The position numbers and the translations under genes were made by a program. From positions 1-64,000 of the IMG/VR virus record IMGVR_UViG_3300029911_000001: a stretch of 64,000 nt of DNA; one strand, 5' to 3'. The notes beneath the pieces were generated by a model. It ran no database searches, was not told where the DNA came from, and worked only from the letters and a program-made list of their open reading frames with translations. Every line of letters begins with the position of its first letter. Positions within the stretch are counted from its first letter, which is position 1. This document shows, piece by piece, positions 1 through 64,000 of the stretch.

Positions 1-10
1 TGCAGTGTGA

Positions 11-823
11 TTATAGCTCGATGCCGTACCGCTTGGCAATACGGTTGCGGGTACGCTCACGAACGGATGCGGCCTTGTTCTCTTCAGAGCTTCCCTGTGC
101 TTCGGGAATCTCCAGCTTGGCTGGTGCCTCAGGCTTGGCGTTGTTGTCGCGGTCAGTGATGAACGGGACGGAGCCATCGGCCTTTTTTTCCTTCTTAGTA
201 TGAATCGGGTCTTTCTCTTTCTTATGGCACTCTTCGCAGAAATCTGTGCTGTGACCTGCCGCAAACGGGGTCATTTTGTAAGCGTGAGGTTTAGTTTTAA
301 TCTTGGCTTCCTTGTCGAAAGCTTCCTCAGCCGGTTTGGCTTCAGAAGACTCAAGTTCCTTTTCGCCTTCCTCGAACTTCTCCTCGTCAACGGTAATCTT
401 CTCTTCAGGATGTTCCTTCTCGCCTTCGACAACTTCCTTCTCACCCTCTTCGGCGAAAGCATCTTCGACCGGGGTCAGGTCGAGGTCAATACCCATGTTC
501 TCGGCGAGAGCTTCAATCGCACCGGCAACATCATCGAGTGAGTGATAAACCTCGCTGATAGCGTCGGCCACAACTTCAGGGGCCTCTTCAGCGATACGCT
601 TGAACGCGGTCGCGTACTTCTTGGTGGTAGCAAGACGGACTTGGATGGAGGCAGTCTTCGGAGCCTCGATGAGGTCGAGATTGTCACGCAGGTTCGACAA
701 GGCGTCGGCCATAGTGCCAAGAGCGTCGGCTACTTCCGCGAGAGCCACATCAGCTTCTTTCGGCTCCTCGCCAGCTACCTGACGGAGACGAGCCCACTTC
801 GATTGTTCATTCTTACTAGCCAT
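11..823 (-). CDS. acidic head/virion-associated protein (hypothetical)
   Basis: 270 aa ORF with GGAGG RBS; E/K/A-rich; K-x-A motifs; small H/CxxC/H module; TDR motif shared with 31319-32899. Confidence 0.75.
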   Translation of the reverse strand: MASKNEQSKWARLRQVAGEEPKEADVALAEVADALGTMADALSNLRDNLDLIEAPKTASIQVRLATTKKYATAFKRIAEEAPEVVADAISEVYHSLDDVAGAIEALAENMGIDLDLTPVEDAFAEEGEKEVVEGEKEHPEEKITVDEEKFEEGEKELESSEAKPAEEAFDKEAKIKTKPHAYKMTPFAAGHSTDFCEECHKKEKDPIHTKKEKKADGSVPFITDRDNNAKPEAPAKLEIPEAQGSSEENKAASVRERTRNRIAKRYGIEL

Positions 824-867
824 GATTCCTCCACTGCACTTTTTGCAGTCTACAGATGGTTTCTAAA

Positions 868-1338
868 TTACTTTTTCTTCAACAACGGATTCTTGTAAGA
901 GGCCGCTATAGCTACTGGTGGAGTATAAGTCGGCTGGGTGGGTTCTTCCACTTCTTCCACAGGAGTTACAGGTTCAGTAGTAACTCCCTCCCTGATTTCC
1001 TTAGCCTTCTTCTTAGCCCCACGCATCGTTCGCTCTTCGTAGGACTCACCCGTCTCCAAATCCTTCAACATGAAAGTCTTGATGCGACGGGTAGGGTCAA
1101 TCTGAGTGATGGTGAAACGCTTGTCGTCGCTTTGCACTGTGTTCATCGAGACGCGGTTCCAGCCACCCCAGCCAGCCATGTGGAACAAGGCATTGGGGAG
1201 TTCTGGGACGACTGTGTGCTTCTCCTGCTCTGGCTCCTCATTGACCGCCATGGATTCCCCCATAGGGGTAGGGGCACCCGGTGCAGGAGGTACAGTCGGG
1301 GTAGTTTGCTGACGAACTGGCATGAAAGGTACGGACAT
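868..1338 (-). CDS. hypothetical protein (late region)
   Basis: 156 aa ORF abutting the upstream gene; Pro-rich termini; ends in KNPLLKKK. Confidence 0.7.
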   Translation of the reverse strand: MSVPFMPVRQQTTPTVPPAPGAPTPMGESMAVNEEPEQEKHTVVPELPNALFHMAGWGGWNRVSMNTVQSDDKRFTITQIDPTRRIKTFMLKDLETGESYEERTMRGAKKKAKEIREGVTTEPVTPVEEVEEPTQPTYTPPVAIAASYKNPLLKKK

Positions 1339-1340
1339 TG

Positions 1341-2771
1341 TTAGTTCCCCACTCGATCATGAGAGGGATTATTAGCATGATGGTTAAGAACGCAATCGCC
1401 GCAGAAGAGACCCTTACATGCGGGGCACTCCGTGGGGTTGTTGCCCTTGCCACAACCCTTGCAGGTCGGGCTCTCCCACATCTTCGCGGTGTGAGCAGAA
1501 GCAGCCAACGCCATACCACCAAGTTCTGCAAGTGTGTCGCCCCCGATAGCACCTATAGCCCCTTCACCTTCGCCACTGATAGGAGCTTGCATGTTGAAGC
1601 TCTTACCCTTATCATCCTGTGAGCCGCTGTCGGGAGGGGGGTTGAGGAAGTCTGCTACCGGACCCGCTACCTTCTTGTCAGGGGTACGATGGCAGCTACA
1701 GCAGTTGGAGTTACACTTGTGACCCTTATTTGATGTACGGGTCTCGCCGCACAGAGCACACTTGTCTTCAGCCGTCTTAGCCGAAGCTGCTACTGCCATG
1801 GCTTTCTGCTTTTTGCCAATCTGCCGCATGATTTCGAGGAAGGGGTTCGGACGGTAGCCCTTGCCCTGACGCTTGATGGCGATGTCAATCAGCTTGGGGA
1901 AGTCACGCCAGACCTTCTTGAAGACAACTGGGTCTGCACCAATCTCAGCGTTCCATTCTTCGAAAAGGGTGGACTGCTTGACCGACTCCGATGCCTTGAA
2001 TGCATCGTAAATCAAATCGAACAGCACCACGTAACGAGTAGCCTGAGATTCGCCGATGTTGGTGTTAAGCCAGTTGACGAAGAAGCTGCGGAAGTGGTTG
2101 ATGTCGATGTCGGTTTCGACAGCTTCATACTCACCCTCACTCGCGTGCTCTTCCGTGTCCAACACATTAACTTCCTTGCTGTCGTCATTACCCGGCGACC
2201 ACATGGAGTCCGTGTTCTCTTGACGCATGACCTTCTTGATGTAGTTGTTGGCTTCTTCCACACGCCACATAAAAGTCTGAATCAGGAACAACGTGACCTG
2301 ACGTTCTAGAGTTTCGGATTGTGTCTTCTCGGGGAAGGAGTGGATGCGTTCTTCGAACCGGCTAAGCACCTTGCGCTTTGCCAGCGCGTTAATGATGATA
2401 TGGTGGATGGCCTCGTCCTGCTCTTCCTCATCGCGAGACATAAGTTTGGGAGCGATTACTGCCGCGAACCACTTAGCCCAGTTCATGGTTTCGTCAACCG
2501 GCAGACCGGACTCACGTATGTATTCCTTTACATACTGATCGAAGTCTTTGTTGAAAGCAACAATGTAACGCATCCAAGCAGCGTGACGTGCAAGGGCGGC
2601 AGTGACTGGAAAAAAATCAGTTGGTGGTTGGACAGGCTTGCCCTGCAAGTCGGCGAAACAGTAACGTACCGTTCCTTCGGATGCCAATTTAGACGTGCAG
2701 CGAAAGACACTCCCGTCAGCAGAATGGACGATAGCACCAGCACGGATGAGAGGGGAGAATTTGGCGTTCAT
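1341..2771 (-). CDS. hypothetical virion protein with C-terminal Cys/His modules
   Basis: 476 aa ORF with AGGTG RBS; two small Zn-finger-like modules following K-x-A motifs. Confidence 0.75.
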   Translation of the reverse strand: MNAKFSPLIRAGAIVHSADGSVFRCTSKLASEGTVRYCFADLQGKPVQPPTDFFPVTAALARHAAWMRYIVAFNKDFDQYVKEYIRESGLPVDETMNWAKWFAAVIAPKLMSRDEEEQDEAIHHIIINALAKRKVLSRFEERIHSFPEKTQSETLERQVTLFLIQTFMWRVEEANNYIKKVMRQENTDSMWSPGNDDSKEVNVLDTEEHASEGEYEAVETDIDINHFRSFFVNWLNTNIGESQATRYVVLFDLIYDAFKASESVKQSTLFEEWNAEIGADPVVFKKVWRDFPKLIDIAIKRQGKGYRPNPFLEIMRQIGKKQKAMAVAASAKTAEDKCALCGETRTSNKGHKCNSNCCSCHRTPDKKVAGPVADFLNPPPDSGSQDDKGKSFNMQAPISGEGEGAIGAIGGDTLAELGGMALAASAHTAKMWESPTCKGCGKGNNPTECPACKGLFCGDCVLNHHANNPSHDRVGN

Positions 2772-2781
2772 GCTTTTTCAC

Positions 2782-2841
2782 CTACTGTAGGTTTAGAAAA
2801 TATTTACCCGTGACATGGTTGACAATCAAATAAATGAACAT
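2782..2841 (-). pseudogene. truncated GIY-YIG homing endonuclease (N-terminal 19 aa)
   Basis: Translates MFIYLIVNHVTGKYFLNLQ*, resembling MFIYLVTNTINGKAYIG at 22735; keeps the upstream promoter/hairpin element. Confidence 0.7.
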
Positions 2842-2877
2842 ACGAATAACCCTCTAGTATAGAGGGTTATTCGTAGT
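2841..2877 (-). promoter_or_regulatory. RBS-sequestering hairpin with embedded putative late promoter
   Basis: Perfect 16-bp inverted repeat tacgaataaccctcta/tagagggttattcgta; ACTAC motif at its 5' arm. Confidence 0.65.
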
Positions 2878-2892
2878 TGACATTTCGACTGG

Positions 2893-3114
2893 TCAATCCG
2901 TGAGAGGATCGTTAGGTGCTCCGTCAGTCTTCTTATCTTCTGACATCACTGCCTTCAAAGTTTCGAGGTACTCGCTGTGATCCTCGAATGCTTGTGGGTC
3001 GTGGGGAGCACCCTTGTCGTCGGAAGCAGCGTACTTGACGCCCATGCGGTTCAATTCCGAACCGTAAAGTGAGTTCATCGCGTCTGCGTCGGACTTTGCG
3101 ATTTTCTTAGCCAT
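2893..3114 (-). CDS. small hypothetical protein
   Basis: ATG at 3114 preceded by AGGAG; 73 aa. Confidence 0.65.
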   Translation of the reverse strand: MAKKIAKSDADAMNSLYGSELNRMGVKYAASDDKGAPHDPQAFEDHSEYLETLKAVMSEDKKTDGAPNDPLTD

Positions 3115-3193
3115 GGTAACTTTTCTCCTGTTTGAGGTCAAAATGAAATCCTCTATATAATAGAGGCTTTCATAGTTGAAAATTAGAGGTTAT

Positions 3194-3601
3194 TCACTTC
3201 TTTGGCGTTGCTGGTGGTGCTGGTGTTGCCGCGGGTGGTGCTGGTGGTGCAGCCGTTTTGTACCACGCATCCTTGCTCTGGTCATACACATAACTGGTAT
3301 CCCAGCCATTGTCCTTGCGAACACGTTCGACCCATGCGGCCTCCTGCCCTTCAAGGACAGCGTACTGAGCCTTCATTTCGGACATTTTCTCCTTGTACTC
3401 TCCGCTCATGGCAGCGGCGGAGAGAGTCAAAGTCGTTTCCTTCTCGATAGCGAGAAGAACCTGAGCATGGGCAAGGGGGTCAAGCACTTTGGCCGTCACT
3501 TCAGTAGGAGTGACTGTCGGGGTCGGGGTTGGCGGTGGGGTTGACTGAGCAAGGATGCTGGTGGACACCATTGCTAAAGTAAGTAGACCGATTAGCTTCA
3601 C
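3194..3601 (-). CDS. secreted coiled-coil protein
   Basis: Sec-type signal MKLIGLLTLAMVSTSILA-Q; Pro-rich linkers; overlaps the upstream membrane-protein gene. Confidence 0.7.
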   Translation of the reverse strand: MKLIGLLTLAMVSTSILAQSTPPPTPTPTVTPTEVTAKVLDPLAHAQVLLAIEKETTLTLSAAAMSGEYKEKMSEMKAQYAVLEGQEAAWVERVRKDNGWDTSYVYDQSKDAWYKTAAPPAPPAATPAPPATPKK

Positions 3602-3942
3602 TGTGGGGGTTCTCCTTGGGGGGGTACTGTAGTTGTAGGTACTGTGCTCTGCTGGTTATTCTCTGCCCAGCTAGACACTTTGTTAATACCGTACAAAGCC
3701 CCACAAGTAGTGACAATAAACGTTGCTCCAGAAGTAAGAAATGCATCGAACTGTTCGATGGTAACGTACTTGTGATGAACTGAAACAGCGAAGGAGATAC
3801 CGACGCCGAGAATAAAGGCAATAAGACCAGCCATGTGAACTCGGGTTGAAGAGCCGGAACCATCCGACTCGCTATAGACAGACCTCAGCCAGCTAAACAA
3901 GGAAGAAAGAAACTTAAGTATGTAGGTAAATGCAGTGTTCAT
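3598..3942 (-). CDS. two-TM membrane protein, possibly holin-like
   Basis: Two hydrophobic helices after a GSSTR motif; late-type promoter motif upstream. Confidence 0.55.
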   Translation of the reverse strand: MNTAFTYILKFLSSLFSWLRSVYSESDGSGSSTRVHMAGLIAFILGVGISFAVSVHHKYVTIEQFDAFLTSGATFIVTTCGALYGINKVSSWAENNQQSTVPTTTVPPQGEPPQ

Positions 3943-3978
3943 GGAAGCTCTCCTTACTATGGAGTTTAAAGTCCAACT

Positions 3979-6900
3979 TTATTGAATGTAGCCTTTCAGA
4001 GTTCCCCCGTTAAGGGAGCTTCCCTTATGTGCAGTTACCCCCGATGATTCCACCCCGCCTATCGATGGCGGATTTGGCCGTGTGGTGCCATAGTAATCGG
4101 TCGTCAGCCCAGTGTAGATTCCGGTGTATATTGCTGGGCTTATCCCACTGAGGTAGAAACTATTGCCAGAGCCTGCGAACGGGTTGTATACATCAAACGC
4201 TGCTTCTGAAACCCAAGTTTGCGACGGCTCACTCAACATGAGCGGGTCGGCACAGAGGATGTGGTTCGTCCCGCAGGTATCCCCGCTTTGAACGCCGTAC
4301 TCGATGTTGTACGAGGACACCATATCAACCGGATTCGTATCATCGAAGTAGTACATATCGGGCGGGTTGCCGGGGTTGAACGGAGACGCCGTGTATGGCG
4401 AGGTGTAGCCGAGAACGATGTTGTTTGTGAAGTTGTACGGCGTCGTCGTGCAGGCTCCGACCGTGTTGCATCCCGGCTCAAAGAAAATAGGCTGATAGCT
4501 AACGAACGTGTTGTTTGTGAAGTTGACCGTGGCCCCCGCGTCCGCAAAGTAGTCGAACAGCGGACCACCGGCGCGGCAGTAGGTTGAGAGATATGAGCCG
4601 GGAAGCCCAGTCGTGATGTTGAAGTTCTGCGCCGCCCCGGTGAGCTGGACGGACAGCCTCATGCAGTTGCCCATCATCAGGTTGTTGTCGAAGACGAGCG
4701 TAGAGTTTGCGTCCTGCCCCCACTTCCCACTCTGTCCCATGTTGCCAATCCAAACGGAGTCTGTCAGGTTCAGATTGTGGATGAGCGTGTGTGGGCCCAT
4801 GGCGCCGTCCTTCACGTTGTAGCCGATGTAGCAATGGTCGCAGGTAAAGGTATTGAGCAGAGAACCTTGCCCAGACCACGCATCGCCAAACCCGCCACTT
4901 CCTTGGTCCCAGCACGACTTCGCCGGATACGCGGTGTTGACGATTGGATACTGCTCCAGGCATCCGTTTCCGACCATGGTCACGTAGTGCTGCGTCAGTG
5001 TTGAACCAGAAGCGTCTGGAGTCGCGTACCTTTGATAGGTTCCGCTGGTTGTAGCGGAGTCGTTTGCGTGAGTGAGTGGTCCGGTGATGGTTGTTGATGT
5101 CGCGCCCGTGATGATAATGGTCTGAGCGTTGAGGTAGGTGTACGGCGCGGAGAATCCTTCCAGTTGAATGAGGTTTCCTGCAACCAAGGTATTGCTCGCT
5201 GTCAGAGTGATGACGTTACTGGTGATGGAAAATGCAGTGACTGGTTCAGCCCCTCCACCTCCGTCATCGAAGTTCCAGCCAGCGAAGGCATTGAAGTCTA
5301 CGGAGACTCTGTTCAGGGTCGTAGGACCACCCAAGGGTCCACCGATCCCAAGGTTTGTGAAGCCGTGGATGTATAAATCCTGTAGTAGGATATTTGACGT
5401 AGCTTGGTTGATGATGACACCCCAGTTGGCGTAGTCACTTGCTGGTGAGCCGGAGCTACAAGTCGATGGATACTGCTGACCTCCTCCACCAATCGTCGTA
5501 CACGCACCATTGTGTGAGGTAATCTCCAGACCTTCTACATCAACGTATGAGCTACCACTCAAGTACAAGACTGCTCCTACTCCGAATCCTCCGAATAGCT
5601 GAGTTTCGTTACCGGAGAAAGGGTATCCAATCACAGGAGTGCAGTCCCCATCATAGGCACACCCTCCGAAGATTCTAGTAGGTTGCCCCGACGTTCCATT
5701 TTTGGGTGGAGGAATAGAGCACCCGTAGGAGGTTGTAACTCCATGACACAGGCCGTAGGTATTATTTGGATCGACTTGACCGATTCGGCAGGCCGGTGAC
5801 GCCGGGTTGACTTCATTCGGCTGGTTAGCGCAGCTACGGATGACGTACGTGTCACCGCCGTTTCCAACCCACGCTTGATTGCCATACCCGCCTGTCGTGT
5901 ATAGATAGGGGGCTTCATTGAATGCACAGTGCTGATTCGGGGTTGAGCCTATAGGCGCTGTGTCCGCCGTACCATCGCAGGTACCGGTGGGGTTGTCCGT
6001 AGCATCATAGCGAGGTCCACCATTTGATCGTACGAACCATGTCTGGGCTCCGACAAGGGTGTAAACCGCACTCACTACTGAAGAGTTCGTAAGCCCAGAT
6101 TTAGTACCTATAGCCTTCACAGTCTGTGTGGAAGAGACTGTGATCGGAGCAGAGTATGTAGACCCGCTTGAGCAGGTTCCGGGAGTTAATGCTGCGGGGG
6201 TTGAACCATCAGTCGTGTAGCAGATCGTCGCGCCACTGGTAGAATCGCTGATCGTTACTGTCTGAGTGGATGTGTATGTGCCTGTCCCCGGCGAAAAGGT
6301 TGGGTTGGCGACCGGGGTTCCTACGTCGTCGGCCACATAAGGCGACCCAATTGAGTCGCTTGGATAGATAAACATAGCAGGCATAAGCCCAGAGACGGCG
6401 TTGTTTGACCCCGAGGTGCCCGAGCAGATGGTTGTGCTGGTGGTCACATCGGTGACTATATAACTATTTGGGGATGACCCTACCGTACCCGGCGTGAATT
6501 GAAATTTAATCGTGTGGCCTGACGCCGGTGCGGTCGAGCACCCGCCTAAATCTGCTCTAGAACCGCTACCCGCGACAATGTAGAAGACAGACCCGATATT
6601 GGGAATGTAAAAATACCCATCGCCGGTTGTGTCGGCTACGCCTAGTCCAGAATATCCGCCCCCAGACCAATTCAAAACTGCCTGACTATAGTAGGGGTTG
6701 GTGAACGTCAGACTATTGAGTGAAACCATGCAATAGCTGCCGCCCGATGTTACAGCGGTGCCAGAAGATGCTATGCAGGTTGACGGAGCAGTGCTGTCCT
6801 GAGTCCAATGGGAGCCAAGTGTTGAGCCTGTAAAGTTGTCCGTGTAAATCGGACCAGTAGCCCATGTGTACGTGGTCATCGAGAACGGGGGGAGCGTGTC

Positions 6901-9363
6901 GCCGGACGGATTGCTCAACGTCGTAGGCGTAGGCTGGACGATGGGGGGCGTTCCGCTGCTGATTACAGTGCTCTCATTGTTGTCCGTGATGTTCGTGCTG
7001 GTAAATACGGTCTTCGTGACTGTCCCGGTTGGAGCCGCCGCGCCTGCAAAGGTCACCGCCTCGCTGCTGGTCAGGTTCAAGTTGTAGACGATGAGCGAGT
7101 AGTTCCCCGCCCCATCCCCGAATCCAAATGCCTGCACATACGGAACAGCGGGGTTAGCCACGATTTGATACGTGAGCGTCGTCCAGCCGGGATTGGGCTG
7201 CGCCGCTGGTGAACTGTAGGTCGGGGTTCCCGTCTGCGTGACGGCAAGCAGATTCGGCAGCATGGCGGCGTTGACCATATTCAGCGCGATTCCAGACGGC
7301 CTGTCCACCACGCTTGCATTCGTCGGCCCCGGCATGATGCGATTAAAACCCCACAAGGGAGACTTGAGCGCACTGGAGGTACCGCAGGCTCCCGCCGTGT
7401 CGCTGGTCGCTGTATAAAAGGCGTTGGCGTCTTCCGGCAACGCAAAGGCGTTCTGTACCAGTACACCAGCATCGCGCACGCCGAGCAACATATTGAGCGT
7501 TGCATCCAAGCCTGAACCAATACCAGCTACCACGCCGTTGATGGTGCCTTGGGTGACTCCAGCCAGTCCGCATTGGGTGCCGAGGTTGGTCTCGTAGATC
7601 GCTCCCTGCACGCCGAAGTTTGATTGCGAATAGTGCTGGAGGAAGTAGGTATAGCCTGTGCCGGGAATATTAGACGACACCGAATTATAGTTTGAAAGCT
7701 CGGCGAACATCGGTCCAAAAATGTTGGCATTGGAACTGGTGTCGGTCATGATGTTGAAGACATATGGAGCGCCGTCAATGTAATCGGGGGCAGAGCCCGA
7801 ACTGGCGGCTTGCGTCAAGACGTTCTGGTTCCAGCCGCCGTTATCGTTCGACTCCAACACGAAGCCGGAACCAACCATCTTCATCTTTGAGTTGTAAAAG
7901 GACGAATCCCTGAAAATCGCCGTATTCTCGCCGAGAAGGGTGCCGTAGACTAAGCCCTGATTCGCATACAGGTTCTGCCCGTTCGGGCCATTCCAAATCT
8001 CATTACCCATCTCCAGATAGATGTGGTTAAAAACCGAAGTCCATGGGGTAATCTGCCCCGAGTTGCAACGGATAGTAGTGTAAGCATTGCCATTGCCGCA
8101 CGTGCCTGACAGATATGCCTCAAGACTCTGCACGTCATAAGGGGTTGCGTAGGCGGAGAATGTTATCCACGGGTCAGCACCAATTGCAGACGCCAGTTGT
8201 AGTTGCTCTGGCCATCCAATGTCGATGATCCCGCCGTACTGACCAAAAGTACTCGCTGCGCACATCGCACGCGACTCGTAGGGAAGCATGACATTCTCGA
8301 CTGTGCATCCCCAGATGCCTCCCGTCATCAGACGTAGAATCCCCGGCTTCAACGCTAGAAGCCGCTGGTAGACGGCGTTGCGGAACGGTGTTGTGTTGCC
8401 ACCGGTGGGTGCTTCGGTGAGCGCCACGTCCTGCACAATGACTGTGCCGCTGGCGACCGTGAGTTGGACGTTGATTCCTTCGGTTACTTGAGAGCCTGTC
8501 TCAGACGCTGTGAAGGTCTCGGTGTAGTTCGTCCACCCGGCTCCGGCAGTTGCATTAACTGTGGGAGTCACTGTCCCAGTGGTGAAATATGTACCGCCAA
8601 TTCGGTTTACCTGATACGAAATCGTCGGGGTTCCTGTGGTGCCCTTGGCACGGAAGCTCAGCGTATACGACCCATTCAGGTTGATCCACACGTTACCAAG
8701 GGCAGGCTGATCGGCCTGCATGGTCAGCGTATTTGGCGCGACCATATGGAGAGCCTGCGGGGCGGTAGAAGATGGCGACAGGTCTGTGGTCTCGAAAGAG
8801 CCGTTGGCTGTGCTGCTCAAGCCAAAGTAACCCGCTGAACTCGCCGCCGTCGATGTATACCCACCGGCGCAGGTGCTGAGAGCCGACGTACACCGCACGA
8901 TCATCAAATCGCCGTTCGAGCATCCTGTTCCCCATGTGCCATGGAGAGTCTGCCCGTTGGACCCGGAGGCTGCGTCGCTTGACGTGATCGTTCCTGTCTC
9001 ACCCGTGTCTGCGCCGTAAACAACCTGAAAAGTAGCTCCCTGCCAGAAGTTCGCAGGCTGTGGGGAGTACTGGTTCTGGTCAACCCATGTCGATGTGGTT
9101 CCCGAAAGGCAGGTTGTTGCCATGTTCCACATCTGCGGGTTAAAAGAACCACCCGCAGCGGCCAGCAGATTTGCCGACATCTGACCGTTGAGATAGAGCG
9201 CGCCATCGTCAAGATTGACGCCAAAGACGTGCCCATTTGGACCTGTTGGCAGGACGGATTGGATACCGCCGCCCGACGCCACGGGAATCGTGATCGTCGT
9301 CTGGGCAAAAAGAGCCCCTGAAAACAATAAAACCAAAAATAGAACTAGGTTTTTACTTAGCAT
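3979..9363 (-). CDS. secreted multidomain protein: clan-A (GH51-like) glycoside hydrolase, Fn3/CHB_HEX_C-like domain and right-handed beta-helix
   Basis: Signal peptide (SGALFA-Q); FRNAVYQRLLALKPGILRLMTGG, EMGNEIWN and IYETN motifs; PTFSPGTGTYTSTQTVTISDSTSGATICYTTDGSTP; C-terminal beta-helix repeats ending TDYYGTTRPNPPSIGGVE. Confidence 0.75.
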   Translation of the reverse strand: MLSKNLVLFLVLLFSGALFAQTTITIPVASGGGIQSVLPTGPNGHVFGVNLDDGALYLNGQMSANLLAAAGGSFNPQMWNMATTCLSGTTSTWVDQNQYSPQPANFWQGATFQVVYGADTGETGTITSSDAASGSNGQTLHGTWGTGCSNGDLMIVRCTSALSTCAGGYTSTAASSAGYFGLSSTANGSFETTDLSPSSTAPQALHMVAPNTLTMQADQPALGNVWINLNGSYTLSFRAKGTTGTPTISYQVNRIGGTYFTTGTVTPTVNATAGAGWTNYTETFTASETGSQVTEGINVQLTVASGTVIVQDVALTEAPTGGNTTPFRNAVYQRLLALKPGILRLMTGGIWGCTVENVMLPYESRAMCAASTFGQYGGIIDIGWPEQLQLASAIGADPWITFSAYATPYDVQSLEAYLSGTCGNGNAYTTIRCNSGQITPWTSVFNHIYLEMGNEIWNGPNGQNLYANQGLVYGTLLGENTAIFRDSSFYNSKMKMVGSGFVLESNDNGGWNQNVLTQAASSGSAPDYIDGAPYVFNIMTDTSSNANIFGPMFAELSNYNSVSSNIPGTGYTYFLQHYSQSNFGVQGAIYETNLGTQCGLAGVTQGTINGVVAGIGSGLDATLNMLLGVRDAGVLVQNAFALPEDANAFYTATSDTAGACGTSSALKSPLWGFNRIMPGPTNASVVDRPSGIALNMVNAAMLPNLLAVTQTGTPTYSSPAAQPNPGWTTLTYQIVANPAVPYVQAFGFGDGAGNYSLIVYNLNLTSSEAVTFAGAAAPTGTVTKTVFTSTNITDNNESTVISSGTPPIVQPTPTTLSNPSGDTLPPFSMTTYTWATGPIYTDNFTGSTLGSHWTQDSTAPSTCIASSGTAVTSGGSYCMVSLNSLTFTNPYYSQAVLNWSGGGYSGLGVADTTGDGYFYIPNIGSVFYIVAGSGSRADLGGCSTAPASGHTIKFQFTPGTVGSSPNSYIVTDVTTSTTICSGTSGSNNAVSGLMPAMFIYPSDSIGSPYVADDVGTPVANPTFSPGTGTYTSTQTVTISDSTSGATICYTTDGSTPAALTPGTCSSGSTYSAPITVSSTQTVKAIGTKSGLTNSSVVSAVYTLVGAQTWFVRSNGGPRYDATDNPTGTCDGTADTAPIGSTPNQHCAFNEAPYLYTTGGYGNQAWVGNGGDTYVIRSCANQPNEVNPASPACRIGQVDPNNTYGLCHGVTTSYGCSIPPPKNGTSGQPTRIFGGCAYDGDCTPVIGYPFSGNETQLFGGFGVGAVLYLSGSSYVDVEGLEITSHNGACTTIGGGGQQYPSTCSSGSPASDYANWGVIINQATSNILLQDLYIHGFTNLGIGGPLGGPTTLNRVSVDFNAFAGWNFDDGGGGAEPVTAFSITSNVITLTASNTLVAGNLIQLEGFSAPYTYLNAQTIIITGATSTTITGPLTHANDSATTSGTYQRYATPDASGSTLTQHYVTMVGNGCLEQYPIVNTAYPAKSCWDQGSGGFGDAWSGQGSLLNTFTCDHCYIGYNVKDGAMGPHTLIHNLNLTDSVWIGNMGQSGKWGQDANSTLVFDNNLMMGNCMRLSVQLTGAAQNFNITTGLPGSYLSTYCRAGGPLFDYFADAGATVNFTNNTFVSYQPIFFEPGCNTVGACTTTPYNFTNNIVLGYTSPYTASPFNPGNPPDMYYFDDTNPVDMVSSYNIEYGVQSGDTCGTNHILCADPLMLSEPSQTWVSEAAFDVYNPFAGSGNSFYLSGISPAIYTGIYTGLTTDYYGTTRPNPPSIGGVESSGVTAHKGSSLNGGTLKGYIQ

Positions 9364-9676
9364 TGGTTACCCGAACTCCTGAAAGACCGTGTTGAACGGC
9401 GGGGATTATTATGGTTTTACCGTCCACTTTTACTCTCTGTTCATTACCAGTTTGCCTAATTTGCACGTAGGTTCCCGTTCCCGTAGCACAGGTTGAAGGC
9501 GACCCTGTGAGCGTTACCGAGTCAGCACAGGTACCAATTTTATGATGTGCCCCGTGTGGTAGAACTATCTTATTCAGCTTCGTGTCCCCTACTATAACGT
9601 AGAGGGGGGTGAATACGATGGTCTGAGCCATCGCGGGGAGGCAGAATAGGAACAGTAGTAATCGAATATTCTTCAC
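9353..9676 (-). CDS. small secreted protein
   Basis: GTG start after GGAG; signal MKNIRLLLFLFCLPAMA-Q. Confidence 0.6.
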   Translation of the reverse strand: MKNIRLLLFLFCLPAMAQTIVFTPLYVIVGDTKLNKIVLPHGAHHKIGTCADSVTLTGSPSTCATGTGTYVQIRQTGNEQRVKVDGKTIIIPAVQHGLSGVRVTNAK

Positions 9677-9867
9677 TGGTCGTGCTCCTTCTTCCAATTA
9701 ATACCCGCGTCCCAGAATAAGACTGCGAAAGCACGCATCTTTTCTTCCCCTGCAATTACCGGGAGCGAATCGGCGACAGGAGAAATGTGTCGCGACTTCC
9801 ACCGCTCCCACTGCTTGTTGAAATGTAACCTGCTGTTGAACTGCAATCTGCTCTGCTGTTCATCCAT
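9673..9867 (-). CDS. hypothetical protein
   Basis: 64 aa; GAGGGG RBS; 4-nt overlap with the next gene. Confidence 0.5.
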   Translation of the reverse strand: MDEQQSRLQFNSRLHFNKQWERWKSRHISPVADSLPVIAGEEKMRAFAVLFWDAGINWKKEHDQ

Positions 9868-9879
9868 GCCATACCCCTC

Positions 9880-12800
9880 TTAGTTAGCCTGTGTAAGAGT
9901 ACAGTCCACCGTGTACCCACCGACAGTACCCGATGTTGATACAGCATAGGTGAAGTTATTAGTCGCGAACGTTGCTACGGTGGATACCTGAATCGGTGAT
10001 CCGTTGAGGTTCGGGTGCCCTGTCGTCGTGTTTAGCGCCGGGTAGGAGTAGGACTGCGCATTTCCGGCTGGGTCTGTATACCCAAGGGTAACTGTCGCTG
10101 TACCAGCCCAAGCTGTGGTAACCCAAAGAGAACAACCGTAATACCATGGCCCACTCTGGTTCTGCGAATCGTTGAACAAGGTAGTTGTGCCTATTGGACC
10201 TGTAGCAGCTATCTGACCTGTGTCGGCACGGTCTGCTGATGTCCCGACGCCAACCGTTGGGAATCCTTCCAGATTGTTGATTGCGCCCGGTATACCCAAG
10301 TGTCCATATAGGTCGAAGTGGAAGGAATACCCGTTAGGCAGCTTAATGTCGAGAGGGTCACCCAACTGTCCGGGACCAGAAAGAATTCGTACGGCGGTGT
10401 TCCCAGTTCCAGACGTTGTATCCTGTATGTCCAAAGTATCTGTTGGCACAAATGTAGTTGGACCAATTCCAAGGGAGCCTGCGTTAGTGTATAGGTTGCT
10501 TACACTACCGCCTGCCGCAGCGCAAGCCCCGTCGCCGCGTAGGAAGGTTGACGATGAGCAGGAACCAGACCACAACCCGTACACGTCAGCCGCTACCGCA
10601 TCCGAGATTGCTCCGGTCGTAGTCGTGTTCTTGACGATACCTGTAGCCAGAGTAGCCCAATTCTGGTTGCTCGTTCCGAGTGTGAGAGTTGCTGTGTTAG
10701 CTACCCCCGAGCCGCCCTGAGCAGGACTCCATATGCTTGTCTCACCCGCCGCACCCACATCCCACGTTACCTTTCCGGTTGAAATTGGAACATACATATA
10801 GAACTGACCCACCGTCGGAGTACCTGACCCCGTAGCCTCGTTCAGCCCTAAACACCCGCCCGTGATTGTAGAGCATCCCGTAGGAGGAGAGACCCCTGAT
10901 GAGAGGGAACCGGTGGCCGTGAGAGCTACAAACGTTGCGTCGCCACTGGCATCGATCTGCGCCGGGCATGTCCCAACTACAGTGGTGCTCGACCCGGAGC
11001 ATCCGAATCCTGCGATGCCATGCACTGACAGTGGGTACGGAACGGCATTTCCAGCCGTCCAGTTCAGCCCTACGTTGCCAACGTGGGCAGGCCACAGGCT
11101 GTAAGGGTTGTAACTATCAATCCAGACCATTCCGGTATTGGGTCCGTTCTCGCCTCTTAGCGCGACGCCACCGGCAAAGGAATTTACCGAAGGGTAGCCA
11201 AAACCGCTTGCGTACAAGTCGATTCGGTCTGAAGTTGAACCAATGCTGGCGAAAGACTCTCCGCTCATAAGCAGATGTCCGGCTGTGCTGCTATTGCCGA
11301 AAACACCATCCAGCGGCGCAAATGGAGCGTTCGCTGAAATCACACCACCTTGCGTCACTCCATAATCGAGATAGCTACTGTTACAAAATGTTCCACCTGA
11401 GAAGCAAGCCGAGTTACCGTTAAACAACCACTGGCCACTTGTGTTGCTGCTGATTGTATTTCCAGCAGGGTCTTTGAACTCCGTCATACTGGTTTGTCCG
11501 GTAGCCCAGTTGTTCCACTGAAAGGCAATACCATATGGAGATAAATTACTGATGAAGTCGGACCCAAACAGTCCAGATGTCGATCCTCCAAATCCCTCAG
11601 TTCCAGCACTCATAAAGGTTGGAGGAGCGGCTCCTTTTAGCGAACCGTCAGCGTTTAGGTAAAAACTCTCATCGTTTGCATTTTCGATATCAATAGCACC
11701 ACCGTTACTAGCAGTCGCTCCGAGACCAGATTCCTGAAAAAAGAACCCTTGGCATCCGGCTTCACCAGCAGTAAGGCACCGATTTGTCCCTTGTATGAAT
11801 GCGGTGCCTTGTTCATCGAAGTTAGTGTCAGAGACTACCTCTGCTGACCACGTCCCACCGTTAGGTCCTAGCTGAAAAGTAGACGGAGGAGTTCCTGACC
11901 CAGACTTCACAATTCTTGCGGCAGGATAAAGGGTGACGTTCGATGGCGTTGTTCCCCGGTTGGCAAAGGTACAGGTTCCCCACGTTGTGTGTCCATTCAG
12001 AGAGCTATTCCAAGCTGGGAAAGTGCTGCCAGAGGTGCAAGATGAGGTAGTAATATTTTGCTGATCGTTCACACCATCAAACACGTAGGTGTTTGTGTAG
12101 TTGTACACAAATGACGTAGTAGCAGGTAGAGACACTTGCATTTGTTCAGAGTATTGTTGCGGAAGTTGAAATGGGTTGACCGACGAAGTACCTTCAGTCA
12201 TATAGATAAGGTTTGTCCCATCAAGAGAATCTGTCGCCCAGTACCCCGTACGCAAGTTGTAAGGCGAGGCAAGGTCGGCTGCTGATGTTAGGTTGTGAAG
12301 ATGGCTTTTCAGGACGACGACACTGACGTTCGGACGAGTAATTGGCAACGTGATTGTCTGAGTCGGAGCCGAGCCGGATACACCTGTGATTTTGGACTCT
12401 TCAAGAAACTGATTACCAATTACTGCAACGGAGTCTCCTATGCTAAAAGTACCTGACCCTCCTTGCATGGCGATGGATGTGGACACAGGAGCATCTGGCG
12501 TTGTGTTAGGCTCCAGATTCACGTTAATTGCGCATCCACCAACTGAAGTGGTGGGAAGACCACCAGAAGTCGCCATCTGGTACATCCAATAAAGGGCTGC
12601 TGTATTGCATGGTGCAGACCACGCAGTGAATCCCGTCGAATATCCTCGCAACTGAGTAGTAACAATTGGTGCAGTAGTTTCCACAAGCTGTGATCCCGCC
12701 GAAGGCCAGCACTGCTGAGGAATACCGGGTCCACCACAATTATGTGCCGAGAAGGTTATGTTCGGTGCTGAGTAGGTTCCAACGGTAGGTGAGTCGGGGA

Positions 12801-13659
12801 CTGCTTCACCACCCAATTCGTGAAATGCGACATTGCCTTCGTCACTGGAATAAGCCCTTCCAGCTTGCGATGCATTGTAGAGATATATCCCTCCGGTATC
12901 ACCTACACTAGGGGCAAAGTGCCAGATAGTCAAAGCCTGCTTTGTCGAAGCCGCCGACATATTGTCATAAATTTGAACCGTGGTGGCAGACGTTCCTTCT
13001 GCGGCTAATAGCCCATTCGATAAAGAGTAAGGTCCATACGAGGTCATATTAAATGTATGACCTGATGTCCCATTTGTGAGTGGAGGTTGCAAGGTGTAGT
13101 TTTCCTCAAAAGCGGACAGACCTCCGTAGATCGCCCCCGGTTGAGTGAAGAATGACGCATTGGGTGCTGTGAGATTCTGAGTCGAGGTGCCCAGCGTCTG
13201 TGTAACCTGCGTAATACCCGCCGTGCTTTCGTTGATGTGTGAGGGACCACCAATAGTGTTAGCATTAGTTGCCAGACCTACATAATTGGGGGTTTGACCT
13301 ACGACCGAGCCACTGCCCCCACTCCCGCTACAGGAGAGCACTCCCGCTGAAACCGTGCAGGAAGTTCCGTCTGGCTTCATAAGTCCAAGGGTTGAGTTAG
13401 TTGCGACTGGAGCATTGGAGGACAGTGCATCCCAATAGGAGGATAGAGATGCCGGAGTGTGCCCCGAGTTATTGGCGACCTTGGAGATGTAAGTCAACCC
13501 ACCATAGGTAACCATGTCGTTGACGTTATAGGATATTGAGCCACTCCACGCCCCCAGATATACTACCAGCGTACGTGTAATTTGGGCGGAAAGGGGGGTG
13601 GGGGCGGCTACACCCAGTCCAACAGCCATCGCCAATATTACCAACAAAAGTCGCTTCAT
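9880..13659 (-). CDS. signal-peptide-bearing fibre/adhesin-like protein with an N-terminal CBM5/12-like domain
   Basis: Signal MKRLLLVILAMAVGLGVAAPTPLSA-Q; WSGSISYNVNDMVTYGGLTY..YW; fibre-type motifs ATNSTLGLMKPDG, STFLRGDG and SLGIG; G/S/T-rich 1259 aa. Confidence 0.7.
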   Translation of the reverse strand: MKRLLLVILAMAVGLGVAAPTPLSAQITRTLVVYLGAWSGSISYNVNDMVTYGGLTYISKVANNSGHTPASLSSYWDALSSNAPVATNSTLGLMKPDGTSCTVSAGVLSCSGSGGSGSVVGQTPNYVGLATNANTIGGPSHINESTAGITQVTQTLGTSTQNLTAPNASFFTQPGAIYGGLSAFEENYTLQPPLTNGTSGHTFNMTSYGPYSLSNGLLAAEGTSATTVQIYDNMSAASTKQALTIWHFAPSVGDTGGIYLYNASQAGRAYSSDEGNVAFHELGGEAVPDSPTVGTYSAPNITFSAHNCGGPGIPQQCWPSAGSQLVETTAPIVTTQLRGYSTGFTAWSAPCNTAALYWMYQMATSGGLPTTSVGGCAINVNLEPNTTPDAPVSTSIAMQGGSGTFSIGDSVAVIGNQFLEESKITGVSGSAPTQTITLPITRPNVSVVVLKSHLHNLTSAADLASPYNLRTGYWATDSLDGTNLIYMTEGTSSVNPFQLPQQYSEQMQVSLPATTSFVYNYTNTYVFDGVNDQQNITTSSCTSGSTFPAWNSSLNGHTTWGTCTFANRGTTPSNVTLYPAARIVKSGSGTPPSTFQLGPNGGTWSAEVVSDTNFDEQGTAFIQGTNRCLTAGEAGCQGFFFQESGLGATASNGGAIDIENANDESFYLNADGSLKGAAPPTFMSAGTEGFGGSTSGLFGSDFISNLSPYGIAFQWNNWATGQTSMTEFKDPAGNTISSNTSGQWLFNGNSACFSGGTFCNSSYLDYGVTQGGVISANAPFAPLDGVFGNSSTAGHLLMSGESFASIGSTSDRIDLYASGFGYPSVNSFAGGVALRGENGPNTGMVWIDSYNPYSLWPAHVGNVGLNWTAGNAVPYPLSVHGIAGFGCSGSSTTVVGTCPAQIDASGDATFVALTATGSLSSGVSPPTGCSTITGGCLGLNEATGSGTPTVGQFYMYVPISTGKVTWDVGAAGETSIWSPAQGGSGVANTATLTLGTSNQNWATLATGIVKNTTTTGAISDAVAADVYGLWSGSCSSSTFLRGDGACAAAGGSVSNLYTNAGSLGIGPTTFVPTDTLDIQDTTSGTGNTAVRILSGPGQLGDPLDIKLPNGYSFHFDLYGHLGIPGAINNLEGFPTVGVGTSADRADTGQIAATGPIGTTTLFNDSQNQSGPWYYGCSLWVTTAWAGTATVTLGYTDPAGNAQSYSYPALNTTTGHPNLNGSPIQVSTVATFATNNFTYAVSTSGTVGGYTVDCTLTQAN

Positions 13660-13709
13660 TTGTCCTCCATCTTGTATATAAGAATCTCGTAGTCTGTTTT
13701 TATCTTTGA

Positions 13710-14606
13710 CTACAAAGAGATGAGGTCAAAGGCACCATTGGTGATATAAAGCTTATAGGGGAGATTGGTTTCAATGTCAGTAAACGGCAGGTAGGGAACC
13801 CCCACTCCACTCAGCACTGGGATAAACTCCAATGCACCACTCGTGACTTGAAGCTGGTACAAGCTGCTCGTAACCGAGTCAATCAGTATCACCTCACTCA
13901 CGCCTGCTGCCACTACAACAGGGATGACAGTCACTGCTCCATCTGCAACTACAACGTTATAGGCACCCTCTGTAACGGTATCCACAAATGTGAATACAAG
14001 CACCGTAACTTGAGCCGTTGTAGTAAGTGCGAGGTGCCCCACCACGTCATAGGCGTCCAACGTAAAGAGAGTTGTTGTAGACACTCCTTCTGGAAAGAAC
14101 ACACTCCCAACGCCCCCTGTATCGATGAGCCCAGAGTCATACCCCGTCGCCGTTATTCTAATTTGAACAATACCCGTGGTCTCCCAGATAAGGGTGAGGG
14201 GGACGTAAAGGGCTGTGACCGAGTTAGGGATAGCTCTAAGGATTGCAGTTGGGGTGGGGTTTGTTCCTACGTCTCCTGCGCTACTGTACCCTGCTATCAA
14301 AGCGAAGCTGGGTAACCCCCTCACCCCTGAGTCTATAAAGAAGGGTCTGGGCATGTGGTGTATGGCTTGAATCACTCCCTGTAGGTTGATTGAAGTGTCC
14401 ATATAGAGCAGGTACCTATTATTTTCGACATCGAACGCGAATGTACGTACCGGGGTGAGGTACCCATCCACATACACTTCAAGGTCGCGGCGAGGGTCGA
14501 ACTCCCCTAGAGGTCCTTCCTGCACAAATGGACCGAGGTAGTCATTCAGAATCCACTGGATGCGGTCAGGGTAGGGGGTATTGGTTTCAAAACTAAACAT
14601 CGTCAT
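13710..14606 (-). CDS. putative virion structural protein with three C-terminal ~23-aa repeats
   Basis: Beta-rich 298 aa; three D-x-x-T-x3-Y-x-[LV]-x-[VI]-x2-G-A repeats. Confidence 0.65.
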   Translation of the reverse strand: MTMFSFETNTPYPDRIQWILNDYLGPFVQEGPLGEFDPRRDLEVYVDGYLTPVRTFAFDVENNRYLLYMDTSINLQGVIQAIHHMPRPFFIDSGVRGLPSFALIAGYSSAGDVGTNPTPTAILRAIPNSVTALYVPLTLIWETTGIVQIRITATGYDSGLIDTGGVGSVFFPEGVSTTTLFTLDAYDVVGHLALTTTAQVTVLVFTFVDTVTEGAYNVVVADGAVTVIPVVVAAGVSEVILIDSVTSSLYQLQVTSGALEFIPVLSGVGVPYLPFTDIETNLPYKLYITNGAFDLISL

Positions 14607-17064
14607 CCCCCACCAACATAGACAGCAGTTTCATCTCTAGTGAAGTCTGCTTGCGTTTCTTCATCTTCTGTTCAACCTGTTCTTTGGTTTTACGCATGGT
14701 GCTCAACAGGTCGTCGTCCGTTGGAACGTTGTGTCCATGCTCTGCCTTCTCAGCCTCAGTCTCATAGGGGAGCCCCTTATGCAAGTGGGGTTCCTTCTTT
14801 ATCTTGTCGTGCTCCTGTTGCTCAAGCTTATGTTCTTCGTTCTCCACCATAGCGTTGAGGTCGTCTTCCCCCTCCGGCTCTTCCTTGGACACATCCTCAG
14901 TCTTCGGCGTGTCCACAACCAAGGGTTCTGTCGCGTTCTCATTACGTTCGACAACACCGGGGACTTCTTCCTCTTCGGGAGCCTTCTTACCTTCTTCCTG
15001 TTCACGCAGGGCATCGATGAGCTTTTGTTGGATGCTCTTGTTTTTCTTCTCGCGGAGCTTCTTTATCTCCTGACGCTTCTTCATCGCGTCCTGTTCCTTC
15101 TTCAGTTTCTCCGACTTCTCCGTGGGCTGTTGTTTGTCCTTGTTCCGTTTAACCGTATTCTCACGGATAATGTTCTGAATGTTGTGCTGCACAGAGGGTA
15201 GGATACGTTCCAGCACAGCCTTTTCGTGCTTGCAATTGTGTACGACCACACCATTAGCTATAAATGATTCATCTTCATCCACGGTCAAATCGTGAAAATA
15301 TTCCGGGGCATCAACATCATTCGCTGAGTGAAGCACTCTAGTAAACCCATCTTGCCATACATCGGTTTCTTGGTTAGGAAGACCTGTATTCAACTGGTCG
15401 ATAACATGAGTACGCAACCTACCCCTCATCAAATCAAGAAGCTGGGGGTACTGTTTGTAATTCCAGTAAAGGCGGAAATACCTGTTTTTCTTTCTAACCC
15501 CCTCCTTTTTACCCCGCCAATCTTGGTGGAGACGCCCATGCCAAATACCCATGCTATACAGCATGGTAGATATTTGGGATACAACATGAGGAGAGATTGA
15601 ATACACATATTGTTGCCCCGAAGCATCAAAATGCCCATCCCCCAAAGCGTAAGATGACACAAGGGCTTGAATGGCCTCTGTGTTCCACTTAAACACATCA
15701 GGAGCGAGGCGCTTCGTAAGGGAGCCGCACCCCGCCAATTGAATCATCTTAGCCGCAAACTTACCGTCATTGACAATGACATTGAGCCACTTTTTCCCCC
15801 CATAGTTGCGAAACTTAATTTGAATATCAGCTTCAGCCCCGAGAACCCCAAACAATTTGGACTGGATATCCTGCCCAAGAGTTTCGGCCTCGTCCTGATT
15901 AATCGTAAAGTTTACCCCCCATACACGAGAGGTTACCCCGTTTATATCGCATACCACTCCTTTTGTGGTGGGTCTGCCTGACTTGACCTTATTCGGGATT
16001 CCCTTTCTATATATTGGGCTACCTTCTGCCAAATAATACCCCAGCAAAGAAGCAAAGTTGGAATCAACTTCAGTGCCTCCATCCCATTGTATTTTTGGGA
16101 AAAACAGGTACTCGTGAAACTCCAATTTATCCGATTCAACCCACCCCAACTTGCCTTGTGAGCAGTCTTCAATTTCAGGATCGCCCACATGGGCGACCCG
16201 GTTTTGCACTCGGGATATAGTGCCCTGACTAACCCCATACCTCTCAGCCAGAGTGTACTGATTTTCTATACTTGAATGTATCTCAGCTATTGCTTCCTCA
16301 GAGAGTTTTCGAGAAGGACGATTACGGTGGTGACCCGGCAAGAACTTACGCCCCCACTTTACCCCCCTATAACCGAGGGGCAGTGAACCTTTACAGCCAC
16401 AGAAGCAGGTTTCATTTCCTCGCACAACAGCTAGTGGGTGCTCTTTAGATACAATCAGGGGTTCGGATGCCCCTTTAGCTCTAACCTCCCGAGCTATCTC
16501 TCCAACATGTGCAGGTCGTCCAGAAACATGAGTAACTTTACGAGCACGCCCTTTATGAGTGACAACCCAATCCCCCACCTGTACATTTTCAATCAGTTTT
16601 TCAGTACCATCCCCCATCAGGACGCGGGTTCCGGGGGCTACGCATAAAACAAAATTCTTACGTAGGTCAAGCCGCTTCGTAGGAGCAGTAAGTTCCGGGC
16701 GTGGCTCACCCAGCAGGGCATCTCGCTGGTGAAGGTTCCACTGAGCCCCCCAGTAGAGATGGGCAGGGCAGCTACAATTAAGCTTCACATCAAGGTCGTT
16801 GGCGTTCTGAGTATCCTCCACCTTGTCCACGTCAAACTTCACCGTCACGTCGTGACCGGCAGGGTCTGAGTAGGACTCACGGCACTTAACGTTGTAGCGA
16901 AGAAACAACTGCTTCGGGTTCGAGTCGAGCAGGGAGGGAGTACAGCCGGGACGACGCTTGATACTAAAAGAATTCGTCTGGCTCACAAGTTCGGGTACGC
17001 TAATCGCCACTTTAGTTTGCGGGTAGCTGATGTTGCCGAGTGAGATGGTGATAAAGGAAGCCAT
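14593..17064 (-). CDS. SWIM zinc-finger protein interrupted by an intein (353 aa extein)
   Basis: CSC...CKH SWIM motif is restored after removing a 470 aa insertion; charged C-terminal tail. Confidence 0.8.
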   Translation of the reverse strand: MASFITISLGNISYPQTKVAISVPELVSQTNSFSIKRRPGCTPSLLDSNPKQLFLRYNVKCRESYSDPAGHDVTVKFDVDKVEDTQNANDLDVKLNCSCPAHLYWGAQWNLHQRDALLGEPRPELTAPTKRLDLRKNFVLCVAPGTRVLMGDGTEKLIENVQVGDWVVTHKGRARKVTHVSGRPAHVGEIAREVRAKGASEPLIVSKEHPLAVVRGNETCFCGCKGSLPLGYRGVKWGRKFLPGHHRNRPSRKLSEEAIAEIHSSIENQYTLAERYGVSQGTISRVQNRVAHVGDPEIEDCSQGKLGWVESDKLEFHEYLFFPKIQWDGGTEVDSNFASLLGYYLAEGSPIYRKGIPNKVKSGRPTTKGVVCDINGVTSRVWGVNFTINQDEAETLGQDIQSKLFGVLGAEADIQIKFRNYGGKKWLNVIVNDGKFAAKMIQLAGCGSLTKRLAPDVFKWNTEAIQALVSSYALGDGHFDASGQQYVYSISPHVVSQISTMLYSMGIWHGRLHQDWRGKKEGVRKKNRYFRLYWNYKQYPQLLDLMRGRLRTHVIDQLNTGLPNQETDVWQDGFTRVLHSANDVDAPEYFHDLTVDEDESFIANGVVVHNCKHEKAVLERILPSVQHNIQNIIRENTVKRNKDKQQPTEKSEKLKKEQDAMKKRQEIKKLREKKNKSIQQKLIDALREQEEGKKAPEEEEVPGVVERNENATEPLVVDTPKTEDVSKEEPEGEDDLNAMVENEEHKLEQQEHDKIKKEPHLHKGLPYETEAEKAEHGHNVPTDDDLLSTMRKTKEQVEQKMKKRKQTSLEMKLLSMLVGDDDV
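15235..16644 (-). mobile_element. intein with LAGLIDADG-type endonuclease and extra HTH/Cys module
   Basis: Starts CVAPGTRVLMGDG and ends HDLTVDEDESFIANGVVVHN followed by +1 Cys; LLGYYLAEG and YALGDG motifs. Confidence 0.9.
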
Positions 17065-17099
17065 TGACCTAGTAAGCCCTCATGATAGATTCATGTAGT

Positions 17100-17444
17100 T
17101 CAATTGTCAGAGAGACTGCGGAAGTCGAATGGGCTACTGTTGTTCTCACCGTAGAAAACAACTTGAATCCTACTGTGTAGGTTAGGTACCCCAGCGTACC
17201 CCATAGAAAGGAGGCGACGAACGACGAGGGCTCTCAGGTATTTTCGAAACCCCCTTATATTTTGGTCAGCCTTTGTGTTATTACACCACTCACAGGCGGG
17301 GAGGAGGTTGTCGATGGTGTTCTGTCCACCCATGCAGCGGGGAGTGGCATGGTCTATGGTCTTAGCTTCCCGACCACAGAACCAGCATCTCCCCTCACAC
17401 TTTCTAATAGCTTCAATCCAAAGGGTTCTAGAAATGCGGGACAA
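17100..17444 (-). CDS. HNH endonuclease
   Basis: CWFCG..TIDHATPRCMGG...NLLPACEWCNNTK. Confidence 0.85.
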   Translation of the reverse strand: MSRISRTLWIEAIRKCEGRCWFCGREAKTIDHATPRCMGGQNTIDNLLPACEWCNNTKADQNIRGFRKYLRALVVRRLLSMGYAGVPNLHSRIQVVFYGENNSSPFDFRSLSDN

Positions 17445-17449
17445 GAAAA

Positions 17450-17887
17450 TTACTTCTCAGTTTCTACCGGCTCTTCAACCGGTTTTGGTTTGAGTTCGAG
17501 GAGGACTTGCTTCAAGCGGTAGGGAACCTCATCAGCGGAAAGCTCGATGGGATGAGCCTTACGACGCTTCAGTTCGCGATCCTTGTCCTCTTTGCTGGGC
17601 TCAGACGCGGCTACAGGTGTCTCTGCGACGACAGGGGTAGACTGGGGGGCTGGGGGAGGGACAAGAGCCACAGCGGGGGTATCGAGTACAGGTTCGATGA
17701 ACTTGTTCTTAAGAAAGACCCCGATGCCTAGCGGCTCCTGTTTGACCACCTTCACAATCTGACCATTCCGGTATACGGTGAGTCGATTGTGATTACCCGT
17801 GTCATGCACCAGCACATCTCCCGGACGGACGTAGAAGTGGAAGTCCATGAAATCAATGGTGGTAGTTGCGACGTAACTACGCTGCAT
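17450..17887 (-). CDS. hypothetical protein
   Basis: 145 aa with AGGGG RBS. Confidence 0.7.
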   Translation of the reverse strand: MQRSYVATTTIDFMDFHFYVRPGDVLVHDTGNHNRLTVYRNGQIVKVVKQEPLGIGVFLKNKFIEPVLDTPAVALVPPPAPQSTPVVAETPVAASEPSKEDKDRELKRRKAHPIELSADEVPYRLKQVLLELKPKPVEEPVETEK

Positions 17888-17987
17888 CTTGTATCCCCTT
17901 ATACCTTACTCAAGTAGGCAATTATGATTCAACACCTACAAAAGGGGGGAATATTGGTAAAAGTAGGTTATAACCCCCTACCCCCTA

Positions 17988-18647
17988 TCAGGAGGGGGTA
18001 ACATCCACGGCTCCGTTCACTATGCTTAGGACGAAGGGTGCTCCTGTTATGCTGTCTAGCACTGTAATCCCGGTTACTCCTAGTTGATAGAACCCATCTA
18101 GAGAGCACCCCCATAGGTTATTGCCGTTTCCATTACCGTTACTTCCAGTACAGATGAGCCCCGTTTGAAATGTTGGAGCTATGTAGTAACCCACCCTGAA
18201 GTAGTTCTCCCCCGAGCCCAACGTGGTGAAGGGGGAATCTATACCAAGGTTGCCATAACCGTTGGATACCACTGCGATGCATAACTCACTGATGTAGCTG
18301 GTAGTGAGAGGAGGACTCTTCCATATGGCGTCGGGTCCGGCTCCCGATATTAGACTTCCAGTGTCGTAGGCATTGACACCGGAAAACTCCCCTACAGTCA
18401 TGGCCTGTACCCCCTCCGAGCCGCTGATGGTTACAGTGGTGGGTCCGCCTACACATCTTGAGCAGTACCAGAGTCCTGTTCCGGTAGCAACCCATGTGTT
18501 ACCCGCAGTGTCAGAGCAGGACGAGCCCCCTCCGCTCATCGAGGCTATTAAAAAGTTACCCAACGTGGTGTTGGTTAGATAGGTCAACGACCGAGAGCCT
18601 CTACCAGCAAACCCCACTGAATTTGATTGTACGTATGCTATGGACAT
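17988..18647 (-). CDS. putative virion/fibre-associated protein
   Basis: G/S/T-rich beta protein; C-terminal motif matches the repeats of 13710-14606; late motif upstream. Confidence 0.7.
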   Translation of the reverse strand: MSIAYVQSNSVGFAGRGSRSLTYLTNTTLGNFLIASMSGGGSSCSDTAGNTWVATGTGLWYCSRCVGGPTTVTISGSEGVQAMTVGEFSGVNAYDTGSLISGAGPDAIWKSPPLTTSYISELCIAVVSNGYGNLGIDSPFTTLGSGENYFRVGYYIAPTFQTGLICTGSNGNGNGNNLWGCSLDGFYQLGVTGITVLDSITGAPFVLSIVNGAVDVTPS

Positions 18648-18739
18648 CCGAAGCCGCCTAAACTTGAGTTCTGTATAAGACCTTGGTAGTCTATAAAAGG
18701 GACTTCATTCCCTTTCTGCAAAATAGTTTGAAATAACTC

Positions 18740-19260
18740 TTGACAAGAGTGCGGGAATCCCTTAGAAACATAGAGGGGCAACAAACCTCAATCTAGAACG
18801 GCTTCGGAGGCCAGCATGAAATCCACCCCTATTAGCAGGCTTGGGCAGTCGCAAAGCTCTTGTGATTGTGACCGCAGTTGGCAAGCTCCTCATGGATGCC
18901 GGTCGATGCGCTCCAAGAGTTAGGGTTGCGGACGATAACGCTGTAGGTATGACCGGCTTACCGCATGGCGCGACGGCGCTACTTCGGCCCGCTGGTACAA
19001 CGCTCGAATCGAAGACAGCACGGGCCATGAAATCGCCCCTGATGGTTCCCAACTCCCCACCGATCAGGAATGCCGCTGAATTTGAGGGGATGTAACCCAT
19101 GGGCAAATCCACAATCAGCACCTTTCAGCTTTTCGCGATGTTCCCCCGAATACTTGTTCCAAAACACACAAGTGCCCAGTGGAGCTTAGTTTCCACTGGG
19201 CACCTATGCAGGAGGTAACGATGATGCATAGACTAGGGGTCGTCCAAAACCACAGCCTAC
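18740..19260. ncRNA. candidate large structured non-coding RNA (family unknown)
   Basis: ~500 nt with no credible ORF and many nested inverted repeats; promoter-like motifs at both ends. Confidence 0.4.
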
Positions 19261-19315
19261 AGTAACATAATACTCACAAAAAATGAGTTGATGATTTGTT
19301 CTTTCGTCGTCATAC

Positions 19316-20749
19316 CTAATTAATATTCAGTGAGAAGCGTTTCTTCCCGCTATCCCAAATACGATACCATCCCTTGGCTTCCGCTTCGGATTTCTCATCC
19401 ATGCCTGCCTTGACCCTTAGAGCGTACTTGCTTTTACGAACTGAACCGTTGGTGTACGAGTAATCCGGCTTTAACTCCTCTTCGAATGTGAACCCCAGCT
19501 TTCCATAGAGCCCACCCGTGTGAAACCGATTATCACTAAAGGTGACCATTCGCTTGAATCCCATAGAGCGTAGCTCAGGAAGAGCTAGATGAAGAGCCTT
19601 TTCATGAGGATTCCATGCTTTATATTCATGATTCCAACTAGCCCGATGCCACAGGATGACACCCTCTTCACGTTTCATAAAAACCCATACACCCACAAGT
19701 TGGGTACCATGGTGGGCAGTCACCGTCAGGCCACCGGATGCGGCTCCGAGGTAATGGTACGCATCTAGAAAGGTTCGAGCTTCAAATGGAGTTTCATGAT
19801 GGATAGCAAAAACCGGCTTGATGCGCTTCCCACTCCGGGGTTGAATCATCGAACGTACGAGTGCCTTAACTACATCAGGTTTCTCATTCCACTCATCCTG
19901 ATAAATCTGGAGAAGGCGGGTTGCGCCCTGTTGTAACCACTGAAACTTATCGGCGTCTTTAGACCCTTGAAGGTATCTCTCCGAGTGCCATATCAGTCCA
20001 TGGTACTCAATAGCTAACGAGGCCGAAGGAACGTAGATATCCACTGTATGTCGTCTGGAAAACTGGGGAACCAAAGAGGACAAAGGGACTTCCATCTCTA
20101 CCGGAACGTGGTATTCGTTACGAATGAAATCGGCAATATGGGTGGCTGGAGAGTTCGCCATCATACCCATTCGGTGACATCCACAGGACTTAATCAGTCC
20201 TTGTACGAGGGAGTCGCCGTAAACCACTGACGTGTTCCCGCAATCACAAGTCACATTCCACTGGTACTTCCCCCCCTGACCCACTCCATGTACAGTCGTT
20301 GTCGTAAGAGCGCCGAACCGCTGCCCTTCTATGTCCTTGAAGTTAGCGAGTGTGGCTTGTTCTCTCATGTAACAACCACATGAAGACGTGTGTCCACTAT
20401 TCAAGTGAGCAGTGGATACCAGTGCCATGCCCCCACATTCACAAGAGCACTGCCAGAATGACTGACCGTTATACGACCCCTCGTTACGTTGGTGGTCTAA
20501 TGTTATAACTAGAAGCCGTCCGAATTTCCTGCCCACCATACTGGGGATACGATTCTGGCGACTCTCTTTTACCAGACAACCACATGACTTGGATAACCCT
20601 CGCAGCACAGAAGCCCACGATATTTCTTTTGTTCCACCGCAGGAGCACACGAACCGATACTTCGTATGAGACACCCTAAGATTAAGAGGTAGGTTCTCCT
20701 GCTGAGGGTCAAGACGAAGTCGGTTCCACTGCATACCCAGCATATCCAT
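19316..20749 (-). CDS. putative homing endonuclease (Zn-ribbon repeats, PD-(D/E)XK-like nuclease, GNAT-like C-terminus)
   Basis: Three G.RFG.L.V/CxCG/SCGC repeats; VDIYVP..LAIEYHGLIWH; C-terminal FLDAYHYLG...TFSDNRF..G.LY..LGF. Confidence 0.75.
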   Translation of the reverse strand: MDMLGMQWNRLRLDPQQENLPLNLRVSHTKYRFVCSCGGTKEISWASVLRGLSKSCGCLVKESRQNRIPSMVGRKFGRLLVITLDHQRNEGSYNGQSFWQCSCECGGMALVSTAHLNSGHTSSCGCYMREQATLANFKDIEGQRFGALTTTTVHGVGQGGKYQWNVTCDCGNTSVVYGDSLVQGLIKSCGCHRMGMMANSPATHIADFIRNEYHVPVEMEVPLSSLVPQFSRRHTVDIYVPSASLAIEYHGLIWHSERYLQGSKDADKFQWLQQGATRLLQIYQDEWNEKPDVVKALVRSMIQPRSGKRIKPVFAIHHETPFEARTFLDAYHYLGAASGGLTVTAHHGTQLVGVWVFMKREEGVILWHRASWNHEYKAWNPHEKALHLALPELRSMGFKRMVTFSDNRFHTGGLYGKLGFTFEEELKPDYSYTNGSVRKSKYALRVKAGMDEKSEAEAKGWYRIWDSGKKRFSLNIN

Positions 20750-20759
20750 ACTAATACCC

Positions 20760-20795
20760 AAAAAGCGAAGGGACTGAGATTTCTCTCAGTCCCTT
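20760..20795 (-). terminator. intrinsic terminator after the major capsid gene
   Basis: 12-bp stem aagggactgaga/tctcagtccctt followed by a T-run on the minus strand. Confidence 0.75.
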
Positions 20796-20817
20796 TAACC
20801 TTATCTAGTCACCTAGA

Positions 20818-21774
20818 TTAGTTCTCGCCTACGTTCGGGGAAGCGAAGCGACCACTTACAGTCAGACGCTGTACGCCGGACGGGTTGAAGACCAAGAAGC
20901 CGAGGTTCTCGAAGATGGAGAAACCAATCTGGCGGAGGTCAGGACGGTCTGCACTCATGACGGTTAGCGGGATACGCTCTGGGATGACACCGAGGAACTC
21001 AGCGTCGGCCAGAATGTACACGCAGCCATAACCAACCTTACGGGACTGGAGCAGAGTTGCGCCCCACAGGTAACCCATAACACCGGTCTTCAAGAGCTTG
21101 CGCTGTGTCTCACGGTCGATGTTCTGCTGTGTCCACTTGAGCAAGTCAGTGTAGTCGCGGGGGTTGAAGAAGCAGAAAGCCACCGAGAGGTCGTGACGCT
21201 GAACCTGACCGAAACCATCAGCCATGCTGTTGATGTCGATAGGAGCCGAAATCGCGATGTCCACGTTGTACACGGGGTCGGTCTGCGCCTTGCCTGCTGC
21301 GGCAGTTGCAACCGCGTCAAACAGGGTGAAAACGTAGCCGTCTTCTGCTGCACCGACTTCAGCCTTCGCCAAGTTAAGCGAATGGGCCACGAGGTCGAAG
21401 CGGCGTTCCTTAATCTGGGTGATAGGAATCATCGGGTTGGATACGATTTCGAACGTCGGAACCGTAACACGCTTCGGCTTTGTCACGCGAACGATGTCAC
21501 CACCTTCTTCACCGACGACGAAGGCTTCCACGAAGCTACCACCGGGGGCCGAGCCCACAGTCATAGCAGCAGTGTCAAATTCCTTATCGTAGATGGGCAG
21601 AGCACCATCGGGCAAAGTCTCAACCATCAGCGCCTTACGGGCGATGGACATATAGTCACGACGACGACGAAGTGACGGGCCAAGCGAGGCAGCAAGCTTC
21701 TGACGACCACCGGCAGTCTTAAGCAACTGTCCGAGCATCGCGGTCTGCTGCTGTGTGCGAGAAAGATTAGCCAT
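20818..21774 (-). CDS. major capsid protein (HK97 fold)
   Basis: 318 aa; RKALMVETLPDGALPIYDK and IGFSIFENLGFLVFNP; order protease-scaffold-decoration-MCP; strong codon bias; followed by a terminator. Confidence 0.85.
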   Translation of the reverse strand: MANLSRTQQQTAMLGQLLKTAGGRQKLAASLGPSLRRRRDYMSIARKALMVETLPDGALPIYDKEFDTAAMTVGSAPGGSFVEAFVVGEEGGDIVRVTKPKRVTVPTFEIVSNPMIPITQIKERRFDLVAHSLNLAKAEVGAAEDGYVFTLFDAVATAAAGKAQTDPVYNVDIAISAPIDINSMADGFGQVQRHDLSVAFCFFNPRDYTDLLKWTQQNIDRETQRKLLKTGVMGYLWGATLLQSRKVGYGCVYILADAEFLGVIPERIPLTVMSADRPDLRQIGFSIFENLGFLVFNPSGVQRLTVSGRFASPNVGEN

Positions 21775-21798
21775 AATATTCCTTTTCCTTTTCTCTCG

Positions 21799-22530
21799 TT
21801 AGAGCAGTGAAGCTACGCCAAGCCAAGGCTCAGCAGCGGAAGGAACATGGGTGCAGATACCGACCGCAGGATTGCCAGAAAGCGTTCCCTTGTTGGTGGT
21901 GTCGGTGTACAGACCAATGTTGCTGTGAGTGGTTCCACCACAGTAGATGTACTTACCGATAACAAACGTCGGCGAGTTCACTGTGTCGTAAGACTCAGAG
22001 TTGACGTTGCCCTGAAACAGGGCGCGGACAATAGGAGCCTTCTTGGAACCGGAGGGACCAATCGCACCAGCGAATTCGCCGGGACCATTGAGCAGGACGC
22101 CAAAGGGCACAAGTGCCGCAGCGGTGTCAGTGTCGGCGGGAACGATGACAGCTTCCAGCGAGGTGTTGACAGCAGGAACCTTGAGGGCAACAATCTTGCC
22201 ACCGAGGTACCCAGCCGCAGTCAACGTCTGCTGGTCAGTGCCGGGGTCACCCGTGAGCACAACGTCAGGCGACCACTGAGAGTCGTTCTGTCCGTAATAC
22301 CTATGTGTTATCCACTTTCGTGGAGGTAGGGCATTTCTGCCTACCTCTTATAGTTCACTATTTCCTATAAGAGCGGACTATCGCATCACCGTTTAGGTGC
22401 CCTCTCGCTTAGTCTCTCAGGCTGCACAGTAACTGTTTGTTACTTGCTTGCCCCCTGTTGGCATCTCAGCTTCCAAGTCGATCAGAGTGGGTTTATACTG
22501 GCCTAGCTATTAAGTCAGTTTAAGAGCCAT
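21799..22530 (-). CDS. capsid decoration/stabilising protein, spliced (exon 1 22530-22513, exon 2 22299-21799; 172 aa)
   Basis: GGAG RBS then MALKLT joins in frame to YYGQNDSQWSPDVVLTGDPG after intron removal; immediately upstream of MCP. Confidence 0.8.
22300..22512 (-). mobile_element. group I intron, 213 nt, no ORF
   Basis: Exon ends in U paired to G in P1 (ACTGACT/GGCCAGT); terminal omega-G; P10 TAATA/TATTA; core GAGAGACTA and GATAGTCC elements. Confidence 0.88.
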
Positions 22531-22734
22531 TTTGACTTTTTCTCCATGTAGAAGTTTTGAATTAGCCCTCACTCCAATTCTTAGTCGAGGAGACCGACCG
22601 TTGAACTATAGAGCAGTGACTTACTTCACATACCTATGGGGTGGGTATTGGGAGAAAGCTAGACTTACATTAAATTTTAATTTTATGCCCGTTTTTCTGT
22701 CCATAATAAATAAGTGAACTACCTATACCTTAGT

Positions 22735-23412
22735 ATGTTCATATACCTAGTTACCAACACGATAAACGGCAAAGCCTACATTGGAAAAACCTCGAAAACC
22801 GTCAAGGGACGGTGGGAAACCCACCTTCAGAACGCAAAGATGGGGTTGCCCTACCATCTATACCGAGCTATTCGAAAGTATGGGGTTGACGCTTTTCATG
22901 TACAGACTATCGCAGAATGTAATAACTCAGAACAGTTGAGCGAGTTGGAGAAGATGTGGATTTTGTTACTAGGTACTCACAGCACCAAATATGGGTACAA
23001 TATGACCTATGGAGGTGAGGGGGTTACCGGAACTGAGGAGGTGCGTGAAAAAATTAGACAAAAGGCCATGGGTCGGATTCCGTCTAAAAAACAGAGAGCA
23101 GTTGCGTCAGCCCTCTTCAAGGGTAAGCCAAAGCCTATAATTCAGCGGAAGAAAATGGCTGCTTGGTGGGATGAGACCACACCTATAGGCCAAGCTAGAC
23201 GTAGTAAACAGGCGTTGGTAGCCCGTCGCGTCAATGACATTGAAAACAAGAAACTGAAGGACTACCTATGCCCTGACTGCGGGAATGAGTTTGAGCAAGT
23301 TACCAAAGGCGTATACGGTGGGCACCGTAAGGCGTGCCTACACTGGAAGAGAATGTCTGAGATTGTCGAAGAAGAAATTGGGCTGACCCTAGACGAGGTA
23401 CTAGACTCCTAG
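22735..23412 (+). CDS. GIY-YIG homing endonuclease
   Basis: FIYLVTNTINGKAYIGKT...RW..H...GYNMTYGGEG plus NUMOD-like tail. Confidence 0.9.
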   Translation: MFIYLVTNTINGKAYIGKTSKTVKGRWETHLQNAKMGLPYHLYRAIRKYGVDAFHVQTIAECNNSEQLSELEKMWILLLGTHSTKYGYNMTYGGEGVTGTEEVREKIRQKAMGRIPSKKQRAVASALFKGKPKPIIQRKKMAAWWDETTPIGQARRSKQALVARRVNDIENKKLKDYLCPDCGNEFEQVTKGVYGGHRKACLHWKRMSEIVEEEIGLTLDEVLDS

Positions 23413-23509
23413 CGAAGTTTTTTCTTTATCGAGTTCCCGCAAAGCTTGGTATCTACTACTGTGAGGGCGAAAGCCCAGCTTTACGTCTAGTCTAGTCAAA
23501 AGGAAATAT

Positions 23510-23779
23510 ATGAATCAGCCATCCGATGTGTTCTACACGGTCGTCTACGAGGACAACTCTATCAAGAAGCCACACCGCCGCCAGAAGTTCACTGGCTATG
23601 TAACCACAAAAGACATGAGGGCACTTTTTGGTGCCCCTTCACCCCAGTTGTTCAGGAATTGGGATGAGGCCAAGGAGCTACTGGACATTGCCAACCGGGA
23701 CTTGGGAGTAAAGGGAGTAAATCCGACGTTCTCCGTCTTCATCATGACCTTCCGGCTCACCGAGCTGGGTGGTCGGTGA
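23510..23779 (+). CDS. hypothetical protein
   Basis: 89 aa with AAGGA RBS. Confidence 0.6.
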   Translation: MNQPSDVFYTVVYEDNSIKKPHRRQKFTGYVTTKDMRALFGAPSPQLFRNWDEAKELLDIANRDLGVKGVNPTFSVFIMTFRLTELGGR

Positions 23780-23958
23780 CGCGGGGGAGAACCGCATCCG
23801 GGATGCACGCCGCGTAGGCTATCAAGGATTTGGTGAAGTCGAGTTTCCGTTCGCAGTTGAGCGACGTTCACCGTGATGCATATGAAGACCCTGACTGTGA
23901 GTCGGCTGAGGGCTCTTATGAGAAAGACATTCTGGACGACTAAGGAGAAACAAACATT

Positions 23959-24249
23959 ATGGGTTTTTGGAAAGACACGCTCAGGGACAGCCTTCGTCCC
24001 GTATCACTTCTCTTCTCAGCACTTGGTATCCTCTTGCCGTACTACCTCCTCGTATTTATCGCACCCCAGCACTGTGTGAGGATTGCTGTCGGGGTTCTCA
24101 TCGCTAACCTTGTGGGCTATGCCGAAGGCCGGAGCAGAAACGATAGGAAGAAGTCGGAGAAGGCAGTATGTTCCCGGTTCCACAGGGAAGATGACGATGA
24201 TACCTATGACGATAACTGCCCTTGCTGTCACGACCGTCCCAGCGTATAA
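23959..24249 (+). CDS. small two-TM membrane protein
   Basis: TAAGGAG RBS; two hydrophobic segments; Cys/Asp-rich tail. Confidence 0.65.
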   Translation: MGFWKDTLRDSLRPVSLLFSALGILLPYYLLVFIAPQHCVRIAVGVLIANLVGYAEGRSRNDRKKSEKAVCSRFHREDDDDTYDDNCPCCHDRPSV

Positions 24250-24252
24250 GGC

Positions 24253-24292
24253 AAAAGAAAACGCCCCGATACTCTCGGGGCGTTCCTGTTTC
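24253..24292. terminator. bidirectional terminator between convergent genes
   Basis: aacgccccga-tactc-tcggggcgtt flanked by A- and T-rich tracts. Confidence 0.7.
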
Positions 24293-24306
24293 TGTTGTAC
24301 AGAGGG

Positions 24307-26511
24307 TTAGTTGTCGTCGGAGCCGAAAAGTGCCTGACCGATGTCGAACTTAGGGGCACCAACGGTCGGGCCACCAGCGGTACGAATCTTCTTCAGGATG
24401 GGAGCGGAAGCAGCCTTGGGAAGTTTAAGCTCGTTGGTCGAGTCCTGCTTCACACGCTTGGCACCCTGCTCTTCGGGGGTGATGTCCTCGATGGTCTCTG
24501 CCCACAGGTCGCCCGAGTGGTCGTTCTCATTGTCGCGGCCTTCACCGGTGGCTTCGTCGGACTCAAAGTGGTTGGCAGCTTCCCCGGTTGAGGACGGAAC
24601 AATGTCGAACCCGTCAACACCGGCAGCTTCCTTCAGACCAGCGATGAGAGAGGCAAGCGGATCACCGTCAGAGCCCTGCAAGGAGAACATGTCGTGCATG
24701 TCGCCCATGCCGTCGTCGTCCATCGAGGCTCCAAGGTTGCCAGAGGGAGCGAAGAAATCGTCCTCACCAGCAGCAGACTTCTCTTCACCCTCGTTCGCCA
24801 AGGAAGCGGCCTTCTCTTCCATCGCGTCGGCGTCGAATACCTTGGAGAAGTCGAGTTCGTCACCCTCTGGGTCACCTTCCACTACTTCGCCGTCGAGACC
24901 TTCGATTTCGCCTTCGCCTTCGCCTTCCATACCACCAAGTGCCTCTTCCTCACCCTCAAGTTTGGCGAGGTCAAGTTCCTCATCCCCCTCTTCAAGGATT
25001 TCACTTTCGATAGCCTTGATAGCAGCCTGAGCTTCGTCAATCTTCTCTTCGAGAACCTGCTTCTTCTCGTCGGTCAGAATTTCTGTTGCTTCACCCTCTG
25101 GGTCGCCGGGAACTTCTTCGGGAAACTCAGCCGGAGCTTCGATTTCACCTTCGACAGGTGCAGCAGCTTCCTCTACAGGAGCGGCCTCTGCGGGAGCAGC
25201 GGTCTCTTCAGCAGGAGGGAACTCGCCGTCAGCCTTCTTGGTGGAAGCCTTCTTGCCCTTGCAGTCGGCGTTGGTGCAGCCCTTGCAATCCTTGCCTTCG
25301 CAAGCGGTCTTCTTGGCAGCAGCCTTCTCGGTCTTGCCATCGGACAAATTCTGGGTCTGACCCGGCTTCTCGCCAGCGTCGGGACGCTCAGCAGCCTTGG
25401 ATGCGTCAATCTCCTTCGGCTCAGAGCCGTCGCGACCGTCATCATAGGTGCCTTCCTGAGGTCCGTTTTCTTTACGGTCGTCAGCCTTCTTGACGTTGGC
25501 GTTCTTCGCATCACCACTGAGTTCCGAGGACACAGCCGACTTCTCGGACTTGAGAACGGACGGGTCTTCGAGCAAGTCGTTCAACTCGACCTTGTGGACT
25601 TCCTTGAAAGTCTCAGCAAGCTTCTGATAGTGCGCGTTGATAGCGGTCTGACGGAGCATAGCCTTGATGGCTTTTGTGCTGTTGCCCGAAAGAAGAGAAG
25701 CCGCGAGAGACTTCTGTACAGAAGTCGGTGCCGTGGGAAGCATAGTCTTGGCGATAGCCCAAGCTGAAGCTACACGGGTCTTTGCTTCCTTCGAAATTGC
25801 CTCCCGCTTGTTCTTAACCTCAGCCAGCTTTTCCTTCAGCGAGAGGTTGTTCGTATTTGCCATGTGAGTATCGCCTTTCTTCAAGTGAGAGGAGTCAGCA
25901 GCAGACCCCTTCTTATCAGAAGTTTCATAGTTGTTTTTTTGTTTGGTTTGTGCATTTTTGTTGCTTGCCACAGGTGCTTCGAGTGGTTCAGCCGGTGGAG
26001 CATCCATCGCCGCGTCGGGCATTGGCTCCAAAGCTGTATCACCTTCTGGCGTGGCAACAGATGCATCCGCTGCCGGAACTTCGGGGGTGGGGGGTACTTC
26101 CGGCAAGGCCGGTGCCTCGGGAGCCATCGGAGCAGCGGGAGCCGCGAGGGCATCAGGAGCCATAGGCATGTCGGGGGACATCATGTCCATACCCGCATCA
26201 TCACCATCGGCGATAGTTGCAAACTGTGAGTCGAGAGCGTTTAGCTCAGTCTGTACATCATCAGACCAACCCGAACCTTTGAACTTCTCCCACTCGGAGA
26301 TAAGCTGTACCCGTTCACGCATAGCGCGAATCTCGGTTTCGAGTTCCTCACGTTTATCGGTGAGCAAGCTGAACTGCTCCATACCCTCGCCCTGAGGCAT
26401 AGAGGCATCAAGGTCAGCGAATTCGTTATCGAGCATGTCCAGTTCAGCGAACTTAGCCTTGACGTTCGCGATAACCTTGAGAATTGATTGTGTTGCTTCT
26501 TTGTTTGCCAT
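24307..26511 (-). CDS. putative capsid scaffold protein
   Basis: 734 aa, very acidic coiled-coil/low-complexity; directly downstream of the protease; K-x-A motifs. Confidence 0.65.
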   Translation of the reverse strand: MANKEATQSILKVIANVKAKFAELDMLDNEFADLDASMPQGEGMEQFSLLTDKREELETEIRAMRERVQLISEWEKFKGSGWSDDVQTELNALDSQFATIADGDDAGMDMMSPDMPMAPDALAAPAAPMAPEAPALPEVPPTPEVPAADASVATPEGDTALEPMPDAAMDAPPAEPLEAPVASNKNAQTKQKNNYETSDKKGSAADSSHLKKGDTHMANTNNLSLKEKLAEVKNKREAISKEAKTRVASAWAIAKTMLPTAPTSVQKSLAASLLSGNSTKAIKAMLRQTAINAHYQKLAETFKEVHKVELNDLLEDPSVLKSEKSAVSSELSGDAKNANVKKADDRKENGPQEGTYDDGRDGSEPKEIDASKAAERPDAGEKPGQTQNLSDGKTEKAAAKKTACEGKDCKGCTNADCKGKKASTKKADGEFPPAEETAAPAEAAPVEEAAAPVEGEIEAPAEFPEEVPGDPEGEATEILTDEKKQVLEEKIDEAQAAIKAIESEILEEGDEELDLAKLEGEEEALGGMEGEGEGEIEGLDGEVVEGDPEGDELDFSKVFDADAMEEKAASLANEGEEKSAAGEDDFFAPSGNLGASMDDDGMGDMHDMFSLQGSDGDPLASLIAGLKEAAGVDGFDIVPSSTGEAANHFESDEATGEGRDNENDHSGDLWAETIEDITPEEQGAKRVKQDSTNELKLPKAASAPILKKIRTAGGPTVGAPKFDIGQALFGSDDN

Positions 26512-27401
26512 TAGCGTATGCTTCTCCCACGAAGGTCATCTTCTTGCATTAAAACCTCGCCTAAATTAGGTGTCCGATATTCACTATCTTCTGACGCTGC
26601 TTTCGTAATCCCATCCAAACTGCTTGATTTGCGGGTGTAGGGAGTCTTAGGGCCGACCCATTCATCAGAAACGATTGACCGCTTAACTGCTCCGGGGAAG
26701 GCCGGGGTACCTACCCACGAGGCTTCCACGAACTTGACTCCACCGTTGGGCAAAGTGTGATGACCACAGAGTTCACCTACACGACGAGAGATGCCGTCAT
26801 CATCTAATAGAAATTGGCCCTTCTGGAAGTTTAAATGAACACAATAAGAACTCTGATCGGTTACATGGGCTCCGCAAAAGGAGCAGATAACAAGGTCAGT
26901 CACGCAGCCCATCGACAGGTAACGAACTTCACCATTGCGAATGTCATTGATGAGCTTCTCGTGAGCAAGGTCGGTAGCAACAAGAATGTCGCAGAAGTAA
27001 ACCCAATCTTCAGCTTCTGGGCCAAGATGAATCTTGCGGAGCACCGAGTCAAGAATATGGCCTTTCGCATACTTCGAATTTTGGAAGTGTTCAACGAAGT
27101 TGAAGGCACCAACGAAGGAGCGGTGCGACAGGCGCAAAACCGGGTTGGACCAACCGTCGTCGTTGTTGTTGAAAAGATGAGAGGAGGAGGGGCGCACCAA
27201 ATAGTCGAAAGGTGGTGCCTCTGTGGCTAAACTGCTCATAATTGTGCAGTGAGACAAAAGGTATTTACTTTGATCCGCTGCGATTTTATTGAAGGCGGCG
27301 GTTTTCTGCCCAAACGTACGGGTGCCATACAGCTTGCTCCAATCCTGTGTACTCAGGATAGGTTCTTTAAGTTCCGCGTTGGCTATCTTCTCGAATGACA
27401 T
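26511..27401 (-). CDS. prohead (capsid maturation) protease
   Basis: FVEH...KGHILDS, YLSMGC, CSFCG..YCVH and FVEASWVGTPAF motifs; head-module position. Confidence 0.8.
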   Translation of the reverse strand: MSFEKIANAELKEPILSTQDWSKLYGTRTFGQKTAAFNKIAADQSKYLLSHCTIMSSLATEAPPFDYLVRPSSSHLFNNNDDGWSNPVLRLSHRSFVGAFNFVEHFQNSKYAKGHILDSVLRKIHLGPEAEDWVYFCDILVATDLAHEKLINDIRNGEVRYLSMGCVTDLVICSFCGAHVTDQSSYCVHLNFQKGQFLLDDDGISRRVGELCGHHTLPNGGVKFVEASWVGTPAFPGAVKRSIVSDEWVGPKTPYTRKSSSLDGITKAASEDSEYRTPNLGEVLMQEDDLRGRSIR

Positions 27402-27439
27402 ACTACTTAGAGGATACGTAGTTCACTTTCTTTGGGTTC

Positions 27440-29446
27440 TCACATCGCAAAAAAGCATCCGCAATCGACACACTCAACCAAGCTGCCATCTTCTGCGTCC
27501 GAATTTTCAAACTTTTTTACGTTCTGGCTGGAGCACGCCGGACACACTTGGTTGACCCCATCCTCAGTAAGCGGGACAAAGCCCGTTGTGGAAGGAAACG
27601 AAGTAGCCGTGCTCCCTTTGATTTTCAAAGTATCCATGAACCACTTATCGAACTTGCTGCGGGGGGTGTACTTCTTGGGATTCGAAGGTGAGGGAGTTAC
27701 CGGCTCATCTTCCTCTTCTCCAAACTCGGGAACCCCTGCCGCTTCTAGCAGTTCGTCACCCGGCTCGATATGGTCGGCCAAGTCCTGTAGCTCCATGAGT
27801 TCACCTTGGCTGATAGATTCAGCTTGAAGCTGACTTCTCAGGTACTCCAGACGGTCTTGAATCGAGGGTGTGGTGGTTCCTCCCAGCGGCTTACCATAGA
27901 GAGTACCCATAGACCCCCCTTCATCATCGTCCTCATCATCATCCTCATAGTCCCACTGGATAGCGGTCTTGTCAGTAGCAAGAACCGTGTTCAGAAGCTG
28001 TTGCTCAGCCGTGGGCGGAGCTTGTATCTGTTGCTGGGGTACTGGCGTGGGCGGGGCTTGTATCTGTTGCTGGGGTACTGGCGTAGGAACGTCAGCAATG
28101 CCTTCCTTGACTTCATCCTTCGCACCCTCGTCAAGGTGACGGCGCATGTCGTTACGGGGCGGGAGACTCTTCGGGCTGGTCTTTTGCTCGATGTCGGCGG
28201 TGCGTACAAAGTAGTCTGGGTTGACTGCACCATTGACACGACGTGCGATGTCCTTAACATCTACCTGCGACCCCTTCTTGTGACCTACAATAAGTGTGAT
28301 ACCTTCGCTGGCTCCGAGAGATGAGAGCTTCTGTGTGGCTCTATGAATAGTGTATCCAGCCATCTCCAACGCTTCAGCCGATGCCTTCACAACGGTGCTT
28401 ATGGAAGGAGCGAACTCCTTGTCCACTGCACAAGAGAGGCGGAGCTTGACGGATGAAGTTGTCATCTGACGCAACTGTTCGAGAGGGTCAGGTACCATAC
28501 CCGGCTGCATCGGTTGTTGCACAGGCTGACCCGGAGGCGTAGGTTGACCCGGCTGCTGTTGCTGTTGACCCGTCTGTGTCTCCATACCGGTCTGCTGCTG
28601 ACCCTGAGGTAGCTGGGGCAGCGTGCCGGGGGGTGGTTGTAGGTCTTTCTGTGCAGGAGCAATGGTAGTGGACTCAGCAGACTGCGAACGCTGCTCTGGG
28701 GTCATGTGTGCGACACCCGGAGTTGCGTTGGGATTGGTAACCGGGGGGGTTACACCATAGGGTGTGCTGGTGCCATAGGACTGGGTAACGGCTATCTTAC
28801 CTCCCACTCGGCTCACAGCGAAGTCCTCATCGCCTTCCTTGAAGAAGGTAGCGTCTTCTATCTCATTCTCTACGGGCTGCACCAACTCATGAACGGGAGA
28901 CGCAGTGTGGATGCCACAGTCACCGGCCCGAGGGTCTTTCCTCTTCTTAGCATCGTAGGATGCATATACAAAATTATTGGGGATTCCAATCATGGATGAG
29001 GCTGGGATTGTAGGAGAATCCAAAGCACCCTGCTCCTGCTCTGTACCCTTCCCCATCATCTTGCCGTTCTGCGTGGTAAAGTCTGGGTCGGAGTGGTGCT
29101 GATGAGTCGCGTAATCTTCATCTGCGATTTGCTCAAGTAGAGCGTCAAGGGCGGTCTTGCTTGAGGCAAGGCGAATACCCAGCTTACTAGCTGACTCAAT
29201 AATCTGCTTGTACTTGTGGTCGCCAAGAAAGTCAGGCTCGTTCAGCTTCTTGCGTACTATCTCTTTGAATTGGGGACGTTCCTTCCACTCATTGAACACA
29301 CCACCGTTAGAAGGCGTAACGATGCTGAAGCCTTCCCTATTCGGGTTGCCTTCAGGGTCGGTAACTTTGAACGCCTTCCCGTACAACAAGTCGAAGTCGA
29401 GGGGAGTACGTGCGTCTTTTTGGAGAAGGGGATTCTTGGGCTTCAC
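27440..29446 (-). CDS. head-associated protein, low-complexity, with C-terminal Zn ribbon
   Basis: 668 aa; Q/P-rich segments; K/R-x-A motifs; CPAC..CVDC. Confidence 0.75.
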   Translation of the reverse strand: MKPKNPLLQKDARTPLDFDLLYGKAFKVTDPEGNPNREGFSIVTPSNGGVFNEWKERPQFKEIVRKKLNEPDFLGDHKYKQIIESASKLGIRLASSKTALDALLEQIADEDYATHQHHSDPDFTTQNGKMMGKGTEQEQGALDSPTIPASSMIGIPNNFVYASYDAKKRKDPRAGDCGIHTASPVHELVQPVENEIEDATFFKEGDEDFAVSRVGGKIAVTQSYGTSTPYGVTPPVTNPNATPGVAHMTPEQRSQSAESTTIAPAQKDLQPPPGTLPQLPQGQQQTGMETQTGQQQQQPGQPTPPGQPVQQPMQPGMVPDPLEQLRQMTTSSVKLRLSCAVDKEFAPSISTVVKASAEALEMAGYTIHRATQKLSSLGASEGITLIVGHKKGSQVDVKDIARRVNGAVNPDYFVRTADIEQKTSPKSLPPRNDMRRHLDEGAKDEVKEGIADVPTPVPQQQIQAPPTPVPQQQIQAPPTAEQQLLNTVLATDKTAIQWDYEDDDEDDDEGGSMGTLYGKPLGGTTTPSIQDRLEYLRSQLQAESISQGELMELQDLADHIEPGDELLEAAGVPEFGEEEDEPVTPSPSNPKKYTPRSKFDKWFMDTLKIKGSTATSFPSTTGFVPLTEDGVNQVCPACSSQNVKKFENSDAEDGSLVECVDCGCFFAM
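28011..28082. repeat. 36-nt in-frame tandem duplication (PTPVPQQQIQAP x2)
   Basis: gtgggcggRgcttgtatctgttgctggggtactggc occurs twice. Confidence 0.9.
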
Positions 29447-29447
29447 T

Positions 29448-30401
29448 TTATATGTCCTTCACTAGAGGAATAGGTAGTTGGTGTTTCCTCTTTGTTTCTT
29501 GCATCTTCGCCATTACATCAGGGCTAGAGGCCGGAGAGTTGCCGCCATAACGTAGCTGGTTAGTCTTGATACGTTTCTTCTCTATGTCGGGGCGACATGA
29601 TGGGCTTAAGCCGCCAAATCGCTCTAGTATGGTCGCATTCTTCTTAGCTTGTAGTGTCAAATTGAGAATTGGGTTGGTTACCCCATACTTAGCCAGCATG
29701 GTGGTTTCTGCTTTTTGTTTTAACTCTGGGTCGGCGAAAGTACGTCTGTTTCTCCAGTGTGCCGAGCATTCGTAGAAGGTCTTTGAACAGCACGGCTTCT
29801 CATTATTTCCCAACAAGAACAGAGCTTGAGCACCACAACCATAGCCACAAGCTGCTTCCTTTTCAATCATCTTTACCTTCATGCTCTTCTTATGCTTACT
29901 GTAGGCTGAGCATGAACCTTGATGGTGTGAACAACAAGGGGTTTCCTTCTTACCTACAAGGAATTTGGCGGGGTTGAAGCAGCCGTACTCACACAGCAGC
30001 CTATCATCAGGAGAAATTGGGTGTACACGGGTCTTTGCCCCCTTGCGCCTACCCGTGTTACCTTTTTCTTTGGCTATACGTCCCGCACGACCGGGGTCAG
30101 AGAGTCCCTTATCATTGATGTATTTGAAACCTCCCTGACCCCCCTCATGGAGGTTGTAGCATAGTTGGTCTTGACAGGCCGATTGGAGGAGTTCTACCTC
30201 TTTAGCATATGCCTCGGATGCAAGGGAGAATTGGGTTATAACTTCTTTGGTAAAGTTATGGCGACCGTACTTCTTAACAGCGCGTTTGATGACAATACCA
30301 GAGCCAAGATAATCATCGTTGGGATTATTAGTCTCGTGAACCCCAAGGTAATACCGAGAGTTGAGAAGGTTGGTAATTTTGTAGACCGTAAAAACACTCA
30401 T
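29448..30401 (-). CDS. GIY-YIG homing endonuclease with Cys-rich and KYG repeats
   Basis: FTVYKITNLLNSRYYLGVHET..YLGSG..YNLHEGGQGG. Confidence 0.85.
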   Translation of the reverse strand: MSVFTVYKITNLLNSRYYLGVHETNNPNDDYLGSGIVIKRAVKKYGRHNFTKEVITQFSLASEAYAKEVELLQSACQDQLCYNLHEGGQGGFKYINDKGLSDPGRAGRIAKEKGNTGRRKGAKTRVHPISPDDRLLCEYGCFNPAKFLVGKKETPCCSHHQGSCSAYSKHKKSMKVKMIEKEAACGYGCGAQALFLLGNNEKPCCSKTFYECSAHWRNRRTFADPELKQKAETTMLAKYGVTNPILNLTLQAKKNATILERFGGLSPSCRPDIEKKRIKTNQLRYGGNSPASSPDVMAKMQETKRKHQLPIPLVKDI

Positions 30402-30502
30402 GCGACTCTCCAAGTATCAGTTACTTCTAACTAATACCCAGAAAGTCGCAAAGTTGATTCCACTATCAATAAATGGCTGATACCAGAATCAAATAACAGT
30501 AA

Positions 30503-31168
30503 CTAGATTGAATACAGCAGGCTACGCCCGGTTGTATCTGATGTATTTAGGCCCGAATCAATAAATTCTCCGTAAACCGAACCTGCCACGTCAAAGATGT
30601 CTGTGACAAGGATGTTGCAGTTCTCCGTCACCGCCGCCGTCTCAATAGCGTAACCGGTTTGATAGCTCGACATCCAACATCCCTCAAATATCGTAGCTAC
30701 GGCAAACAGGCCGGGGTTGCCAGTATTGTTCAAGCCGCCCTCGTTAGGAATGTCAGCAGTAATAGCCTGACCTACGTTAGGGTCTTCAGAGGCAAGCTGC
30801 GAGAAGACGATTTCCGTCTTGATGTCGAATGGCCACTTGTGATGACGGAGTGAGCGAACAGCACCAGATACCCCAGCCTTGTATCCGAGAACCTGCTGAA
30901 GGTTGGCGAGATACAGACAGGTACGGGTGATGGTCAAGCTCATAGGCTCGGTCACACCGGGCACGAGTTCGGCAACTTGGTCACCATACCCTAGACCACG
31001 GATAGTCTCGATATTCTTTGATTCCGAAATATCGAACGACGAAGTGACGCCAAGCTTCACGAACTTACCTACGTCTACAACGTCGGTGAAGATTTTAAAT
31101 CGGGATGAAATCACCGATTCCGTTTGCGCTGTCGTTCCTTGCTGGTACACATACCCACCCTGTGCCAT
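30503..31168 (-). CDS. tail tube protein
   Basis: 221 aa; IETIRGLGYGDQVAELVPG, PFDI and FEGCW motifs; downstream of the sheath gene. Confidence 0.75.
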   Translation of the reverse strand: MAQGGYVYQQGTTAQTESVISSRFKIFTDVVDVGKFVKLGVTSSFDISESKNIETIRGLGYGDQVAELVPGVTEPMSLTITRTCLYLANLQQVLGYKAGVSGAVRSLRHHKWPFDIKTEIVFSQLASEDPNVGQAITADIPNEGGLNNTGNPGLFAVATIFEGCWMSSYQTGYAIETAAVTENCNILVTDIFDVAGSVYGEFIDSGLNTSDTTGRSLLYSI

Positions 31169-31318
31169 GTTTTTATCTCCTTAACCTTGTACTGCTTGCT
31201 CATATAAGGCAGCGGGTAGTTGCTTTTGTAAAAATAACCGTCTCCGCGCCCATCCATCTTTAATTGCTTGCCTATGTGTTCCGAATTATGTACACGCCGC
31301 AATCAAACCAAACCATAC

Positions 31319-32899
31319 TTACTCTTCTTCATCTTCCCCTGCAACATTGAGCCCAAAGAGCAGGGAGGAACTCTTGGACGAATGAGGCTTGGTGCTGAAG
31401 AGAATACGCCCACACTCGGAACATTCATCGTTGCCTTTAACTGACTTTGGAGTCACATCCTTCTTGCACTTGGTGCAATACAACTCCTTTGAACTCTTCT
31501 TACCCTTGTTCTTTTCCTTGACTTCCAGTGCCTGCGCTTCGGCTTCTTCCTGCATCTTTTGCTTGTTCAACACCTTGGCAGCTTCGCCAAACATGTCGTA
31601 TGCACGGTAGACCGATTCAACGGCTTCACGCACGGGGCGGGAGTCAAGAGTCTTGGTTACCTTCTTGATTTCGAGGTACAGAGCCTTGAGGTCATCGCCA
31701 GCCTTCTCAACCTTCTTAAGTGCAGTACCTGTGCTCATGTCCTCAGCGAACTTGGTGACAAGTTCAGTCGCGGGAATCTTGATGCCGGTGTTGTCGTCAA
31801 TCTCCGCGTGGGCCTTGGCTACTTCAGGAGTGCGACCCCCGTCTTCAACGATGCTCCCGGTCTCGCCGTCGTTTACGAAAGAACCACCCTGATTGGAAGC
31901 TTCCTTCTTCTTGCCGTCCTCATCCTCTTCCTTCTTCTTACGCTTCATGTCATCGGCGAAAGGATTCTTGCGACGGTCAGCAGCAACATGGCTGTCTGCT
32001 TCCTCCTCTTCTTCCTCAGCACTGGCCAAGTTCAAGCCAGCGAATGAAGCGGCCATCGGCATAGGAGCAGCAGCCGCTGGAGCAGCAGCCGGTTCAGGGG
32101 CTTCCTGTTCAACAGGACGGTCAGCGATAATCTTGGCGATAGCACCAATAAACCGATTCGCTGCCTTGTCGTTCATGAGGTCTTCCGCAGTGGACAGAGC
32201 CTTCAGCATCTTAGCGAGAACATCGCTGGACAACTGCTGGATGTCTGCATCTGGATTAGAGGCGGCTGGTGCAGGAGCCTTGGCAGGTACAGCAACTGGA
32301 GCAGCCTTCTTGCCGTAGAACAACTCAGCCGTAATCTTTGAAGCGAGACGAGGAACTTCAGCCAGTACAGGCTCTTCCGGCTTTCCGTCAACGCGGTCGG
32401 AGACCCAGTTGTCGCTACCAGAAGCTTCCTTTACTTCTTTCGGTTCGCCATCGTTCTCCCTGTCCGTAACCCAGTTGTCACTGCCAGAGGCTGCGCGAGG
32501 AGCGGGAGTGAAAGTTTGCTCATTCTTCATTTCAACATTCCTATCGGGCGAGTTGCCCATGGTTTCTGAAGGTGTCCCGTCGCCTTTGAGCTTGGCAATC
32601 AAGTTCACATTCTCAGAAATTTTTGTCGCCATCTCTGGCATTACGGTGTCGTCCAAGTAATCTTCCAGAGAGGATGCACCTTCTTGCCGCATATCCAAGG
32701 GAGCCTTGTTCAGCACACTGGTTAGAAAACTGATGGCGTCATCAAGCTGTTCCAAACGCTCATCCTGTACATCGGCCTCCACAAGTTGCGAGACCAGCGA
32801 TTCTGCTTCCTGCACCGCACTCTCCAAAGTCTGCTTGGATACAAGTACAGTTGCTTTCTTCGGCTGCTGCTTGCGACGAACTATCAATTTCGACGCCAT
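31319..32899 (-). CDS. acidic virion/head-associated protein
   Basis: 526 aa; duplicated ASGSDNWV[TS]DR; K-x-A motifs; C-terminal CTKC..CSEC. Confidence 0.75.
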   Translation of the reverse strand: MASKLIVRRKQQPKKATVLVSKQTLESAVQEAESLVSQLVEADVQDERLEQLDDAISFLTSVLNKAPLDMRQEGASSLEDYLDDTVMPEMATKISENVNLIAKLKGDGTPSETMGNSPDRNVEMKNEQTFTPAPRAASGSDNWVTDRENDGEPKEVKEASGSDNWVSDRVDGKPEEPVLAEVPRLASKITAELFYGKKAAPVAVPAKAPAPAASNPDADIQQLSSDVLAKMLKALSTAEDLMNDKAANRFIGAIAKIIADRPVEQEAPEPAAAPAAAAPMPMAASFAGLNLASAEEEEEEADSHVAADRRKNPFADDMKRKKKEEDEDGKKKEASNQGGSFVNDGETGSIVEDGGRTPEVAKAHAEIDDNTGIKIPATELVTKFAEDMSTGTALKKVEKAGDDLKALYLEIKKVTKTLDSRPVREAVESVYRAYDMFGEAAKVLNKQKMQEEAEAQALEVKEKNKGKKSSKELYCTKCKKDVTPKSVKGNDECSECGRILFSTKPHSSKSSSLLFGLNVAGEDEEE

Positions 32900-32901
32900 G
32901 C

Positions 32902-33342
32902 TTACACCGTCACGTCTGGGATAGTGGGAACCAAGGTCTTACCACGGAGTGCAGAGAACGCCGCGATAATACGGCTGGTAACTACGTTCACCCAAGCTGC
33001 CGCTGCTTCACTTGGGTTAGTGGTGATACATGCCATCGGACCTTGAACTGGAGCGAGGTTGTACTGGTTCGGGTTCACTGCCGTTGGGAGTGCCAACATG
33101 AACTGAGCTTGCTGTGAAGAAAGCTGAGTTGTAACCCCTACATAGTTCTCCGTAGTGGGGAACTGAAAGGTAAAGATCGTGTTGTTGGGATCAGTGAAGG
33201 TACCTGCGATGTTGACCTCAGGGTCACCGAACGCAGCGATCAACGCCTTATCATTCGCGTCAGTCATGTCTCCCACGAAGGAGGCTTGAATGGTGACGCT
33301 AATAATACCGTTTGCTTGTGTGGTGACGGTATGCAGCTTCAT
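32902..33342 (-). CDS. hypothetical structural protein
   Basis: ORF between sheath and tube; start at MKLHTV. Confidence 0.7.
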   Translation of the reverse strand: MKLHTVTTQANGIISVTIQASFVGDMTDANDKALIAAFGDPEVNIAGTFTDPNNTIFTFQFPTTENYVGVTTQLSSQQAQFMLALPTAVNPNQYNLAPVQGPMACITTNPSEAAAAWVNVVTSRIIAAFSALRGKTLVPTIPDVTV

Positions 33343-33363
33343 CCTATATAACTCCAAGTGCAT

Positions 33364-33392
33364 CGGGGGTGGATGAACTCCACCCCCATTTT
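33364..33392. terminator. hairpin after the sheath gene
   Basis: gggggtgga-tgaac-tccaccccc. Confidence 0.45.
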
Positions 33393-33393
33393 G

Positions 33394-36300
33394 TTAGTTA
33401 GACGACGTTGCTGAAGTCGTCGTAACCGTGAAGGTGACGCTGATGTAGAGCAACGAGAACACCGGCTGGATGGTCATGGTGATGTTCACCGTGGTCGGAT
33501 CAGACGGGTCAGGTATGACACTCAGGTTCTGGTAGCTTGCGAGAATCTCGTTCGCAACCAAGGAGCGGAGACGTGCGTTGCAGACCGCCGTGATGTCATT
33601 CACAAGACTGGTAACCAGCTTGCGACCAATGAACTGCTGAAGGTCAGAACGGAACAACTGACGGGTGTAGTCCACGATGGTAGTGCATGTCGGCTCCGAG
33701 TAGATGGGGTTCGACGGGTCGGTGGACTTGTAGTGGCGAATCTGGAGAGCCCCGCTCTGGTTGGTGAGAACCACGAGACCCTGTGACGCCATGTTGTTGA
33801 GCGTTGCATCGTCGTAGGTAACGAGGAGGCGAGTGAACCCAACCAAGTCCTGCAAGGTCAGAGTCGTCGCAACGTCGTTCGCCGGGTTGACTTCAAGACC
33901 AGCCATAGCAGCCGCCATGAATTCGCCGGAGATGGCGTACTCAAGAGCAACACCGGTCAAACCGTTGGTCACCTGAATACCAGCAACCGGCATACCGACG
34001 GCAATCATACGGGAGTTCTTCAAACCGGTCGCGTTCGCAATAGCCTGATAGGGCGAGGTGAACTGCGAGTAGCCGACGAAGCCGAGTGCCTCACCCTTGT
34101 AACGGGCAGTGGCCTGAGTGGTAAGCTGACGGCTCAAGAACTGATGAACAGTCGTGCTGGTGGACAGAGGAACAATGACGTTCGCCTTGCTGGTTTGACC
34201 CGGCAGGTTAGCAGTCAATGTACCAATGGCCGATATGAAGGAAGCGTCCGAAGCCACGGCGAGACCGGTCTGCTTAGGCACCTGAATAGCACCGAAGACC
34301 TGAGCACCGTTCTGGTTCAGAAGCGAGATACCCAGCGACAGACGGTTGGTGACATTTGGCTGACCATACTGGGTGTAAGCGTCGGCCACATTAGTGAAGA
34401 GTTTGATTGCCATATCTGTCACAGTCTTGTTGACCGTGAACGAAACATAGTAGAACTCTCCCACCGCAGGTTCATTACCCGAAGCATGATTGGTTGTGAT
34501 GATAGCCGTGTCGCCAGTGTTCGCACCAAAGGTTGTGACAACCTCAGTCTGAAGCCCAGAGACGGCAATCAGGCTGTTAGGCTGTGCAGTACCAAACGGT
34601 ACATAAGTGGAACCTGTATAGCGGACAGCAGCCTTGCTCACAACGTAGGTGAGAGTGTCGCCGGGGGCGAAGCTGTACTGAGGAGAAGGCAGCGACGTGT
34701 AACCATAGCCGAGAGCATCAGCCGGGTTCACAACGGTGACCTTGAAACCAGTGGCGGCATCAATGTAGGTCTGGTCGAGGTAGCCAACGCCAGCAGAGCC
34801 AGCACTCGCCGAGGAAGTCACGGTGTAACTGTGAGTGTAAGGTTGAGTGATTGCGTTGGCACCGTGGGCGAGATTGGCAGCAGCCGAAGAAGTTCCGATG
34901 GCATCGGAACCCGTACCAGCGGTCAAAGTTGCGGTGATGACACCAACAGTGACGGTGAGCGGGAACATCGCGACAAGCGAGTTCACATTACCTGTGCTGT
35001 GCAGGGTAATCGCGTTGCCAGAGATAGTCGGAGCAGCGTTGGTCGTGTTGTCGATGGCAATGGTAACCGCATTGCCAACCGACCCCGGAGTCGAAGCCAA
35101 GAAGTGAACGGTCGAAGCCGAGAACGTTTTGTCCAAGTAAGCCTGAATGGCCGGGGTGATAACCGTAGAGCCATCGTTGTTGAAGGTCAAGGTAACCGTC
35201 TCGTCAACCGCGTTTGGTTCGTCCCATGCATCTGAGAAAGAGTGCGGATAGACAATGCCCGTGGTTGCGAAAGCACCCGCAGCAACCGTGTTGGTTCCGT
35301 TGGAAACAACTGGTAGAACCTGACCGAGTTCGTTCTTCAAGGTGTAGGTGCCCTGCCCTGACTGAGCCGGGTTGACAACTGTCACCGTGTAGACGTGGTC
35401 GTTGATGGTGTTGCGGTAGTAGCTGGCATACACCTTCTGACCGGATGCTGGCGGATTGTACAAGGTGATAGTCGCCGAGTCGCCGGAGAGACGGGAAACT
35501 TGAACTGCGCCAGCCTGATAGGCGGTGAAGGGGTCAACCCCGACATACACGGTAACCTTTGTAGGGTCATCAGTAGGACGAGCCAAACCACTTCCGTCCG
35601 TGGGTACATCCGGGAGGGTGAAGGTGGCAGTGTTACCGTTGCCGTGGCCGGCGAACTGGAGGTACACATGCTCGTCAACCAGCGTGGTGGTAATCTGGGT
35701 CGGGCCGAACGGGGTGTAACCCGTGGTCGAAGTTCCAACCGCAGTCGATGCTGCGGCACCCCATTGGATGACAGGGTTGCCAGCGGCATCCGTGCTAAGC
35801 ACGTAGTCCACGTCTTCGATGAAGTCTGCACGGTTAGGACCGAACCCAACCTGAGTGATGGTGGATACAGTGGTGGCCGGAAGCAGGTCGTAGGTGTTCT
35901 GGTAGTTGTTGGTGTAGTAGGTCGCAGTCAGAGTCGAGCCAAACACAACGGGGTTGGCCAGAGTGATGAGGCTATTAGCACCATCAACCGCTGTCACCGT
36001 GGCAGCGGAACCGTTCACGAGGACAGTGACATTGGCCGGATTTGTGGTGACCACTCCGCCGTTGGTACCGTCAACGATGGGGTTGTTCTTTACCTTGAAG
36101 ATGGTGTTAGTGTTCGGACCTTCCCCACCAGATAAAGAGGCAGCACCTGTGACCGATAGAGCACCGGTACCGACCGGAGTCGCACCCACCAAGTAACCCG
36201 CCGAGAGGGTGAGAATACCAGCCTCGATGAGATTGTGAAGGTCAACCACCGTACGGATGGTGTTGTCGGACTTGCGGATGTTGATGACAATTGCGTTGGT

Positions 36301-36936
36301 GCCGTAGCCAGAGACCGCCAGAGCATCCACCACGCCCGGAGTCGGGGGCGACAGCAAGGTTGAATCGATAAGCTGGATGCTCACTTCGTTACCAACCGCA
36401 CCCGGAAGGGTTGTGGTAACAACCTCGTGAGCCCCCCCGGCACCGGCAACAGTCAGAGAAGCGAAGGCTGGAATTTGAGCCGACAGATTCTCGTTAGAAA
36501 TGAGGGTGTCCATGCGCTTGAAGTAGTAACTGACGTCAAAATTGGTTCCCGGAAGCACAATATCCTGAGTCTGGAAAGCACCAGTGGAGCCAACCAGCGA
36601 AACAACAGTGACAGGAACGCCATCAGCGGTGACCTGAATGAAGGAGGGGTCATTGGTAACCGTACCACTTCCATCACCCGTAACCACCGGGAAATAGGTG
36701 GTGTTAAAGTTGCTGGTCAAGCCAGTAACTTGGTCAGAAATGTTCTCATCCACAACTTGGTCATCGGCGACGGCTGAAGAGCCGCGATGAATCTCTTGGT
36801 TGTTCTGTGTGAAGTATTCGAGACCTTCACCAATGATTACCGGGATACGAGCGGAACCGAACAGCGGCTGACCACCGTTGTCTATCACCACACTTGTAAA
36901 AACGCCGGGAGCGGCGTAACTGCCAAAAAGTGCCAT
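33394..36936 (-). CDS. tail sheath protein
   Basis: N-terminal YAAPGVFT; sheath-type C-terminus (L..FIGRK...DPSDPTTVNITMTIQPVFSLLYI); 1180 aa with inserted beta domains. Confidence 0.9.
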   Translation of the reverse strand: MALFGSYAAPGVFTSVVIDNGGQPLFGSARIPVIIGEGLEYFTQNNQEIHRGSSAVADDQVVDENISDQVTGLTSNFNTTYFPVVTGDGSGTVTNDPSFIQVTADGVPVTVVSLVGSTGAFQTQDIVLPGTNFDVSYYFKRMDTLISNENLSAQIPAFASLTVAGAGGAHEVVTTTLPGAVGNEVSIQLIDSTLLSPPTPGVVDALAVSGYGTNAIVINIRKSDNTIRTVVDLHNLIEAGILTLSAGYLVGATPVGTGALSVTGAASLSGGEGPNTNTIFKVKNNPIVDGTNGGVVTTNPANVTVLVNGSAATVTAVDGANSLITLANPVVFGSTLTATYYTNNYQNTYDLLPATTVSTITQVGFGPNRADFIEDVDYVLSTDAAGNPVIQWGAAASTAVGTSTTGYTPFGPTQITTTLVDEHVYLQFAGHGNGNTATFTLPDVPTDGSGLARPTDDPTKVTVYVGVDPFTAYQAGAVQVSRLSGDSATITLYNPPASGQKVYASYYRNTINDHVYTVTVVNPAQSGQGTYTLKNELGQVLPVVSNGTNTVAAGAFATTGIVYPHSFSDAWDEPNAVDETVTLTFNNDGSTVITPAIQAYLDKTFSASTVHFLASTPGSVGNAVTIAIDNTTNAAPTISGNAITLHSTGNVNSLVAMFPLTVTVGVITATLTAGTGSDAIGTSSAAANLAHGANAITQPYTHSYTVTSSASAGSAGVGYLDQTYIDAATGFKVTVVNPADALGYGYTSLPSPQYSFAPGDTLTYVVSKAAVRYTGSTYVPFGTAQPNSLIAVSGLQTEVVTTFGANTGDTAIITTNHASGNEPAVGEFYYVSFTVNKTVTDMAIKLFTNVADAYTQYGQPNVTNRLSLGISLLNQNGAQVFGAIQVPKQTGLAVASDASFISAIGTLTANLPGQTSKANVIVPLSTSTTVHQFLSRQLTTQATARYKGEALGFVGYSQFTSPYQAIANATGLKNSRMIAVGMPVAGIQVTNGLTGVALEYAISGEFMAAAMAGLEVNPANDVATTLTLQDLVGFTRLLVTYDDATLNNMASQGLVVLTNQSGALQIRHYKSTDPSNPIYSEPTCTTIVDYTRQLFRSDLQQFIGRKLVTSLVNDITAVCNARLRSLVANEILASYQNLSVIPDPSDPTTVNITMTIQPVFSLLYISVTFTVTTTSATSSN

Positions 36937-37075
36937 AAAGTAAATCTCCTTAAGCTGCTGCTTGTTCCCTACCCAAGATGTCAGTAGTCAATTTTTGTGC
37001 TTGATGTTGAAAAATAGTAGCCATAGAATAAAACCGCCTCATGACTTTCCTTTTTTCAAGACACCGCAATAATCG

Positions 37076-37600
37076 CTACTCATCCCGATTTACGGTTCTT
37101 TCAGGGACGGTTACTCCAACCAGCCGCCCTTCCTTAATTGGTCGGTATTCATCTCTTCCAGTGGCTGTCAAAGCCTGAGTGCCGGTTTTCCTGCGGACCC
37201 TATCCCGTGCTGTCTTCCGGTCGTGTATTTTGTTCCACCTTGTGTCCGCATCGCGCCCAATTACAATGTCGATACTTGCGCCCTTGCTCGTGTTTTTCCC
37301 ATGAACAATGGCAAAGCTCGACTTCAATTTCGCTGTTACTCCGCACATAGGACAGGCGAACGTATCTGGAGCCTTACCAGTCGGGTGCTCTACGCTGAAA
37401 ACTTGTCCACATCCACCCTCACTTTGCCAGCACTGGTAGTTATAGTCTTCGGTACTAATCGGTTCGTCGTATGTCAGTGCTGACATACAGAGAGGACATG
37501 GAGGAACTGGCTTTTGGAAACTAACCCCGAAGTCCAGATATTCGTACTCGAAATTACAAGGGACGCATTGATACATTTTCTTAGTGGGCACGGATGTCAT
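37076..37600 (-). CDS. double zinc-ribbon (FmdB-like) protein
   Basis: YQCVPC..CPLC and YQC...C..CPMC. Confidence 0.7.
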   Translation of the reverse strand: MTSVPTKKMYQCVPCNFEYEYLDFGVSFQKPVPPCPLCMSALTYDEPISTEDYNYQCWQSEGGCGQVFSVEHPTGKAPDTFACPMCGVTAKLKSSFAIVHGKNTSKGASIDIVIGRDADTRWNKIHDRKTARDRVRRKTGTQALTATGRDEYRPIKEGRLVGVTVPERTVNRDE

Positions 37601-37717
37601 CCTTTTAATCGGTTATGCTTACGGACAAACCTCATTCCCGATTGTGTTCTGCTATAACAGCAAGTGAAAGTCCACTTGCATATAGACCTTTGACCTGTGC
37701 TATTTTTCAGCCATGGA

Positions 37718-39343
37718 TCAACTGTAGGACTGCACAAACTGGAACCTCGTGTTGCCAAGAGCCTGAACGCGAGGAGCCATCTGTAATTTCCCCTGAAAGT
37801 CAGGCAGACCCGCAGTGTCGGTGATTATGAAAGAAACAAGACGTGTGACTTTCGGTACGAACACCTTCCAGTCAGCCATGGCCGACACTGAAATGCTGTA
37901 AGTGTAGGTGGGGGCGGTCCCGGAACTATCGCGCTGTGCGCTGCGGAAAGAACGGGGAGCCTCGAAGATAGTAATGCCATCAGCTTCCATGTTCTCGCGG
38001 CGGTAGATAAGAATCTGCTGCTTGATAAGTTCGCTGAGGTCAGAAGATGTTTGAAGGTCGTTGGTGCGAACGTCAATCGTGAAGTTTAGGTTCTCCTTGG
38101 AACCGTACACATCATAAGTCTCAGTAGTCGTGGGGTTTACAATAATAGCCGCTTGGTCTCCTACCACAACAGAATCTCCGATTGCAATAGCCAGTCCGGG
38201 TATAGTATCCGTCCGCAAATTAGTAGTTGGATCAGTGACGAATTGAACCACGTTGCTCTTATCCAAGTAAGTGTCGTAGAAACCATTCAGGGAGAATTTT
38301 TTACCGCGACACGTAGTCTGACCGGAGGCGATGCGGACCTCCCAACGCACCCAGTCTCCCGGCTTCAACAGAGTTGGAAGAGTTACAGTACCATCAGCGT
38401 TAACAATGGCATTGTAATAGTCATTCTCGGTAGTGTGGATGAAGACCTGCCCCGGAGCCAGCGATTCAGTGGGGAGAACACCCACCTGAAGAATATTCTC
38501 GGGATTAGTGCCCACCGTTGTGCTGGGGTCAATCTTGCGGATGACGTTGGCCGTGATGGTGCTGCCCGGAGGAGCCGATGAACTAAGCTGAATGAAGTTG
38601 AGACCGAAGAAATTCCAGTCGATACCCTGACGAAGCTGGTAGCCCGTCTGGTCAACCAGAGTGAATGACACCCATGGCGGGAGTATGTTAGCGACCTCTG
38701 CACCGCCTACTGTGTTCTGAATGATGACCTCAGGTACCAGACGCTGGTACCAATAGTCGGTCATAGGTGTGAGGGGGTTGTTGTTCGAATCGTAGAGTTC
38801 AAGAGTCTGAGTGGGAACAAGCAGATACACATAATTGCTGGAGCCTTCGATGGCAACCGCGTTTCCTGTGGCTCCATCCTTGGCTGTGAGCGTAGTGCCG
38901 TCGATGCCGGGGCGGAGATAAACGAGGGAACCCACCGCGTTCGTGTAGTGCCCCTGCACCCAGCGATACTTTTCCACGGTAATGTCGATGTCGTTGGTTT
39001 CTTCGTTGACTGCATCAATGTTGAGATAGTAAACGCCAGCCTCTGGAGTCACGAGCGTTTTATCGGTCTCAGTAATCCACTCGATGAACGTGCCTTCCTT
39101 ACCTTCTACTTTGGCGACCAAGGCTCTGCCGTACTGGTTGCACAGGAAGTAGTCGGGGCTCAAGCGGTTGCCTGATGCGGAGATGTCGCGAAGGGTAATC
39201 TGCGTGTCGCCGTACTTCAAAAAATTGTTGGATTGAAACGTAACTTGACCGAGTGTGTTATTGAAACGGGGGTTCCGAGAAACGGAATCCCTGATAATTC
39301 TGAGCAAATAGCCTATAAGGTTGGCACCAGTTAAGTCCAGCAT
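37718..39343 (-). CDS. putative tail completion/neck protein
   Basis: 541 aa beta-rich protein upstream of the sheath. Confidence 0.55.
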   Translation of the reverse strand: MLDLTGANLIGYLLRIIRDSVSRNPRFNNTLGQVTFQSNNFLKYGDTQITLRDISASGNRLSPDYFLCNQYGRALVAKVEGKEGTFIEWITETDKTLVTPEAGVYYLNIDAVNEETNDIDITVEKYRWVQGHYTNAVGSLVYLRPGIDGTTLTAKDGATGNAVAIEGSSNYVYLLVPTQTLELYDSNNNPLTPMTDYWYQRLVPEVIIQNTVGGAEVANILPPWVSFTLVDQTGYQLRQGIDWNFFGLNFIQLSSSAPPGSTITANVIRKIDPSTTVGTNPENILQVGVLPTESLAPGQVFIHTTENDYYNAIVNADGTVTLPTLLKPGDWVRWEVRIASGQTTCRGKKFSLNGFYDTYLDKSNVVQFVTDPTTNLRTDTIPGLAIAIGDSVVVGDQAAIIVNPTTTETYDVYGSKENLNFTIDVRTNDLQTSSDLSELIKQQILIYRRENMEADGITIFEAPRSFRSAQRDSSGTAPTYTYSISVSAMADWKVFVPKVTRLVSFIITDTAGLPDFQGKLQMAPRVQALGNTRFQFVQSYS

Positions 39344-39433
39344 AATCAGTTACTTAGCCCTTTCAATGAGTCACCTTGCCGTTTATTTTGTTGGTTACCT
39401 TGTAGATGAACACACACGCCTCTACAATAGGGT

Positions 39434-39802
39434 CTAAAAGTCCCAATCAGGAATCTCAACCGTCTGTCCGGCAAGTTTGTGCGTGGAGTCGTCAAGGAAT
39501 TGAATCTTGCCATCGGTCACGAAGCTGTGGCACACACGGCAAAGGAAGGGATTTTTATCTTCCGGGTGCTCCTCGTTGTAAGTACACCAGCATGAGTCCG
39601 ACTGATGACCGGGAGCATAGTGACCTGAGCGAACGAGGATGCTGGGAGTGAAAGTAGGCCGGTCTACATTGCGGTTCCATCCCCACTTGGGGTGTGTGTC
39701 GTCACCGTCTACCTTGATACCATGGTACTCTTCGCAACCCGGACACCAAAAGGAAACAAGACCTCCTTCCAGTGACCGTAACTTGTTGCTAAGAGCACCC
39801 AT
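39434..39802 (-). CDS. DUF6527-like Cys/His protein
   Basis: FWCPGC..H...W.WN....PTFTPSILV...CHSFVTDGKIQFLDDSTH. Confidence 0.7.
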   Translation of the reverse strand: MGALSNKLRSLEGGLVSFWCPGCEEYHGIKVDGDDTHPKWGWNRNVDRPTFTPSILVRSGHYAPGHQSDSCWCTYNEEHPEDKNPFLCRVCHSFVTDGKIQFLDDSTHKLAGQTVEIPDWDF

Positions 39803-40318
39803 TTACCAACCACCTGTGCCGTCGTCTTTCTGGTAGTCGGTGATAGCGTCAGCCGAACCGACGCTATCCTTATCGACCATACGCACAAGCTGTGCAGAGT
39901 AGTCCACACCCGGAGGCGGTGGTGGTACTGTCTGGGTGATAGGTTCAATCCACTGGTGAATCGAACGGCGGATGTCCCACAGGCTGACGTGAGGCGTAGA
40001 GCGGGGGTACCAGCGGTTCTCAATCTCGATGTCATCATTGCTGGAGTACGACAGGATGTTCCATTCAGAACCTGCGTGGTCTTGGAAGACCGCACCGGGA
40101 ATCATGTACGCAAAGAAGATTTCATCGCCTTCAATCGGCGAGAGGGGACTTGGCGACTGCATCGTGCCGGGGTTCGGCTTGAACTGCACGAACGTGGAGG
40201 TACGAGCGTCATTTGGGTCGCCCACAATTCCCTGTAGGGCGGAGTCCGAGTTGACCTCTTCATCCTCGCAGAGGATACGGGCTTGCTTTACTAGGGCGTC
40301 AAACATCGAAGCGTTCAT
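39803..40318 (-). CDS. hypothetical protein
   Basis: GAAGG RBS before MNASMFD. Confidence 0.65.
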   Translation of the reverse strand: MNASMFDALVKQARILCEDEEVNSDSALQGIVGDPNDARTSTFVQFKPNPGTMQSPSPLSPIEGDEIFFAYMIPGAVFQDHAGSEWNILSYSSNDDIEIENRWYPRSTPHVSLWDIRRSIHQWIEPITQTVPPPPPGVDYSAQLVRMVDKDSVGSADAITDYQKDDGTGGW

Positions 40319-40540
40319 ATTTTTTCCTTCCAATTTTGAGAGTGTGGGTCTAAACCCACATTTTTCAGTTCCCCCCAAATACCGAGCAACGAAAGTAGCC
40401 TTCACGGTCGTTCCATTCCCGCCATTCGCATTCGCCACATTGCGTCGGACTGCTGGGGTTGATAATTATCTGGTGTACGAATGACATTGCTCTTCCCTCT
40501 AATTCTGTAATCAGGTAGTCGAAAAGTTATTTTCCTGTCA

Positions 40541-41842
40541 TCAAGTTTGGATTCTGCCGAACGTTACCGTCCGACCAATAGGAATCTCCGCCTTGTTCTC
40601 CCATGGAGCCTTACCCGGCTGGGTCAGAGCGTTGAACAGAGGCTCACCGTCACCCTTGAGATTGTTCGGGTCTTCACCCTGAAGGTAGTTCTTGCCGACG
40701 ACTGGATTGAATAGGGTGGGCATACCTGTGTTGATGGGAATGAGGTATCGAGTATCGCCCCAAGGCAGCAGGGACGTGTTGAAGTCCTGCTGTAATAGAA
40801 TGCCACGCGGGGACTTATAGGTCACACCACTGATAACCAGACGCTCACCGTTACGACGGACGATGAGGTCACCGTCCTGCACGATGGGCGTGTTGGTAAG
40901 GTAACTACGACTCTCGCGGGTTGCCTTGATGCCACCACCCTCATCCAGTTCACGAGTGATAGCGGAGTCTGGCGGAACGTACGTGATGTCGTAGGGGCCA
41001 AAATATCCTCCGACGATACCAATCTCGAAGCAAATCTTGCAGCCAGTCTTGGCTTGACCTAATCCACCTTCAGACCCTCTGCAACCGCACAACTTACCCC
41101 GCGTTTTGCGAAATAAGATGTAGGCAGGCTCCCCTATCTGTTCGAACAGCCACTCGTTGCGGCGAACCATCTCTGCATACTCCCACGTCATCTGGTCAAC
41201 TTCCTGCGTGTTGACAATCTTGGTGCCGGGGTGACCGGGCTTATGCAGTTCCTCGCCCACCGGTCCCAAAGGAACGATGCAATAGAAGGTGCGGGTCATA
41301 CCGGTGTAGATGTCCACATAGTTGATGAGCTTGTTGTAGACGACCTTGAACTCCTTCACGCCGGAGTAGTCAGCCTTCCACACGACACCATTATTCACCG
41401 CAGCCAAGTCAGTGACGTAACCGCCCTGCTTCAACTGATTGTCCATGGGGAGCCACACGGTGCGGTCGAGACCTTGAACCTCAGCCGGGGTGAGGGCAAC
41501 ATCGTCTACGTACACTGTCACGTCCTGAGGACGAATAGAGACGAAGGGGCGTCCGGTCACGACATCAGCGTATGGAGTGTCGGGGATTCGGAAGCCCCAC
41601 CTTCCCATGATTCCCTTGTCTACCCAGTCGGGCTCCTGAACAATGTACGTGACCTGCTGGAGAGCTACTTGATCCCGGTAGAAATGACCTGACCATGGAT
41701 TAACATTTAGTTTGTGCCAGTTCACCGGGGCATCAAAGGCCCGGTAGATATTGTAGCCATGAGCAGCGTCGGGGTCGTCCTGCCACCAGAGGTCGCGGGA
41801 GCCGACGTAACTGGAGTTCATAACTATTAGGGTTTGAATCAT
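40541..41842 (-). CDS. putative neck/head-completion protein
   Basis: GYNIYRA; CGC..CKICF..GIVGGY; structural context. Confidence 0.6.
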   Translation of the reverse strand: MIQTLIVMNSSYVGSRDLWWQDDPDAAHGYNIYRAFDAPVNWHKLNVNPWSGHFYRDQVALQQVTYIVQEPDWVDKGIMGRWGFRIPDTPYADVVTGRPFVSIRPQDVTVYVDDVALTPAEVQGLDRTVWLPMDNQLKQGGYVTDLAAVNNGVVWKADYSGVKEFKVVYNKLINYVDIYTGMTRTFYCIVPLGPVGEELHKPGHPGTKIVNTQEVDQMTWEYAEMVRRNEWLFEQIGEPAYILFRKTRGKLCGCRGSEGGLGQAKTGCKICFEIGIVGGYFGPYDITYVPPDSAITRELDEGGGIKATRESRSYLTNTPIVQDGDLIVRRNGERLVISGVTYKSPRGILLQQDFNTSLLPWGDTRYLIPINTGMPTLFNPVVGKNYLQGEDPNNLKGDGEPLFNALTQPGKAPWENKAEIPIGRTVTFGRIQT

Positions 41843-41843
41843 A

Positions 41844-42197
41844 CTATTTACCCTCGCTGAGGCGGATGACATCAATGGGAGTCACAGGAACTCTGTGCAA
41901 GTACCGCCATATTCGAACATCCTTAGCACTAGACAGGGAACCCGGTAGGAGTCGTTTGACCAAATCGAGGTCTTTCTTTATAAACTGGGTACCATGGATG
42001 CGGAGAACTATGGGGGCTCCCCCTGTTTTCCCCGCCTTGTTTTTGGCGAACCACTCAGCAACAGGTAGTGTGAAGTAGCTTCTTTCAACCAACCCCTCTC
42101 GAATAATCTCAGGCAGCACACTGTCGTCAGTTCCGTGATACAAGAACTCAGGAACTACGGACACCCCTTGTTTTAGAAACTTACTTTTCCAGTGCAT
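41844..42197 (-). CDS. possible ADP-ribosyltransferase-fold protein
   Basis: LYHGT...I.REGL...YFT...A..FA...IVLRI pattern. Confidence 0.5.
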   Translation of the reverse strand: MHWKSKFLKQGVSVVPEFLYHGTDDSVLPEIIREGLVERSYFTLPVAEWFAKNKAGKTGGAPIVLRIHGTQFIKKDLDLVKRLLPGSLSSAKDVRIWRYLHRVPVTPIDVIRLSEGK

Positions 42198-42207
42198 ATC
42201 GCTCCTA

Positions 42208-42936
42208 CTAAGGTACTTGGGTAGTGCAAAAAGAGCAGTTCGGATTAATCAGACCACGATTGGTGTGCCAACGCACATGCTTGGCCTTTATAAGACTGCC
42301 GCTGGCAACACTAGCTGCGGCGGCTCTCTGCTTCGCTTCGCGAGAGCCTGACTTGCCTCCGAGGCTGTGAACTTCACGGGACATGCGGGTACGCATCTCC
42401 TCAGGGTGTTCGTCAGCCCACTTCCTACAAGCCTCGATACGAGTAGATTCATCTTGAAGGGCACGTTTGGTTTTTATTTTCTTCACTGAGTCTTCTGTGA
42501 GAAACGAGCCACCCTGCTCCTGTCTTGCTTGCTCAACAGCAGCTTTACGCTTCTCCTCTTGTTCAGCCGAACGCAGGAACACAGGGTTACCTACTTCCTT
42601 CAATTTGGCCTTGGTCTCTTCAGACATAGTGCCGGTGAACCCTTCTCCACCCCGGCAGATGTTGTAGCCGATTTCTGGATTGCGGGTGTCGTAAAGGGCG
42701 ATGAGTAAACGTTCGAGTCGGTCTAGCTCTTCTTTGGTCTCGATACCCTCGAAAAGAGGCTCTATCGACCAAACCTCCTTGGGGTGCTTACGCATGGAGT
42801 TGAAGAGATGGGATGAACCTCTGTTTCGCTTTGCATGAGAAAATTTGTCTTGAAGGTACTTCTTCAAGTTATTGCCCTTATGCTGGCCGATGTAAATCTT
42901 CCCTGTGATTGAGTTAGTGATGGCATAGATGTACAT
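42208..42936 (-). CDS. GIY-YIG homing endonuclease
   Basis: YIYAITNSITGKIYIGQ..GYNICRGGEG. Confidence 0.9.
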   Translation of the reverse strand: MYIYAITNSITGKIYIGQHKGNNLKKYLQDKFSHAKRNRGSSHLFNSMRKHPKEVWSIEPLFEGIETKEELDRLERLLIALYDTRNPEIGYNICRGGEGFTGTMSEETKAKLKEVGNPVFLRSAEQEEKRKAAVEQARQEQGGSFLTEDSVKKIKTKRALQDESTRIEACRKWADEHPEEMRTRMSREVHSLGGKSGSREAKQRAAAASVASGSLIKAKHVRWHTNRGLINPNCSFCTTQVP

Positions 42937-43023
42937 GAAAATGGACTCCTCTTGTAGGAGTCCATAGTTGGGTTTCGATTTGTTATAAAACACAAATTAT
43001 TGAAACTAAACAACTTATCGTCG

Positions 43024-43950
43024 TCAACCCAAAAGCCAACGCTGCTGTCTTAATCCTGCACTGAACGGTCTGTTCGCCGTAATCAGTGGAGCCCACTCAT
43101 TGAACTCTTGGGAGTAGGTTTGACCTAGCGACTGGTAGAGGTTGGCCTTGTTGATGTCGAGGGACACACCGTTCAAGCTGTAGCTAAACTCATCCGCAGC
43201 CCAGCGTGCCCCTTCCTTGGTGAGGCAGGAAGACGCAGCACCGATGGCTGCACAACGTCCCCAGTCAATCGGGATGTTGTCCAGCGTCCAGCCGTACAGG
43301 TTCTTCACGTTCCATGTGTTGAGCTTGGAGATGGCAATATCCAGCATCCGAAGGATGGTGGAATCAAGCCAGATGTACCCCACGCGAGTGGTGTACCCGG
43401 CTACCACCTTACCCGGAGTGGGTGGGCGGAAATGGTAATTACGGTCGGGGTTCTCATCGCTAATCAATTCCCTGACGTACATGATGGCCGGAGCATACTT
43501 GCTGGTGGTCGTCTTCGCCGGGGCAAGAATCTGAGAGGGAGCTTCAAAGGAGTTCGAAGTCGGGTCAATGGTCTGAACCACGAAGTCTTCGGTTACCTGC
43601 TGCTCAGCGTTACCGGGGTACTGTACCATGTACCAGACTAGACGATACACACCCTGCCACGTTGTAGGGATGGTAAGGTTGATCCAGTACATGCCCTGAG
43701 ACGCACGTATAGGTATCATGCGCGGCTGACCCACCAGCATAGCCCCTTCCGGGTTGTAGTCTACTGGGAGCGACTGAAGCTGTTGCTGGTCATAGTCATA
43801 GGCACCCCGAATCTTGATGGGCACCTGTGACGAAATCTGGAAGATGCTGAAGCTTATTTGTGCGGGGTCTACTAGCACACCAGTAGCGTCCCGAACGATA
43901 ATGTTCAGGTTGCCTGTGCCTAAAGCCATCCCTTGCGTTAAAGTTACCAA
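43024..43950 (-). CDS. putative head-tail adaptor/neck protein
   Basis: VRELISD.NP...FSYSLNGVSLDI pattern; position in the structural block. Confidence 0.6.
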   Translation of the reverse strand: MVTLTQGMALGTGNLNIIVRDATGVLVDPAQISFSIFQISSQVPIKIRGAYDYDQQQLQSLPVDYNPEGAMLVGQPRMIPIRASQGMYWINLTIPTTWQGVYRLVWYMVQYPGNAEQQVTEDFVVQTIDPTSNSFEAPSQILAPAKTTTSKYAPAIMYVRELISDENPDRNYHFRPPTPGKVVAGYTTRVGYIWLDSTILRMLDIAISKLNTWNVKNLYGWTLDNIPIDWGRCAAIGAASSCLTKEGARWAADEFSYSLNGVSLDINKANLYQSLGQTYSQEFNEWAPLITANRPFSAGLRQQRWLLG

Positions 43951-43952
43951 AA

Positions 43953-44549
43953 TTACACCTCCTGTAAGTGATGCCCAAACCGTTTTTTCTTGTGTATCTC
44001 AACCCAGTTTTTCTGAGGAAGAATGCGCCTAAGGGTTGGACTCAGTTCCATCATCTCTTCGTAGGAGAGGTAGTTGTTTTTCATTCGATTGCAAATAATA
44101 CATGCAACCACCAAGTTGTCCTCTACGTACCCCTCTTCATTGTTTTTTCGGTCGAGGTTAGTTCGAGCGTGACCTTTACCCAAATTGTGGGCTGTCCAAG
44201 TGACAGGTGAACCGCAGTAGTGACATACACTAACTGTAGTAAAAGTCAAGAATTGTTCGTAGGTAATAGTGAACGCGAGTCCGCGTGACGCCGCTTGCTG
44301 TTTAAGTCGGTGCCAAAGCCACTCATAGGGTCGCTTACGCAACCCTCGATTTCCGGGATAGTTTTTCTGGATTAGGTTTCGACCAGTGCAAGACCTACAC
44401 TTACCCTGCCGTCTTGATAAACGGCTAGATTCCACCCACAGTTCGTTAGAACAGTTATCGGTCGCACACTTGAACAAGTACATCACCTTATTCTGGCGAC
44501 CTTGGGGGCGTAGCTCTTTTCGTAGTGCGTCTGTGATATTCAAACTCAT
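43953..44549 (-). CDS. HNH-type homing endonuclease
   Basis: CHYCG..NLDRKNNEEGYVEDNLVVACIICNRMK. Confidence 0.85.
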   Translation of the reverse strand: MSLNITDALRKELRPQGRQNKVMYLFKCATDNCSNELWVESSRLSRRQGKCRSCTGRNLIQKNYPGNRGLRKRPYEWLWHRLKQQAASRGLAFTITYEQFLTFTTVSVCHYCGSPVTWTAHNLGKGHARTNLDRKNNEEGYVEDNLVVACIICNRMKNNYLSYEEMMELSPTLRRILPQKNWVEIHKKKRFGHHLQEV

Positions 44550-44582
44550 GGGAAGTCTCTACCTATGAGTTTGAAAGTTCAC

Positions 44583-44984
44583 TTATTCTTCACCCAACTC
44601 ATCCAAATGGAGCTTATCCCACTGTTCGTAGACAATGCGGTTGTTCTCCTCAATGTCCTCACGAGTGGGGTACTTACCCCCCACCATAAGCAGAGAAGAA
44701 CAGTTAATGCAGCGAGGGGCATCAGGCCAGAAATGCTTCTCGAAGCCTTCAACTCCCATCCGGTCATGCCCGTAGATAGTGCAGTTGACCCGATTCCAGA
44801 CACGGCATATCAGGTGCTTGACCCATCCGGGAGCCCACAACAAGTAGCCGTGCTCACAGCCGTAGGCCATGGGGTAGCCTTGCTGACCGTCGCGTCGAGC
44901 GACCAGCCCCATGTTCCGTCCGAAGACCTTATTGAATCGTCGCTTCTGCTGAAACTTCTTCCACAATTTCTTCATCGAGTTCAT
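44583..44984 (-). CDS. hypothetical protein
   Basis: ORF with GGAG upstream; start uncertain. Confidence 0.5.
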   Translation of the reverse strand: MNSMKKLWKKFQQKRRFNKVFGRNMGLVARRDGQQGYPMAYGCEHGYLLWAPGWVKHLICRVWNRVNCTIYGHDRMGVEGFEKHFWPDAPRCINCSSLLMVGGKYPTREDIEENNRIVYEQWDKLHLDELGEE

Positions 44985-45702
44985 GTATGAGGCTCCATGC
45001 AATGATGCAGTAACCGAGTAGGTCTTTTGCTGAGTCAAGCTTTGGTTCGTATGTTGCCGTCCGTCCCAAAGCTGAAAGCTGTGCATAGCGTGCAATCTTA
45101 TCCCACAGCCGGGGTAGTGTACCTTGAATGCCATGGCGACGGTAGCTTTCACCATACTCTGCACCCTTAGAGTATAGTGTGCTGGTGAGTTCCTTCACTG
45201 CATCCCTGACATGGGATTCGGTATATAGGAAATTGTCGTTCACCACGAGTGCCTTGAACTTGTTCTGTTCGTACAGGTAGATGAGAGCCGCCACGTATGT
45301 CATCACATGCATGTGCTCTTCAACCAGAGTAACGAAGGAAGGGTTCCAATGGGGGAGCAGGACGTTGTGCAGATGGTTGGAGACGCCTTCAACGATTACG
45401 AAGTTGTAAACCCACTGAAGGAAAAGGTTCTCCACGTTGTAGTAGCCGCCGTCAAACAGCACACCGTACTGAATCAGCTTCTCCGGGTCGGGACGGACGG
45501 TGATGATTTCGTTGCCTACAGTACCGAGGCCGGTCAGGCCGGAGCTAAGAATCTGAGTAGGGGACTGTAGTTTGGAGAGAACTTTTTCTGCGGAGATTAG
45601 GTCGGGTAGTCGTTCGATTACCTTATCCCAAGATTCATTGTGGACGAAGAGACCTTCTCGAACCTCTTGCCAGTATACTGTACCGTTCAGGGCTTCACTC
45701 AT
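44929..45702 (-). CDS. protein with a C-terminal DUF1599-like (nucleotide-modification-associated) domain
   Basis: K..EYG.S......G...RL.DK..R...D...DL.GY motif. Confidence 0.6.
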   Translation of the reverse strand: MSEALNGTVYWQEVREGLFVHNESWDKVIERLPDLISAEKVLSKLQSPTQILSSGLTGLGTVGNEIITVRPDPEKLIQYGVLFDGGYYNVENLFLQWVYNFVIVEGVSNHLHNVLLPHWNPSFVTLVEEHMHVMTYVAALIYLYEQNKFKALVVNDNFLYTESHVRDAVKELTSTLYSKGAEYGESYRRHGIQGTLPRLWDKIARYAQLSALGRTATYEPKLDSAKDLLGYCIIAWSLIHELDEEIVEEVSAEATIQ

Positions 45703-46348
45703 ATCCCATAATACTGGCTATAGATGAGTTTCCTATCAGGCGATATACCTTTGCTGGTGGCTTTTCTCCAGCGAACTTGGACACACGTGGGGCCTGTACG
45801 AGTCTCGCGTCCCTCAGAGCCTCCAAGGTGACGCGACCGAAGCCGCGTATCCTGTTTCCCCGTGTATCGAAGATGCCATAGGTGCGTACCCACTCTGGAA
45901 CGTGGGAGATACCCTTTGCGACTATTGGTCTCTCATAGTCCACCACGAAGACGCAGCCCTTGCGAAGATAAGCGACCGCCGACTGAGAGAGCCAGCTAAG
46001 CCCCGGTATGCGATGCTTGATGATGAAATCTACGCGAAGCTTAAATGCTTTCTTCTGAAATCTGGTCATGCCTTTTCTCTCGAAGTAGTGCCGCACCCCT
46101 TCTGACGGTGGTTCAGGCTCCGGCTTGTACGCCTTGGCAAAGTCAAGGATACGACGTCGCACTTCTGACTTGGTGGGACCGAGACCCACCTGTGTGAAGT
46201 CCCGCACCATCATCCCAAGGACTTCATCCTGCGAGGGCTGGATGGGCTCGGGGTCGCTGGAGGGATGAGCACTGAACCGTGCCTTCATAGCGGACATATG
46301 GGCTTCCACTTGTTCCTTGGTCGCGCCTGCTGGTGGGTTAAATGACAT
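45695..46348 (-). CDS. hypothetical protein
   Basis: 217 aa with GGAGG RBS. Confidence 0.65.
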   Translation of the reverse strand: MSFNPPAGATKEQVEAHMSAMKARFSAHPSSDPEPIQPSQDEVLGMMVRDFTQVGLGPTKSEVRRRILDFAKAYKPEPEPPSEGVRHYFERKGMTRFQKKAFKLRVDFIIKHRIPGLSWLSQSAVAYLRKGCVFVVDYERPIVAKGISHVPEWVRTYGIFDTRGNRIRGFGRVTLEALRDARLVQAPRVSKFAGEKPPAKVYRLIGNSSIASIMGYE

Positions 46349-46439
46349 GACTTCCTCCTATGTTATCCCTTGCCTCTCGCAGTAGCGAGGAGCGGTCAGT
46401 TCCAACGTGGGGTACATCTGTCCGATGCCAGCCACGACT

Positions 46440-46919
46440 TCATTTCTTCACCTGTTTGAGTTCGGTCTGTACGTAGGCCGCAACCGAATCATCCTCGTGC
46501 TTGACCCAAAACAGGTCTCCGCCAGCACCCGGTACGGTGCCGTAGAAGGTGCCCTTCGTGCCGATGGGCTTACGATTGTCGATGTGCGACTGATGCACAA
46601 GGAACGCAGACGTGTTGCCGTCGTACTTCCGGTTCGCCACAATCAAATGAATCGGCACAATCAAATGAATCGGCTCAGTGGGGAGTTCATCCCAAGTTTG
46701 CTGCTCTTCCTTCTTCAAGCCGCGATTGAACATGAACATATCGAGAGCGCGTGACTGCTGCACCGCATCGTTCAGCACCAGTCGGTAGAGTTCACCGAAG
46801 GGTTGCGTGGCATCTACAACCTTCTGGTAAGCATCCATCAAGAGTTGCATCTCACTGTCAGTAAGATGCCCACCCTGTTCGTACTTGCGAAGAATATCTT
46901 TCATAGTTCCCCTGTCCAT
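46440..46919 (-). CDS. hypothetical protein
   Basis: 159 aa; contains an 18-nt duplication. Confidence 0.6.
   Translation of the reverse strand: MDRGTMKDILRKYEQGGHLTDSEMQLLMDAYQKVVDATQPFGELYRLVLNDAVQQSRALDMFMFNRGLKKEEQQTWDELPTEPIHLIVPIHLIVANRKYDGNTSAFLVHQSHIDNRKPIGTKGTFYGTVPGAGGDLFWVKHEDDSVAAYVQTELKQVKK
46638..46673. repeat. 18-nt exact tandem duplication (PIHLIV x2)
   Basis: cacaatcaaatgaatcgg occurs twice. Confidence 0.9.
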
Positions 46920-47171
46920 GCGGTCACAATGGGTTCCGCTATGATTATCAAGACTATCACCTTGTCCATCGGGTACGAAAAGAAGTCAGCGAGGCGGTCG
47001 GCGAGAAGTTCGAGTTTCTTAACGTTCATTTCAGTTTCCTGTCACCTTGATAGGTTCATTGGTGAGACGGGTCTGGTCATCCGTGCGACCACACAGACTA
47101 TCTTTTCCGTGGAATTGATAGAAGTGCAGCCGCCCGGTGACCTTCCTCGTCTTGTATGTGTTCCGCTCATG

Positions 47172-48587
47172 TTACTCCGCGTCCTGAAAGTAGTCGAAGC
47201 TGGCTGCGGTACTGCGAACCTCATCCAGCGTGAAATCCTTCTTCAGTTCGCCGTTGAGGAACACGGTCTTGAGGTAGTTGCCGTAGCTGTCCTCTTCCGT
47301 GGTGTCGATAGTACGCCAGCCGCCGTCGCTGTTGAACAGGTTGAAGCGGCCACCGATGGATGCCTTCGAAGAATCCGTCTTCGGGTTCTTGAAGACCGGA
47401 CTCCACTGCCCTGCCCGGTTGATGGCCGAGCACTTGATAGCAAAGCGCATCGTGTCGCGGTTCTGCTGCTGCAACAGGGCACCGCCCATGCCGTAGCCCC
47501 AGTTGTCCATCGACCAACCCGACCGGGTGAGGGAGGAGTTGATGCGAAGGATGTTCTGATAGTTCACGCCGTCGCCCTGAATCGCACGAATCTGTGCCGG
47601 GAGAACCTTGTAGCCCTTGGCGTTGGTCTCGAAGCCGAACTTCTCCGCAACTGCGTTGAAGATGTCTTCGAGGACAACCACAGGGTCACCTGAGTCCGGG
47701 CGAAGCACGACAGTACCGTCCCGACGCAGAACCTTCTCACGAAGCTGGTTGCCGAAGATTTCAGCGACCGCGTTGTGCGTGTCGTAGCTGTCAACCACGC
47801 ACGCGAGAAGCGCAGTGGGCGACTTGTCGAGCATGTTCTCGTAGGCATCACGCTCGTTAGCCTGACCCCATGACGTGACCGTGCTGTGTTCCATAGCAGG
47901 GATAGAGAACCCCGGCATATCCTTGGCTCCGTAATAGTCACGTAGCAGTATGGCCGCTTCCATCGTGTCTGAGCCCATGAAGTTGACCAGATGTGCTGCT
48001 CCGCCGATAGCCGCCGATTCTTGCGAGGAGACGCCACGGGCTCCAAAGTCATGCAGCTTGAACGGCAAGCCAGCAGGAGTTCCGGTGCGAACCAAGTCCT
48101 TGCCAATTTCCTGCTTGATGTGCCATGACAGGGTGCCGACCGTGATGGGGTACCATGTTCCTCGGAGGATGATGGTCTCCGCCCAGTTTGTCAGCCAAGG
48201 AAACTCATCATCCGTGTTCTCAATGGTCAGCAGGGCGTTCTTCACAGAAACAACTGTACCCTCCGGCACCGCACGAATCTTGAGGGGAAGGCGACCGTCG
48301 TGCTTCTCCAGCAACCTGAGCCAACCCGTCGTATTGAATACCTTATCGGAGCCAAAGTGAGCCGCCGCAAATGCTTGAGCCTCGTCTACGTCTTCCTTAG
48401 TGAAGACCTTACCGACCAAGTAGGTCTTGAGGGTGTACTGAAGACCGAAGAACATCGTGTCCTTCCAAAAACCTCCGCGAGACATAAGGTGGGAGTAAAT
48501 AGTTCGAGTATCTGGGGGGTACTGAAAATGGTGGGAAAGCTTGTAACTGTCCGTTGTCAGTAGGGGGTTAACTCTCAGTTTTTGCAC
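47172..48587 (-). CDS. nadV: nicotinamide phosphoribosyltransferase (Nampt)
   Basis: TDSYKLSH..QYP, LHDFGARG, IPAMEHS, RPDSGDP, IQGDG and FAIKCS motifs. Confidence 0.95.
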   Translation of the reverse strand: MQKLRVNPLLTTDSYKLSHHFQYPPDTRTIYSHLMSRGGFWKDTMFFGLQYTLKTYLVGKVFTKEDVDEAQAFAAAHFGSDKVFNTTGWLRLLEKHDGRLPLKIRAVPEGTVVSVKNALLTIENTDDEFPWLTNWAETIILRGTWYPITVGTLSWHIKQEIGKDLVRTGTPAGLPFKLHDFGARGVSSQESAAIGGAAHLVNFMGSDTMEAAILLRDYYGAKDMPGFSIPAMEHSTVTSWGQANERDAYENMLDKSPTALLACVVDSYDTHNAVAEIFGNQLREKVLRRDGTVVLRPDSGDPVVVLEDIFNAVAEKFGFETNAKGYKVLPAQIRAIQGDGVNYQNILRINSSLTRSGWSMDNWGYGMGGALLQQQNRDTMRFAIKCSAINRAGQWSPVFKNPKTDSSKASIGGRFNLFNSDGGWRTIDTTEEDSYGNYLKTVFLNGELKKDFTLDEVRSTAASFDYFQDAE

Positions 48588-49497
48588 TTGTTTTCTCCTT
48601 CAAAAAAGCCTTTACATCATTTATGAAGAACGGGATTCTCACCATTTGGTATCCGTTATCTTCCGCCCACTGGTCTTTCAACTTGTCCAAACTTCGTATG
48701 CGTTCCAAGTCCTCGGGCTTCTTCCCTGTCAATACCTTGTAATGCTGTGCTCCATCAAATTCAATGAGTAGCTTCATCCCCTCAACACAGAAGTCATACC
48801 GTAGATGGCGACCTGACTTTGGGTTTATGAGTCCGGGGAAACACTTCTGTGGTTTGTACTTCCAACTCCACGCTTCCAAACACTTTCTAACTTCCTCCTC
48901 GCCCCACGAATAGTACCGTGAAAAGCATTTTGGACAACCTGCACCCCGAAGATGATTACTCGCCAGTTGTTTAAAGTCCCCATGCACCTTACATGTAATG
49001 GTAACCGATTTCAAAGAGTAGGTGTAACCTAGTCGGTCATAACCATAGCGGTCACCGTGGAGCCTTCGAGCTTCGATGATGAAATCTTCGGGGGACTTAC
49101 GCTTTTTATCGCTCCTCTGTACTATCCCACATTTTGGACAGCCACACCCATTCAAATGGTTATTCGGGGTCATCTCAAACCCCCCGTGAACCGGACAAAG
49201 AATTGTTACTTTGTCCAAAGTTGTGGTTCGGTATACAACGTTGGAATAGTCGTATAGATCACCATGCTTCTTCCTTGCTTTCTCGATGAACTTCTCAGTC
49301 GTTGATGTTGCTTCCTTCCGAGCACATTTAGGACAGTTCTGGCCCACTCTGTGACATGAGGGGAGTTGCCAAAACACACCATGTTCTCGACACACAATTT
49401 CTACCTTGCTACGTTTGTTTTTGTACACCAACCGGGAGTAATCATACCGCTCTCCGTGTACCTGTTGCACTGCTACCAAATACTCCTGTGTCGTCAT
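48568..49497 (-). CDS. homing endonuclease-like protein (DUF723-type Zn repeats plus Vsr/PD-(D/E)XK-like nuclease)
   Basis: Three HG.RYDYS/C..HG.F/CPKC repeats; LRYDF...LIEFDGAQHY..D..K. Confidence 0.85.
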   Translation of the reverse strand: MTTQEYLVAVQQVHGERYDYSRLVYKNKRSKVEIVCREHGVFWQLPSCHRVGQNCPKCARKEATSTTEKFIEKARKKHGDLYDYSNVVYRTTTLDKVTILCPVHGGFEMTPNNHLNGCGCPKCGIVQRSDKKRKSPEDFIIEARRLHGDRYGYDRLGYTYSLKSVTITCKVHGDFKQLASNHLRGAGCPKCFSRYYSWGEEEVRKCLEAWSWKYKPQKCFPGLINPKSGRHLRYDFCVEGMKLLIEFDGAQHYKVLTGKKPEDLERIRSLDKLKDQWAEDNGYQMVRIPFFINDVKAFLKEKTSAKTES

Positions 49498-49537
49498 ACC
49501 CACCTCTAACTAAGGGGTGGGTATTGCAAACAGTAAC

Positions 49538-50115
49538 TTAGTTTATTCTCAAATACCTATTCCTTGACACGTAACCCAGCCCTAGCAGCCCTGTGCCCAG
49601 CAGCAGCAAGGAGGAAGGCTCAGGAGTCGGGGCTGGGATGGGGACAGCGAAGGTGTCCAGTGGCGTGACTGACAGGCTTACGATCCCCCCTTCGGGTGTG
49701 TCCCCACTCATGAATGAAATCCAGTCCAGCCCGTCCGCCTCAAAGCCCTCCGAAGTGCGTGTAAGTCCAGCGTATAGGGAATACTCCAGACCGCGTTGTA
49801 GCCCGTAAATGCAACCCCCGTCGCCGCCTCAAACCACGGGCTGGAAGCAGTCAACACGTTGTTGTTGAATGTCGTACCGGGGGCTGACAACACCATGGAG
49901 GCAGTATGCTGGGCATCCGATATCACACCCGTGAGTCCTGTGATAATTCCGGCTGAATTGGTTGTGAAGGTTCCGCGTCCTGCGAGGGGTAGATAGGGGA
50001 TACCGTCAGGCGTGTCGGCTGAATTGAAGAAAAAAGAATACTGACTGGCAGAGGCTGCTGGAGTTCCTAGTACAACCATCAAGGTCAAGGCAAAAGAAAG
50101 TAGGGCGGTTTTCAT
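49538..50115 (-). pseudogene. PEP-CTERM surface protein, frameshifted by one base near 49790
   Basis: Signal peptide in one frame; TPEPSSLLLLGTGLLGLGYVSRNRYLRIN* in the adjacent frame; span 578 nt = 3n-1. Confidence 0.8.
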
Positions 50116-50162
50116 TGTTTTATCCCTTTCATTATTTTATTTAGTTCCCAAGAAACCTCTGG

Positions 50163-51164
50163 TTATTTCAATCCTTCCGCTGCGAGTTCCTTGGGCGTCA
50201 TGTGCGTGTAGGTGACGTTCATCCGGCCAACCTCGATGGTGTCCCACACGTACAGGCCGAAGTGCTTGTACACGACGGGGAAGACACTCTCCCGGTGCGT
50301 GTCGATGAGCAGTTCTGCCTTCATCTGGTCGATGGGAAACCACTTAACCTCTTCAATGTCATCGCCAGCAATCGCATTGAGCGAGGGTGACTCCGCCGCG
50401 AAGACGAGCGACTTGATTTGGTCGGGCTCCCCTTTCCACCGCCAGTCAGGGATGAGAGCAGAGCCGATGAACTGAGGTTCATTCACCACGAGGCTGGTCT
50501 CCTCCATGGCTTCACGGGCAGCGTCGTACTCGTAGCTGGGGGTGTAGGGCTCAGAGAAGCCACCGATGAACCGCCACTGCGTCTCACCCGGCTTGCGACC
50601 GAGCAGGAACAGCGTTTTGGTGTCGTCGTTCTCCGGCTTGTGGTAAATCACCACGTCCACCGTCGCCTTCACAGCAGGACGGATGTTGGTCATGGCGTAG
50701 ATGACGCCAGCACGGAACTCCGGGGACTCCATGACCGTGTTGGTAATTTTCGCACGGATGGTGGTGCCGCTGATGCCGTCGAGCGTGTTGGGGAGAGTCA
50801 GTTCAATCGGCTTGTACGCCCCATGGTAGTGCGGTACGAAAGAATCGCGAGAGCCGTACAGCGTCACGTCGCCGTAGTCCACTACGTCACGAATAGCCCT
50901 GTCCAAGTTCCGCGACCACGTTGCATCTTCCTTGGTGTCGGTGAGGGGGAAAATCATGAAGTCGGGATACGCAGCCTGAACCATCGCCTTGCGAGTCTCG
51001 AAGTCGAGGGGGTTGTTGTAGGTCGAGCCAATGGACTTCTGACCGAGGAACAGAATGACCTTGCTGTGCCGTGCCCTTACTTCATCGAACAGGGCTCTGT
51101 GTCCAGCGTGAAGAGCATCGACTTGGCAGCGTGCGACAAGAACGCCGTAGTTAGGCTTTTGCAT
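50163..51164 (-). CDS. nadM: bifunctional NMN adenylyltransferase / Nudix hydrolase
   Basis: ARCQ..LHAGH, NPL, ISGTTIR; Nudix box GGF...AAREAMEET; AGDD. Confidence 0.92.
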   Translation of the reverse strand: MQKPNYGVLVARCQVDALHAGHRALFDEVRARHSKVILFLGQKSIGSTYNNPLDFETRKAMVQAAYPDFMIFPLTDTKEDATWSRNLDRAIRDVVDYGDVTLYGSRDSFVPHYHGAYKPIELTLPNTLDGISGTTIRAKITNTVMESPEFRAGVIYAMTNIRPAVKATVDVVIYHKPENDDTKTLFLLGRKPGETQWRFIGGFSEPYTPSYEYDAAREAMEETSLVVNEPQFIGSALIPDWRWKGEPDQIKSLVFAAESPSLNAIAGDDIEEVKWFPIDQMKAELLIDTHRESVFPVVYKHFGLYVWDTIEVGRMNVTYTHMTPKELAAEGLK

Positions 51165-51789
51165 TACTTTCCTCCATGTTGAGTTCCAATATCCTTACGC
51201 CCCGGTTCAATCCGTTGAGCACTCTGCCGAGCCGATAATCAACACCACTTGAGGGCACGTTGAATAGCTTAGCCAGTTCGGTGGTTTTTGTTACCGCTGG
51301 TCGTCCATCCAAACCAAATGCTCTGACTGCGAGGTCGGCAGCGATTGGCTTGTATCCCGCCTTCACAATGCCATACACCTTGGCGAAAATCGCCAGCTTC
51401 TCACTCCGAGTGGGGTTGTAATTTGGTTTGTGCCATGACCGCTCACCCGCCGCACGAAACATAGCATTGAGGCTGGCCGATGAGGGGTTCAAAGAAATAG
51501 CAACCTGCTCCGCCTCACGTAGCACCCGCTCATACTCCGCCTTCTCAATAGCCTCCGCCCTCTCAGCTTGTTTGCGTTTCTCCTGAACTACCTTTTTACG
51601 TTCATCCAGTTCATCGAGGATTGTACGTAGAGCTTCCCTTTCCTTTTTCAGAGAGACCACCGATTGGTAGAAGTCGAACAGAGCCGAACATCCCTCGCAC
51701 AGTATCAACTCAGGAGGGGTCTCCGGGTTGAACTCTGGGTGCTTGGGACACGTCGAACTCCATATCGAGACACCAAAGGGTTTCATCAT
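51151..51789 (-). CDS. hypothetical protein (Zn motif, coiled coil, C-terminal HTH-like)
   Basis: CPKH..CEGC; TTELAKLFNVPSSGVDYRL. Confidence 0.65.
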   Translation of the reverse strand: MMKPFGVSIWSSTCPKHPEFNPETPPELILCEGCSALFDFYQSVVSLKKEREALRTILDELDERKKVVQEKRKQAERAEAIEKAEYERVLREAEQVAISLNPSSASLNAMFRAAGERSWHKPNYNPTRSEKLAIFAKVYGIVKAGYKPIAADLAVRAFGLDGRPAVTKTTELAKLFNVPSSGVDYRLGRVLNGLNRGVRILELNMEESNAKA

Positions 51790-51954
51790 TTCTCCGGCAC
51801 TTCAACCGTCCGCAACCGGACGGGTTTGGGGCCGAACTCCTGTTCGACCTCTGCGTGACAAAAGTCACAAGTACCGACGTTGAAGATGGCGTCCGCCGTC
51901 TGAATCATCGGGCCGGTAAATGTGACCTTCGGGTGTTGACACGTGTTGCTCAAG

Positions 51955-52152
51955 TTAGAACCACCGTTCGTAAGATAAAAACACCGGCTCGTAATCGCCG
52001 TTGACCAGCCTGTCCAGCATCATGCGACGGAACTTCCGGTGAAGGGCCTTGTTCAACTTGCGAACCTTCCGGGCACCGTTGCGGGTTGACTTGATATGAC
52101 GCTTGTAGCCGTCGCAGATAGGGCAGCAGCCCTTGATGAATGTACGTTGCAT
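51955..52152 (-). CDS. small basic protein
   Basis: AAGGAG RBS inside a hairpin; CC.IC; K/R-rich. Confidence 0.6.
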   Translation of the reverse strand: MQRTFIKGCCPICDGYKRHIKSTRNGARKVRKLNKALHRKFRRMMLDRLVNGDYEPVFLSYERWF

Positions 52153-52209
52153 TAGGTACGGCTCCTTAGGCCGCGCTAATGCATGGTTGACTCCTTCATG
52201 ACTTCCTCC

Positions 52210-52410
52210 CTATGGGAGCTTGAACATCAGTATAACAAAACTTGAGAGTACGGCGATAGTAACACCGATGACACAGAAATCATAGGTGTCGTAGTTGAAG
52301 GTAATCCACCACGGAGCTTCTCCGCCAGCGGCTTCAACCCCCCGAACATAGCCTCGCATCCCACGGAACAACAGACAGTAGACGAGGAAAAAGAAAGCGA
52401 ATCGCATCAT
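52210..52410 (-). CDS. small two-TM membrane protein
   Basis: Two hydrophobic segments; overlaps the neighbouring gene. Confidence 0.55.
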   Translation of the reverse strand: MMRFAFFFLVYCLLFRGMRGYVRGVEAAGGEAPWWITFNYDTYDFCVIGVTIAVLSSFVILMFKLP

Positions 52411-52832
52411 GCCCCCTTGTGAATCGCGTCATACCGAGCGCGCATTTCCTTGGTGACCGGGTAACCGTCCGGTGCCTGTGCTCCGGGCTTCTTCGCCGAA
52501 AAGGTGACAACATCGTGGTGATGCTGCGAGACTTCCAGCCGCATCAAACGCCAGTCGAACTCCACATGCTCACGAGCCATGACCATAGCAGCATCAACGC
52601 CCTGAGCCTCATCAAAGGTGCCATGGATGCCGGTCTTCTGCCAGCACTCACCCGAAGCACTGAATCCCGGAGGGGTGCCGAAGCTGTCAAGGCTTGCCCT
52701 GAACCACTTTTTGTCCTTACCAGTGGTGTACCGGGCTTCCAGTACGTAGATAGTGAACTCGCCGTCGCATCTCATACCCACAGTATACACACGCTGGGGA
52801 CGTTTTGAACAAACTTTTACTGAGGCGTCCAC
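52407..52832 (-). CDS. hypothetical protein
   Basis: GC3-rich coding pattern; start uncertain. Confidence 0.55.
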   Translation of the reverse strand: MDASVKVCSKRPQRVYTVGMRCDGEFTIYVLEARYTTGKDKKWFRASLDSFGTPPGFSASGECWQKTGIHGTFDEAQGVDAAMVMAREHVEFDWRLMRLEVSQHHHDVVTFSAKKPGAQAPDGYPVTKEMRARYDAIHKGA

Positions 52833-53026
52833 CTTTTTATAGCCGCTTGACGCGATATTTCAATGAGACAGCCTCTACCACAAGTCTTAGCCCCGCTAGA
52901 TTTAGGCGTAAAGGGGGTATAACATACGAGACACGTAGGTTGTACAAACTGTAGACCATATTTGATACATGTTTTAAGTGAAAATAAGGCCCCTTTGGCT
53001 TGCTGAGCCATGAAGGTTTTTGCCAT
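52817..53026 (-). CDS. small Zn-ribbon protein, possibly an endonuclease remnant
   Basis: CLVC..F......KTCGRGC; AT-rich codons. Confidence 0.35.
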   Translation of the reverse strand: MAKTFMAQQAKGALFSLKTCIKYGLQFVQPTCLVCYTPFTPKSSGAKTCGRGCLIEISRQAAIKRWTPQ

Positions 53027-53067
53027 AGCATCTAGCGATTTTGGTTTGCCCCTGTGGGCTGATTTAA

Positions 53068-55002
53068 CTAATCATCATTAATTAATCCCAATTCCACAAG
53101 GAACCGGCTAGGAGCTACTCTACGTACATCAGCCCCCCGCTGTTCCATAGCATGAGCGCAAATAGTCAACTGGTCTTTAGCTCTAGTACAGGCGACGTAC
53201 CATAGCCTGCGCTCTTCCTCAATTTCCTCGGGAGATTGACAGAAGAGATGAGGTAAACTCCCCTCCACTACATTAGTCACATACACCCTTTGAAACTCTA
53301 GACCTTTAGCACTATGTATTGTGCTCACTGTTACTTGCCCTTCCTTGTCATCCTCGCGTGCCCGTTCAAGTGTAATCTGGAAGACCACATCTTCGGTAGT
53401 CATCTTCTGGTCTTCAGAGAGACCGCGAACAAGTTCCTTGAAGCGTTCGATGTTCTCCAGCTTCGACTTTATCTTGTCCGGTTCCTTCTTGTACTTGTTG
53501 TCGATGTACTTGTTGTAGTCCATCGCCGAGATGATTTTGTCGAGAGCCTGAACCGGATACTCTCGGTACCTCTGGATGTTCTCCATGGCAGACACAAACA
53601 AGCTGAGCTTGTCGATGATGTTGCAGCCTTGAATCAGGTCGCCATCATATTTCTCATTCGCCGTCTTGCGGATGCGTTCAAGAGCCACATCACCAACACC
53701 ACGTTTCGGTATGCTCACTGCACGAGCGAGAGCGGTGAAGTCTTTCGGGTTGGCGACAAGACGCAAGTAAGAGATAATATCGCGTACCTCTTCTGTCTGA
53801 AGTAAGCCGCGACCACCACGCACCACGTAAGGGATGCGGTAGCGAACGAGGGCGTTCTCAATGTCCATAATCTGACGAGCAGAGCGGACGAGAATCGCGT
53901 TGTCCTTGTATGCGATGTGACCCTTCTTCCGCATATTGTCCTTGTTGATTTCGGATGCGATGAGCAGGGCAATGTCGATGGGCAGAGAGGCTCGTGTTAG
54001 TTCAACCGTTCCCTTGTTCTCCTCGTCTCCACGGAAGGTGGACATACGAAGGGGCACCGTGTCCACCATCTTCGCCTGTATGTGATTGGCGAGGTAAACA
54101 ATGCGAGGAAGACTGCGGTGATTCTTAGCAATCCGGTAGAGAATGGGGGTGCGTCCTCTCCACCCCTCTGAGAACTCCTTGAGGAGATGGGGAGCCGAGC
54201 CGTTGAAGCCCATGATACTCTGAGAAATATCTCCTACCGTCATCAGGTTGGGGTTGTCGGGCGCGAGGAGCCCATTCACGACGCCCCACTGGGGAACAGA
54301 TAAATCCTGAGCCTCGTCCACCAGCACAATGGTAAATGCCTTATGCAACTGAGCTAACCACACCGGGTCTTGCTCACATCGGCGATTGAAGAAACACAAC
54401 ATATCCGAGAAGTCGAGGTTGTTGGCCCGATGTTTTTCTTCCTCATACAGCTTCCAGATTTGTAAGTCGAAGGGCTCCATCGCATGATAACCTGCGTGGG
54501 CGACAAGAGCCTGTTCATGCACATCATCGGTGTAGTCTACACAAAAGCCGAGGCCACGAGCGCGATGGTAGTTCACCTTCTCTAAAAATTTGTATACAAA
54601 TGAGCCAAGGCTAATACCCTTTTCTTTGACGTTGACCGTACGTTCCACAATCCGGCGAATCATCTGGCTCTGGTCGTAGTCATCCAGCGGCGTCACTCGC
54701 TCCTGTAAACCAAAACCAGCAGGGTTCTTACGAATCGCGGAGAGAGCAATGGAGTGGATGGTGGATACCTTAGGGGTGAAAAGTGAGTCAGGGGATATGT
54801 CCAACCGCTCTAAAAGCTCACCCGCCGCTTTATTGGTGAAGGTCACGCAACAAATTCGTCTAGGTTCCACCCCCTGAGCGATAAGCCACTTCACACGCTC
54901 TGTTAGTACACGGGTCTTCCCGGAACCCGCACCGGCGATGAGACAGGCAGGAGCACCTAGCGGGTGTTCAACCGCTGCCATCTGTTCTTCATTGAGTTGC
55001 AT
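53068..55002 (-). CDS. uvrD: UvrD/Rep/PcrA superfamily 1 helicase
   Basis: LNEEQ, AGAGSGKT, VTFTNKAA, VDEAQD, NHRS, TIHSAKGLEF and EERRLWYVACTRA motifs. Confidence 0.95.
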   Translation of the reverse strand: MQLNEEQMAAVEHPLGAPACLIAGAGSGKTRVLTERVKWLIAQGVEPRRICCVTFTNKAAGELLERLDISPDSLFTPKVSTIHSIALSAIRKNPAGFGLQERVTPLDDYDQSQMIRRIVERTVNVKEKGISLGSFVYKFLEKVNYHRARGLGFCVDYTDDVHEQALVAHAGYHAMEPFDLQIWKLYEEEKHRANNLDFSDMLCFFNRRCEQDPVWLAQLHKAFTIVLVDEAQDLSVPQWGVVNGLLAPDNPNLMTVGDISQSIMGFNGSAPHLLKEFSEGWRGRTPILYRIAKNHRSLPRIVYLANHIQAKMVDTVPLRMSTFRGDEENKGTVELTRASLPIDIALLIASEINKDNMRKKGHIAYKDNAILVRSARQIMDIENALVRYRIPYVVRGGRGLLQTEEVRDIISYLRLVANPKDFTALARAVSIPKRGVGDVALERIRKTANEKYDGDLIQGCNIIDKLSLFVSAMENIQRYREYPVQALDKIISAMDYNKYIDNKYKKEPDKIKSKLENIERFKELVRGLSEDQKMTTEDVVFQITLERAREDDKEGQVTVSTIHSAKGLEFQRVYVTNVVEGSLPHLFCQSPEEIEEERRLWYVACTRAKDQLTICAHAMEQRGADVRRVAPSRFLVELGLINDD

Positions 55003-55178
55003 TAAACTATGACCCCACCTTCGTGTCTAACAGTAACTTTGTAGATAGCTCCATCCGAGAGAATCACAGTTCTCTCGGTATAGTCTGCACCCATGCGATG
55101 GAGATGCTCCGCAAAAGCGTTGGCTGTTTGCTCACCGATAGTGAGTTCCTCGTTTAGTTCATCATCTTCACTTGCCAT
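55002..55178 (-). CDS. small hypothetical protein
   Basis: MASEDDELNEEL... 58 aa; AGGAG RBS; TAATG overlap with the helicase gene. Confidence 0.55.
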   Translation of the reverse strand: MASEDDELNEELTIGEQTANAFAEHLHRMGADYTERTVILSDGAIYKVTVRHEGGVIV

Positions 55179-55183
55179 CGGTT

Positions 55184-55606
55184 TTACTCCTTGACTCTAC
55201 TTATGGCTGGCTTGTTCTCGTAGGTTCCCCAAAAGGTCTTACCTTCTAGGTAATACTGCCAAGCCGAGTCAAACTGACAGTTATCTGGAGCAGCAACAAA
55301 CATCGGAGCCATATCGGCTGCGGTGTACTTCGAGTGCCCGCATCCAATCTGCGTTATTTGGAAAGCCAGTTCAGGGTGGGCGATAGCGTAGGCGATGAAC
55401 TCGTCCACGAATCCCTTGATGCGGTCGATAGGCAGGATAGCCAGCTTGGCATCCTTGGTGGGGATAGCATAACTGTTGCCATGGTGACCATTACCGCGAC
55501 CATACTTGGCCCCGTGTTGTCGAGCGGCGATAAGAGCCGCACCGAGTCCGTGGGCTCCTGCTAGGTTAGAGCCGAAGACAAATATCATTTGTGGTCTTCT
55601 CTCCAC
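55184..55606 (-). CDS. A1S_2505-like phage protein (macrodomain-related)
   Basis: IFVFGSNLAG.HG.GAA..A...GA.YG.G.G..G.SYAIPTK and T.IGCG motifs. Confidence 0.7.
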   Translation of the reverse strand: MERRPQMIFVFGSNLAGAHGLGAALIAARQHGAKYGRGNGHHGNSYAIPTKDAKLAILPIDRIKGFVDEFIAYAIAHPELAFQITQIGCGHSKYTAADMAPMFVAAPDNCQFDSAWQYYLEGKTFWGTYENKPAISRVKE

Positions 55607-55938
55607 TGATCTTCATAGAGCTTCTGCACATCAGGTGAAAGGATGGCCGGATGGCAGTCTGCTGGGGCACCAGTGGACGTGAGCCCTGCACAATAGTATG
55701 GGGGTGGCGGGGAGTCCTTCTGGCTCTCTTCAGCCCAGTGGGAGATGAGCAGGGGCATACCTACGAACGGGGCGAGGATGATAAACAGCAGCATACCACT
55801 GAGCCACATCCCTTTCTTGACATCCTCATCAGGCACAGGCTTGTGGCAGTAACATGTACAGCCGCCAGCCTTGCACACCTGAGCGACCGATGGCTTCTTC
55901 TCTTCCTTGCGCTTGTTACGACGAGTCCAGCCGACCAT
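55585..55938 (-). CDS. single-TM membrane protein
   Basis: CxCxCH motif plus a hydrophobic helix. Confidence 0.6.
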   Translation of the reverse strand: MVGWTRRNKRKEEKKPSVAQVCKAGGCTCYCHKPVPDEDVKKGMWLSGMLLFIILAPFVGMPLLISHWAEESQKDSPPPPYYCAGLTSTGAPADCHPAILSPDVQKLYEDQWREDHK

Positions 55939-55941
55939 GGT

Positions 55942-56445
55942 TCACCTCTCTTTCGCTAACTCACATTCACGACAAATCATCTGTATCATTTCTTTGTCTG
56001 GTTGGAACACGCAATTGCACATAGAGCACTGATACTCTGACACGTTGGAATTGTCTTCTCCATTGAGAGGGAACTTGCGAATCTTCAAATCGTTGTTGGC
56101 GAAATCGCAGAAACTACAGGTGCATTCACCATGCTTGGATGCCACTTCCCTACAATACTTCAGCTTGTCATGATATGACGTGAAGAATCTTGGTAACTCC
56201 CCGGCTCCCTCTGCGGCAAGCAGCCACATACGGATGTTAGGCAGCGAGGCCATCTCTTCGATACGGGCGTGGCAGTGGCAACCACAGTTGCTTAGTAAAC
56301 TATCGTCCTGCCATGTCATGCAACAGGCACAGTCATATGCTTCAGCAAAGGGAGATGAGTCGTTGCCTGTCCAGCACCAGAGCCAACGTGCTTGGTTACT
56401 TGAGAGAAGCTTTTCGAGGATGAGACCGGCTTTTGTTCTATACAT
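55942..56445 (-). CDS. Cys-rich hypothetical protein
   Basis: Several CxxC/CxCxCH motifs. Confidence 0.6.
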   Translation of the reverse strand: MYRTKAGLILEKLLSSNQARWLWCWTGNDSSPFAEAYDCACCMTWQDDSLLSNCGCHCHARIEEMASLPNIRMWLLAAEGAGELPRFFTSYHDKLKYCREVASKHGECTCSFCDFANNDLKIRKFPLNGEDNSNVSEYQCSMCNCVFQPDKEMIQMICRECELAKER

Positions 56446-56457
56446 GATGGATAATAC

Positions 56458-56853
56458 TCAGTCCTTGGGTTTGTATACGGGGAAGTTCGGGCCGCAGGGG
56501 TAAATGTACCGAGTTGACGCCTCGAACAGAGCATCCCGGTTGATGACCCGACCATCGTTCCGGGTCTCGATGTTTCTCCAACACTGCTCCGGGTCGTTCT
56601 CCCACACCAGCCACTGAATCTGGCACTCGTAGTTCACGCCCTTGAGATAGGCGACGGCATTGTGGCGAACGTCAGGAAAGATGAAACCATAGTCTGAGAG
56701 AACTATAGTACCGCTGCTAAGCAATCTGGTTGGCACCACTCGATACAACTCTCCTGTCTGTGTCACGTCATCGAGGAACGGGTGTCCTGAGTTGTTTCCA
56801 AAATAGGACTTCCCGCTCCCCGGTAACCCGACAAGTAGAATGAACTTTGTCAT
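56458..56853 (-). CDS. P-loop kinase (polynucleotide-kinase-like)
   Basis: ILLVGLPGSGKS Walker A; C.RN...R lid. Confidence 0.75.
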   Translation of the reverse strand: MTKFILLVGLPGSGKSYFGNNSGHPFLDDVTQTGELYRVVPTRLLSSGTIVLSDYGFIFPDVRHNAVAYLKGVNYECQIQWLVWENDPEQCWRNIETRNDGRVINRDALFEASTRYIYPCGPNFPVYKPKD

Positions 56854-57341
56854 TTGGGCTCAGCCTCTCCGATGACCCCAACAGTCACCAACGCAAGGTA
56901 GAGGTTGTAGGGCGTGCATACCTTCCGCACGTAGTTGGATGAGTTCCCGTAGTAGTCGTTGGTACCTGACTCCTCGCTCGTGAGTTCTGCTTCCTTCACC
57001 AAACGCTTGTACTGAAGGAAGGTAATCTCCGGGCAGAACTTTGCCAAGATGTCGTCAAGGCATTCAATGGTGGGGTCGTCGTGAGCCTCAGTGTAAGCGT
57101 GGTGCGGGTCGCCACCCCAGCAGCTACCGCCAGAGATACCACCTACGTGAACTTCAGAACCTTCGAGACGGGTCTGACGATTGATGTCAGCAGCATCCTT
57201 CACCGTCTCCCACGTAGTGTAGTAACCCCGGCCCCGGTCGTTGTTGGGGTTCTTCAAGGAGCCACGTGCGATGGCGAAGACGCGGATGGCAAACTCTCCG
57301 AATCCAATGTCGTTTGTCTTTTCCAACTTAGTCTTGGCCAT
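56850..57341 (-). CDS. hypothetical protein
   Basis: GGAGGT RBS; GG.SGGSCWG motif. Confidence 0.7.
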   Translation of the reverse strand: MAKTKLEKTNDIGFGEFAIRVFAIARGSLKNPNNDRGRGYYTTWETVKDAADINRQTRLEGSEVHVGGISGGSCWGGDPHHAYTEAHDDPTIECLDDILAKFCPEITFLQYKRLVKEAELTSEESGTNDYYGNSSNYVRKVCTPYNLYLALVTVGVIGEAEPK

Positions 57342-57367
57342 GGTGTACCTCCTGTGGCATTATACAT

Positions 57368-57398
57368 GAAAACGCCGTGAGTCTCCTCACGGCGTTTC
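57368..57398 (-). terminator. intrinsic terminator closing the TerD/RNA unit
   Basis: aaacgccgtgag/ctcacggcgttt stem with a short T-run. Confidence 0.7.
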
Positions 57399-57406
57399 AA
57401 CTTTTC

Positions 57407-57480
57407 TCGGCGGAGAGCAGTAGACCTTATTTTTGAGTTTAAGTCAATGGTTTAGAAGGAAGGGTTACAATAGCCGCCGA
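57407..57480 (-). ncRNA. structured RNA repeat copy R1
   Basis: Closing stem TCGGCGG/CCGCCGA; conserved GGCTATT-N4-CCCTTCCTTCT ... AGGT-N4-TGCTC. Confidence 0.7.
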
Positions 57481-57487
57481 TTCTTGA

Positions 57488-57574
57488 TTGACGAGGGTGT
57501 TTCAGATACACGCCCAGCATATGCCACTGAGGTTGTTAGACCACGCATCTCGCGTAGCACCATGCCCTCGTCAA
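57488..57574 (-). ncRNA. candidate multi-branched RNA
   Basis: 10-bp closing stem TTGACGAGGG/CCCTCGTCAA with internal hairpins. Confidence 0.45.
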
Positions 57575-57579
57575 AGTTG

Positions 57580-59769
57580 TTAGGCCGACTTCGCCTTGGA
57601 CTTTGCCTTCGGCTTCACGACTTCATCAGTCATGAACTCCGACGCAATCTTATCCAGTTCGAAGGGAGTTCCGGCCTTTACCGAGAACACCACGTCTGCC
57701 TTGGTTTCGTCAGTTACAAGCTTACCACGTCCTGCGGCGTGGAGAGCAAACAAATCGTACAGGTTCGGCTTCTTGATGTTCGTGAAAGCCCTACCGAGAA
57801 GTTCGATGGTACCGCGAGTCGAGGCAACAGTGTTCCCGCCCCAACCGTAGTCACGACGCGAGTTCATCGCAGCGTCGGCCCAGATGACCTTGCGGTCAAC
57901 GAGGTCGATAATCATGGGCACACCTGAGCGTGCAGCCATCGACAGGTCAGCCTTGTCCTCAATGGTACGAGGGTCAAAGACTTCTCCCGACTGTGCCTTC
58001 TCACGCAGCATGAAGCCAGCGAAGCACTCCGGCAGGTCGCAGAAGTTCTGCTCCGTGTATCCGTGAACCGTCATGACAACGTAACGTACACGCTGCTTGA
58101 TAGCCTTTGGGATGTCCACGTCGATGAACTCCGCAGCACCGTTCGGTGCCGACGTGATGTCGCCGCTGTGAACCGCGTAGCCTTCACGCAGGTTGTAGAA
58201 CGTGACCGCACCGAGAGCGTTCCAGTTCTCGTCATAGGATGACGCCGACAAGTCTAGGTCTACCCGGTTGCCCCAGTAGGTGTCCGCCTTGTCCTCCTTC
58301 ATGTCATGCCACCAGATGAAGAAGCGGAGGGTGTCCTTGTCATTGCCGAAGGCCAGCTTCGAGCCACGCACGAGAGTACGCAGGGACTTGCTTGCCGAAC
58401 GCTGTGAGAAGGGCACGAGGCACTCCCTCAGAGCCGGGTCAATGTAGACCTTGCCCAGCTTCGGCAGAGCGGAGAACCGCTCAGCGAGAACACGCTTGAT
58501 GCCATCGACCACGAGCAAGCAGATGCTGGGACGCAGCGTCGGCAGGTCGTTCTCCAGAGCCGTGCAATGAGCCACGTTGCCCTTCGGGAATACCACACGC
58601 AGAACATAACCCTCCGCACGATTCGAGAAGTGCGTCATGACCTGCAACAGTACCGGCGTAGAAACATCCGATGCTACATCCAAGAAAGACTCCGCGACAC
58701 GAGTCTGAGTACGAGCCGCCGCATTGCGGAGCACGTGGTCGAGACGACGAGCGAACTCACCCGGACGCTGCTGAAGCAACGTGATGCTCTTGATGGTCTC
58801 GCCAGCACGCACGGACGCTTCTACCTGCGAACGGTAGGTCTCAATGGTCTTGTTGTTACGCAAGTCCTTGAACGCATAGAACGAGGTAGGGAACTTCTTC
58901 TGGAACTCGCCCGGATGCAGACGCTCACCGAGACGAATCCAGCGGGACGGCCAACGGGCCATGTCCTCTGCCTTGTTCTTGATGGGCTCCAGCAAGCCGA
59001 GAATGTAACGACGCTCCGAACGCTTGAACGCCTTGAACTTGGACTTGTCCGTAAGAGACACGTCACCGCCGCTCATCGCCGTAGCGAGACGAAGTACGTC
59101 CGTGGCCGTCTTGAAGTACGGAGTGAGGTCGATGACACCGTTGACCAGCAAGGAACCCACGAAAGCGAGGTTCTCCTTGTTGCTGATGAGAGCAAGGGAC
59201 TCTTCCACGTTGCCGTAGCCAGCCGTGATGAGAGCCTTCAGGTCTTCCTTGTCGGATGCCGACAGAGACGTGTTCGACTTGGCGAGGTTGTTGGCAATCT
59301 CGTCTGCCTCATTTGCCGTGGCAACTTCAATGACACGCAGGTTCACACGCTCATCGAGCGGGGCACGCTTATCCTTCGCGTACTTCGGCAACCAAATCAT
59401 GTCCGGGTCGCCGGTCGCGTCTACCAGTCGGAACGAGAAGTAGTGGATGATGGCGTTGAAGTACAACTCCGCCGCGTCGGCCTCGATGACCTGCTGAGGG
59501 AAATTCGGGTACATGGGCGTGTAGTTGCGGACGCCCTTCTGCTCCTTGAGAACAGCGAGGATGTCATCAAAAATCTTGAACGCGGTTACGCCGTTCAAGT
59601 TCGTCAACGCACGGAAGAGCGTGGGGGAGAGGGTGTAGCCCAATGACTGAAGGTTCAAGTTGAACGTCGATACTGCCGGGACATTCAAAGTGAACTTGTG
59701 AGCAGTCTTCGTCCCTGCCGGGAGAAGAACCTTGTTCTTACGACGCAAAAGAATGGACTGGACGTTCAT
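57580..59769 (-). CDS. large helical (putative Ro/TROVE-like) protein with a C-terminal TerD-like domain
   Basis: 729 aa; PMYPNFP, RPGEFARRLDHVLR; TerD motifs VDLDLSA and HSGDITSAPNGAAEFIDVD; strong codon bias. Confidence 0.7.
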   Translation of the reverse strand: MNVQSILLRRKNKVLLPAGTKTAHKFTLNVPAVSTFNLNLQSLGYTLSPTLFRALTNLNGVTAFKIFDDILAVLKEQKGVRNYTPMYPNFPQQVIEADAAELYFNAIIHYFSFRLVDATGDPDMIWLPKYAKDKRAPLDERVNLRVIEVATANEADEIANNLAKSNTSLSASDKEDLKALITAGYGNVEESLALISNKENLAFVGSLLVNGVIDLTPYFKTATDVLRLATAMSGGDVSLTDKSKFKAFKRSERRYILGLLEPIKNKAEDMARWPSRWIRLGERLHPGEFQKKFPTSFYAFKDLRNNKTIETYRSQVEASVRAGETIKSITLLQQRPGEFARRLDHVLRNAAARTQTRVAESFLDVASDVSTPVLLQVMTHFSNRAEGYVLRVVFPKGNVAHCTALENDLPTLRPSICLLVVDGIKRVLAERFSALPKLGKVYIDPALRECLVPFSQRSASKSLRTLVRGSKLAFGNDKDTLRFFIWWHDMKEDKADTYWGNRVDLDLSASSYDENWNALGAVTFYNLREGYAVHSGDITSAPNGAAEFIDVDIPKAIKQRVRYVVMTVHGYTEQNFCDLPECFAGFMLREKAQSGEVFDPRTIEDKADLSMAARSGVPMIIDLVDRKVIWADAAMNSRRDYGWGGNTVASTRGTIELLGRAFTNIKKPNLYDLFALHAAGRGKLVTDETKADVVFSVKAGTPFELDKIASEFMTDEVVKPKAKSKAKSA

Positions 59770-59796
59770 TGGACGTTACCTCTTTCAAGCAAAATA

Positions 59797-59871
59797 GTCG
59801 GGGAGCATCAGACCTAATCGTTGGCAAAGCCCGAAGGCTTTAAGTGAGAAGGAAGGGCTGAAATAGCCGAC
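59797..59871 (-). ncRNA. structured RNA repeat copy R2
   Basis: Closing stem GTCGG/CCGAC; same conserved blocks; TCAG/CTGA covarying helix; UUCG hairpin in the variable loop. Confidence 0.7.
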
Positions 59872-59876
59872 CAGTA

Positions 59877-59948
59877 TGGGCTAGGGAGTAGTGTACCTGA
59901 GTCTCATCCAATAGAAGTGTAGAAGGAAGGGACACAATAGCCAGCCCA
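59877..59948 (-). ncRNA. structured RNA repeat copy R3
   Basis: Closing stem TGGGCTGG/CTAGCCCA; same blocks; GTGT/ACAC covarying helix. Confidence 0.7.
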
Positions 59949-59954
59949 GTTTCT

Positions 59955-59985
59955 ATAATACGACAGAAATGGAAAAATGTGTGAA
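59955..59985 (-). promoter_or_regulatory. putative promoter for the RNA-TerD unit
   Basis: GTATTAT (-10-like) 6 nt before the first base of R3; weak -35; same GTATTA motif at ~19270, ~56455 and ~63907. Confidence 0.5.
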
Positions 59986-59992
59986 GTATTTT

Positions 59993-60220
59993 TCAGCACA
60001 TATCCCATGCACGGATTTCGGAGTGTTCGAAGTCTACATCGGCGAGGTTCTCTTCGCCTACCATCTCAGCCGCGAACGCACGGTAAGTCTCTTCCGTGGA
60101 GTCGGAGGGGTGGTGGAACTCGAACTGGAACTTACGAGGGTCTCCGTCTTCGGTCTCGACACGATGGCCGCAGCAACCGGAGTCGCAACCGTAGTAGCTA
60201 TGTAGGATTAGAAGTTTCAT
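59993..60220 (-). CDS. small hypothetical protein
   Basis: GAGG RBS; YGCDSGCCGH motif. Confidence 0.6.
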   Translation of the reverse strand: MKLLILHSYYGCDSGCCGHRVETEDGDPRKFQFEFHHPSDSTEETYRAFAAEMVGEENLADVDFEHSEIRAWDMC

Positions 60221-60515
60221 TCTGTAACCTCACTAATTCTGCGTACCCCGCAGGGTTCCACTCTTTATACACCCGAGGGTTGACGAACATGAACGTAGGT
60301 GCAAGGTCATACCGTTGGACTTCTGCGAAGGCGTCAGCCATACCCTCAAGGGTAATTGCACCCGGAGTGGGCTGGGGGGTTGGTACGTTCCACAAATACC
60401 CCATCACGCCACGCTGCTTCAGCAACTCAAGGTCAACAGGAACAGGTGCTGGCGTCGGGAGTACCGCCGCGACCGCTACTGCAACCATGGTGCCTAAAAA
60501 GTTTCTACGGTTCAA
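60198..60515 (-). CDS. Tat-signal protein with permuted major-capsid-like segments
   Basis: MNRRNFLG plus hydrophobic core; GVMGYLW and MADAFAEVQRYDL..F.NPR.Y match this phage's MCP. Confidence 0.75.
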   Translation of the reverse strand: MNRRNFLGTMVAVAVAAVLPTPAPVPVDLELLKQRGVMGYLWNVPTPQPTPGAITLEGMADAFAEVQRYDLAPTFMFVNPRVYKEWNPAGYAELVRLQNETSNPT

Positions 60516-60750
60516 TCTCCTGCCTCCATGAAGTGCGTGATGGGACCATACTTCGGCTGGGCTGCAATCTTCCAGCAGTTTATGATTCGGAATGCTCGAC
60601 CTGTGCCGGTGAGAATACGACCAGTCTGAGTCTTCACTGCGAAGAAGCGTTCCTTCGATTCATCGGTGGGGGCTCCGGGAGTCCATGCCTCTGGAGGCAG
60701 GGTACCGGCCCAGTCACCAATCGCTTGCAGATGTTTTTCTTTTTCTCTCA
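60512..60750 (-). CDS. hypothetical protein
   Basis: Overlaps both neighbours; start uncertain. Confidence 0.5.
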
Positions 60751-61359
60751 TGCGAAGAACTGCTCCCCAACTTTCTCGTTCACGAACAGCACGACGTTCC
60801 AATCAGTGGGCTTGCGAGTATAGGTCGCAGTGTGATGGAAGAACCCCTTAGTAGAAAGCTCAACCCAGTCCACAGGTGCGGACGCCCTGTAACTCTTCGG
60901 CCTGTCTCCGACGTACCGGCGTTCGGTACGAACACGAATCTCATCCATGGGGAGGTCGAGGTCACCCACCACGATGGCTCCCCACATGTACCCCATGACC
61001 GGGCGACCCTCGGTGTAGTGATAACTCGCACAGACCATATCGCCGGGACTACCGTTGAAGTGACGACCCTTACTCCATGACTTCTTAGCCCCTCTGCTGT
61101 ATCGAGACTCCCCCATAAAATCCTCCCAACCAATGGTGTCTTCAAGCCAGAGAAGATTGTCGGGGTTGATGTAAAGAACCTCCGCCCGATCCCCATGAGC
61201 TTCCATCTTGTCGAAGGCGTCCTTGATACTTTCAGGAGATAGCCCCGGCGTCAGCTTGATAGGCTGGGGTGTGGGAACGTACTTCGCCAACGCTGTGAGC
61301 GGAGAGACGAGGGCGAGAGCCACCGATGTTTGGAGAAAATTTCGACGCGATACTAACAT
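60748..61359 (-). CDS. Tat-signal protein with a major-capsid-like domain
   Basis: SRRNFLQ...ALA-K signal; SIKDAFDKMEAH...YINP and VMGYMWGA match the MCP. Confidence 0.75.
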   Translation of the reverse strand: MLVSRRNFLQTSVALALVSPLTALAKYVPTPQPIKLTPGLSPESIKDAFDKMEAHGDRAEVLYINPDNLLWLEDTIGWEDFMGESRYSRGAKKSWSKGRHFNGSPGDMVCASYHYTEGRPVMGYMWGAIVVGDLDLPMDEIRVRTERRYVGDRPKSYRASAPVDWVELSTKGFFHHTATYTRKPTDWNVVLFVNEKVGEQFFA

Positions 61360-61374
61360 GATTCCTCATTTCTA

Positions 61375-61431
61375 GTTCCGGCGCAGGGAGTCGAACCCCA
61401 GTTCAAGGCTTCAAAGACCCGTGTCCTACCC
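61375..61431 (-). pseudogene. 5'-truncated tRNA-Gln(UUG)
   Basis: D-loop GGTA, CTTTGAA loop, T arm and 3' acceptor strand present; 5' acceptor strand absent. Confidence 0.7.
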
Positions 61432-61512
61432 AAAATAGTACCTTCCGTTAAGGATGTTCTGTGTCCGGTACACTGTGTAAAACCGGGTTGTAGCTTTCTT
61501 ATAGTTTCTCAT
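61426..61512 (-). pseudogene. truncated GIY-YIG endonuclease (28 aa)
   Basis: MRNYKKATTRFYTVYRTQNILNGRYYFG*; upstream promoter/hairpin retained. Confidence 0.75.
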
Positions 61513-61577
61513 GAACCTATCAACCTCTCAGATGCTGAGGAGCTAACCTCTACTAAAGAGGTTGATAGTCACGAAAG

Positions 61578-61658
61578 AGCTACGAGAGGGATTCGAACCC
61601 CCGGTGTTTGTATGCCGCATTACAAGTGCGGTGCATTCGACCACTCAGCCATCGTAGC
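61578..61658 (-). tRNA. tRNA-Thr(UGU) with a 12-nt variable region
   Basis: GCTACGA/TCGTAGC acceptor; CCGCA-CTTGTAA-TGCGG; GGGGG-TTCGAAT-CCCTC; no encoded CCA. Confidence 0.85.
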
Positions 61659-61664
61659 ATACCT

Positions 61665-61934
61665 TTACATTTTTACAAAAGAGAGTACCGGTACATCTGG
61701 GTAGCTCTCCCTGACTTCTTTATTCCAAACCTCGTGCCTTGCATGACATTCTGAACAGTAGAACGCTCCCGCATCGAAGGAGTGGTCTTGATAATCACTC
61801 GACCAACCCCCTGTGCCGGGAGGGCACCAGAACTCAGCCGAGTTTTCACATCTCCCCTTGTAGTTCTCAATGTCCGTGGATACAAACCCCACAGACTCCG
61901 GTACGCCCATGCATTGAATCTTCAAATCGGTCAT
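61665..61934 (-). CDS. hypothetical protein
   Basis: GAGGA RBS; Cys motifs. Confidence 0.6.
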   Translation of the reverse strand: MTDLKIQCMGVPESVGFVSTDIENYKGRCENSAEFWCPPGTGGWSSDYQDHSFDAGAFYCSECHARHEVWNKEVRESYPDVPVLSFVKM

Positions 61935-61942
61935 GTATCCTC

Positions 61943-62251
61943 TTACTTATACTTCGGGAAGAATCCAAAGTTCTTGGGGTACTCTTCTCTCGGTATGAAA
62001 ACGATTGCAACTTCTTGTCCGTTCAACGTGGACTCGGTGATGACTTGATGCTTCGGCACTTCCTTCGCCTTCTCGAACTCCTCGTCGGTTACCTTGCACA
62101 CAACCTTGGCGAAGGACGTTTGCAGCCACTTGACCATATCCGGGTCGGTGGGGAAGTTCAGGTAGAGCGACAGAGGCCCGTGTGCTGCGGCCACGATGGC
62201 GTTACCTACCGGGATGGAGCCCTTCACCAAAACGTACATCTTCAATTTCAT
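61943..62251 (-). CDS. peptidyl-tRNA hydrolase, PTH2-like
   Basis: KMYVLV...G....AAH....W.....KVVCKV; true start at 62251 (the longer ORF overlaps tRNAs). Confidence 0.7.
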   Translation of the reverse strand: MKLKMYVLVKGSIPVGNAIVAAAHGPLSLYLNFPTDPDMVKWLQTSFAKVVCKVTDEEFEKAKEVPKHQVITESTLNGQEVAIVFIPREEYPKNFGFFPKYK

Positions 62252-62340
62252 GCTGGCCTCGTGTATGAGTCCGATAGGGCTCATTGGACTCATATATGAA
62301 GCACTAAAGCCGTTAGTGCTCCATATATGGGACTTTATCT

Positions 62341-62413
62341 TGGTGGGCACTTCGGGAGTTGAACCCGAATCACCGTTTCCCTTGGCAGGGTGCCACGGTG
62401 AACCAATGTGCCC
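62341..62413 (-). ncRNA. tRNA-like RNA without a D arm
   Basis: GGGCAC/GTGCCC-ACCA end; TTCGGG-TTCAACT-CCCGAA T arm; single long arm TCACCGT/ACGGTGA. Confidence 0.65.
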
Positions 62414-62419
62414 GAATCT

Positions 62420-62506
62420 TGGTTGGGGAGGCAGGATTCGAACCTGCAATGAGCTTACGCTCGGGGGCTTCAAAGGCCCTTGACCTACCATTGGTACGAC
62501 TCCCCA
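62420..62506 (-). tRNA. tRNA-Gln(UUG) with a long variable arm
   Basis: TGGGGAG/CTCCCCA-ACCA; GGGC-CTTTGAA-GCCC; variable hairpin GAGC-GTAA-GCTC. Confidence 0.8.
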
Positions 62507-62511
62507 ATAAC

Positions 62512-62745
62512 TTATGCTGTGACCAAATCCTTCGGAGGCCACTCAAACTTCCAGTTGCTCCGCTCACGAATCTTGTTATCGCGAATGTTGTAGAACCCGG
62601 CGTACGCTGCACACGTGATAGAGCAGAACACAGGATGACTCAGGTCGTCCGGCATCTCAACCATCTGAGGCCCACGTGGGGTGTCAGGGTCTTCGTGATG
62701 ACGCCGATAATCTGCACAACCGGGTGCTGGACACGCAATCAACAT
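62512..62745 (-). CDS. small Cys-rich protein
   Basis: CP..GC and FCSITC motifs. Confidence 0.55.
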   Translation of the reverse strand: MLIACPAPGCADYRRHHEDPDTPRGPQMVEMPDDLSHPVFCSITCAAYAGFYNIRDNKIRERSNWKFEWPPKDLVTA

Positions 62746-62748
62746 AGC

Positions 62749-63348
62749 TCACTCCCAGTACAGCCTATAGTTCGTTCCGTATACTTCGTTCAACTTCTTG
62801 AAGAAGGCATCGGTCTTTATCTTGACCATGAAATCGTCACCCTTGGCGACGACGCCTTCCCACACTGGATACTTTCCGCTGCGGACATCATCAACGAACT
62901 GCTTGTTGAGGTTGCCCTCGTAAACCACTTCAGCCGCGTATGGCAGGTCTCCGTACTGCTTGAGAAACTGCCGGGGCGACATCATCCCCTTCTTGAACAG
63001 GTACACATCGAACAAGCGAAGCTGCTTAGGCTCCCCCGGCGTATGCACACCCGCGAAACTTGAGTCCCCGAAGAACTCTGTGAAGACCGTGGTCCTCTGG
63101 CAGTTCCGGTCGTAGTCCTTCACCCGGCGAGTCAACTCATCTGCCATGGTATCCATGAAGACCGGAATCGCTTCACCGAAGACCGGGTTGCTCTTGTCGA
63201 ACAACTCATGTCGGGTACCAAACTTGAACCAACCCTTCTTGGGGTTCCACTCCCAACGAAGGTTCGAGCCATCGTACTTGTAGAAAGCGATGCACTGCTT
63301 ACCTAGAGGGGCTTTGGAACTTCCTTCGATACTTGGGTACTGCTCCAT
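62749..63348 (-). CDS. ATP-dependent RNA ligase family protein
   Basis: Nucleotidyltransferase motifs KYDGSN, EFFG, LFDV, EGVVAK and KIK. Confidence 0.8.
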   Translation of the reverse strand: MEQYPSIEGSSKAPLGKQCIAFYKYDGSNLRWEWNPKKGWFKFGTRHELFDKSNPVFGEAIPVFMDTMADELTRRVKDYDRNCQRTTVFTEFFGDSSFAGVHTPGEPKQLRLFDVYLFKKGMMSPRQFLKQYGDLPYAAEVVYEGNLNKQFVDDVRSGKYPVWEGVVAKGDDFMVKIKTDAFFKKLNEVYGTNYRLYWE

Positions 63349-63456
63349 ACATCCCTTTCAATTTCTCCAATACCACTTCCATAATCAGGGAGTGGTTTAT
63401 GAAATGCCTTCAATGTGATACCGACACGAGTAATCCAAAGTTCTGCTCCAACAAGT

Positions 63457-63613
63457 GACCATATTGATGGAAATTACATGAACAACCATCGTAATAACTT
63501 GCGGTGCAACTGCCCAAACTGCGATATACAACTACCTACGTCAAAAGGGGAAGAACCGAGGCAACGGTAGGCATTGGCGTCGAGTTCGTTATGCGGAGGG
63601 TAAGTCCCGCTAA
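63457..63613 (+). pseudogene. HNH endonuclease remnant
   Basis: DHIDGNYMNNHRNNLRCNCPNC..LPT then a frameshift into KNRGNGRHWRR.RY.EGKS*. Confidence 0.7.
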
Positions 63614-63616
63614 AAA

Positions 63617-63692
63617 TGGAGCCGGTTGAGGGACTCGAACCCTCTGCCTTTTGCTTACCAAGCAAATACACATCCATATATGCTTAACCGGC
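63617..63692 (-). tRNA. tRNA-Thr(GGU)
   Basis: GCCGGTT/AACCGGC-TCCA; TTTGC-TTGGTAA-GCAAA; canonical T arm; atypical D arm. Confidence 0.85.
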
Positions 63693-63698
63693 CTTTCT

Positions 63699-63902
63699 TT
63701 ACTTACAACAGCGACTAATCTGCTTATCAAGTTCCTGTGCAGTCTCGTGCGCTTTTTCAAAAAACTCATCAACATCTTCGGAGTAGGTGACTCCGTGAAG
63801 CAGAGCACGTCGCCGCTTGTCCTCTGCTACGTTGTGGCGAAGGTTCTCCAGCATCTGCTGAGCGATTGCTGCTGCGGCCTCATCCAAGTTTTCCATACTC
63901 AC
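63699..63902 (-). CDS. small hypothetical protein
   Basis: 67 aa ORF between tRNA genes. Confidence 0.5.
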   Translation of the reverse strand: MSMENLDEAAAAIAQQMLENLRHNVAEDKRRRALLHGVTYSEDVDEFFEKAHETAQELDKQISRCCK

Positions 63903-63917
63903 CTAATACTGCGAAAC

Positions 63918-64000
63918 TGGAGCTAGGTGAGGGACTCGAACCCTCGGTGTTTGTATACCGCTTTACGAAAGCGGTGCCGTCGCCACTGAGCCAACCTAGC
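63918..64000 (-). tRNA. tRNA-Thr(CGU) with a 12-nt variable region
   Basis: GCTAGGT/ACCTAGC-TCCA; CCGCT-TTCGTAA-AGCGG; 5' end coincides with the window edge. Confidence 0.85.

What the first reader, a model, noticed from the sequence alone, without database searches (positions are those of the whole stretch)
3194..13700. Late-controlled block of Sec-secreted giant proteins, including a tail-fibre-like protein with a signal peptide
Seen: four of six consecutive genes have signal peptides, all with predicted cleavage before Gln (ILA-Q, LFA-Q, AMA-Q, LSA-Q), and a fifth is a two-TM protein. Late-type promoter motifs precede 13659 and 3942. The 1259 aa protein carries fibre-typical motifs and a CBM5/12-like domain. 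Established: tailed-phage virion proteins normally assemble in the cytoplasm without signal peptides. Inference: these proteins may be exported and added to virions at or after lysis (disulfide-bonded fibres; many Cys pairs are present), or may remodel the host surface or EPS for exit or exclusion.
Basis: partly seen in the sequence, partly recalled or inferred. Interest (0 to 1): 0.72.

Follow-up and report, generated by a model that had tools for sequence, protein, structure and literature searches.

The report
Sec-exported fibre and depolymerase cassette
A jumbo phage of soil Acidobacteria carries a gene block whose fibre-like protein and sugar-cutting enzyme have host-style export signals, and cultured relatives have the same arrangement, so whether exported proteins ever join a tailed virus particle can now be tested.

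Summary
The core observation holds. On the minus strand, four of six consecutive genes (13659-3194) start with Sec/SPI-type signal peptides cleaved before Gln, and a fifth is a small membrane protein. The window is a jumbo myovirus related to Tunturiibacter phage Tunturi_5.

- **1794-aa protein:** a fusion of a GH51-like glycosidase and a right-handed beta-helix. The helix's closest relatives are signal-peptide proteins in Acidobacteriaceae exopolysaccharide (EPS) synthesis clusters.
- **1259-aa protein:** fibre-like. Its last 300 residues are modelled as an intertwined homotrimer.
- **Cysteines:** both giants have even counts, mostly in close pairs. Signal-less virion proteins are Cys-poor.

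The pattern is general. Tunturi_5 gp337-342 (six genes), Tunturi_2 and Tunturi_4 genes, several metagenomic phages and 95 of 145 relatives carry such signals, mostly with Gln at +1. A Granulicella genome shows the same Gln preference.

Best reading: an exported, disulfide-stabilised cassette aimed at host EPS. Whether its products stay free or are added to virions is open and needs virion proteomics. The promoter-like motif is real before 13659, absent before 3942, and its timing is unknown.

The parts
13675..13693 (-). Promoter-like motif ACTACGAGATTCTTATATA, 16 nt upstream of the 1259-aa gene
   Evidence: Pattern ACTAC-N7-11-TA[TG]A occurs 11 times in the 231-kb record; 6 copies lie within 60 nt upstream of a same-strand start, and a seventh does if the 2806-aa gene starts at 152855. 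Timing class unknown.
9880..13659 (-). 1259-aa exported fibre-like protein. Signal peptide residues 1-25 (LSA|Q); CBM5/12-like residues 37-76; central beta-rich region about 290-610; conserved 75-aa module residues 975-1052; trimeric C-terminal part 960-1259; 20 Cys, mostly in close pairs
   Evidence: 95 of 145 relatives have signal-peptide-like N-termini, 74 with Gln; trimer score 0.84 against best control 0.00.
9673..9867 (-). 64-aa charged protein without signal peptide; function unknown
   Evidence: Called as a gene in every copy of the phage.
9353..9676 (-). 107-aa exported protein (GTG start, signal peptide MKNIRLLLFLFCLPAMA|Q, 2 Cys in the mature part); function unknown
   Evidence: No Pfam or PHROG match.
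6814..9363 (-). N-terminal part of the 1794-aa protein: signal peptide (residues 1-20, LFA|Q), CBM4/9-like domain and GH51-like (beta/alpha)8 glycosidase with GNE acid/base (about E455) and YE nucleophile (about E591) conserved
   Evidence: 64 homologues, many with PF22848/PF02018, some named alpha-L-arabinofuranosidase, nearly all with a signal peptide; the family profile hits GH51 structures at E 1e-11.
6073..6291 (-). CHB_HEX_C / Fn3-associated domain (residues 1025-1097) linking the two enzyme modules
   Evidence: Pfam E 5.5e-15 and 1.4e-11, both above cut-off.
3979..6051 (-). C-terminal right-handed beta-helix module of the 1794-aa protein (residues about 1105-1794), with 14 conserved Cys
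   Evidence: 35-59% identity to about 600-aa signal-peptide proteins in Acidobacteriaceae Wzx/Wzy EPS clusters. 30-35% identity to Tunturi_1/2/4 'virion structural proteins'. AF2 model pLDDT 60.5; Foldseek top hits are beta-helix glycosidases and lyases and phage tailspikes.
3598..3942 (-). 114-aa small membrane protein (two clear transmembrane helices; conserved motif S-x-YSE-x-DGSGSS-x-R)
   Evidence: 62 homologues at 44-74% identity on phage-sized contigs. Next to signal-peptide proteins in two other phage loci with complete neighbouring genes, L079 and L080. No endolysin nearby.
3194..3601 (-). 135-aa exported protein (signal peptide ILA|Q, Pro/Thr-rich linkers flanking a helical core, no Cys); its GTG start overlaps the stop of the upstream gene
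   Evidence: No family match. No similarity to Tunturi_5 gp340.
3150..3166 (-). Terminator-like hairpin CCTCTATTATATAGAGG plus T-rich tail closing the block
   Evidence: A second, longer hairpin lies at 2875-2841.
13710..14606 (-). Upstream flank: conserved structural-module gene (homologue of Tunturi_5 gp343), no signal peptide
   Evidence: 32% identity, E 7e-21.
1341..3141 (-). Downstream flank: homologues of Tunturi_5 gp344 (2893-3141) and of the N-terminal part of gp345, annotated 'virion structural protein' (1341-2771)

Best explanation
The block is a variable cassette of an acidobacterial jumbo phage that encodes exported proteins aimed at the host's exopolysaccharide (EPS) or cell surface.

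1. Export (inferred from sequence). The host Sec translocon exports the 1259-, 107-, 1794- and 135-aa proteins. Signal peptidase I cuts before Gln, which may then cyclise to pyroglutamate.
2. Folding (inferred from Cys pattern). The two giants fold in the oxidising periplasm with many local disulfides.
3. The enzyme. The 1794-aa protein joins a GH51-like glycosidase to a beta-helix of the family that Acidobacteriaceae encode in their own EPS synthesis clusters. It most likely cuts host EPS (homology and fold shown, activity inferred).
4. The fibre. The 1259-aa protein is a homotrimeric fibre-like, carbohydrate-binding protein (trimer modelled, binding inferred).
5. Role (inferred). I take them to act mainly as free factors of the infected cell. 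They would be released by host secretion or at lysis, and would thin or cut EPS around the infected cell and its neighbours so that progeny escape and reach new hosts.
6. The 114-aa membrane protein recurs next to such genes as a conserved companion. Its role is unknown.
For: - Signal peptides: canonical n/h/c regions on four genes.
- Conservation of the signal in the 1259-aa protein's family: 7 of 8 first homologues and 95 of 145 representatives, 74 with Gln.
- Conservation in the glycosidase family: nearly all homologues have a signal peptide.
- Host match: a random 400 kb of a Granulicella genome has small-x-small|Q after 40% of signal-like N-termini, against 9.3% in control windows (p 2e-12).
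- Cysteines: even counts, mostly in close pairs. 14 Cys are conserved in the beta-helix family. Signal-less virion proteins have a median of 0.4% Cys, against about 2% for exported ones. In phage loci L071 and L073, Cys-free virion genes are followed by 2.3-2.5% Cys signal-peptide proteins.
- Enzyme identity: the N-terminal profile hits GH51 structures with both catalytic Glu columns conserved. The beta-helix has homologues in GT2/GT4/Wzx/Wzy clusters, and its fold matches beta-helix glycosidases, lyases and tailspikes, including RbmB.
- No particle-binding N-domain: the mature proteins begin directly with CBM-like or enzyme domains.
- Other virion candidates: a signal-less baseplate (Baseplate_J) with giant Ig-domain proteins lies at 79-129 kb.
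- Variable cassette: the flanks are conserved with Tunturi_5, but the signal-peptide blocks are not homologous and sit on opposite sides of the gp343 homologue.
Against: - No export, cleavage, activity or expression has been measured. No RNA run holds this DNA.
- Sec reaches only the periplasm, and a route across the outer membrane is not identified.
- In small relatives (L071, L073, Tunturi_2, Tunturi_4) the signal-peptide proteins occupy the usual receptor-binding-protein slot, at the end of the tail genes and before the lysis genes. No other obvious candidate is present, which favours a virion role.
- The Tunturi genome records name several of them 'tail fiber protein' or 'virion structural protein'.
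- The 1259-aa protein has no enzyme signature and looks like a fibre.
Confidence: 0.5

Rival explanations
1. Virion arming from the periplasm. The exported fibre and depolymerase are true receptor-binding or tailspike components. They fold with disulfides in the periplasm and dock onto cytoplasm-built particles once the inner membrane is breached or after lysis.
For: - In small phage contigs and in Tunturi_2 and Tunturi_4, signal-peptide proteins sit in the receptor-binding-protein slot.
- Tunturi_5 has six such genes in a row inside its structural module, named tail fiber in the record.
- The C-terminal part of the 1259-aa protein models as an intertwined trimer.
- A small beta-barrel in the 1259-aa model resembles domains of phage baseplate and depolymerase proteins, weakly (Z 8.0).
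- The cassettes turn over like host-range modules.
Against: - No tailed phage is known, to my knowledge, to assemble Sec-exported tail parts, and two literature searches found none.
- The time and concentration window at lysis is short.
- No N-terminal attachment domain is recognisable.
- This phage has a separate signal-less baseplate and giant-protein module.
- The Tunturi names come from automatic annotation, not proteomics.
Confidence: 0.27
2. Carbon-acquisition auxiliary genes. The glycosidase/beta-helix enzyme, and perhaps the carbohydrate-binding fibre, are host-derived secreted CAZymes. They boost polymer degradation by the infected cell to feed phage production and have no specific role in entry or exit.
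For: - Homologues are ordinary secreted multidomain glycosidases on large cellular contigs.
- Phage CAZymes with signal peptides are on record: 5% of 64,678 prophage CAZymes (PMC13507307).
Against: - The beta-helix family is tied to EPS synthesis clusters rather than to plant-polymer utilisation loci.
- The enzyme sits inside the structural module together with a trimeric fibre.
- Analogous blocks in related phages hold several fibre-like proteins without enzyme signatures.
Confidence: 0.12
3. Surface modification for exclusion. The exported proteins alter or mask receptors or EPS of the infected cell, to block superinfection or to stop progeny from re-adsorbing to debris.
For: Export, carbohydrate-binding and EPS-degrading features. 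Exported exclusion lipoproteins such as T5 Llp are established (from my own knowledge).
Against: - Known exclusion proteins are small; 1259- and 1794-aa proteins are costly for that role.
- The cassette lies in the structural module and not among early genes, though timing was not measured.
Confidence: 0.08
4. The N-terminal hydrophobic segments are not export signals. They would be membrane anchors or propeptides removed by a phage protease, and the proteins stay cytoplasmic.
For: No cleavage data. A P. gingivalis phage study suggested that predicted signal peptides on capsid proteins are removed by the prohead protease (PMC10367356).
Against: - Canonical -3/-1 residues.
- The host-specific Gln(+1) habit.
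- Cellular homologues of both enzyme modules carry the same kind of signal.
- A paired-Cys pattern that would not be expected to form disulfides in the cytoplasm.
Confidence: 0.03

Closest known systems
Phage tailspike / capsule depolymerases (P22, HK620, Sf6, Det7, Klebsiella phage depolymerases)
   Same: Right-handed beta-helix carbohydrate-active module, encoded in a phage structural region, variable between related phages.
   Different: Known ones lack signal peptides, carry an N-terminal particle-binding domain and assemble in the cytoplasm. Here there is a Sec signal, no recognisable adaptor domain, many paired Cys, and a fusion to a GH51-like glycosidase.
Host EPS-processing beta-helix enzymes encoded in EPS loci (for example V. 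cholerae RbmB; periplasmic alginate lyases and epimerases)
   Same: Signal peptide plus beta-helix. The phage module is 35-59% identical to Acidobacteriaceae proteins embedded in Wzx/Wzy clusters. RbmB is among the structural matches.
   Different: The phage copy lies outside any EPS cluster, is fused to further domains, and sits in a virion-gene neighbourhood. The acidobacterial family itself is uncharacterised: no Pfam match and no PDB sequence match.
Signal-peptide genes obeying the Bacteroidetes Q-rule in Porphyromonas gingivalis phages (PMC10367356)
   Same: Phage genes with SPI-type signals exposing Gln, read as adaptation to the host's secretion system.
   Different: Those are five genes of unknown function in temperate phages of another phylum. 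Here the proteins are giant fibre and enzyme proteins, in Acidobacteriota phages, arranged as whole cassettes.
Virus-encoded CAZyme auxiliary metabolic genes of soil viruses
   Same: A glycoside hydrolase of host origin in a soil phage. A minority (5%) of prophage CAZymes have signal peptides (PMC13507307).
   Different: Embedded in the structural module, fused to an EPS-locus beta-helix, and accompanied by an exported trimeric fibre and a conserved membrane protein.
Filamentous phage pIII/pVIII (Inoviridae)
   Same: Receptor-binding and coat proteins made with Sec signal peptides, disulfide-bonded in the periplasm (established knowledge, from memory).
   Different: Inoviruses assemble by extrusion at the membrane. 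This is a tailed jumbo myovirus whose particles form in the cytoplasm. There is no sequence relation.

Membership tests
Sec/SPI (type I) signal peptide | Positively charged n-region, 8-16 residue uncharged hydrophobic h-region, small residues at -3 and -1 | tested here: met
   MKR.../LSA|Q, MKNIR.../AMA|Q, MLSK.../LFA|Q, MK.../ILA|Q. Rule-based only; SignalP was not available.
Sec/SPI (type I) signal peptide | Signal conserved in homologues while the mature sequence diverges | tested here: met
   7 of 8 first homologues; 95 of 145 representatives; nearly all GH-module homologues; host beta-helix homologues.
Sec/SPI (type I) signal peptide | Actual translocation and cleavage | not testable with these tools
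   Needs N-terminal proteomics or cell fractionation.
Q-rule type SPI substrates (described for Bacteroidetes) | Gln at +1 in most SPI substrates of the host, and in the phage proteins | tested here: met
   Phage: 4 of 4 in the block; Tunturi_5 gp337-342 6 of 6; L007 7 of 7. Host sample: 40% against 9.3% in controls, p 2e-12. The predictor is crude, so fractions are approximate.
Q-rule type SPI substrates (described for Bacteroidetes) | Host glutaminyl cyclase present | tested here: inconclusive
   PF05096 found in 2 of 5 Acidobacteriaceae genomes. The M28-type cyclase was not searched.
Phage tail fibre | Homotrimeric elongated protein | tested here: met
   Three copies of residues 960-1259: score 0.84, best of 3 controls 0.00. 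That mark was reached by 20 of 30 proteins solved as pairs of one chain and by 1 of 23 solved as single chains. My own alignment and three copies were used, so those counts hold only roughly. The monomer model is poor (pLDDT 44).
Phage tail fibre | N-terminal domain that attaches to the baseplate or tail; cytoplasmic assembly (no signal peptide) | tested here: not met
   The mature N-terminus is a CBM5/12-like domain straight after a signal peptide. No paralogue or shared N-domain with baseplate-module proteins.
Phage tail fibre | Presence in purified virions | not testable with these tools
   The Tunturi paper reports no mass spectrometry.
Tailspike / depolymerase | Right-handed parallel beta-helix catalytic domain | tested here: met
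   Model pLDDT 60.5, pTM 0.68. All top Foldseek hits are beta-helix CAZymes or tailspikes, E down to 7e-7, but TM-scores are only 0.2-0.49.
Tailspike / depolymerase | N-terminal particle-binding domain | tested here: not met
   The protein starts with a signal peptide and then CBM and GH51-like domains.
GH51-like clan A glycoside hydrolase | (beta/alpha)8 domain with GNE acid/base Glu and a nucleophile Glu | tested here: met
   The profile of 31 homologues hits GH51 structures at E 1e-11. The G-N-E columns are invariant or nearly so, and the Y-E column is nearly invariant. Substrate unknown.
Acidobacteriaceae EPS-locus beta-helix family | Sequence homology over the whole about 600-aa module, with conserved Cys | tested here: met
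   35-59% identity over about 670 residues in 34 loci; 14 conserved Cys.
Holin (for the 114-aa protein) | Small protein with 1-3 transmembrane helices, encoded next to an endolysin | tested here: inconclusive
   Transmembrane helices are present. No Phage_lysozyme or Amidase_2 in the 231-kb record, and the only SLT domain is in a tail-module protein at 125.8 kb. The record is 74% complete.
Auxiliary metabolic gene | Host-derived metabolic enzyme not part of virion or lysis functions | tested here: inconclusive
   Host origin is plausible. Independence from the infection machinery is not established, since the gene lies within the structural module.

The most novel reading that the evidence does not exclude
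Tailed phages of Acidobacteriota build their receptor-binding fibres and depolymerases outside the cytoplasm. The proteins are Sec-exported, capped with pyroGlu and disulfide-bonded in the periplasm, and then dock onto cytoplasm-assembled particles when the envelope is breached. That would be a two-compartment assembly route not known for Caudoviricetes, with the conserved small membrane protein possibly taking part.
Probability: 0.22. Interest if true: 0.92.

Novelty: new variant of a known kind. Interest (0 to 1): 0.74.

Why it matters
Tail fibres and depolymerases decide which hosts a phage can infect, and textbooks have them assemble in the cytoplasm. Here whole cassettes of such proteins carry host-adapted export signals and disulfide-type cysteine patterns. 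This holds in an uncultured jumbo phage and in at least three of the cultured Tunturi phages of Acidobacteriota (Tunturi_2, _4 and _5), a dominant and poorly studied soil phylum.

There are two possible outcomes:
- These phages secrete a battery of EPS-targeting proteins from the infected cell. That would bear on biofilm and EPS turnover and on soil carbon.
- They arm their virions from the periplasm. That would be a new assembly route.

Either way, automatic labels such as 'tail fiber' or 'virion structural protein' for these genes need checking. Because cultured phage-host pairs exist, the question is directly testable. The work also suggests that the Gln(+1) rule, described as specific to Bacteroidetes, extends to Acidobacteriaceae.

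Tried and rejected
- PHROGs and Pfam on the six block proteins: only a sub-threshold CBM5/12 and CHB_HEX_C/Fn3_assoc.
- tblastn of the 1259-aa protein against 50,697 phage records: no match.
- PDB sequence search with single sequences: nothing useful. The beta-helix profile against PDB found nothing.
- Protein-atlas look-ups: scores 0.77-0.83, leads only.
- AF2 monomer of residues 60-1259 of the fibre: mean pLDDT 44. Only a small beta-barrel matched phage tail and depolymerase domains, at Z 8.0, which is within the range of chance arrangements.
- Comparison of the 107- and 135-aa proteins with Tunturi_5 gp339 and gp340: no similarity.
- Lysis-cassette idea for the 114/135-aa pair: no endolysin family found in the record, and the lipoprotein cluster at 217-219 kb gave no informative domains. 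Left open.
- P0012 (855 aa, 98% identical) looked like a stand-alone glycosidase variant but is a gene cut by a contig end.
- Expression: no RNA run holds this DNA, only relatives' proteins.
- PHROGs on the small phage locus L073, to find an alternative receptor-binding protein: no hits.
- The sigma-70 promoter and terminator scan of the block was at background level.
- Two literature searches for signal peptides on tail fibres or depolymerases found no precedent for tailed phages.
Full report
**What the window is.** The window is the first 64 kb of a 231,108-bp IMG/VR virus record rated 74% complete. It holds a capsid protein, prohead protease, tail sheath, several homing endonucleases and tRNAs. 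The capsid protein is 72% identical to that of Tunturiibacter phage Tunturi_5, a cultured 309-kb jumbo myovirus of Acidobacteriota (PMC11924767). The same phage, with an identical block, occurs in at least five samples. One contig is 431,749 bp long.

**The observation.** Six co-directional minus-strand genes with good ribosome-binding sites fill 13659-3194.

| Gene (window coordinates) | Length | N-terminus |
|---|---|---|
| 13659-9880 | 1259 aa | signal peptide, LSA\|Q |
| 9867-9673 | 64 aa | no signal peptide |
| 9676-9353 (GTG start) | 107 aa | signal peptide, AMA\|Q |
| 9363-3979 | 1794 aa | signal peptide, LFA\|Q |
| 3942-3598 | 114 aa | membrane protein, two clear transmembrane helices |
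| 3601-3194 | 135 aa | signal peptide, ILA\|Q |

- About 12 of about 257 called genes in the whole record have convincing signal or lipoprotein N-termini. Four within six genes arises in 0.6% of permutations.
- Mature cysteine counts are even (20, 36, 2), and most Cys sit in close pairs.
- A promoter-like motif, ACTAC-N7-11-TA[TG]A, lies just upstream of 13659. It has 11 copies in the genome; 6 sit within 60 nt upstream of a gene start, and a seventh does if the 2806-aa gene starts at 152855.
- The motif is absent before 3942, before the capsid gene and before the sheath gene. 'Late-controlled' is therefore unproven.
- A hairpin with a T-rich tail closes the block at 3166-3150.

**The 1794-aa protein.**
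- Residues about 21-850 belong to a large family of secreted multidomain glycosidases. Many members carry PF22848 and CBM4/9, and some are named alpha-L-arabinofuranosidase.
- A profile of this family hits GH51 crystal structures at E 1e-11. The GNE acid/base column and the YE nucleophile column are both conserved.
- Residues 1025-1097 are a CHB_HEX_C domain.
- Residues about 1105-1794 are 35-59% identical to about 600-aa proteins of Granulicella, Edaphobacter, Terriglobus and Bryocella. Those begin with a signal peptide followed by ETWYVRPDGGTRY.
- These host genes sit among GT2, GT4, Wzx-like flippase, Wzy polymerase and UDP-glucose dehydrogenase genes, so they lie in EPS synthesis clusters.
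- The family has 14 conserved Cys.
- An AF2 model (pLDDT 60.5, pTM 0.68) matches only right-handed beta-helix glycosidases, lyases and phage tailspikes, among them the Vibrio matrix lyase RbmB. E-values reach 7e-7, but TM-scores are low.
- The same module is 30-35% identical to Tunturi_1, Tunturi_2 and Tunturi_4 'virion structural proteins'. Tunturi_2 gp17 and Tunturi_4 gp114 also begin with signal peptides.

**The 1259-aa protein.**
- Word-based search found only a 75-aa module (residues 975-1052) shared at more than 80% identity with other large proteins.
- An exhaustive HMMER search found 386 relatives. Of 145 representatives, 95 have signal-peptide-like N-termini, 74 of them with Gln at the cut.
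- All five genomic contexts inspected look like phage: Mu-type portal, DnaB, lysozyme, ERF.
- The monomer model is poor (pLDDT 44).
- Three copies of residues 960-1259 fold as an intertwined trimer. The score was 0.84 against a best control of 0.00. In the tool's calibration that mark was reached by 20 of 30 proteins solved as pairs of one chain and by 1 of 23 solved as single chains. I used my own alignment and three copies, so those counts hold only roughly.
- This supports a fibre-like homotrimer. It does not show that the trimer sits on a virion.

**Generality.**
- Tunturi_5 gp337-gp342 are six consecutive genes (1381, 602, 120, 135, 1293 and 1186 aa). All have signal peptides cut before Gln.
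- They lie between homologues of the genes that flank the block here. The flanks are conserved (gp343, gp344, gp345), but the blocks themselves share no detectable similarity and sit on opposite sides of the gp343 homologue. That is the behaviour of a fast-turning host-specificity cassette.
- Metagenomic phage loci L006 and L007 have ten and seven signal-peptide genes in a row.
- In L071 and L073, Cys-free, signal-less virion genes are followed by signal-peptide proteins with 2.3-2.5% Cys. In L073 a lysozyme gene follows within a few kb.
- The 114-aa membrane protein is the best-conserved gene of the block, with 62 homologues at 44-74% identity. In two other phage loci with complete neighbouring genes (L079, L080) it lies next to signal-peptide proteins; in L081 the neighbouring large gene is cut at its N-terminus.

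**Host match.** In 400 kb taken at even intervals from a Granulicella chromosome, 40% of signal-like N-termini carry small-x-small|Q. Control windows give 9.3% (Fisher p 2e-12). My predictor is crude and includes false positives, so the true fraction is probably higher. A plant-type glutaminyl cyclase (PF05096) is present in 2 of 5 Acidobacteriaceae genomes. The Gln(+1) rule has been described as specific to Bacteroidetes (PMC5837995). P. gingivalis phages are reported to have five unknown genes that obey it (PMC10367356).

**Interpretation.** Export is well supported by sequence logic: canonical signals, conservation, a host-specific cleavage habit, signals on the cellular homologues, and paired Cys. 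I put about 0.8 on genuine export.

What happens afterwards is open. I favour free, exported EPS-targeting factors (0.5), for three reasons:
- The enzyme modules are of cellular secreted type.
- No particle-binding N-domain is recognisable.
- This phage has a separate signal-less, Cys-poor baseplate and giant-protein module at 79-129 kb, including Baseplate_J and He_PIG Ig domains.

The main rival is periplasmic arming of virions (about 0.27). It draws weight from three points:
- Signal-peptide proteins occupy the receptor-binding-protein slot in small relatives.
- The 1259-aa protein has a trimeric fibre architecture.
- The cassettes are embedded in the structural module.

Weaker rivals are a pure carbon-acquisition role, an exclusion role, and non-functional signals.

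**Comparison with what is known.** Beta-helix depolymerases, phage CAZyme genes (5% of prophage CAZymes have signal peptides; PMC13507307) and Q-rule phage genes are each on record. What I could not find in the literature is whole cassettes of exported fibre and depolymerase proteins in tailed phages. The Tunturi paper does not mention signal peptides. I therefore class this as a new variant of a known kind, with a sizeable chance of something more unusual.

**Limits.**
- SignalP was not available.
- Both structure models are of moderate or low confidence.
- There are no expression or proteomic data.
- The host sample for the Gln rule is one genome.
- Gene calls in the loci are simple ORF calls.

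Noticed in passing
Loci L051-L070 (Granulicella sp. MAG chromosome, 20 stretches of 20 kb): Acidobacteriaceae appear to share the Gln(+1) signal-peptidase habit described as specific to Bacteroidetes. 40% of signal-like N-termini have small-x-small|Q, against 9.3% of control windows (p 2e-12). PF05096 glutaminyl cyclase is present in 2 of 5 genomes.
   Followed up: partly
window 3598-3942; loci L079 9001-9315, L080 9001-9297, L081 2491-2751: A conserved small membrane protein family (motif S-x-YSE-x-DGSGSS-x-R, then transmembrane helices) recurs on phage-sized contigs. In L079 and L080 it lies next to signal-peptide proteins. It is far better conserved than its neighbours. Function unknown.
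   Followed up: partly
window 14593-17064: The 823-aa structural-module gene carries an intein (Hint and intein-splicing domains with an endonuclease-like insert). Its Tunturi_5 counterpart gp336 is 344 aa, about the size expected for an intein-free form.
   Followed up: partly
window 17100-17444, 19316-20761, 29448-30413: Free-standing HNH and GIY-YIG type homing endonuclease genes are scattered through the head and tail module. One sits directly downstream of the capsid gene.
   Followed up: no
window 60748-61359: A 203-aa protein starts with a twin-arginine-like signal (MLVSRRNFLQTSVALALVSPLTALA). It has no Pfam match.
   Followed up: no
G000 152855-161275 (outside the window): A 2806-aa protein with a lipobox-like N-terminus (LVFAFGC), 2% Cys, and the same ACTAC-N-TATA motif about 36 nt upstream of its likely start. 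It is another giant exported protein of this phage.
   Followed up: no
G000 217713-219558 (outside the window): Two small lipoprotein-like genes (LCAVGC, LCVVGC) followed by a 401-aa signal-peptide protein. This may be a spanin-like or surface cassette. Pfam found nothing.
   Followed up: partly
Loci L071 and L073: There is a sharp compositional split in small phage contigs. The virion genes just upstream of the signal-peptide genes have 0.0% Cys in L073 and 0.0-0.5% in L071. The adjacent signal-peptide proteins have 2.3-2.5% Cys.
   Followed up: partly
Locus L075 (JGI 3300029953 contig of 431,749 bp): The same phage, with an identical 1259-aa protein and the same gene order, lies on a 431.7-kb contig. 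The true genome is probably much larger than the 231-kb record, unless that contig is a concatemer or chimera.
   Followed up: no
window 2841-2875 and 3150-3166: Two terminator-like hairpins share the core CCTCTA...TAGAGG. This may be a phage-specific terminator or regulatory repeat.
   Followed up: no
window 61577-64000: A cluster of tRNA genes (Thr-TGT, Gln-TTG, Thr-GGT, Thr-CGT) continues past the window end, as is typical of jumbo phages.
   Followed up: no
Loci L009, L014, L019, L027, L041 and others: In Acidobacteriaceae EPS clusters the signal-peptide beta-helix gene usually follows a 1100-1650-aa lipoprotein. In the one such lipoprotein scanned with Pfam (L041) this is full of He_PIG Ig-like repeats. 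The same Ig domain occurs in the phage's signal-less giant proteins at 92-101 kb.
   Followed up: no

What the first reader, a model, noticed from the sequence alone, without database searches (positions are those of the whole stretch)
49538..50115. Phage-encoded PEP-CTERM protein, frameshifted, between the two NAD-salvage genes
Seen: signal peptide, ~150 aa beta domain, and a textbook TPEPSSLLLLGTGLLGLG + basic tail reachable only by a one-base frame change near 49790. Established: PEP-CTERM proteins are exosortase substrates of EPS-producing diderms. Inference: the phage uses or jams the host exosortase pathway, e.g. for receptor masking, and this motif style points to an Acidobacteria-like host. 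The unshifted frame would yield a secreted, unanchored form.
Basis: partly seen in the sequence, partly recalled or inferred. Interest (0 to 1): 0.6.

Follow-up and report, generated by a model that had tools for sequence, protein, structure and literature searches.

The report
Broken PEP-CTERM gene in peat phage
A giant phage from peat carries a gene for a surface protein copied from Acidobacteria-type hosts, complete with the PEP-CTERM sorting tail, but one missing base splits it in every known copy, so it is most likely a recently dead passenger gene and mainly useful as a clue to the phage's host.

Summary
On the minus strand, a 135-aa ORF with a signal peptide (49708-50115) is followed in the -1 frame by a 96-codon open stretch (49541-49828). 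That stretch ends in a PEP-CTERM domain scoring above both curated cut-offs (TIGR02595 23.7 bits against 16; PF07589 29.7 against 20.7). Joined with an X at the break, the two pieces make a 192-aa protein. It aligns collinearly (88 bits) with a family of 170-210-aa PEP-CTERM proteins. Every named full-length member of that family is from Acidobacteriaceae or Terriglobia. The break lies at 49792-49806: two bases stand where a codon is expected.

The break is not an assembly error. The 578 bases are identical in 10 independent assemblies, contigs of four further runs show no indel, and a gap-tolerant scan found only the shifted allele. All copies are clonal, however. There is no slippery heptamer and no stable RNA structure, so programmed frameshifting is unsupported.

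The gene and a homing-endonuclease-like ORF form a 1.6-kb insertion between NAD-salvage genes that adjoin in 10 of 11 related viral loci. The most likely reading is a recently inactivated host-derived passenger gene. Exosortase "use or jamming" is untested. The Acidobacteria-like host inference is supported.

The parts
50047..50115 (-). Start codon and Sec-type signal peptide (residues 1-23, A-S-A before the predicted cut) of the PEP-CTERM gene
   Evidence: Read directly from the translation. It aligns to the signal peptide of the family profile.
49795..50046 (-). In-frame part of the cargo domain, corresponding to strands 1-6 of the predicted small beta-barrel. It carries the family motifs FSF-like, GxGTF, ITGLTG and PW...GxxF.
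   Evidence: The profile of alignment A1 matches positions 3-104 at 44.8 bits. phmmer against 1.8e9 proteins gives E = 3.5e-5 to P0003. BLASTP gives 36% identity, E = 2e-12.
49792..49806 (-). Break window: a -1 frame change, equivalent to one base missing. Two bases (49793-49794) lie between the last in-frame codon and the first homologous -1 codon.
   Evidence: The same spacing is seen in all copies. There is no slippery heptamer, and no homopolymer run of 4 or more bases, inside the break window; the only such run in the overlap, GGGGG at 49819, lies upstream of it.
49628..49792 (-). Rest of the cargo domain and the linker, readable only in the -1 frame. It contains the (D/E)Y-x-(I/L)Y strand motif.
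   Evidence: The hybrid aligns collinearly to the profile up to position 174 at 88.1 bits. The frame is open over 49541-49828.
49556..49627 (-). PEP-CTERM sorting domain: PEP motif, hydrophobic helix, basic tail. The stop codon is at 49538-49540.
   Evidence: TIGR02595 23.7 bits against 16; PF07589 29.7 bits against 20.7. Coordinates come from the six-frame search.
49708..49794 (-). Out-of-frame, Arg-rich tail and TGA stop of the 135-aa ORF as it stands. The stop overlaps the ATG (49709-49711) of the 57-aa ORF that some gene callers predict (ATGA overlap).
   Evidence: Translations. The profile alignment of frame 0 ends before this stretch. The 57-aa gene was called in L006 and L009. There is no Shine-Dalgarno sequence before the ATG.
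48568..49503 (-). Homing-endonuclease-like ORF (311 aa) with treble-clef zinc-finger repeats and a DUF559/Vsr-like end. It has low GC (0.46) and is the second half of the insertion.
   Evidence: Weak Pfam hits to DUF4379, DUF723 and DUF559. PF05265 is on record for the same gene. GC. It is absent between the NAD genes of relatives.
50163..51164 (-). NMN adenylyltransferase / Nudix fusion (NadM-Nudix type), the upstream flank
   Evidence: NF003786 E = 5.7e-12; PF00293 46 bits.
47172..48587 (-). Nicotinamide phosphoribosyltransferase (NAMPT), the downstream flank
   Evidence: NF006629 574.8 bits; PF18127 and PF04095. Phage NAMPT genes are the only DNA-level matches.

Best explanation
This is a host-derived passenger gene ('moron') of a jumbo, contractile-tailed peat phage. 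It is a divergent member of a family of small secreted proteins from Acidobacteriaceae. Family members have a signal peptide, a cargo domain of about 130 aa predicted as an eight- or nine-stranded beta-barrel, a linker and a PEP-CTERM exosortase sorting tail.

The gene arrived, together with a homing-endonuclease-like ORF, as a 1.6-kb insertion between the phage's adjacent NAD-salvage genes. It has since lost one base in the loop between barrel strands 6 and 7 (49792-49806). As the DNA stands, the signal peptide and the sorting tail are on different reading frames. Ordinary translation gives a 135-aa truncated, probably unfoldable secreted fragment, and no exosortase substrate.

The downstream frame is still fully open, and its PEP-CTERM tail still scores above threshold. 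The lesion is therefore recent, and it is fixed in the one clonal population that has been sampled.

Shown: the domain call, the family membership of both halves, the position and reality of the break, the insertion, and the lack of recoding signals. Inferred: that the intact ancestor was sorted by a host exosortase, that the host is an Acidobacteriaceae-type bacterium, and that the present gene is non-functional.
For: - PEP-CTERM scores above the curated cut-offs.
- The only real hit of ORF-N among 1.8e9 representatives is P0003, an intact 187-aa PEP-CTERM protein.
- P0003 seeds a family of 116 hits, mostly 170-210 aa with PF07589 (alignment A1).
- The profile matches frame 0 and then the -1 frame collinearly. 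The hybrid scores 88 bits, against 45 and 38 bits for the pieces.
- The 578 bases are identical in 10 independent assemblies from JGI, ENA and Logan.
- Contigs of four other runs show no indel.
- A gap-tolerant pattern found only the 8-nt spacing, in 4 further contigs.
- No longer variant was found in the 5.8e9-cluster word search within 74-236 aa.
- There is no X_XXY_YYZ heptamer in the overlap, and the RNA fold z-score is +0.92.
- In 10 of 11 related viral loci, NadM-Nudix is followed directly by NAMPT, with no endonuclease or PEP homologue between them.
- GC3 of the locus is 0.56, against 0.71-0.75 in the flanking genes.
- In the AF2 model of P0003 (pLDDT 75.6), the break falls between strands 98-104 and 107-115, so three strands of a closed barrel are lost.
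- Full-length matches in species genomes are all Acidobacteriaceae or Terriglobia, and four such genomes have exosortase at 254-264 bits. The phage has none.
Against: - All known copies are at least 99.9% identical over 6 kb. Fixation says nothing about selection, and no diverged phage copy exists to show an intact ancestor directly.
- Only contigs, not raw reads, could be laid, so a minority intact allele is not excluded.
- The -1 frame being open for 96 codons, the stop/start ATGA overlap, and a second borderline PEP-CTERM ORF elsewhere in the genome leave room for a functional reading.
- The phage copy is only 36-40% identical to any cellular member and sits on a long, unplaced branch. It may therefore have evolved for a long time inside phages, which suggests past function.
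Confidence: 0.66

Rival explanations
1. The split is functional as two products. One is the 135-aa secreted fragment. The other is a 57-aa peptide (49541-49711) made by termination-reinitiation at the ATGA overlap. The peptide has an acidic N-tail (4 acidic, 0 basic residues), one hydrophobic helix and a basic C-tail. It could insert without a signal peptide, present a PEP motif to the host exosortase, and act as a decoy or inhibitor ('jamming').
For: - The stop and start codons overlap as ATGA.
- Gene callers predict the 57-aa ORF with a weak PF07589 hit.
- The charge distribution of the peptide fits an N-out/C-in topology.
- The PEP-CTERM tail is intact.
- A second PEP-CTERM-like ORF in the same genome suggests the phage has some use for the motif.
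Against: - There is no Shine-Dalgarno sequence before the ATG, whereas roughly half the phage's genes show a GGAG-type site.
- The ATG lies inside sequence homologous to the cargo domain of intact family members, so it is an ordinary internal Met codon of the ancestral frame.
- Haft et al. 2006 (PMC1569441) report that about 97% of PEP-CTERM proteins carry a signal peptide.
- No independent lineage shows such a split.
Confidence: 0.1
2. Programmed -1 ribosomal frameshifting or another recoding event makes both a truncated secreted form and a full-length PEP-CTERM-anchored form from one mRNA.
For: - The required shift is -1, the commonest programmed direction.
- Both frames overlap by 40 codons (49711-49828).
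- The lesion is present in every copy.
Against: - There is no X_XXY_YYZ heptamer anywhere in the overlap. The only one in the gene, at 50035, is upstream of a -1-frame stop.
- The break window has no run longer than GGG.
- The 121 nt around and after it fold no better than shuffles: z = +0.92, with 161 of 200 shuffles at least as stable.
- Homology shows that frame 0 is correct through ...AFT, which excludes the GGGGG run at 49819 as the shift site.
Confidence: 0.05
3. The frameshift is a sequencing or assembly artefact and the real gene is intact.
For: The source is a metagenome assembly, and only contigs rather than raw reads could be inspected.
Against: - The sequence is identical in 10 assemblies from three pipelines and many samples.
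- Contigs of four further runs show no indel.
- Four more contigs were found by a spacing-tolerant pattern, all with the same spacing.
- The site has no long homopolymer.
Confidence: 0.03

Closest known systems
PEP-CTERM / exosortase (EpsH, XrtA) protein-sorting system (Haft et al. 2006, PMC1569441; TIGR02595, PF07589)
   Same: The C-terminal tripartite signal is all present at the extreme C-terminus and scores above both curated cut-offs: a PEP motif, a hydrophobic helix of about 17 residues and a basic cluster. A Sec signal peptide is present at the gene's start. The cargo is rich in Thr, Ser and Asn and has no Pfam family, as is typical of PEP-CTERM proteins.
   Different: The gene is encoded by a phage that has no exosortase. 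The signal peptide and the sorting tail are in different frames, so no single ordinary translation product has both. No paper in the searched library describes PEP-CTERM cargo genes in tailed phages.
Uncharacterised family of small beta-barrel PEP-CTERM proteins in Acidobacteriaceae (alignment A1; e.g. P0003, P0006, and P0090 'PEP-CTERM sorting domain-containing protein [Terracidiphilus sp.]')
   Same: The length (192 aa when joined), the order of motifs and the PEP-CTERM tail match. The tail's 18 residues TPEPSSLLLLGTGLLGLG differ from the family consensus at a single position, and the profile match is collinear at 88 bits. The family is multi-copy in Terriglobus-, Granulicella- and Edaphobacter-type genomes that carry exosortases.
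   Different: Identity is only 36-40%, and the phage copy sits on a long unplaced branch. It is frameshifted. It is the only family member found in 2.9 million IMG/VR contigs. The cargo fold has only generic eight-stranded barrel look-alikes, with Z up to 8.9 and no Foldseek hit, so its function is unknown.
Phage 'morons' and homing-endonuclease-associated insertions between conserved phage genes
   Same: A 1.6-kb block with different base composition lies between two genes that abut in relatives. One half of it is an endonuclease-like ORF.
   Different: Mobility of the endonuclease-like ORF was not tested. Nothing shows that the PEP-CTERM gene travelled with it.
Programmed -1 frameshifts of tailed phages (e.g. 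the tail assembly chaperone gpG/gpGT type)
   Same: Two overlapping frames are joined by a -1 shift.
   Different: There is no slippery heptamer, no stimulatory structure and no conservation across diverged genomes. The context is also not that of a tail chaperone.

Membership tests
PEP-CTERM sorting domain (TIGR02595 / PF07589) | HMM score above the curated cut-off | tested here: met
   TIGR02595 23.7 bits against 16; PF07589 29.7 bits against 20.7. The six-frame scan gives 25.7 bits.
PEP-CTERM sorting domain (TIGR02595 / PF07589) | PEP tripeptide, then a hydrophobic helix, then a basic cluster, at the extreme C-terminus (Haft 2006) | tested here: met
   The translation of 49541-49627 shows PEP, then 17 hydrophobic or small residues, then a tail with three Arg, ending 5 residues after the last Arg. 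The definition is from PMC1569441.
PEP-CTERM sorting domain (TIGR02595 / PF07589) | N-terminal signal peptide on the same polypeptide | tested here: not met
   The signal peptide is in frame 0 and the tail is in the -1 frame. ORF-N stops at 49708, and the 57-aa ORF has no signal peptide.
PEP-CTERM sorting domain (TIGR02595 / PF07589) | Co-occurrence with an exosortase (EpsH/Xrt) in the genome that expresses it | tested here: inconclusive
   There is no PF09721 match in the 231-kb phage record, which is 74% complete. Four Acidobacteriaceae genomes carrying the cargo family have exosortases at 254-264 bits. The actual host is not known.
PEP-CTERM sorting domain (TIGR02595 / PF07589) | Cleavage or sorting by the exosortase and export to the cell surface or EPS | not testable with these tools
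   This needs expression in an exosortase-bearing host.
Acidobacteriaceae small beta-barrel PEP-CTERM family (alignment A1) | Collinear match of the whole protein to the family profile | tested here: met
   This is met only across the frame change. The X-joined hybrid scores 88.1 bits over profile positions 3-174 of 184.
Acidobacteriaceae small beta-barrel PEP-CTERM family (alignment A1) | Single intact ORF of about 170-210 aa | tested here: not met
   The gene is split into 135 aa plus a 96-codon open frame. No intact allele was found in any collection scanned.
Programmed -1 ribosomal frameshift site | Slippery heptamer X_XXY_YYZ in the zero frame within the overlap | tested here: not met
   There is none between 49708 and 49831.
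Programmed -1 ribosomal frameshift site | Stable downstream stem-loop or pseudoknot | tested here: not met
   MFE is -28.3 kcal/mol against a shuffle mean of -31.2, z = +0.92. Pseudoknots were not modelled.
Programmed -1 ribosomal frameshift site | Conservation of the two-frame arrangement in diverged relatives | not testable with these tools
   All copies are at least 99.9% identical, and relatives lack the gene.

The most novel reading that the evidence does not exclude
The phage deliberately feeds PEP-CTERM-tagged products into the exosortase pathway of its acidobacterial host. The split locus would give a signal-peptide-less 57-aa PEP-CTERM peptide that occupies or blocks the exosortase. 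The second PEP-CTERM-like ORF, at 141977-142579 of the same genome, would be sorted to the cell surface. Together they would remodel the EPS or surface layer of the infected cell, for example for superinfection exclusion or to hold cells in aggregates. This would be the first phage-encoded manipulation of exosortase sorting.
Probability: 0.07. Interest if true: 0.75.

Novelty: new member of a known kind. Interest (0 to 1): 0.38.

Why it matters
Three points make the locus useful even if the gene is dead.

1. Host clue. It gives a concrete, sequence-based host clue for a very large peat phage: an Acidobacteriaceae-type, exosortase-bearing diderm. The record is 231 kb, and the same locus sits on a 431-kb contig. 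Phages of Acidobacteria, a dominant group in peat and soil, are poorly known.

2. Capture of sorting-system cargo. It shows that cargo genes of the PEP-CTERM/exosortase system can be captured by tailed phages. The literature searches made here found no description of this. The strict PEP motif pattern matched only 49 stretches in 2.9 million viral contigs, and only this phage carries a member of this family.

3. A dated gene death. The frameshift is real, fixed and recent, with no recoding signal. It is therefore a clean example of a passenger gene decaying.

If the split were instead functional, it would open a new class of phage-host interaction at the EPS or surface-protein sorting step.

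Tried and rejected
- Assembly error: rejected. The sequence is identical in 10 assemblies, contigs of 4 runs show no indel, and 4 more contigs found by a spacing-tolerant pattern all have the shifted spacing.
- Intact orthologue in related phages: not found. The closest complete relative (332 kb; its NadM is 54% identical) and four other relatives have no TIGR02595 match. Their NAD genes abut. The family scan of IMG/VR returned only this phage, plus one unrelated motif-level hit.
- Word-index protein search with ORF-N: returned only itself.
- phmmer hits P0002 and P0004: these are repeat or low-complexity proteins matching short stretches, and were dismissed.
- The GGGGG run at 49819 as the slip site: rejected, because homology holds in frame 0 downstream of it.
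- Fold assignment of the cargo: Foldseek against PDB gave nothing at E <= 0.001. VIA-align gave only generic eight-stranded barrels, at Z values typical of unrelated matches. No function was inferred from this.
- Tree placement to name a donor genus: the phage copy sits on a 1.6-substitution branch with no supported sister, so no donor is named below family level.
- Searching the 431-kb JGI contig for further PEP-CTERM or exosortase genes: that record is not held.
- RNA evidence: no RNA run holds the stretch, so expression is untested.
- Literature: searches on PEP-CTERM with phage, exosortase with bacteriophage, and PEP-CTERM with auxiliary metabolic genes found no description of phage-borne PEP-CTERM cargo in tailed phages.

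Full report
**What is there.**
The finding lies on the minus strand. ORF-N (49708-50115, 135 aa) begins with a textbook Sec signal peptide (residues 1-23, A-S-A before the predicted cut). It continues into a Thr/Ser/Asn/Gly-rich sequence. The -1 frame is open from 49828 down to the stop at 49538-49540, a run of 96 codons. That frame ends with TPEP, a 17-residue hydrophobic stretch and a basic tail. The tail scores 23.7 bits on TIGR02595 (curated cut-off 16) and 29.7 bits on PF07589 (cut-off 20.7). In a six-frame scan of the whole record it scores 25.7 bits, E = 6.7e-6. The PEP-CTERM call stands.

**Context.**
The window is the first 64 kb of a 231,108-bp IMG/VR virus record, estimated 74% complete. 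It is a large contractile-tailed phage. It has a 1180-aa protein with a tail-sheath C-terminal domain, a tail-terminator-like protein, a UvrD-type helicase, HNH and homing endonucleases, an intein-bearing ORF and four tRNAs. The flanking genes are a NAMPT (574.8 bits to NF006629) and an NMN-adenylyltransferase/Nudix fusion. The samples are peat metagenomes.

**Both halves belong to one protein family.**
- phmmer of ORF-N against 1.8 billion representatives gave a single genuine relative, P0003. This is an intact 187-aa protein with a signal peptide and a PEP-CTERM tail (E = 3.5e-5 for the whole library; pairwise 36% identity, E = 2e-12).
- P0003 seeds a family of 116 proteins, mostly 170-210 aa and mostly carrying PF07589. 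I aligned 31 full-length members as A1.
- A profile of A1 matches window frame 0 over profile positions 3-104, and the -1 frame over positions 149-174.
- With an X at the break, the 192-aa hybrid aligns collinearly over positions 3-174 of 184 at 88.1 bits. The separate pieces score 44.8 and 37.8 bits.
- The last clearly in-frame codon ends at 49795, and the first clearly homologous -1 codon starts at 49792. Two bases therefore lie where a codon is expected. This is equivalent to one lost base or a -1 shift.
- Because this loop varies in length across the family, the lesion can be placed only within 49792-49806.

**Is the frameshift real?**
- The exact 135-aa product is on record in 37 blocks of the assembly collection.
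- Ten places from JGI, ENA and Logan assemblies were fetched, and their 578 bases are identical to the window.
- Contigs of four further runs, none flagged as a possible source, cover the site without any difference or indel.
- A pattern that tolerated 5-12 bases across the break found four more contigs in IMG/VR and JGI metagenomes. All have the 8-base spacing of the shifted allele.
- The word search found no longer variant within 74-236 aa.
- An assembly artefact is therefore very unlikely.

Two limits apply. All copies are clonal, at least 99.9% identical over 6 kb. Only contigs, not reads, were available, so a minority allele cannot be excluded.

**Is it programmed?**
The 124-nt overlap contains no X_XXY_YYZ heptamer. 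The only homopolymer of four or more bases is a GGGGG at 49819, and homology places it upstream of the frame change. The 121 nt around and after the break fold no better than shuffled sequence (z = +0.92). The ATG of the 57-aa ORF overlaps the ORF-N stop as ATGA, but has no Shine-Dalgarno sequence. It lies inside sequence homologous to the ancestral cargo domain. Recoding, and a deliberate two-gene arrangement, are therefore unsupported, though neither is excluded.

**What the truncation does.**
AlphaFold2 on P0003 with A1 (pLDDT 75.6) gives nine strands between residues 25 and 151, followed by the transmembrane helix at 158-179. Foldseek found nothing significant in the PDB. The exhaustive aligner found only generic eight-stranded up-and-down barrels: designed barrels, the OprF/OmpA N-domains and avidins. 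Their Z values, up to 8.9, are in the range common for unrelated matches. The break maps between strands 98-104 and 107-115 of P0003. The 135-aa product would therefore lack the last three strands and carry about 28 out-of-frame, Arg-rich residues. It is not a native 'secreted, unanchored form'.

**Origin.**
- In the closest complete relative (332 kb; its NadM-Nudix is 54% identical) and in nine other related viral loci, NadM-Nudix is followed directly by NAMPT.
- Five of those records, including the complete one, have no TIGR02595 match.
- The PEP-CTERM locus and the adjacent 311-aa homing-endonuclease-like ORF (48568-49503; weak DUF4379, DUF723 and DUF559 hits; GC 0.46) are therefore a 1.6-kb insertion.
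- GC3 of the PEP locus is 0.56, against 0.71-0.75 in the flanking genes.
- In 2.9 million IMG/VR contigs, only this phage carries a member of the family.

**Host.**
Full-length matches of the family in GTDB species genomes are all in Acidobacteriaceae or Terriglobia: Terriglobus, Granulicella, Edaphobacter, Terracidiphilus and bog MAGs. Matches in other phyla cover the tail only. Four such genomes carry exosortases at 254-264 bits, and the phage has none. In a sample of 201 Acidobacteriota genomes, 20 match, and about six hold strong full-length, multi-copy matches. The 18-residue TPEP... tail of the phage copy differs from the family consensus at a single position. Haft et al. note that PEP-CTERM tails are more alike within a lineage than between lineages (PMC1569441). 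The phage copy itself is divergent, 36-40% identical, and sits on a long unplaced branch. No donor genus can be named.

**Verdict.**
No evidence bears on exosortase use, jamming or receptor masking.

The best-supported account is a host-derived passenger gene that recently lost one base and is decaying (confidence about 0.66). A functional split, programmed frameshifting and an artefact are minor rivals.

A second, borderline PEP-CTERM-like ORF lies at 141977-142579 of the same record. It scores 16.0 bits against the cut-off of 16 when scored as a protein, and 20.6 bits in the six-frame scan. It is intact, has an N-terminal hydrophobic segment, and is absent from relatives. It keeps the more interesting reading alive at low probability.

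No operator restriction was triggered.

Noticed in passing
G000:C1:141977-142579 (+), outside the window; L002:985-1587: A second, intact 200-aa ORF in the same phage. It has a basic and hydrophobic N-terminus, a long Pro/Thr-rich linker, and a PEP-CTERM-like end (PEP, hydrophobic helix, KRK). TIGR02595 scores 20.6 bits in the six-frame scan but exactly 16.0 bits, which equals the cut-off, when scored as a protein. It is absent from relatives G001 and G004.
   Followed up: partly
window 48568-49503 (-): A 311-aa ORF with repeated treble-clef zinc-finger modules (DUF4379/DUF723) and a DUF559/Vsr-like C-terminus. Its GC is 0.46, against 0.56-0.58 in the neighbouring genes. It is probably a homing endonuclease inserted together with the PEP-CTERM locus, and its 3' end overlaps the NAMPT start by 20 nt.
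   Followed up: partly
L003 (JGI contig Ga0311343_10000004, 431,749 bp): The same locus lies at 159.6-166.0 kb of a 431,749-bp metagenome contig. The phage genome may therefore be much larger than the 231-kb IMG/VR record, which is estimated 74% complete. That record could not be searched.
   Followed up: no
window 14593-17064 (-): An 823-aa ORF with Hint and intein-splicing domains (PF05203, PF14890). It is an intein-containing phage protein whose host protein was not identified.
   Followed up: no
window 61577-64000 (-): A tRNA cluster: three tRNA-Thr with different anticodons (TGT, GGT, CGT) and one tRNA-Gln (TTG). The last one touches the window end.
   Followed up: no
window 33394-36936 (-) and 3979-9363 (-): An unusually long (1180-aa) protein whose C-terminus alone matches the tail-sheath C-terminal domain. 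Also a 1794-aa protein with a chitobiase/hexosaminidase C-terminal domain. A neighbouring 1259-aa ORF has a weak CBM5/12 hit. These are possibly glycan-binding tail fibres.
   Followed up: no
L071:1920-2873 and 3359-4081 (IMGVR_UViG_3300036832_001089): Another viral contig carries two unrelated PEP-CTERM ORFs (317 and 240 aa, both with signal-peptide-like starts), just upstream of what look by position and size like packaging genes. No family scan was run on those genes. This could be a prophage edge or a second case of phage-borne PEP-CTERM cargo.
   Followed up: partly
window 19316-20761 (-): A 481-aa HNH/homing endonuclease (phrog_374, phrog_559, phrog_3339). It is another mobile endonuclease gene in the structural region.
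   Followed up: no

What the first reader, a model, noticed from the sequence alone, without database searches (positions are those of the whole stretch)
57407..59960. TerD-fused Ro/TROVE-like gene bracketed by three covarying structured RNA repeats: candidate new ribonucleoprotein
Seen: three 72-75 nt elements, two directly upstream (R3, R2) and one downstream (R1), share GGCTATT-N4-CCCTTCCTTCT-[variable]-AGGT-N4'-TRCTC. N4/N4' covary (GTGT/ACAC, TCAG/CTGA, GTAA/CTAC with one mismatch or bulge). The closing stems differ in sequence but all pair. A TATTAT box sits 6 nt before R3 and a terminator follows R1, so the unit looks self-contained. Established: Ro60/TROVE proteins bind Y RNAs, encoded next to the ro gene, through a bulged GGUC-C-GA helix. 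Inference: the GGUCUGA/UCAGCC bulged helix resembles that site but lies on the 3' strand, so these may be a distinct Y-like RNA family whose variable loops act as adaptors or guides. Autoregulatory binding sites are an alternative. The Ro-like assignment of the N-terminal region is my recollection of this family and is not verified.
Basis: partly seen in the sequence, partly recalled or inferred. Interest (0 to 1): 0.85.

Follow-up and report, generated by a model that had tools for sequence, protein, structure and literature searches.

The report
Y-like RNAs flanking TerD-domain gene
A phage gene for a large TerD-domain protein is flanked by three copies of an uncatalogued, strongly covarying ~72-nt hairpin RNA; the same RNA accompanies this protein family in many phages and bacteria, which points to a new Ro/Y-RNA-like ribonucleoprotein probably linked to tRNA/RNA repair, although the protein is not a Ro relative.

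Summary
Three ~72-nt elements lie on the minus strand: R3 (59878-59947), R2 (59797-59872) and R1 (57407-57480).

A covariance model built from them finds the same RNA beside almost every homologue I fetched. That is 95 copies in 59 non-redundant loci from phages, bacteria of many phyla and one MAG labelled as an archaeon. 94 of the 95 are on the gene's strand, 96.9% of cells are paired, and compensatory change is massive.

Rfam 15 has no family for it. In some relatives the apical loop carries a YrlA-type tRNA-like module, which gives only sub-threshold YrlA hits.

The C-terminal TerD fold is confirmed. The N-terminal "Ro/TROVE-like" assignment is not: there is no TROVE Pfam hit, and Foldseek finds no Ro60 for either the full-length or the N-terminal model.

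Context points to RNA repair: Pnkp/Hen1, Thg1-like, RNA ligase and RlaP islands in two bacterial phyla, and tRNA arrays, RtcB and an RNA-ligase-like gene in phages, including this window.

Best reading: a new Y-RNA-like RNP built on an unrelated protein. Binding is inferred, not shown.

The parts
59955..59960 (-). TATTAT, a -10-like hexamer 7 nt upstream of R3; possible start of an R3-R2-gene-R1 transcript
   Evidence: Read directly from the sequence. The sigma-70 scan did not call it as a promoter, so this is weak evidence.
59878..59947 (-). R3, a class A RNA copy. It has a 7-bp P1, an internal loop (5' CUAU / 3' UACUC), and a P2 of GUGU/ACAC plus CCU/AGG with a C.U mismatch. The apical loop reads UCCUUCUA followed by a small hairpin with an AUUGG loop.
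   Evidence: Covariance-model hit of 57.9 bits, E 2.5e-14. Fold given. Class A orthologues occur in L004, L005, L036, L092, L093, L095, L097 and L099.
59797..59872 (-). R2, a class C RNA copy. It has the same stem, and its apical loop holds the GC hairpin AAAGCC-UUCG-GGCUUU followed by G-CCAA-CGAUU. It ends 27 nt before the ATG.
   Evidence: Covariance-model hit of 71.3 bits, E 2.5e-18. Fold given. Class C orthologues are listed.
59779..59784 (-). AAGAGG ribosome-binding site, 9 nt before the ATG
   Evidence: Read directly from the sequence.
58615..59769 (-). Codons 1-385: an all-helical N-terminal domain with no detectable relative of known structure
   Evidence: AF2 models have pLDDT 82-84. 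Foldseek against PDB gives only weak solenoid/TPR-like hits with E >= 0.06 and no Ro60. BFVD returns only members of the same family.
58363..58614 (-). Codons 386-469: a small alpha/beta linker region that includes the invariant segment VPFSQRSASKSLRTLVRGS
   Evidence: Secondary structure; invariant columns.
57850..58362 (-). Codons ~470-640: TerD-fold beta-sandwich, with DLDLSA and HSGD..EFIDxD motifs
   Evidence: Foldseek to 3ibz (E 1.1e-5), 2qng and 2qz7. The family profile weakly hits TerD structure 2kxt at query positions 485-545. Pfam TerD hits 3 of 39 homologues.
57580..57849 (-). Codons 641-729 plus the stop codon: a C-terminal alpha/beta domain and a Lys-rich tail
57407..57480 (-). 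R1, a class B RNA copy lying 100 nt after the stop codon. It has the same stem, and its apical loop holds the hairpin UUGA-CUUAAAC-UCAA with a 7-nt loop.
   Evidence: Covariance-model hit of 64.8 bits, E 2.2e-16. Fold given. Class B orthologues sit downstream of the gene in L092, L093, L095, L096 and L097.
57370..57397 (.). 12-bp GC-rich hairpin, terminator-like and possibly bidirectional, starting 9 nt after R1
62749..63348 (-). Context only: an RNA-ligase-like ORF of 199 aa inside the tRNA cluster upstream
   Evidence: PHROG 548 'RNA ligase', E 7e-9. tRNAs lie at 61577-61658, 62420-62506, 63617-63692 and 63918-64000.

Best explanation
The locus encodes a ribonucleoprotein module made of one protein and a set of small RNAs.

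**Components (shown)**
- The protein is ~700 aa: a novel helical N-domain followed by a TerD beta-sandwich.
- The RNAs are ~70 nt. Their 5' and 3' ends pair (P1, 5-7 bp, with inner G-C pairs).
- An invariant internal loop follows (5' CUA / 3' NUUU), then a freely covarying 7-10-bp P2.
- The apical loop always opens with UCCUUCUA.

**Inferred mechanism**
- R3, R2, the gene and R1 are transcribed together, or from nearby promoters, and the RNAs are released as stable hairpins.
- The protein recognises the invariant stem, internal loop and UCCUUCU module.
- The variable apical part is displayed to other factors. It can be a D-arm-like, acceptor-like or 7-nt-loop hairpin, or in relatives a whole YrlA-type tRNA-like domain.
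- The particle would then act as a scaffold or adaptor in handling damaged or cleaved tRNA/RNA, in the way Ro60-Y RNA works with RtcB and PNPase.
- In phages this would counter host tRNA-targeting defences.

It works like Ro60/Y RNA but is built from an unrelated protein.
For: **A real, conserved RNA**
- RNAalifold run de novo on 8 MAFFT-aligned copies predicts P1 and P2, with 6 of 12 pairs compensatory.
- On 95 copies, 96.9% of cells are paired, against 60.7% in shuffles and 40-51% when the partner is slid by 1-3 columns. There are 427 double-change cells against 122 in shuffles.
- RNAalifold on those 95 copies finds 13 of 16 pairs with compensatory changes.
- UCCUUCU is nearly invariant (93-95 of 95 at each position).

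**Linkage to the protein, in both directions**
- The RNA is found in 32 of 33 distinct viral homologue loci and 42 of 47 genome loci.
- 94 of 95 copies lie on the gene's strand; 78 are upstream (median 109 nt) and 17 downstream; there are 1-4 per locus.
- In the reverse direction, I scanned viral contigs with the 5' motif. Of the first 80 stretches, 50 held a homologue in the stretch.
- Of the other 30 stretches, 16 were not true RNA hits. Five of the 14 true ones lie on contigs that carry the gene elsewhere.

**Not just a leader**
- The closest relatives keep the orthologous order A-C-gene-B.
- In phage XacN1 the RNAs follow consensus promoters (TTGACA-16-TATAAT, 12 of 12 matches, and TTGACA-17-TATATT). 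A hairpin plus T-run separates them from the ORF.
- In Weasels2 all four copies are downstream of the gene.

**Likeness to Y RNA**
- tRNA-like T-arm, capped-acceptor and D-arm modules are inserted in the apical loop. They give sub-threshold Rfam YrlA hits in L044 (31 bits, E 0.0012), L176 (43 bits, E 3e-6), L092, L066, L016 and L091.

**RNA-repair context**
- Pnkp/Hen1, Thg1-like with a kinase, RNA ligase, HD-kinase and RlaP genes surround the gene in Pyrinomonadaceae and in Gimesia.
- Phage loci sit in tRNA arrays; RtcB lies nearby in Weasels2.
- The window has an RNA-ligase-like ORF and 4 tRNAs.

**RNA and protein co-vary**
- At 26-32% protein identity the conserved RNA motifs change. XacN1 has GGCCAC; Weasels2 has GGAUUAAG, UUACUUCU and GCUCACC.
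Against: - No experiment shows binding or discrete transcripts.
- The N-domain has no known RNA-binding relative. TerD domains are known for Ca2+ or small-ligand binding, not RNA binding.
- Most bacterial copies end 17-120 nt before the start codon with no room for a terminator, which also fits a 5'-UTR or autoregulatory role.
- RNA-repair neighbours were seen in two bacterial lineages and in phages only. In Bacillus, Paenibacillus, Laceyella, Acidobacteria, Obscuribacter and Acinetobacter loci the neighbours are unrelated.
- The window itself has no tRNA-like copy.
- Alignment A4 was fitted to the model, so its pair counts lean towards the structure.
- I could not read the main comparative paper on RNA-repair systems (Burroughs and Aravind 2016), so a prior mention cannot be excluded.
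Confidence: 0.6

Rival explanations
1. The elements are cis-regulatory: operator sites in the mRNA's 5' and 3' UTRs through which the protein, or another factor, controls its own translation or stability. On this reading they have no trans-acting RNA function.
For: 78 of 95 copies are upstream on the same strand, many within 17-50 nt of the start codon. R2 ends 27 nt before the ATG.
Against: - There are up to 4-5 divergent copies per locus, with conserved paralogue classes and order.
- 17 copies are downstream, and in Weasels2 all four are.
- In XacN1 the copies have their own consensus promoters and a hairpin plus T-run before the ORF.
- Apical loops carry whole tRNA-like domains.
- Real copies occur kilobases from the gene in phage tRNA arrays.
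- Autoregulation could still coexist with the RNP role.
Confidence: 0.2
2. The RNAs are protein-stabilised decoys that mimic parts of tRNA. They would soak up host anticodon nucleases or other tRNA-targeting defence factors rather than scaffold repair.
For: - Several apical hairpins have 7-nt loops resembling anticodon loops: R1 CUUAAAC, L029 CUGUAAA, L064 and L066 CUUUUAA, XacN1 CUUUUAA.
- Some class C loops end in N-CCA(A) after a GC hairpin.
- tRNA-like modules occur in relatives.
- The phage loci lie in tRNA arrays.
Against: - Most bacterial copies have short, unstructured apical loops.
- Position 33 of the 7-nt loops is not consistently U, and the class B stem UUGA/UCAA is conserved rather than covarying.
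- The module is common in bacterial chromosomes with no phage context.
Confidence: 0.12
3. It is an ordinary, if divergent, Ro60 (Rsr)/Y RNA system, as the first reader proposed for the N-terminal region.
For: ncRNAs adjacent to the gene, a stem-plus-module RNA architecture, sub-threshold YrlA hits in relatives, and an RNA-repair context.
Against: - No TROVE or vWA Pfam hit in the protein or in 39 homologues.
- No Ro60 in PDB sequence searches or Foldseek lists.
- No phage Ro protein in BFVD.
- The RNAs lack the GNCGAAN0-1G Rsr motif described by Chen et al. 2014 (PMC4201824).
- The window's copies have no YrlA or Y_RNA match up to E 10, and relatives' YrlA-like copies stay below YrlA's gathering score.
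Confidence: 0.03
4. It is a type III toxin-antitoxin-like pair, with tandem RNA repeats neutralising the adjacent protein.
For: Tandem structured RNA repeats lie upstream of, and co-oriented with, a protein gene.
Against: - The repeats are ~70-130 nt and divergent, with variable loops, and also lie downstream.
- The protein is ~700 aa with no nuclease signature.
- No PADLOC hit.
- The family is chromosomal and widespread, with 3,046 clusters at 50% identity.
Confidence: 0.03

Closest known systems
Ro60 (Rsr)/Y RNA ribonucleoproteins, especially bacterial YrlA/YrlB (Rfam RF02553; Chen et al. 2014, PMC4201824)
   Same: - One to several ncRNA genes sit next to, and co-oriented with, the protein gene.
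- In the RNA the 5' and 3' ends form a long stem with a conserved internal loop, topped by a variable module.
- Some members carry a tRNA-like T-arm, capped-acceptor and D-arm module in the same permuted order as YrlA. Others are simple hairpins with a pyrimidine-rich loop, like YrlB.
- They occur in phages and bacteria.
- They neighbour RNA-repair genes (RtcB, ligases).
   Different: - The protein has no TROVE ring and no vWA domain. It has a novel helical domain plus TerD.
- The conserved RNA motifs are GG-CUA...UUU-CC and CUUCCUUCUA, not GNCGAAN0-1G.
- YrlA hits stay at 21-43 bits against a gathering score of 69 and rest mainly on the tRNA-like part.
- The three copies in this window have no tRNA-like module.
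TerD-family proteins (Pfam PF02342; structures 3ibz, 2qz7, 2kxt)
   Same: The C-terminal ~170 residues adopt the TerD beta-sandwich and keep TerD-like DLDLSA and SGD...D motifs.
   Different: Classical TerD proteins are ~190-aa single-domain proteins of ter operons, linked to Ca2+ or ligand binding and stress. Here the domain is fused behind a ~470-aa unrelated region, there are no ter operon partners, and a dedicated RNA family is present.
NCBIfam NF041916, MXAN_6230/SCO0854 family RING domain-containing protein
   Same: It is the best named sequence relative (E 5e-136; best stretch residues 308-691 aligned to profile positions 385-763 of 842).
   Different: The score of 454.9 is below the 600-bit cutoff. 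The phage protein is shorter and has no Cys-rich RING region. It is a RING-less sister group. Some other members instead carry N-terminal ankyrin repeats.
SPFH/Band-7 scaffold with a tRNA-like RNA in RNA-repair operons (Burroughs and Aravind 2016; recalled from the abstract, paper not readable here)
   Same: The idea of a non-enzymatic scaffold protein paired with a cognate tRNA-like ncRNA inside RNA-repair gene neighbourhoods.
   Different: A different protein fold. I could not check whether that paper mentions the TerD-fusion family.

Membership tests
Ro60/TROVE (Rsr) proteins | TROVE domain (Pfam PF05731) detectable by sequence | tested here: not met
   No Pfam hit for the window protein at E <= 0.1. 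0 of 39 homologues hit TROVE at E <= 1.
Ro60/TROVE (Rsr) proteins | HEAT-repeat ring plus vWA fold similar to solved Ro60 structures | tested here: not met
   Foldseek against PDB shows no Ro60 among the listed hits, for either the full-length model or the N-terminal model. The best N-terminal hit has E 0.06. The family profile against PDB sequences finds nothing relevant. BFVD returns no phage Ro protein.
Y RNA / YrlA (Rfam RF00019, RF02553) | Score at or above the Rfam gathering threshold | tested here: not met
   The window's R1-R3 give no Rfam hit up to E 10 apart from a chance mir-322 match. Relatives with tRNA-like inserts score 21-43 bits against a gathering score of 69.
Y RNA / YrlA (Rfam RF00019, RF02553) | 5' Rsr-binding motif GNCGAAN0-1G (Chen et al. 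2014) | tested here: not met
   The family consensus at that place is GG-CUAU, and the motif is not in the consensus of 95 copies.
Y RNA / YrlA (Rfam RF00019, RF02553) | ncRNA genes adjacent to the partner protein gene; stem formed by the 5' and 3' ends plus a variable or tRNA-like module | tested here: met
   adjacency and stem; tRNA-like module, in relatives only.
Y RNA / YrlA (Rfam RF00019, RF02553) | Physical binding to the partner protein | not testable with these tools
   Needs RIP, EMSA or a structure.
TerD domain family (PF02342) | TerD beta-sandwich fold | tested here: met
   Foldseek to 3ibz (E 1.1e-5, TM-score on target 0.68), 2qng and 2qz7.
TerD domain family (PF02342) | Pfam TerD model hit | tested here: inconclusive
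   The window protein has no hit at E <= 0.1. 3 of 39 homologues hit, best E 6.7e-6. One homologue carries a precomputed PF02342 annotation.
NCBIfam NF041916 (MXAN_6230/SCO0854 RING family) | Score at or above the curated cutoff (600 bits), and presence of the RING domain | tested here: not met
   454.9 bits. The translation shows no Cys-rich segment.
Cis-regulatory leader / riboswitch | Single element in the 5' UTR coupled to an expression platform | tested here: not met
   There are multiple divergent copies and downstream copies, and XacN1 copies have their own promoters and a terminator-like hairpin.
Type III toxin-antitoxin (ToxIN-like) | Near-identical short tandem RNA repeats processed by an adjacent endoribonuclease toxin | tested here: not met
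   The repeats are divergent and 60-134 nt long. The protein has no nuclease or defence-system hit.

The most novel reading that the evidence does not exclude
A modular, 'programmable' RNP. The TerD-fusion protein loads a set of paralogous RNAs that share one protein-binding stem. Each displays a different piece of tRNA anatomy: a D-arm-like AUUGG hairpin, an acceptor-like GC hairpin with N-CCA, an anticodon-loop-like 7-nt hairpin, or a whole tRNA-like domain. Together they would capture cleaved tRNA fragments or tRNA-targeting enzymes and present them to ligases, Pnkp/Hen1 or Thg1-like enzymes. This would be a second, independently evolved Y-RNA system, used by phages against tRNA-cleaving defences. 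The class A loop to class C tail complementarity seen in L004, L005 and L099 would then reflect RNA-RNA or RNA-tRNA 3'-end pairing.
Probability: 0.15. Interest if true: 0.92.

Novelty: new variant of a known kind. Interest (0 to 1): 0.8.

Why it matters
Ro60/Y RNA has been the only established example of a protein that uses adjacent tRNA-mimicking ncRNAs as adaptors in bacterial RNA surveillance and repair. Here an unrelated and very widespread protein family (3,046 clusters at 50% identity) has its own dedicated, uncatalogued RNA family with the same design logic. That would make Y-RNA-type adaptors a convergent, general solution.

It would also assign a first function to a large 'TerD family / cytoplasmic protein' group and add a new RNA family to Rfam. 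It would add a candidate phage counter-measure to tRNA-targeting defences.

The idea can be tested at once in culturable systems: Rhodococcus phage Weasels2, and Bacillus and Paenibacillus strains that carry the module.

Tried and rejected
- **Rfam.** At gathering and at permissive thresholds on the window and on 17+ loci, there is no family for the hairpin RNA.
- **DNA similarity.** A search of the locus against 50,697 phage records found nothing.
- **Ro/TROVE test.** I tried Pfam, NCBIfam, PDB sequence search with a single sequence and with a profile, and Foldseek on two AF2 models against PDB and BFVD. All were negative for Ro.
- **PADLOC.** The protein and three neighbours gave no hits.
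- **UCCUUCU pairing with the gene's own SD.** By inspection, AAGAGG is not complementary. I did not test the idea that the motif mimics the 16S anti-SD tail.
- **Class A loop to class C tail complementarity.** It is perfect over 7-8 bp in L004, L005 and L099, with one compensatory difference. In the window it is only 4 bp and it is absent in L092, L093, L095 and L097. Mean cognate length is 5.2 against 4.6 for non-cognate pairs. I left this as inconclusive.
- **Exact-sequence look-ups.** Two Firmicute homologues returned no record, so I annotated their flanks by ORF plus Pfam instead.
- **Literature.** Searches on TerD with TROVE, RNA repair, Y RNA or RNA motif, and on SCO0854, found no description of this RNA or RNP. 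Burroughs and Aravind 2016 and the Sim et al. 2020 review are not held.


Full report
**1. Observation**

The gene lies on the minus strand at 57580-59769 and encodes 729 aa. On the same strand sit three elements:

- R3 (59878-59947) and R2 (59797-59872) directly upstream.
- R1 (57407-57480), 100 nt after the stop codon.

Each reads GGCTATT-N4-CCCTTCCTTCT-(variable)-AGGT-N4'-T(A/G)CTC. The 22-nt pattern has 3 matches in the window, all on the minus strand, against 0.01 expected. Single-sequence folds give the same architecture for all three: P1, an internal loop, P2 with a C.U mismatch, and an apical loop.

A TATTAT hexamer lies 7 nt before R3, but the promoter scan does not call it. A 12-bp hairpin follows R1. 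No ORF of 40 aa or more lies within the R3/R2 stretch; R1 is overlapped only by a 164-aa ORF antisense to the gene, which I take as spurious.

**2. The RNA is a real, widespread family**

Homologues of the protein were fetched from viral contigs (36 loci) and from genomes (47 loci). The 11-mer CCCTTCCTTCT reappears on the gene's strand beside homologues of ~52% identity.

RNAalifold on 8 MAFFT-aligned copies predicted P1 and P2 de novo. A covariance model built from them then found:

- Copies in 32 of 33 distinct viral loci and 42 of 47 genome loci.
- The host range covers Bacillus, Paenibacillus, Laceyella, Acidobacteriota, Planctomycetota, Melainabacteria-like Obscuribacter, Abditibacteria, Chloroflexota, Gammaproteobacteria and one MAG labelled as an archaeon.
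- In a non-redundant set, 95 copies in 59 loci. 94 are on the gene's strand, 78 upstream (median 109 nt, minimum 17) and 17 downstream. There are 1-4 per locus and the median length is 72 nt.

Covariation is very strong:

- 96.9% of cells are paired, against 60.7% in shuffles and 40-51% for slid partners.
- There are 427 double-change cells against 122 in shuffles.
- RNAalifold on the 95 copies gives a 6-bp P1 and a 10-bp P2, with 13 of 16 pairs showing compensatory changes.

The family consensus is NNNN-GG-CUA-[P2]-CU-UCCUUCUA-(9 to ~80 nt)-AG-[P2']-NUUU-CC-NNNN. UCCUUCU is nearly invariant (93-95 of 95 at each position).

The reverse test also holds. A scan of viral contigs with the 5' motif gave at least 118 stretches. 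I examined the first 80:

- 50 contain a homologue within the held stretch.
- Of the other 30, 16 are not true model hits.
- Of the 14 true hits, 5 lie on contigs that carry the gene elsewhere.

Rfam 15 has no family for this RNA.

**3. Paralogue classes and tRNA-like variants**

Among the closest relatives (52-67% protein identity) the apical loops fall into three conserved classes:

- Class A: a small hairpin with a loop containing AUUGG or UUGG. R3 belongs here.
- Class B: UUGA-(7-nt loop)-UCAA. R1 belongs here.
- Class C: a GC-rich tetraloop hairpin plus a tail, often N-CCAA. R2 belongs here.

The order A-C-gene-B seen in the window recurs in L092, L093, L095 and L097.

In several loci the apical loop holds a complete tRNA-like module with a T arm, a capped acceptor and a D arm. 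Examples are L044:5141-5274, L092:4763-4894, L176 and Weasels2 L091:6076-6201. These give sub-threshold hits to Rfam YrlA of 21-43 bits against a gathering score of 69.

Most bacterial copies instead have short, unstructured loops. These resemble the 'long hairpin with small pyrimidine-rich loop' of YrlB described by Chen et al. 2014 (PMC4201824).

**4. The protein**

- Sequence searches: Pfam gives nothing. PHROG 33734 is of unknown function. NCBIfam NF041916 (RING_SCO0854) scores E 5e-136 but falls below its cutoff. No PDB sequence relative was found.
- Family size: at least 4,257 hits among 8,000 candidates in one database, and 3,046 clusters at 50% identity in another. Sources name these proteins only 'TerD family protein', 'cytoplasmic protein' or 'stress response protein SCP2'.
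- Full-length AF2 model (pLDDT 82, pTM 0.79): it matches only TerD structures significantly (3ibz at E 1e-5). This places a TerD beta-sandwich at about residues 470-640.
- Model of residues 1-470 (pLDDT 84): no PDB match better than E 0.06. The top hits are menin, IFIT5 and TPR-like solenoids, and Ro60 is not listed. In BFVD it matches only its own family.
- TROVE is absent from all 39 homologues scanned, while TerD is found in 3.
- Some members carry N-terminal ankyrin repeats, which fits a scaffold role.

In short, 'TerD-fused' is right and 'Ro/TROVE-like' is not supported.

**5. Context**

- In Pyrinomonadaceae (Acidobacteriota) and Gimesia (Planctomycetota) the gene and its RNAs sit inside RNA-repair islands. 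These hold Pnkp/Hen1, Thg1-like plus an AAA_33 kinase, RNA ligase, HD-kinase, RlaP and PcfJ.
- In phages the module lies in tRNA/tmRNA arrays. In Weasels2 it is 3 kb from RtcB.
- In the window, four tRNAs and an RNA-ligase-like ORF (PHROG 548, E 7e-9) lie 2-4 kb upstream. A small AAA_33-like ORF lies downstream. No TROVE protein is found among the large ORFs scanned.
- In Firmicutes and several other lineages the neighbours are unrelated, so RNA plus gene is a self-contained module there.

**6. Trans-acting RNA or leader?**

Many bacterial copies are close enough to the start codon to be co-transcribed. Three observations argue for independent RNAs:

- In phage XacN1 the three copies follow consensus sigma-70 promoters (12 of 12 and 11 of 12 matches), and a hairpin plus T-run separates them from ORF396.
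- In Weasels2 all four copies follow the gene.
- Real copies occur away from the gene in phage tRNA arrays.

With the multiple conserved paralogues and tRNA-like inserts, this favours stable trans-acting RNAs. Autoregulation may exist in addition.

**7. Mechanism**

I commit to the following, with confidence ~0.6.

Shown:
- A conserved RNA family with an invariant internal loop and loop-opening motif.
- Obligate linkage to the protein family.
- Co-variation of the RNA motifs with protein divergence. XacN1 and Weasels2 have altered motifs at 26-32% protein identity.

Inferred:
- The protein binds the invariant stem/UCCUUCU module.
- The variable apical module recruits tRNA-recognising enzymes or substrates.
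- The RNP works in RNA damage handling, analogous to Ro60-Y RNA.

Not shown: binding, RNA processing, or any role for Ca2+ or another ligand at the TerD domain.

**8. Comparison and novelty**

The module works like Ro60/Y RNA but fails the membership tests for Ro60 (no TROVE or vWA), for Y RNA/YrlA (below the gathering score, and it lacks the Rsr motif) and for NF041916 (below cutoff, no RING).

I found no description of it in the searchable literature. Two key papers could not be read.

I rate it a new variant of a known kind: a Y-RNA-type RNP built on an unrelated protein, with an RNA family new to Rfam.

**9. Caveats**

- Alignment A4 was fitted to the model.
- Model E-values are rough.
- The locus sets come from pattern-seeded searches and are not an unbiased census.
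- The class interpretation of the loops (D-arm-like, acceptor-like, anticodon-like) rests on resemblance only.

Noticed in passing
L004:2875-2946 vs L004:6094-6184; L005:2105-2175 vs L005:5497-5580; L099:4847-4913 vs L099:7198-7280: In these loci the class A loop is perfectly complementary to the class C tail over 7-8 nt: UUGGCGAA/UUCGCCAA, UGGUGAA/UUCACCA and UUUGGCG/CGCCAAA. One compensatory difference separates the versions. In the window the match is only UUGG/CCAA. It could reflect RNA-RNA kissing or pairing to an N-CCA 3' end, or it could be chance within one clade.
   Followed up: partly
L090 (Xanthomonas phage XacN1, AP018399.1) 3500-4000: Three variant copies of the RNA lie upstream of ORF396 (BBA65544). 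Two consensus sigma-70 promoters are present (TTGACA-17-TATATT and TTGACA-16-TATAAT), and a hairpin plus T-run precedes the ORF. A further structured, possibly tRNA-like stretch lies between copies 1 and 2.
   Followed up: partly
L091 (Rhodococcus phage Weasels2, NC_041887.1) 5916-6271: Four tandem copies of a divergent version of the RNA lie downstream of gp266, with motifs GGAUUAAG, UUACUUCU and GCUCACC. The third copy carries a tRNA-like module. None is annotated in the record. RtcB (gp256) and at least five tRNAs lie nearby.
   Followed up: partly
window 62749-63348 (-) and 61577-64000: An RNA-ligase-like ORF (PHROG 548, E 7e-9; no Pfam hit) is embedded among four tRNA genes: Thr-UGU, Gln-UUG, Thr-GGU and Thr-CGU.
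   Followed up: partly
window 47172-48587 (-) and 50163-51164 (-): NAD+ salvage genes are present: NAMPT (NAPRTase/NAMPT_N) and a cytidylyltransferase-like plus NUDIX protein that resembles NMNAT/Nudix. Such a pair is known from phages that counter NAD-depleting defences.
   Followed up: no
window 14593-17064 (-): An 823-aa ORF contains Hint/intein splicing domains, so it is probably an intein-interrupted phage gene. The UvrD-like helicase at 53068-55002 is conserved downstream of the module in relatives L092, L093 and L096, where it is longer; in L093 it carries a faint intein hit.
   Followed up: no
P0218, P0239, P0243, P0186 (homologues): Some family members carry ~150-400 extra N-terminal residues made of ankyrin repeats, which suggests protein-protein scaffolding.
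   Followed up: partly
L040:2846-2912 and L042:2912-2980: The apical loops of these Acidobacteriota copies contain GUUCGAAUC, the tRNA T-loop consensus, without a full tRNA-like module.
   Followed up: no
L016:7305-7371 and L016:2021-2126: A skipping-rope RNA (RF02924, 44 bits, above its gathering score of 36.7) and a sub-threshold drum-like hit lie in the same phage tRNA array that holds the module.
   Followed up: no
L025:2187-2265 and L025:5843-5917: ARAGORN calls two tRNAs with anticodon CUA (labelled Pyl) flanking the module in this phage contig. They may be amber-suppressor tRNAs.
   Followed up: no
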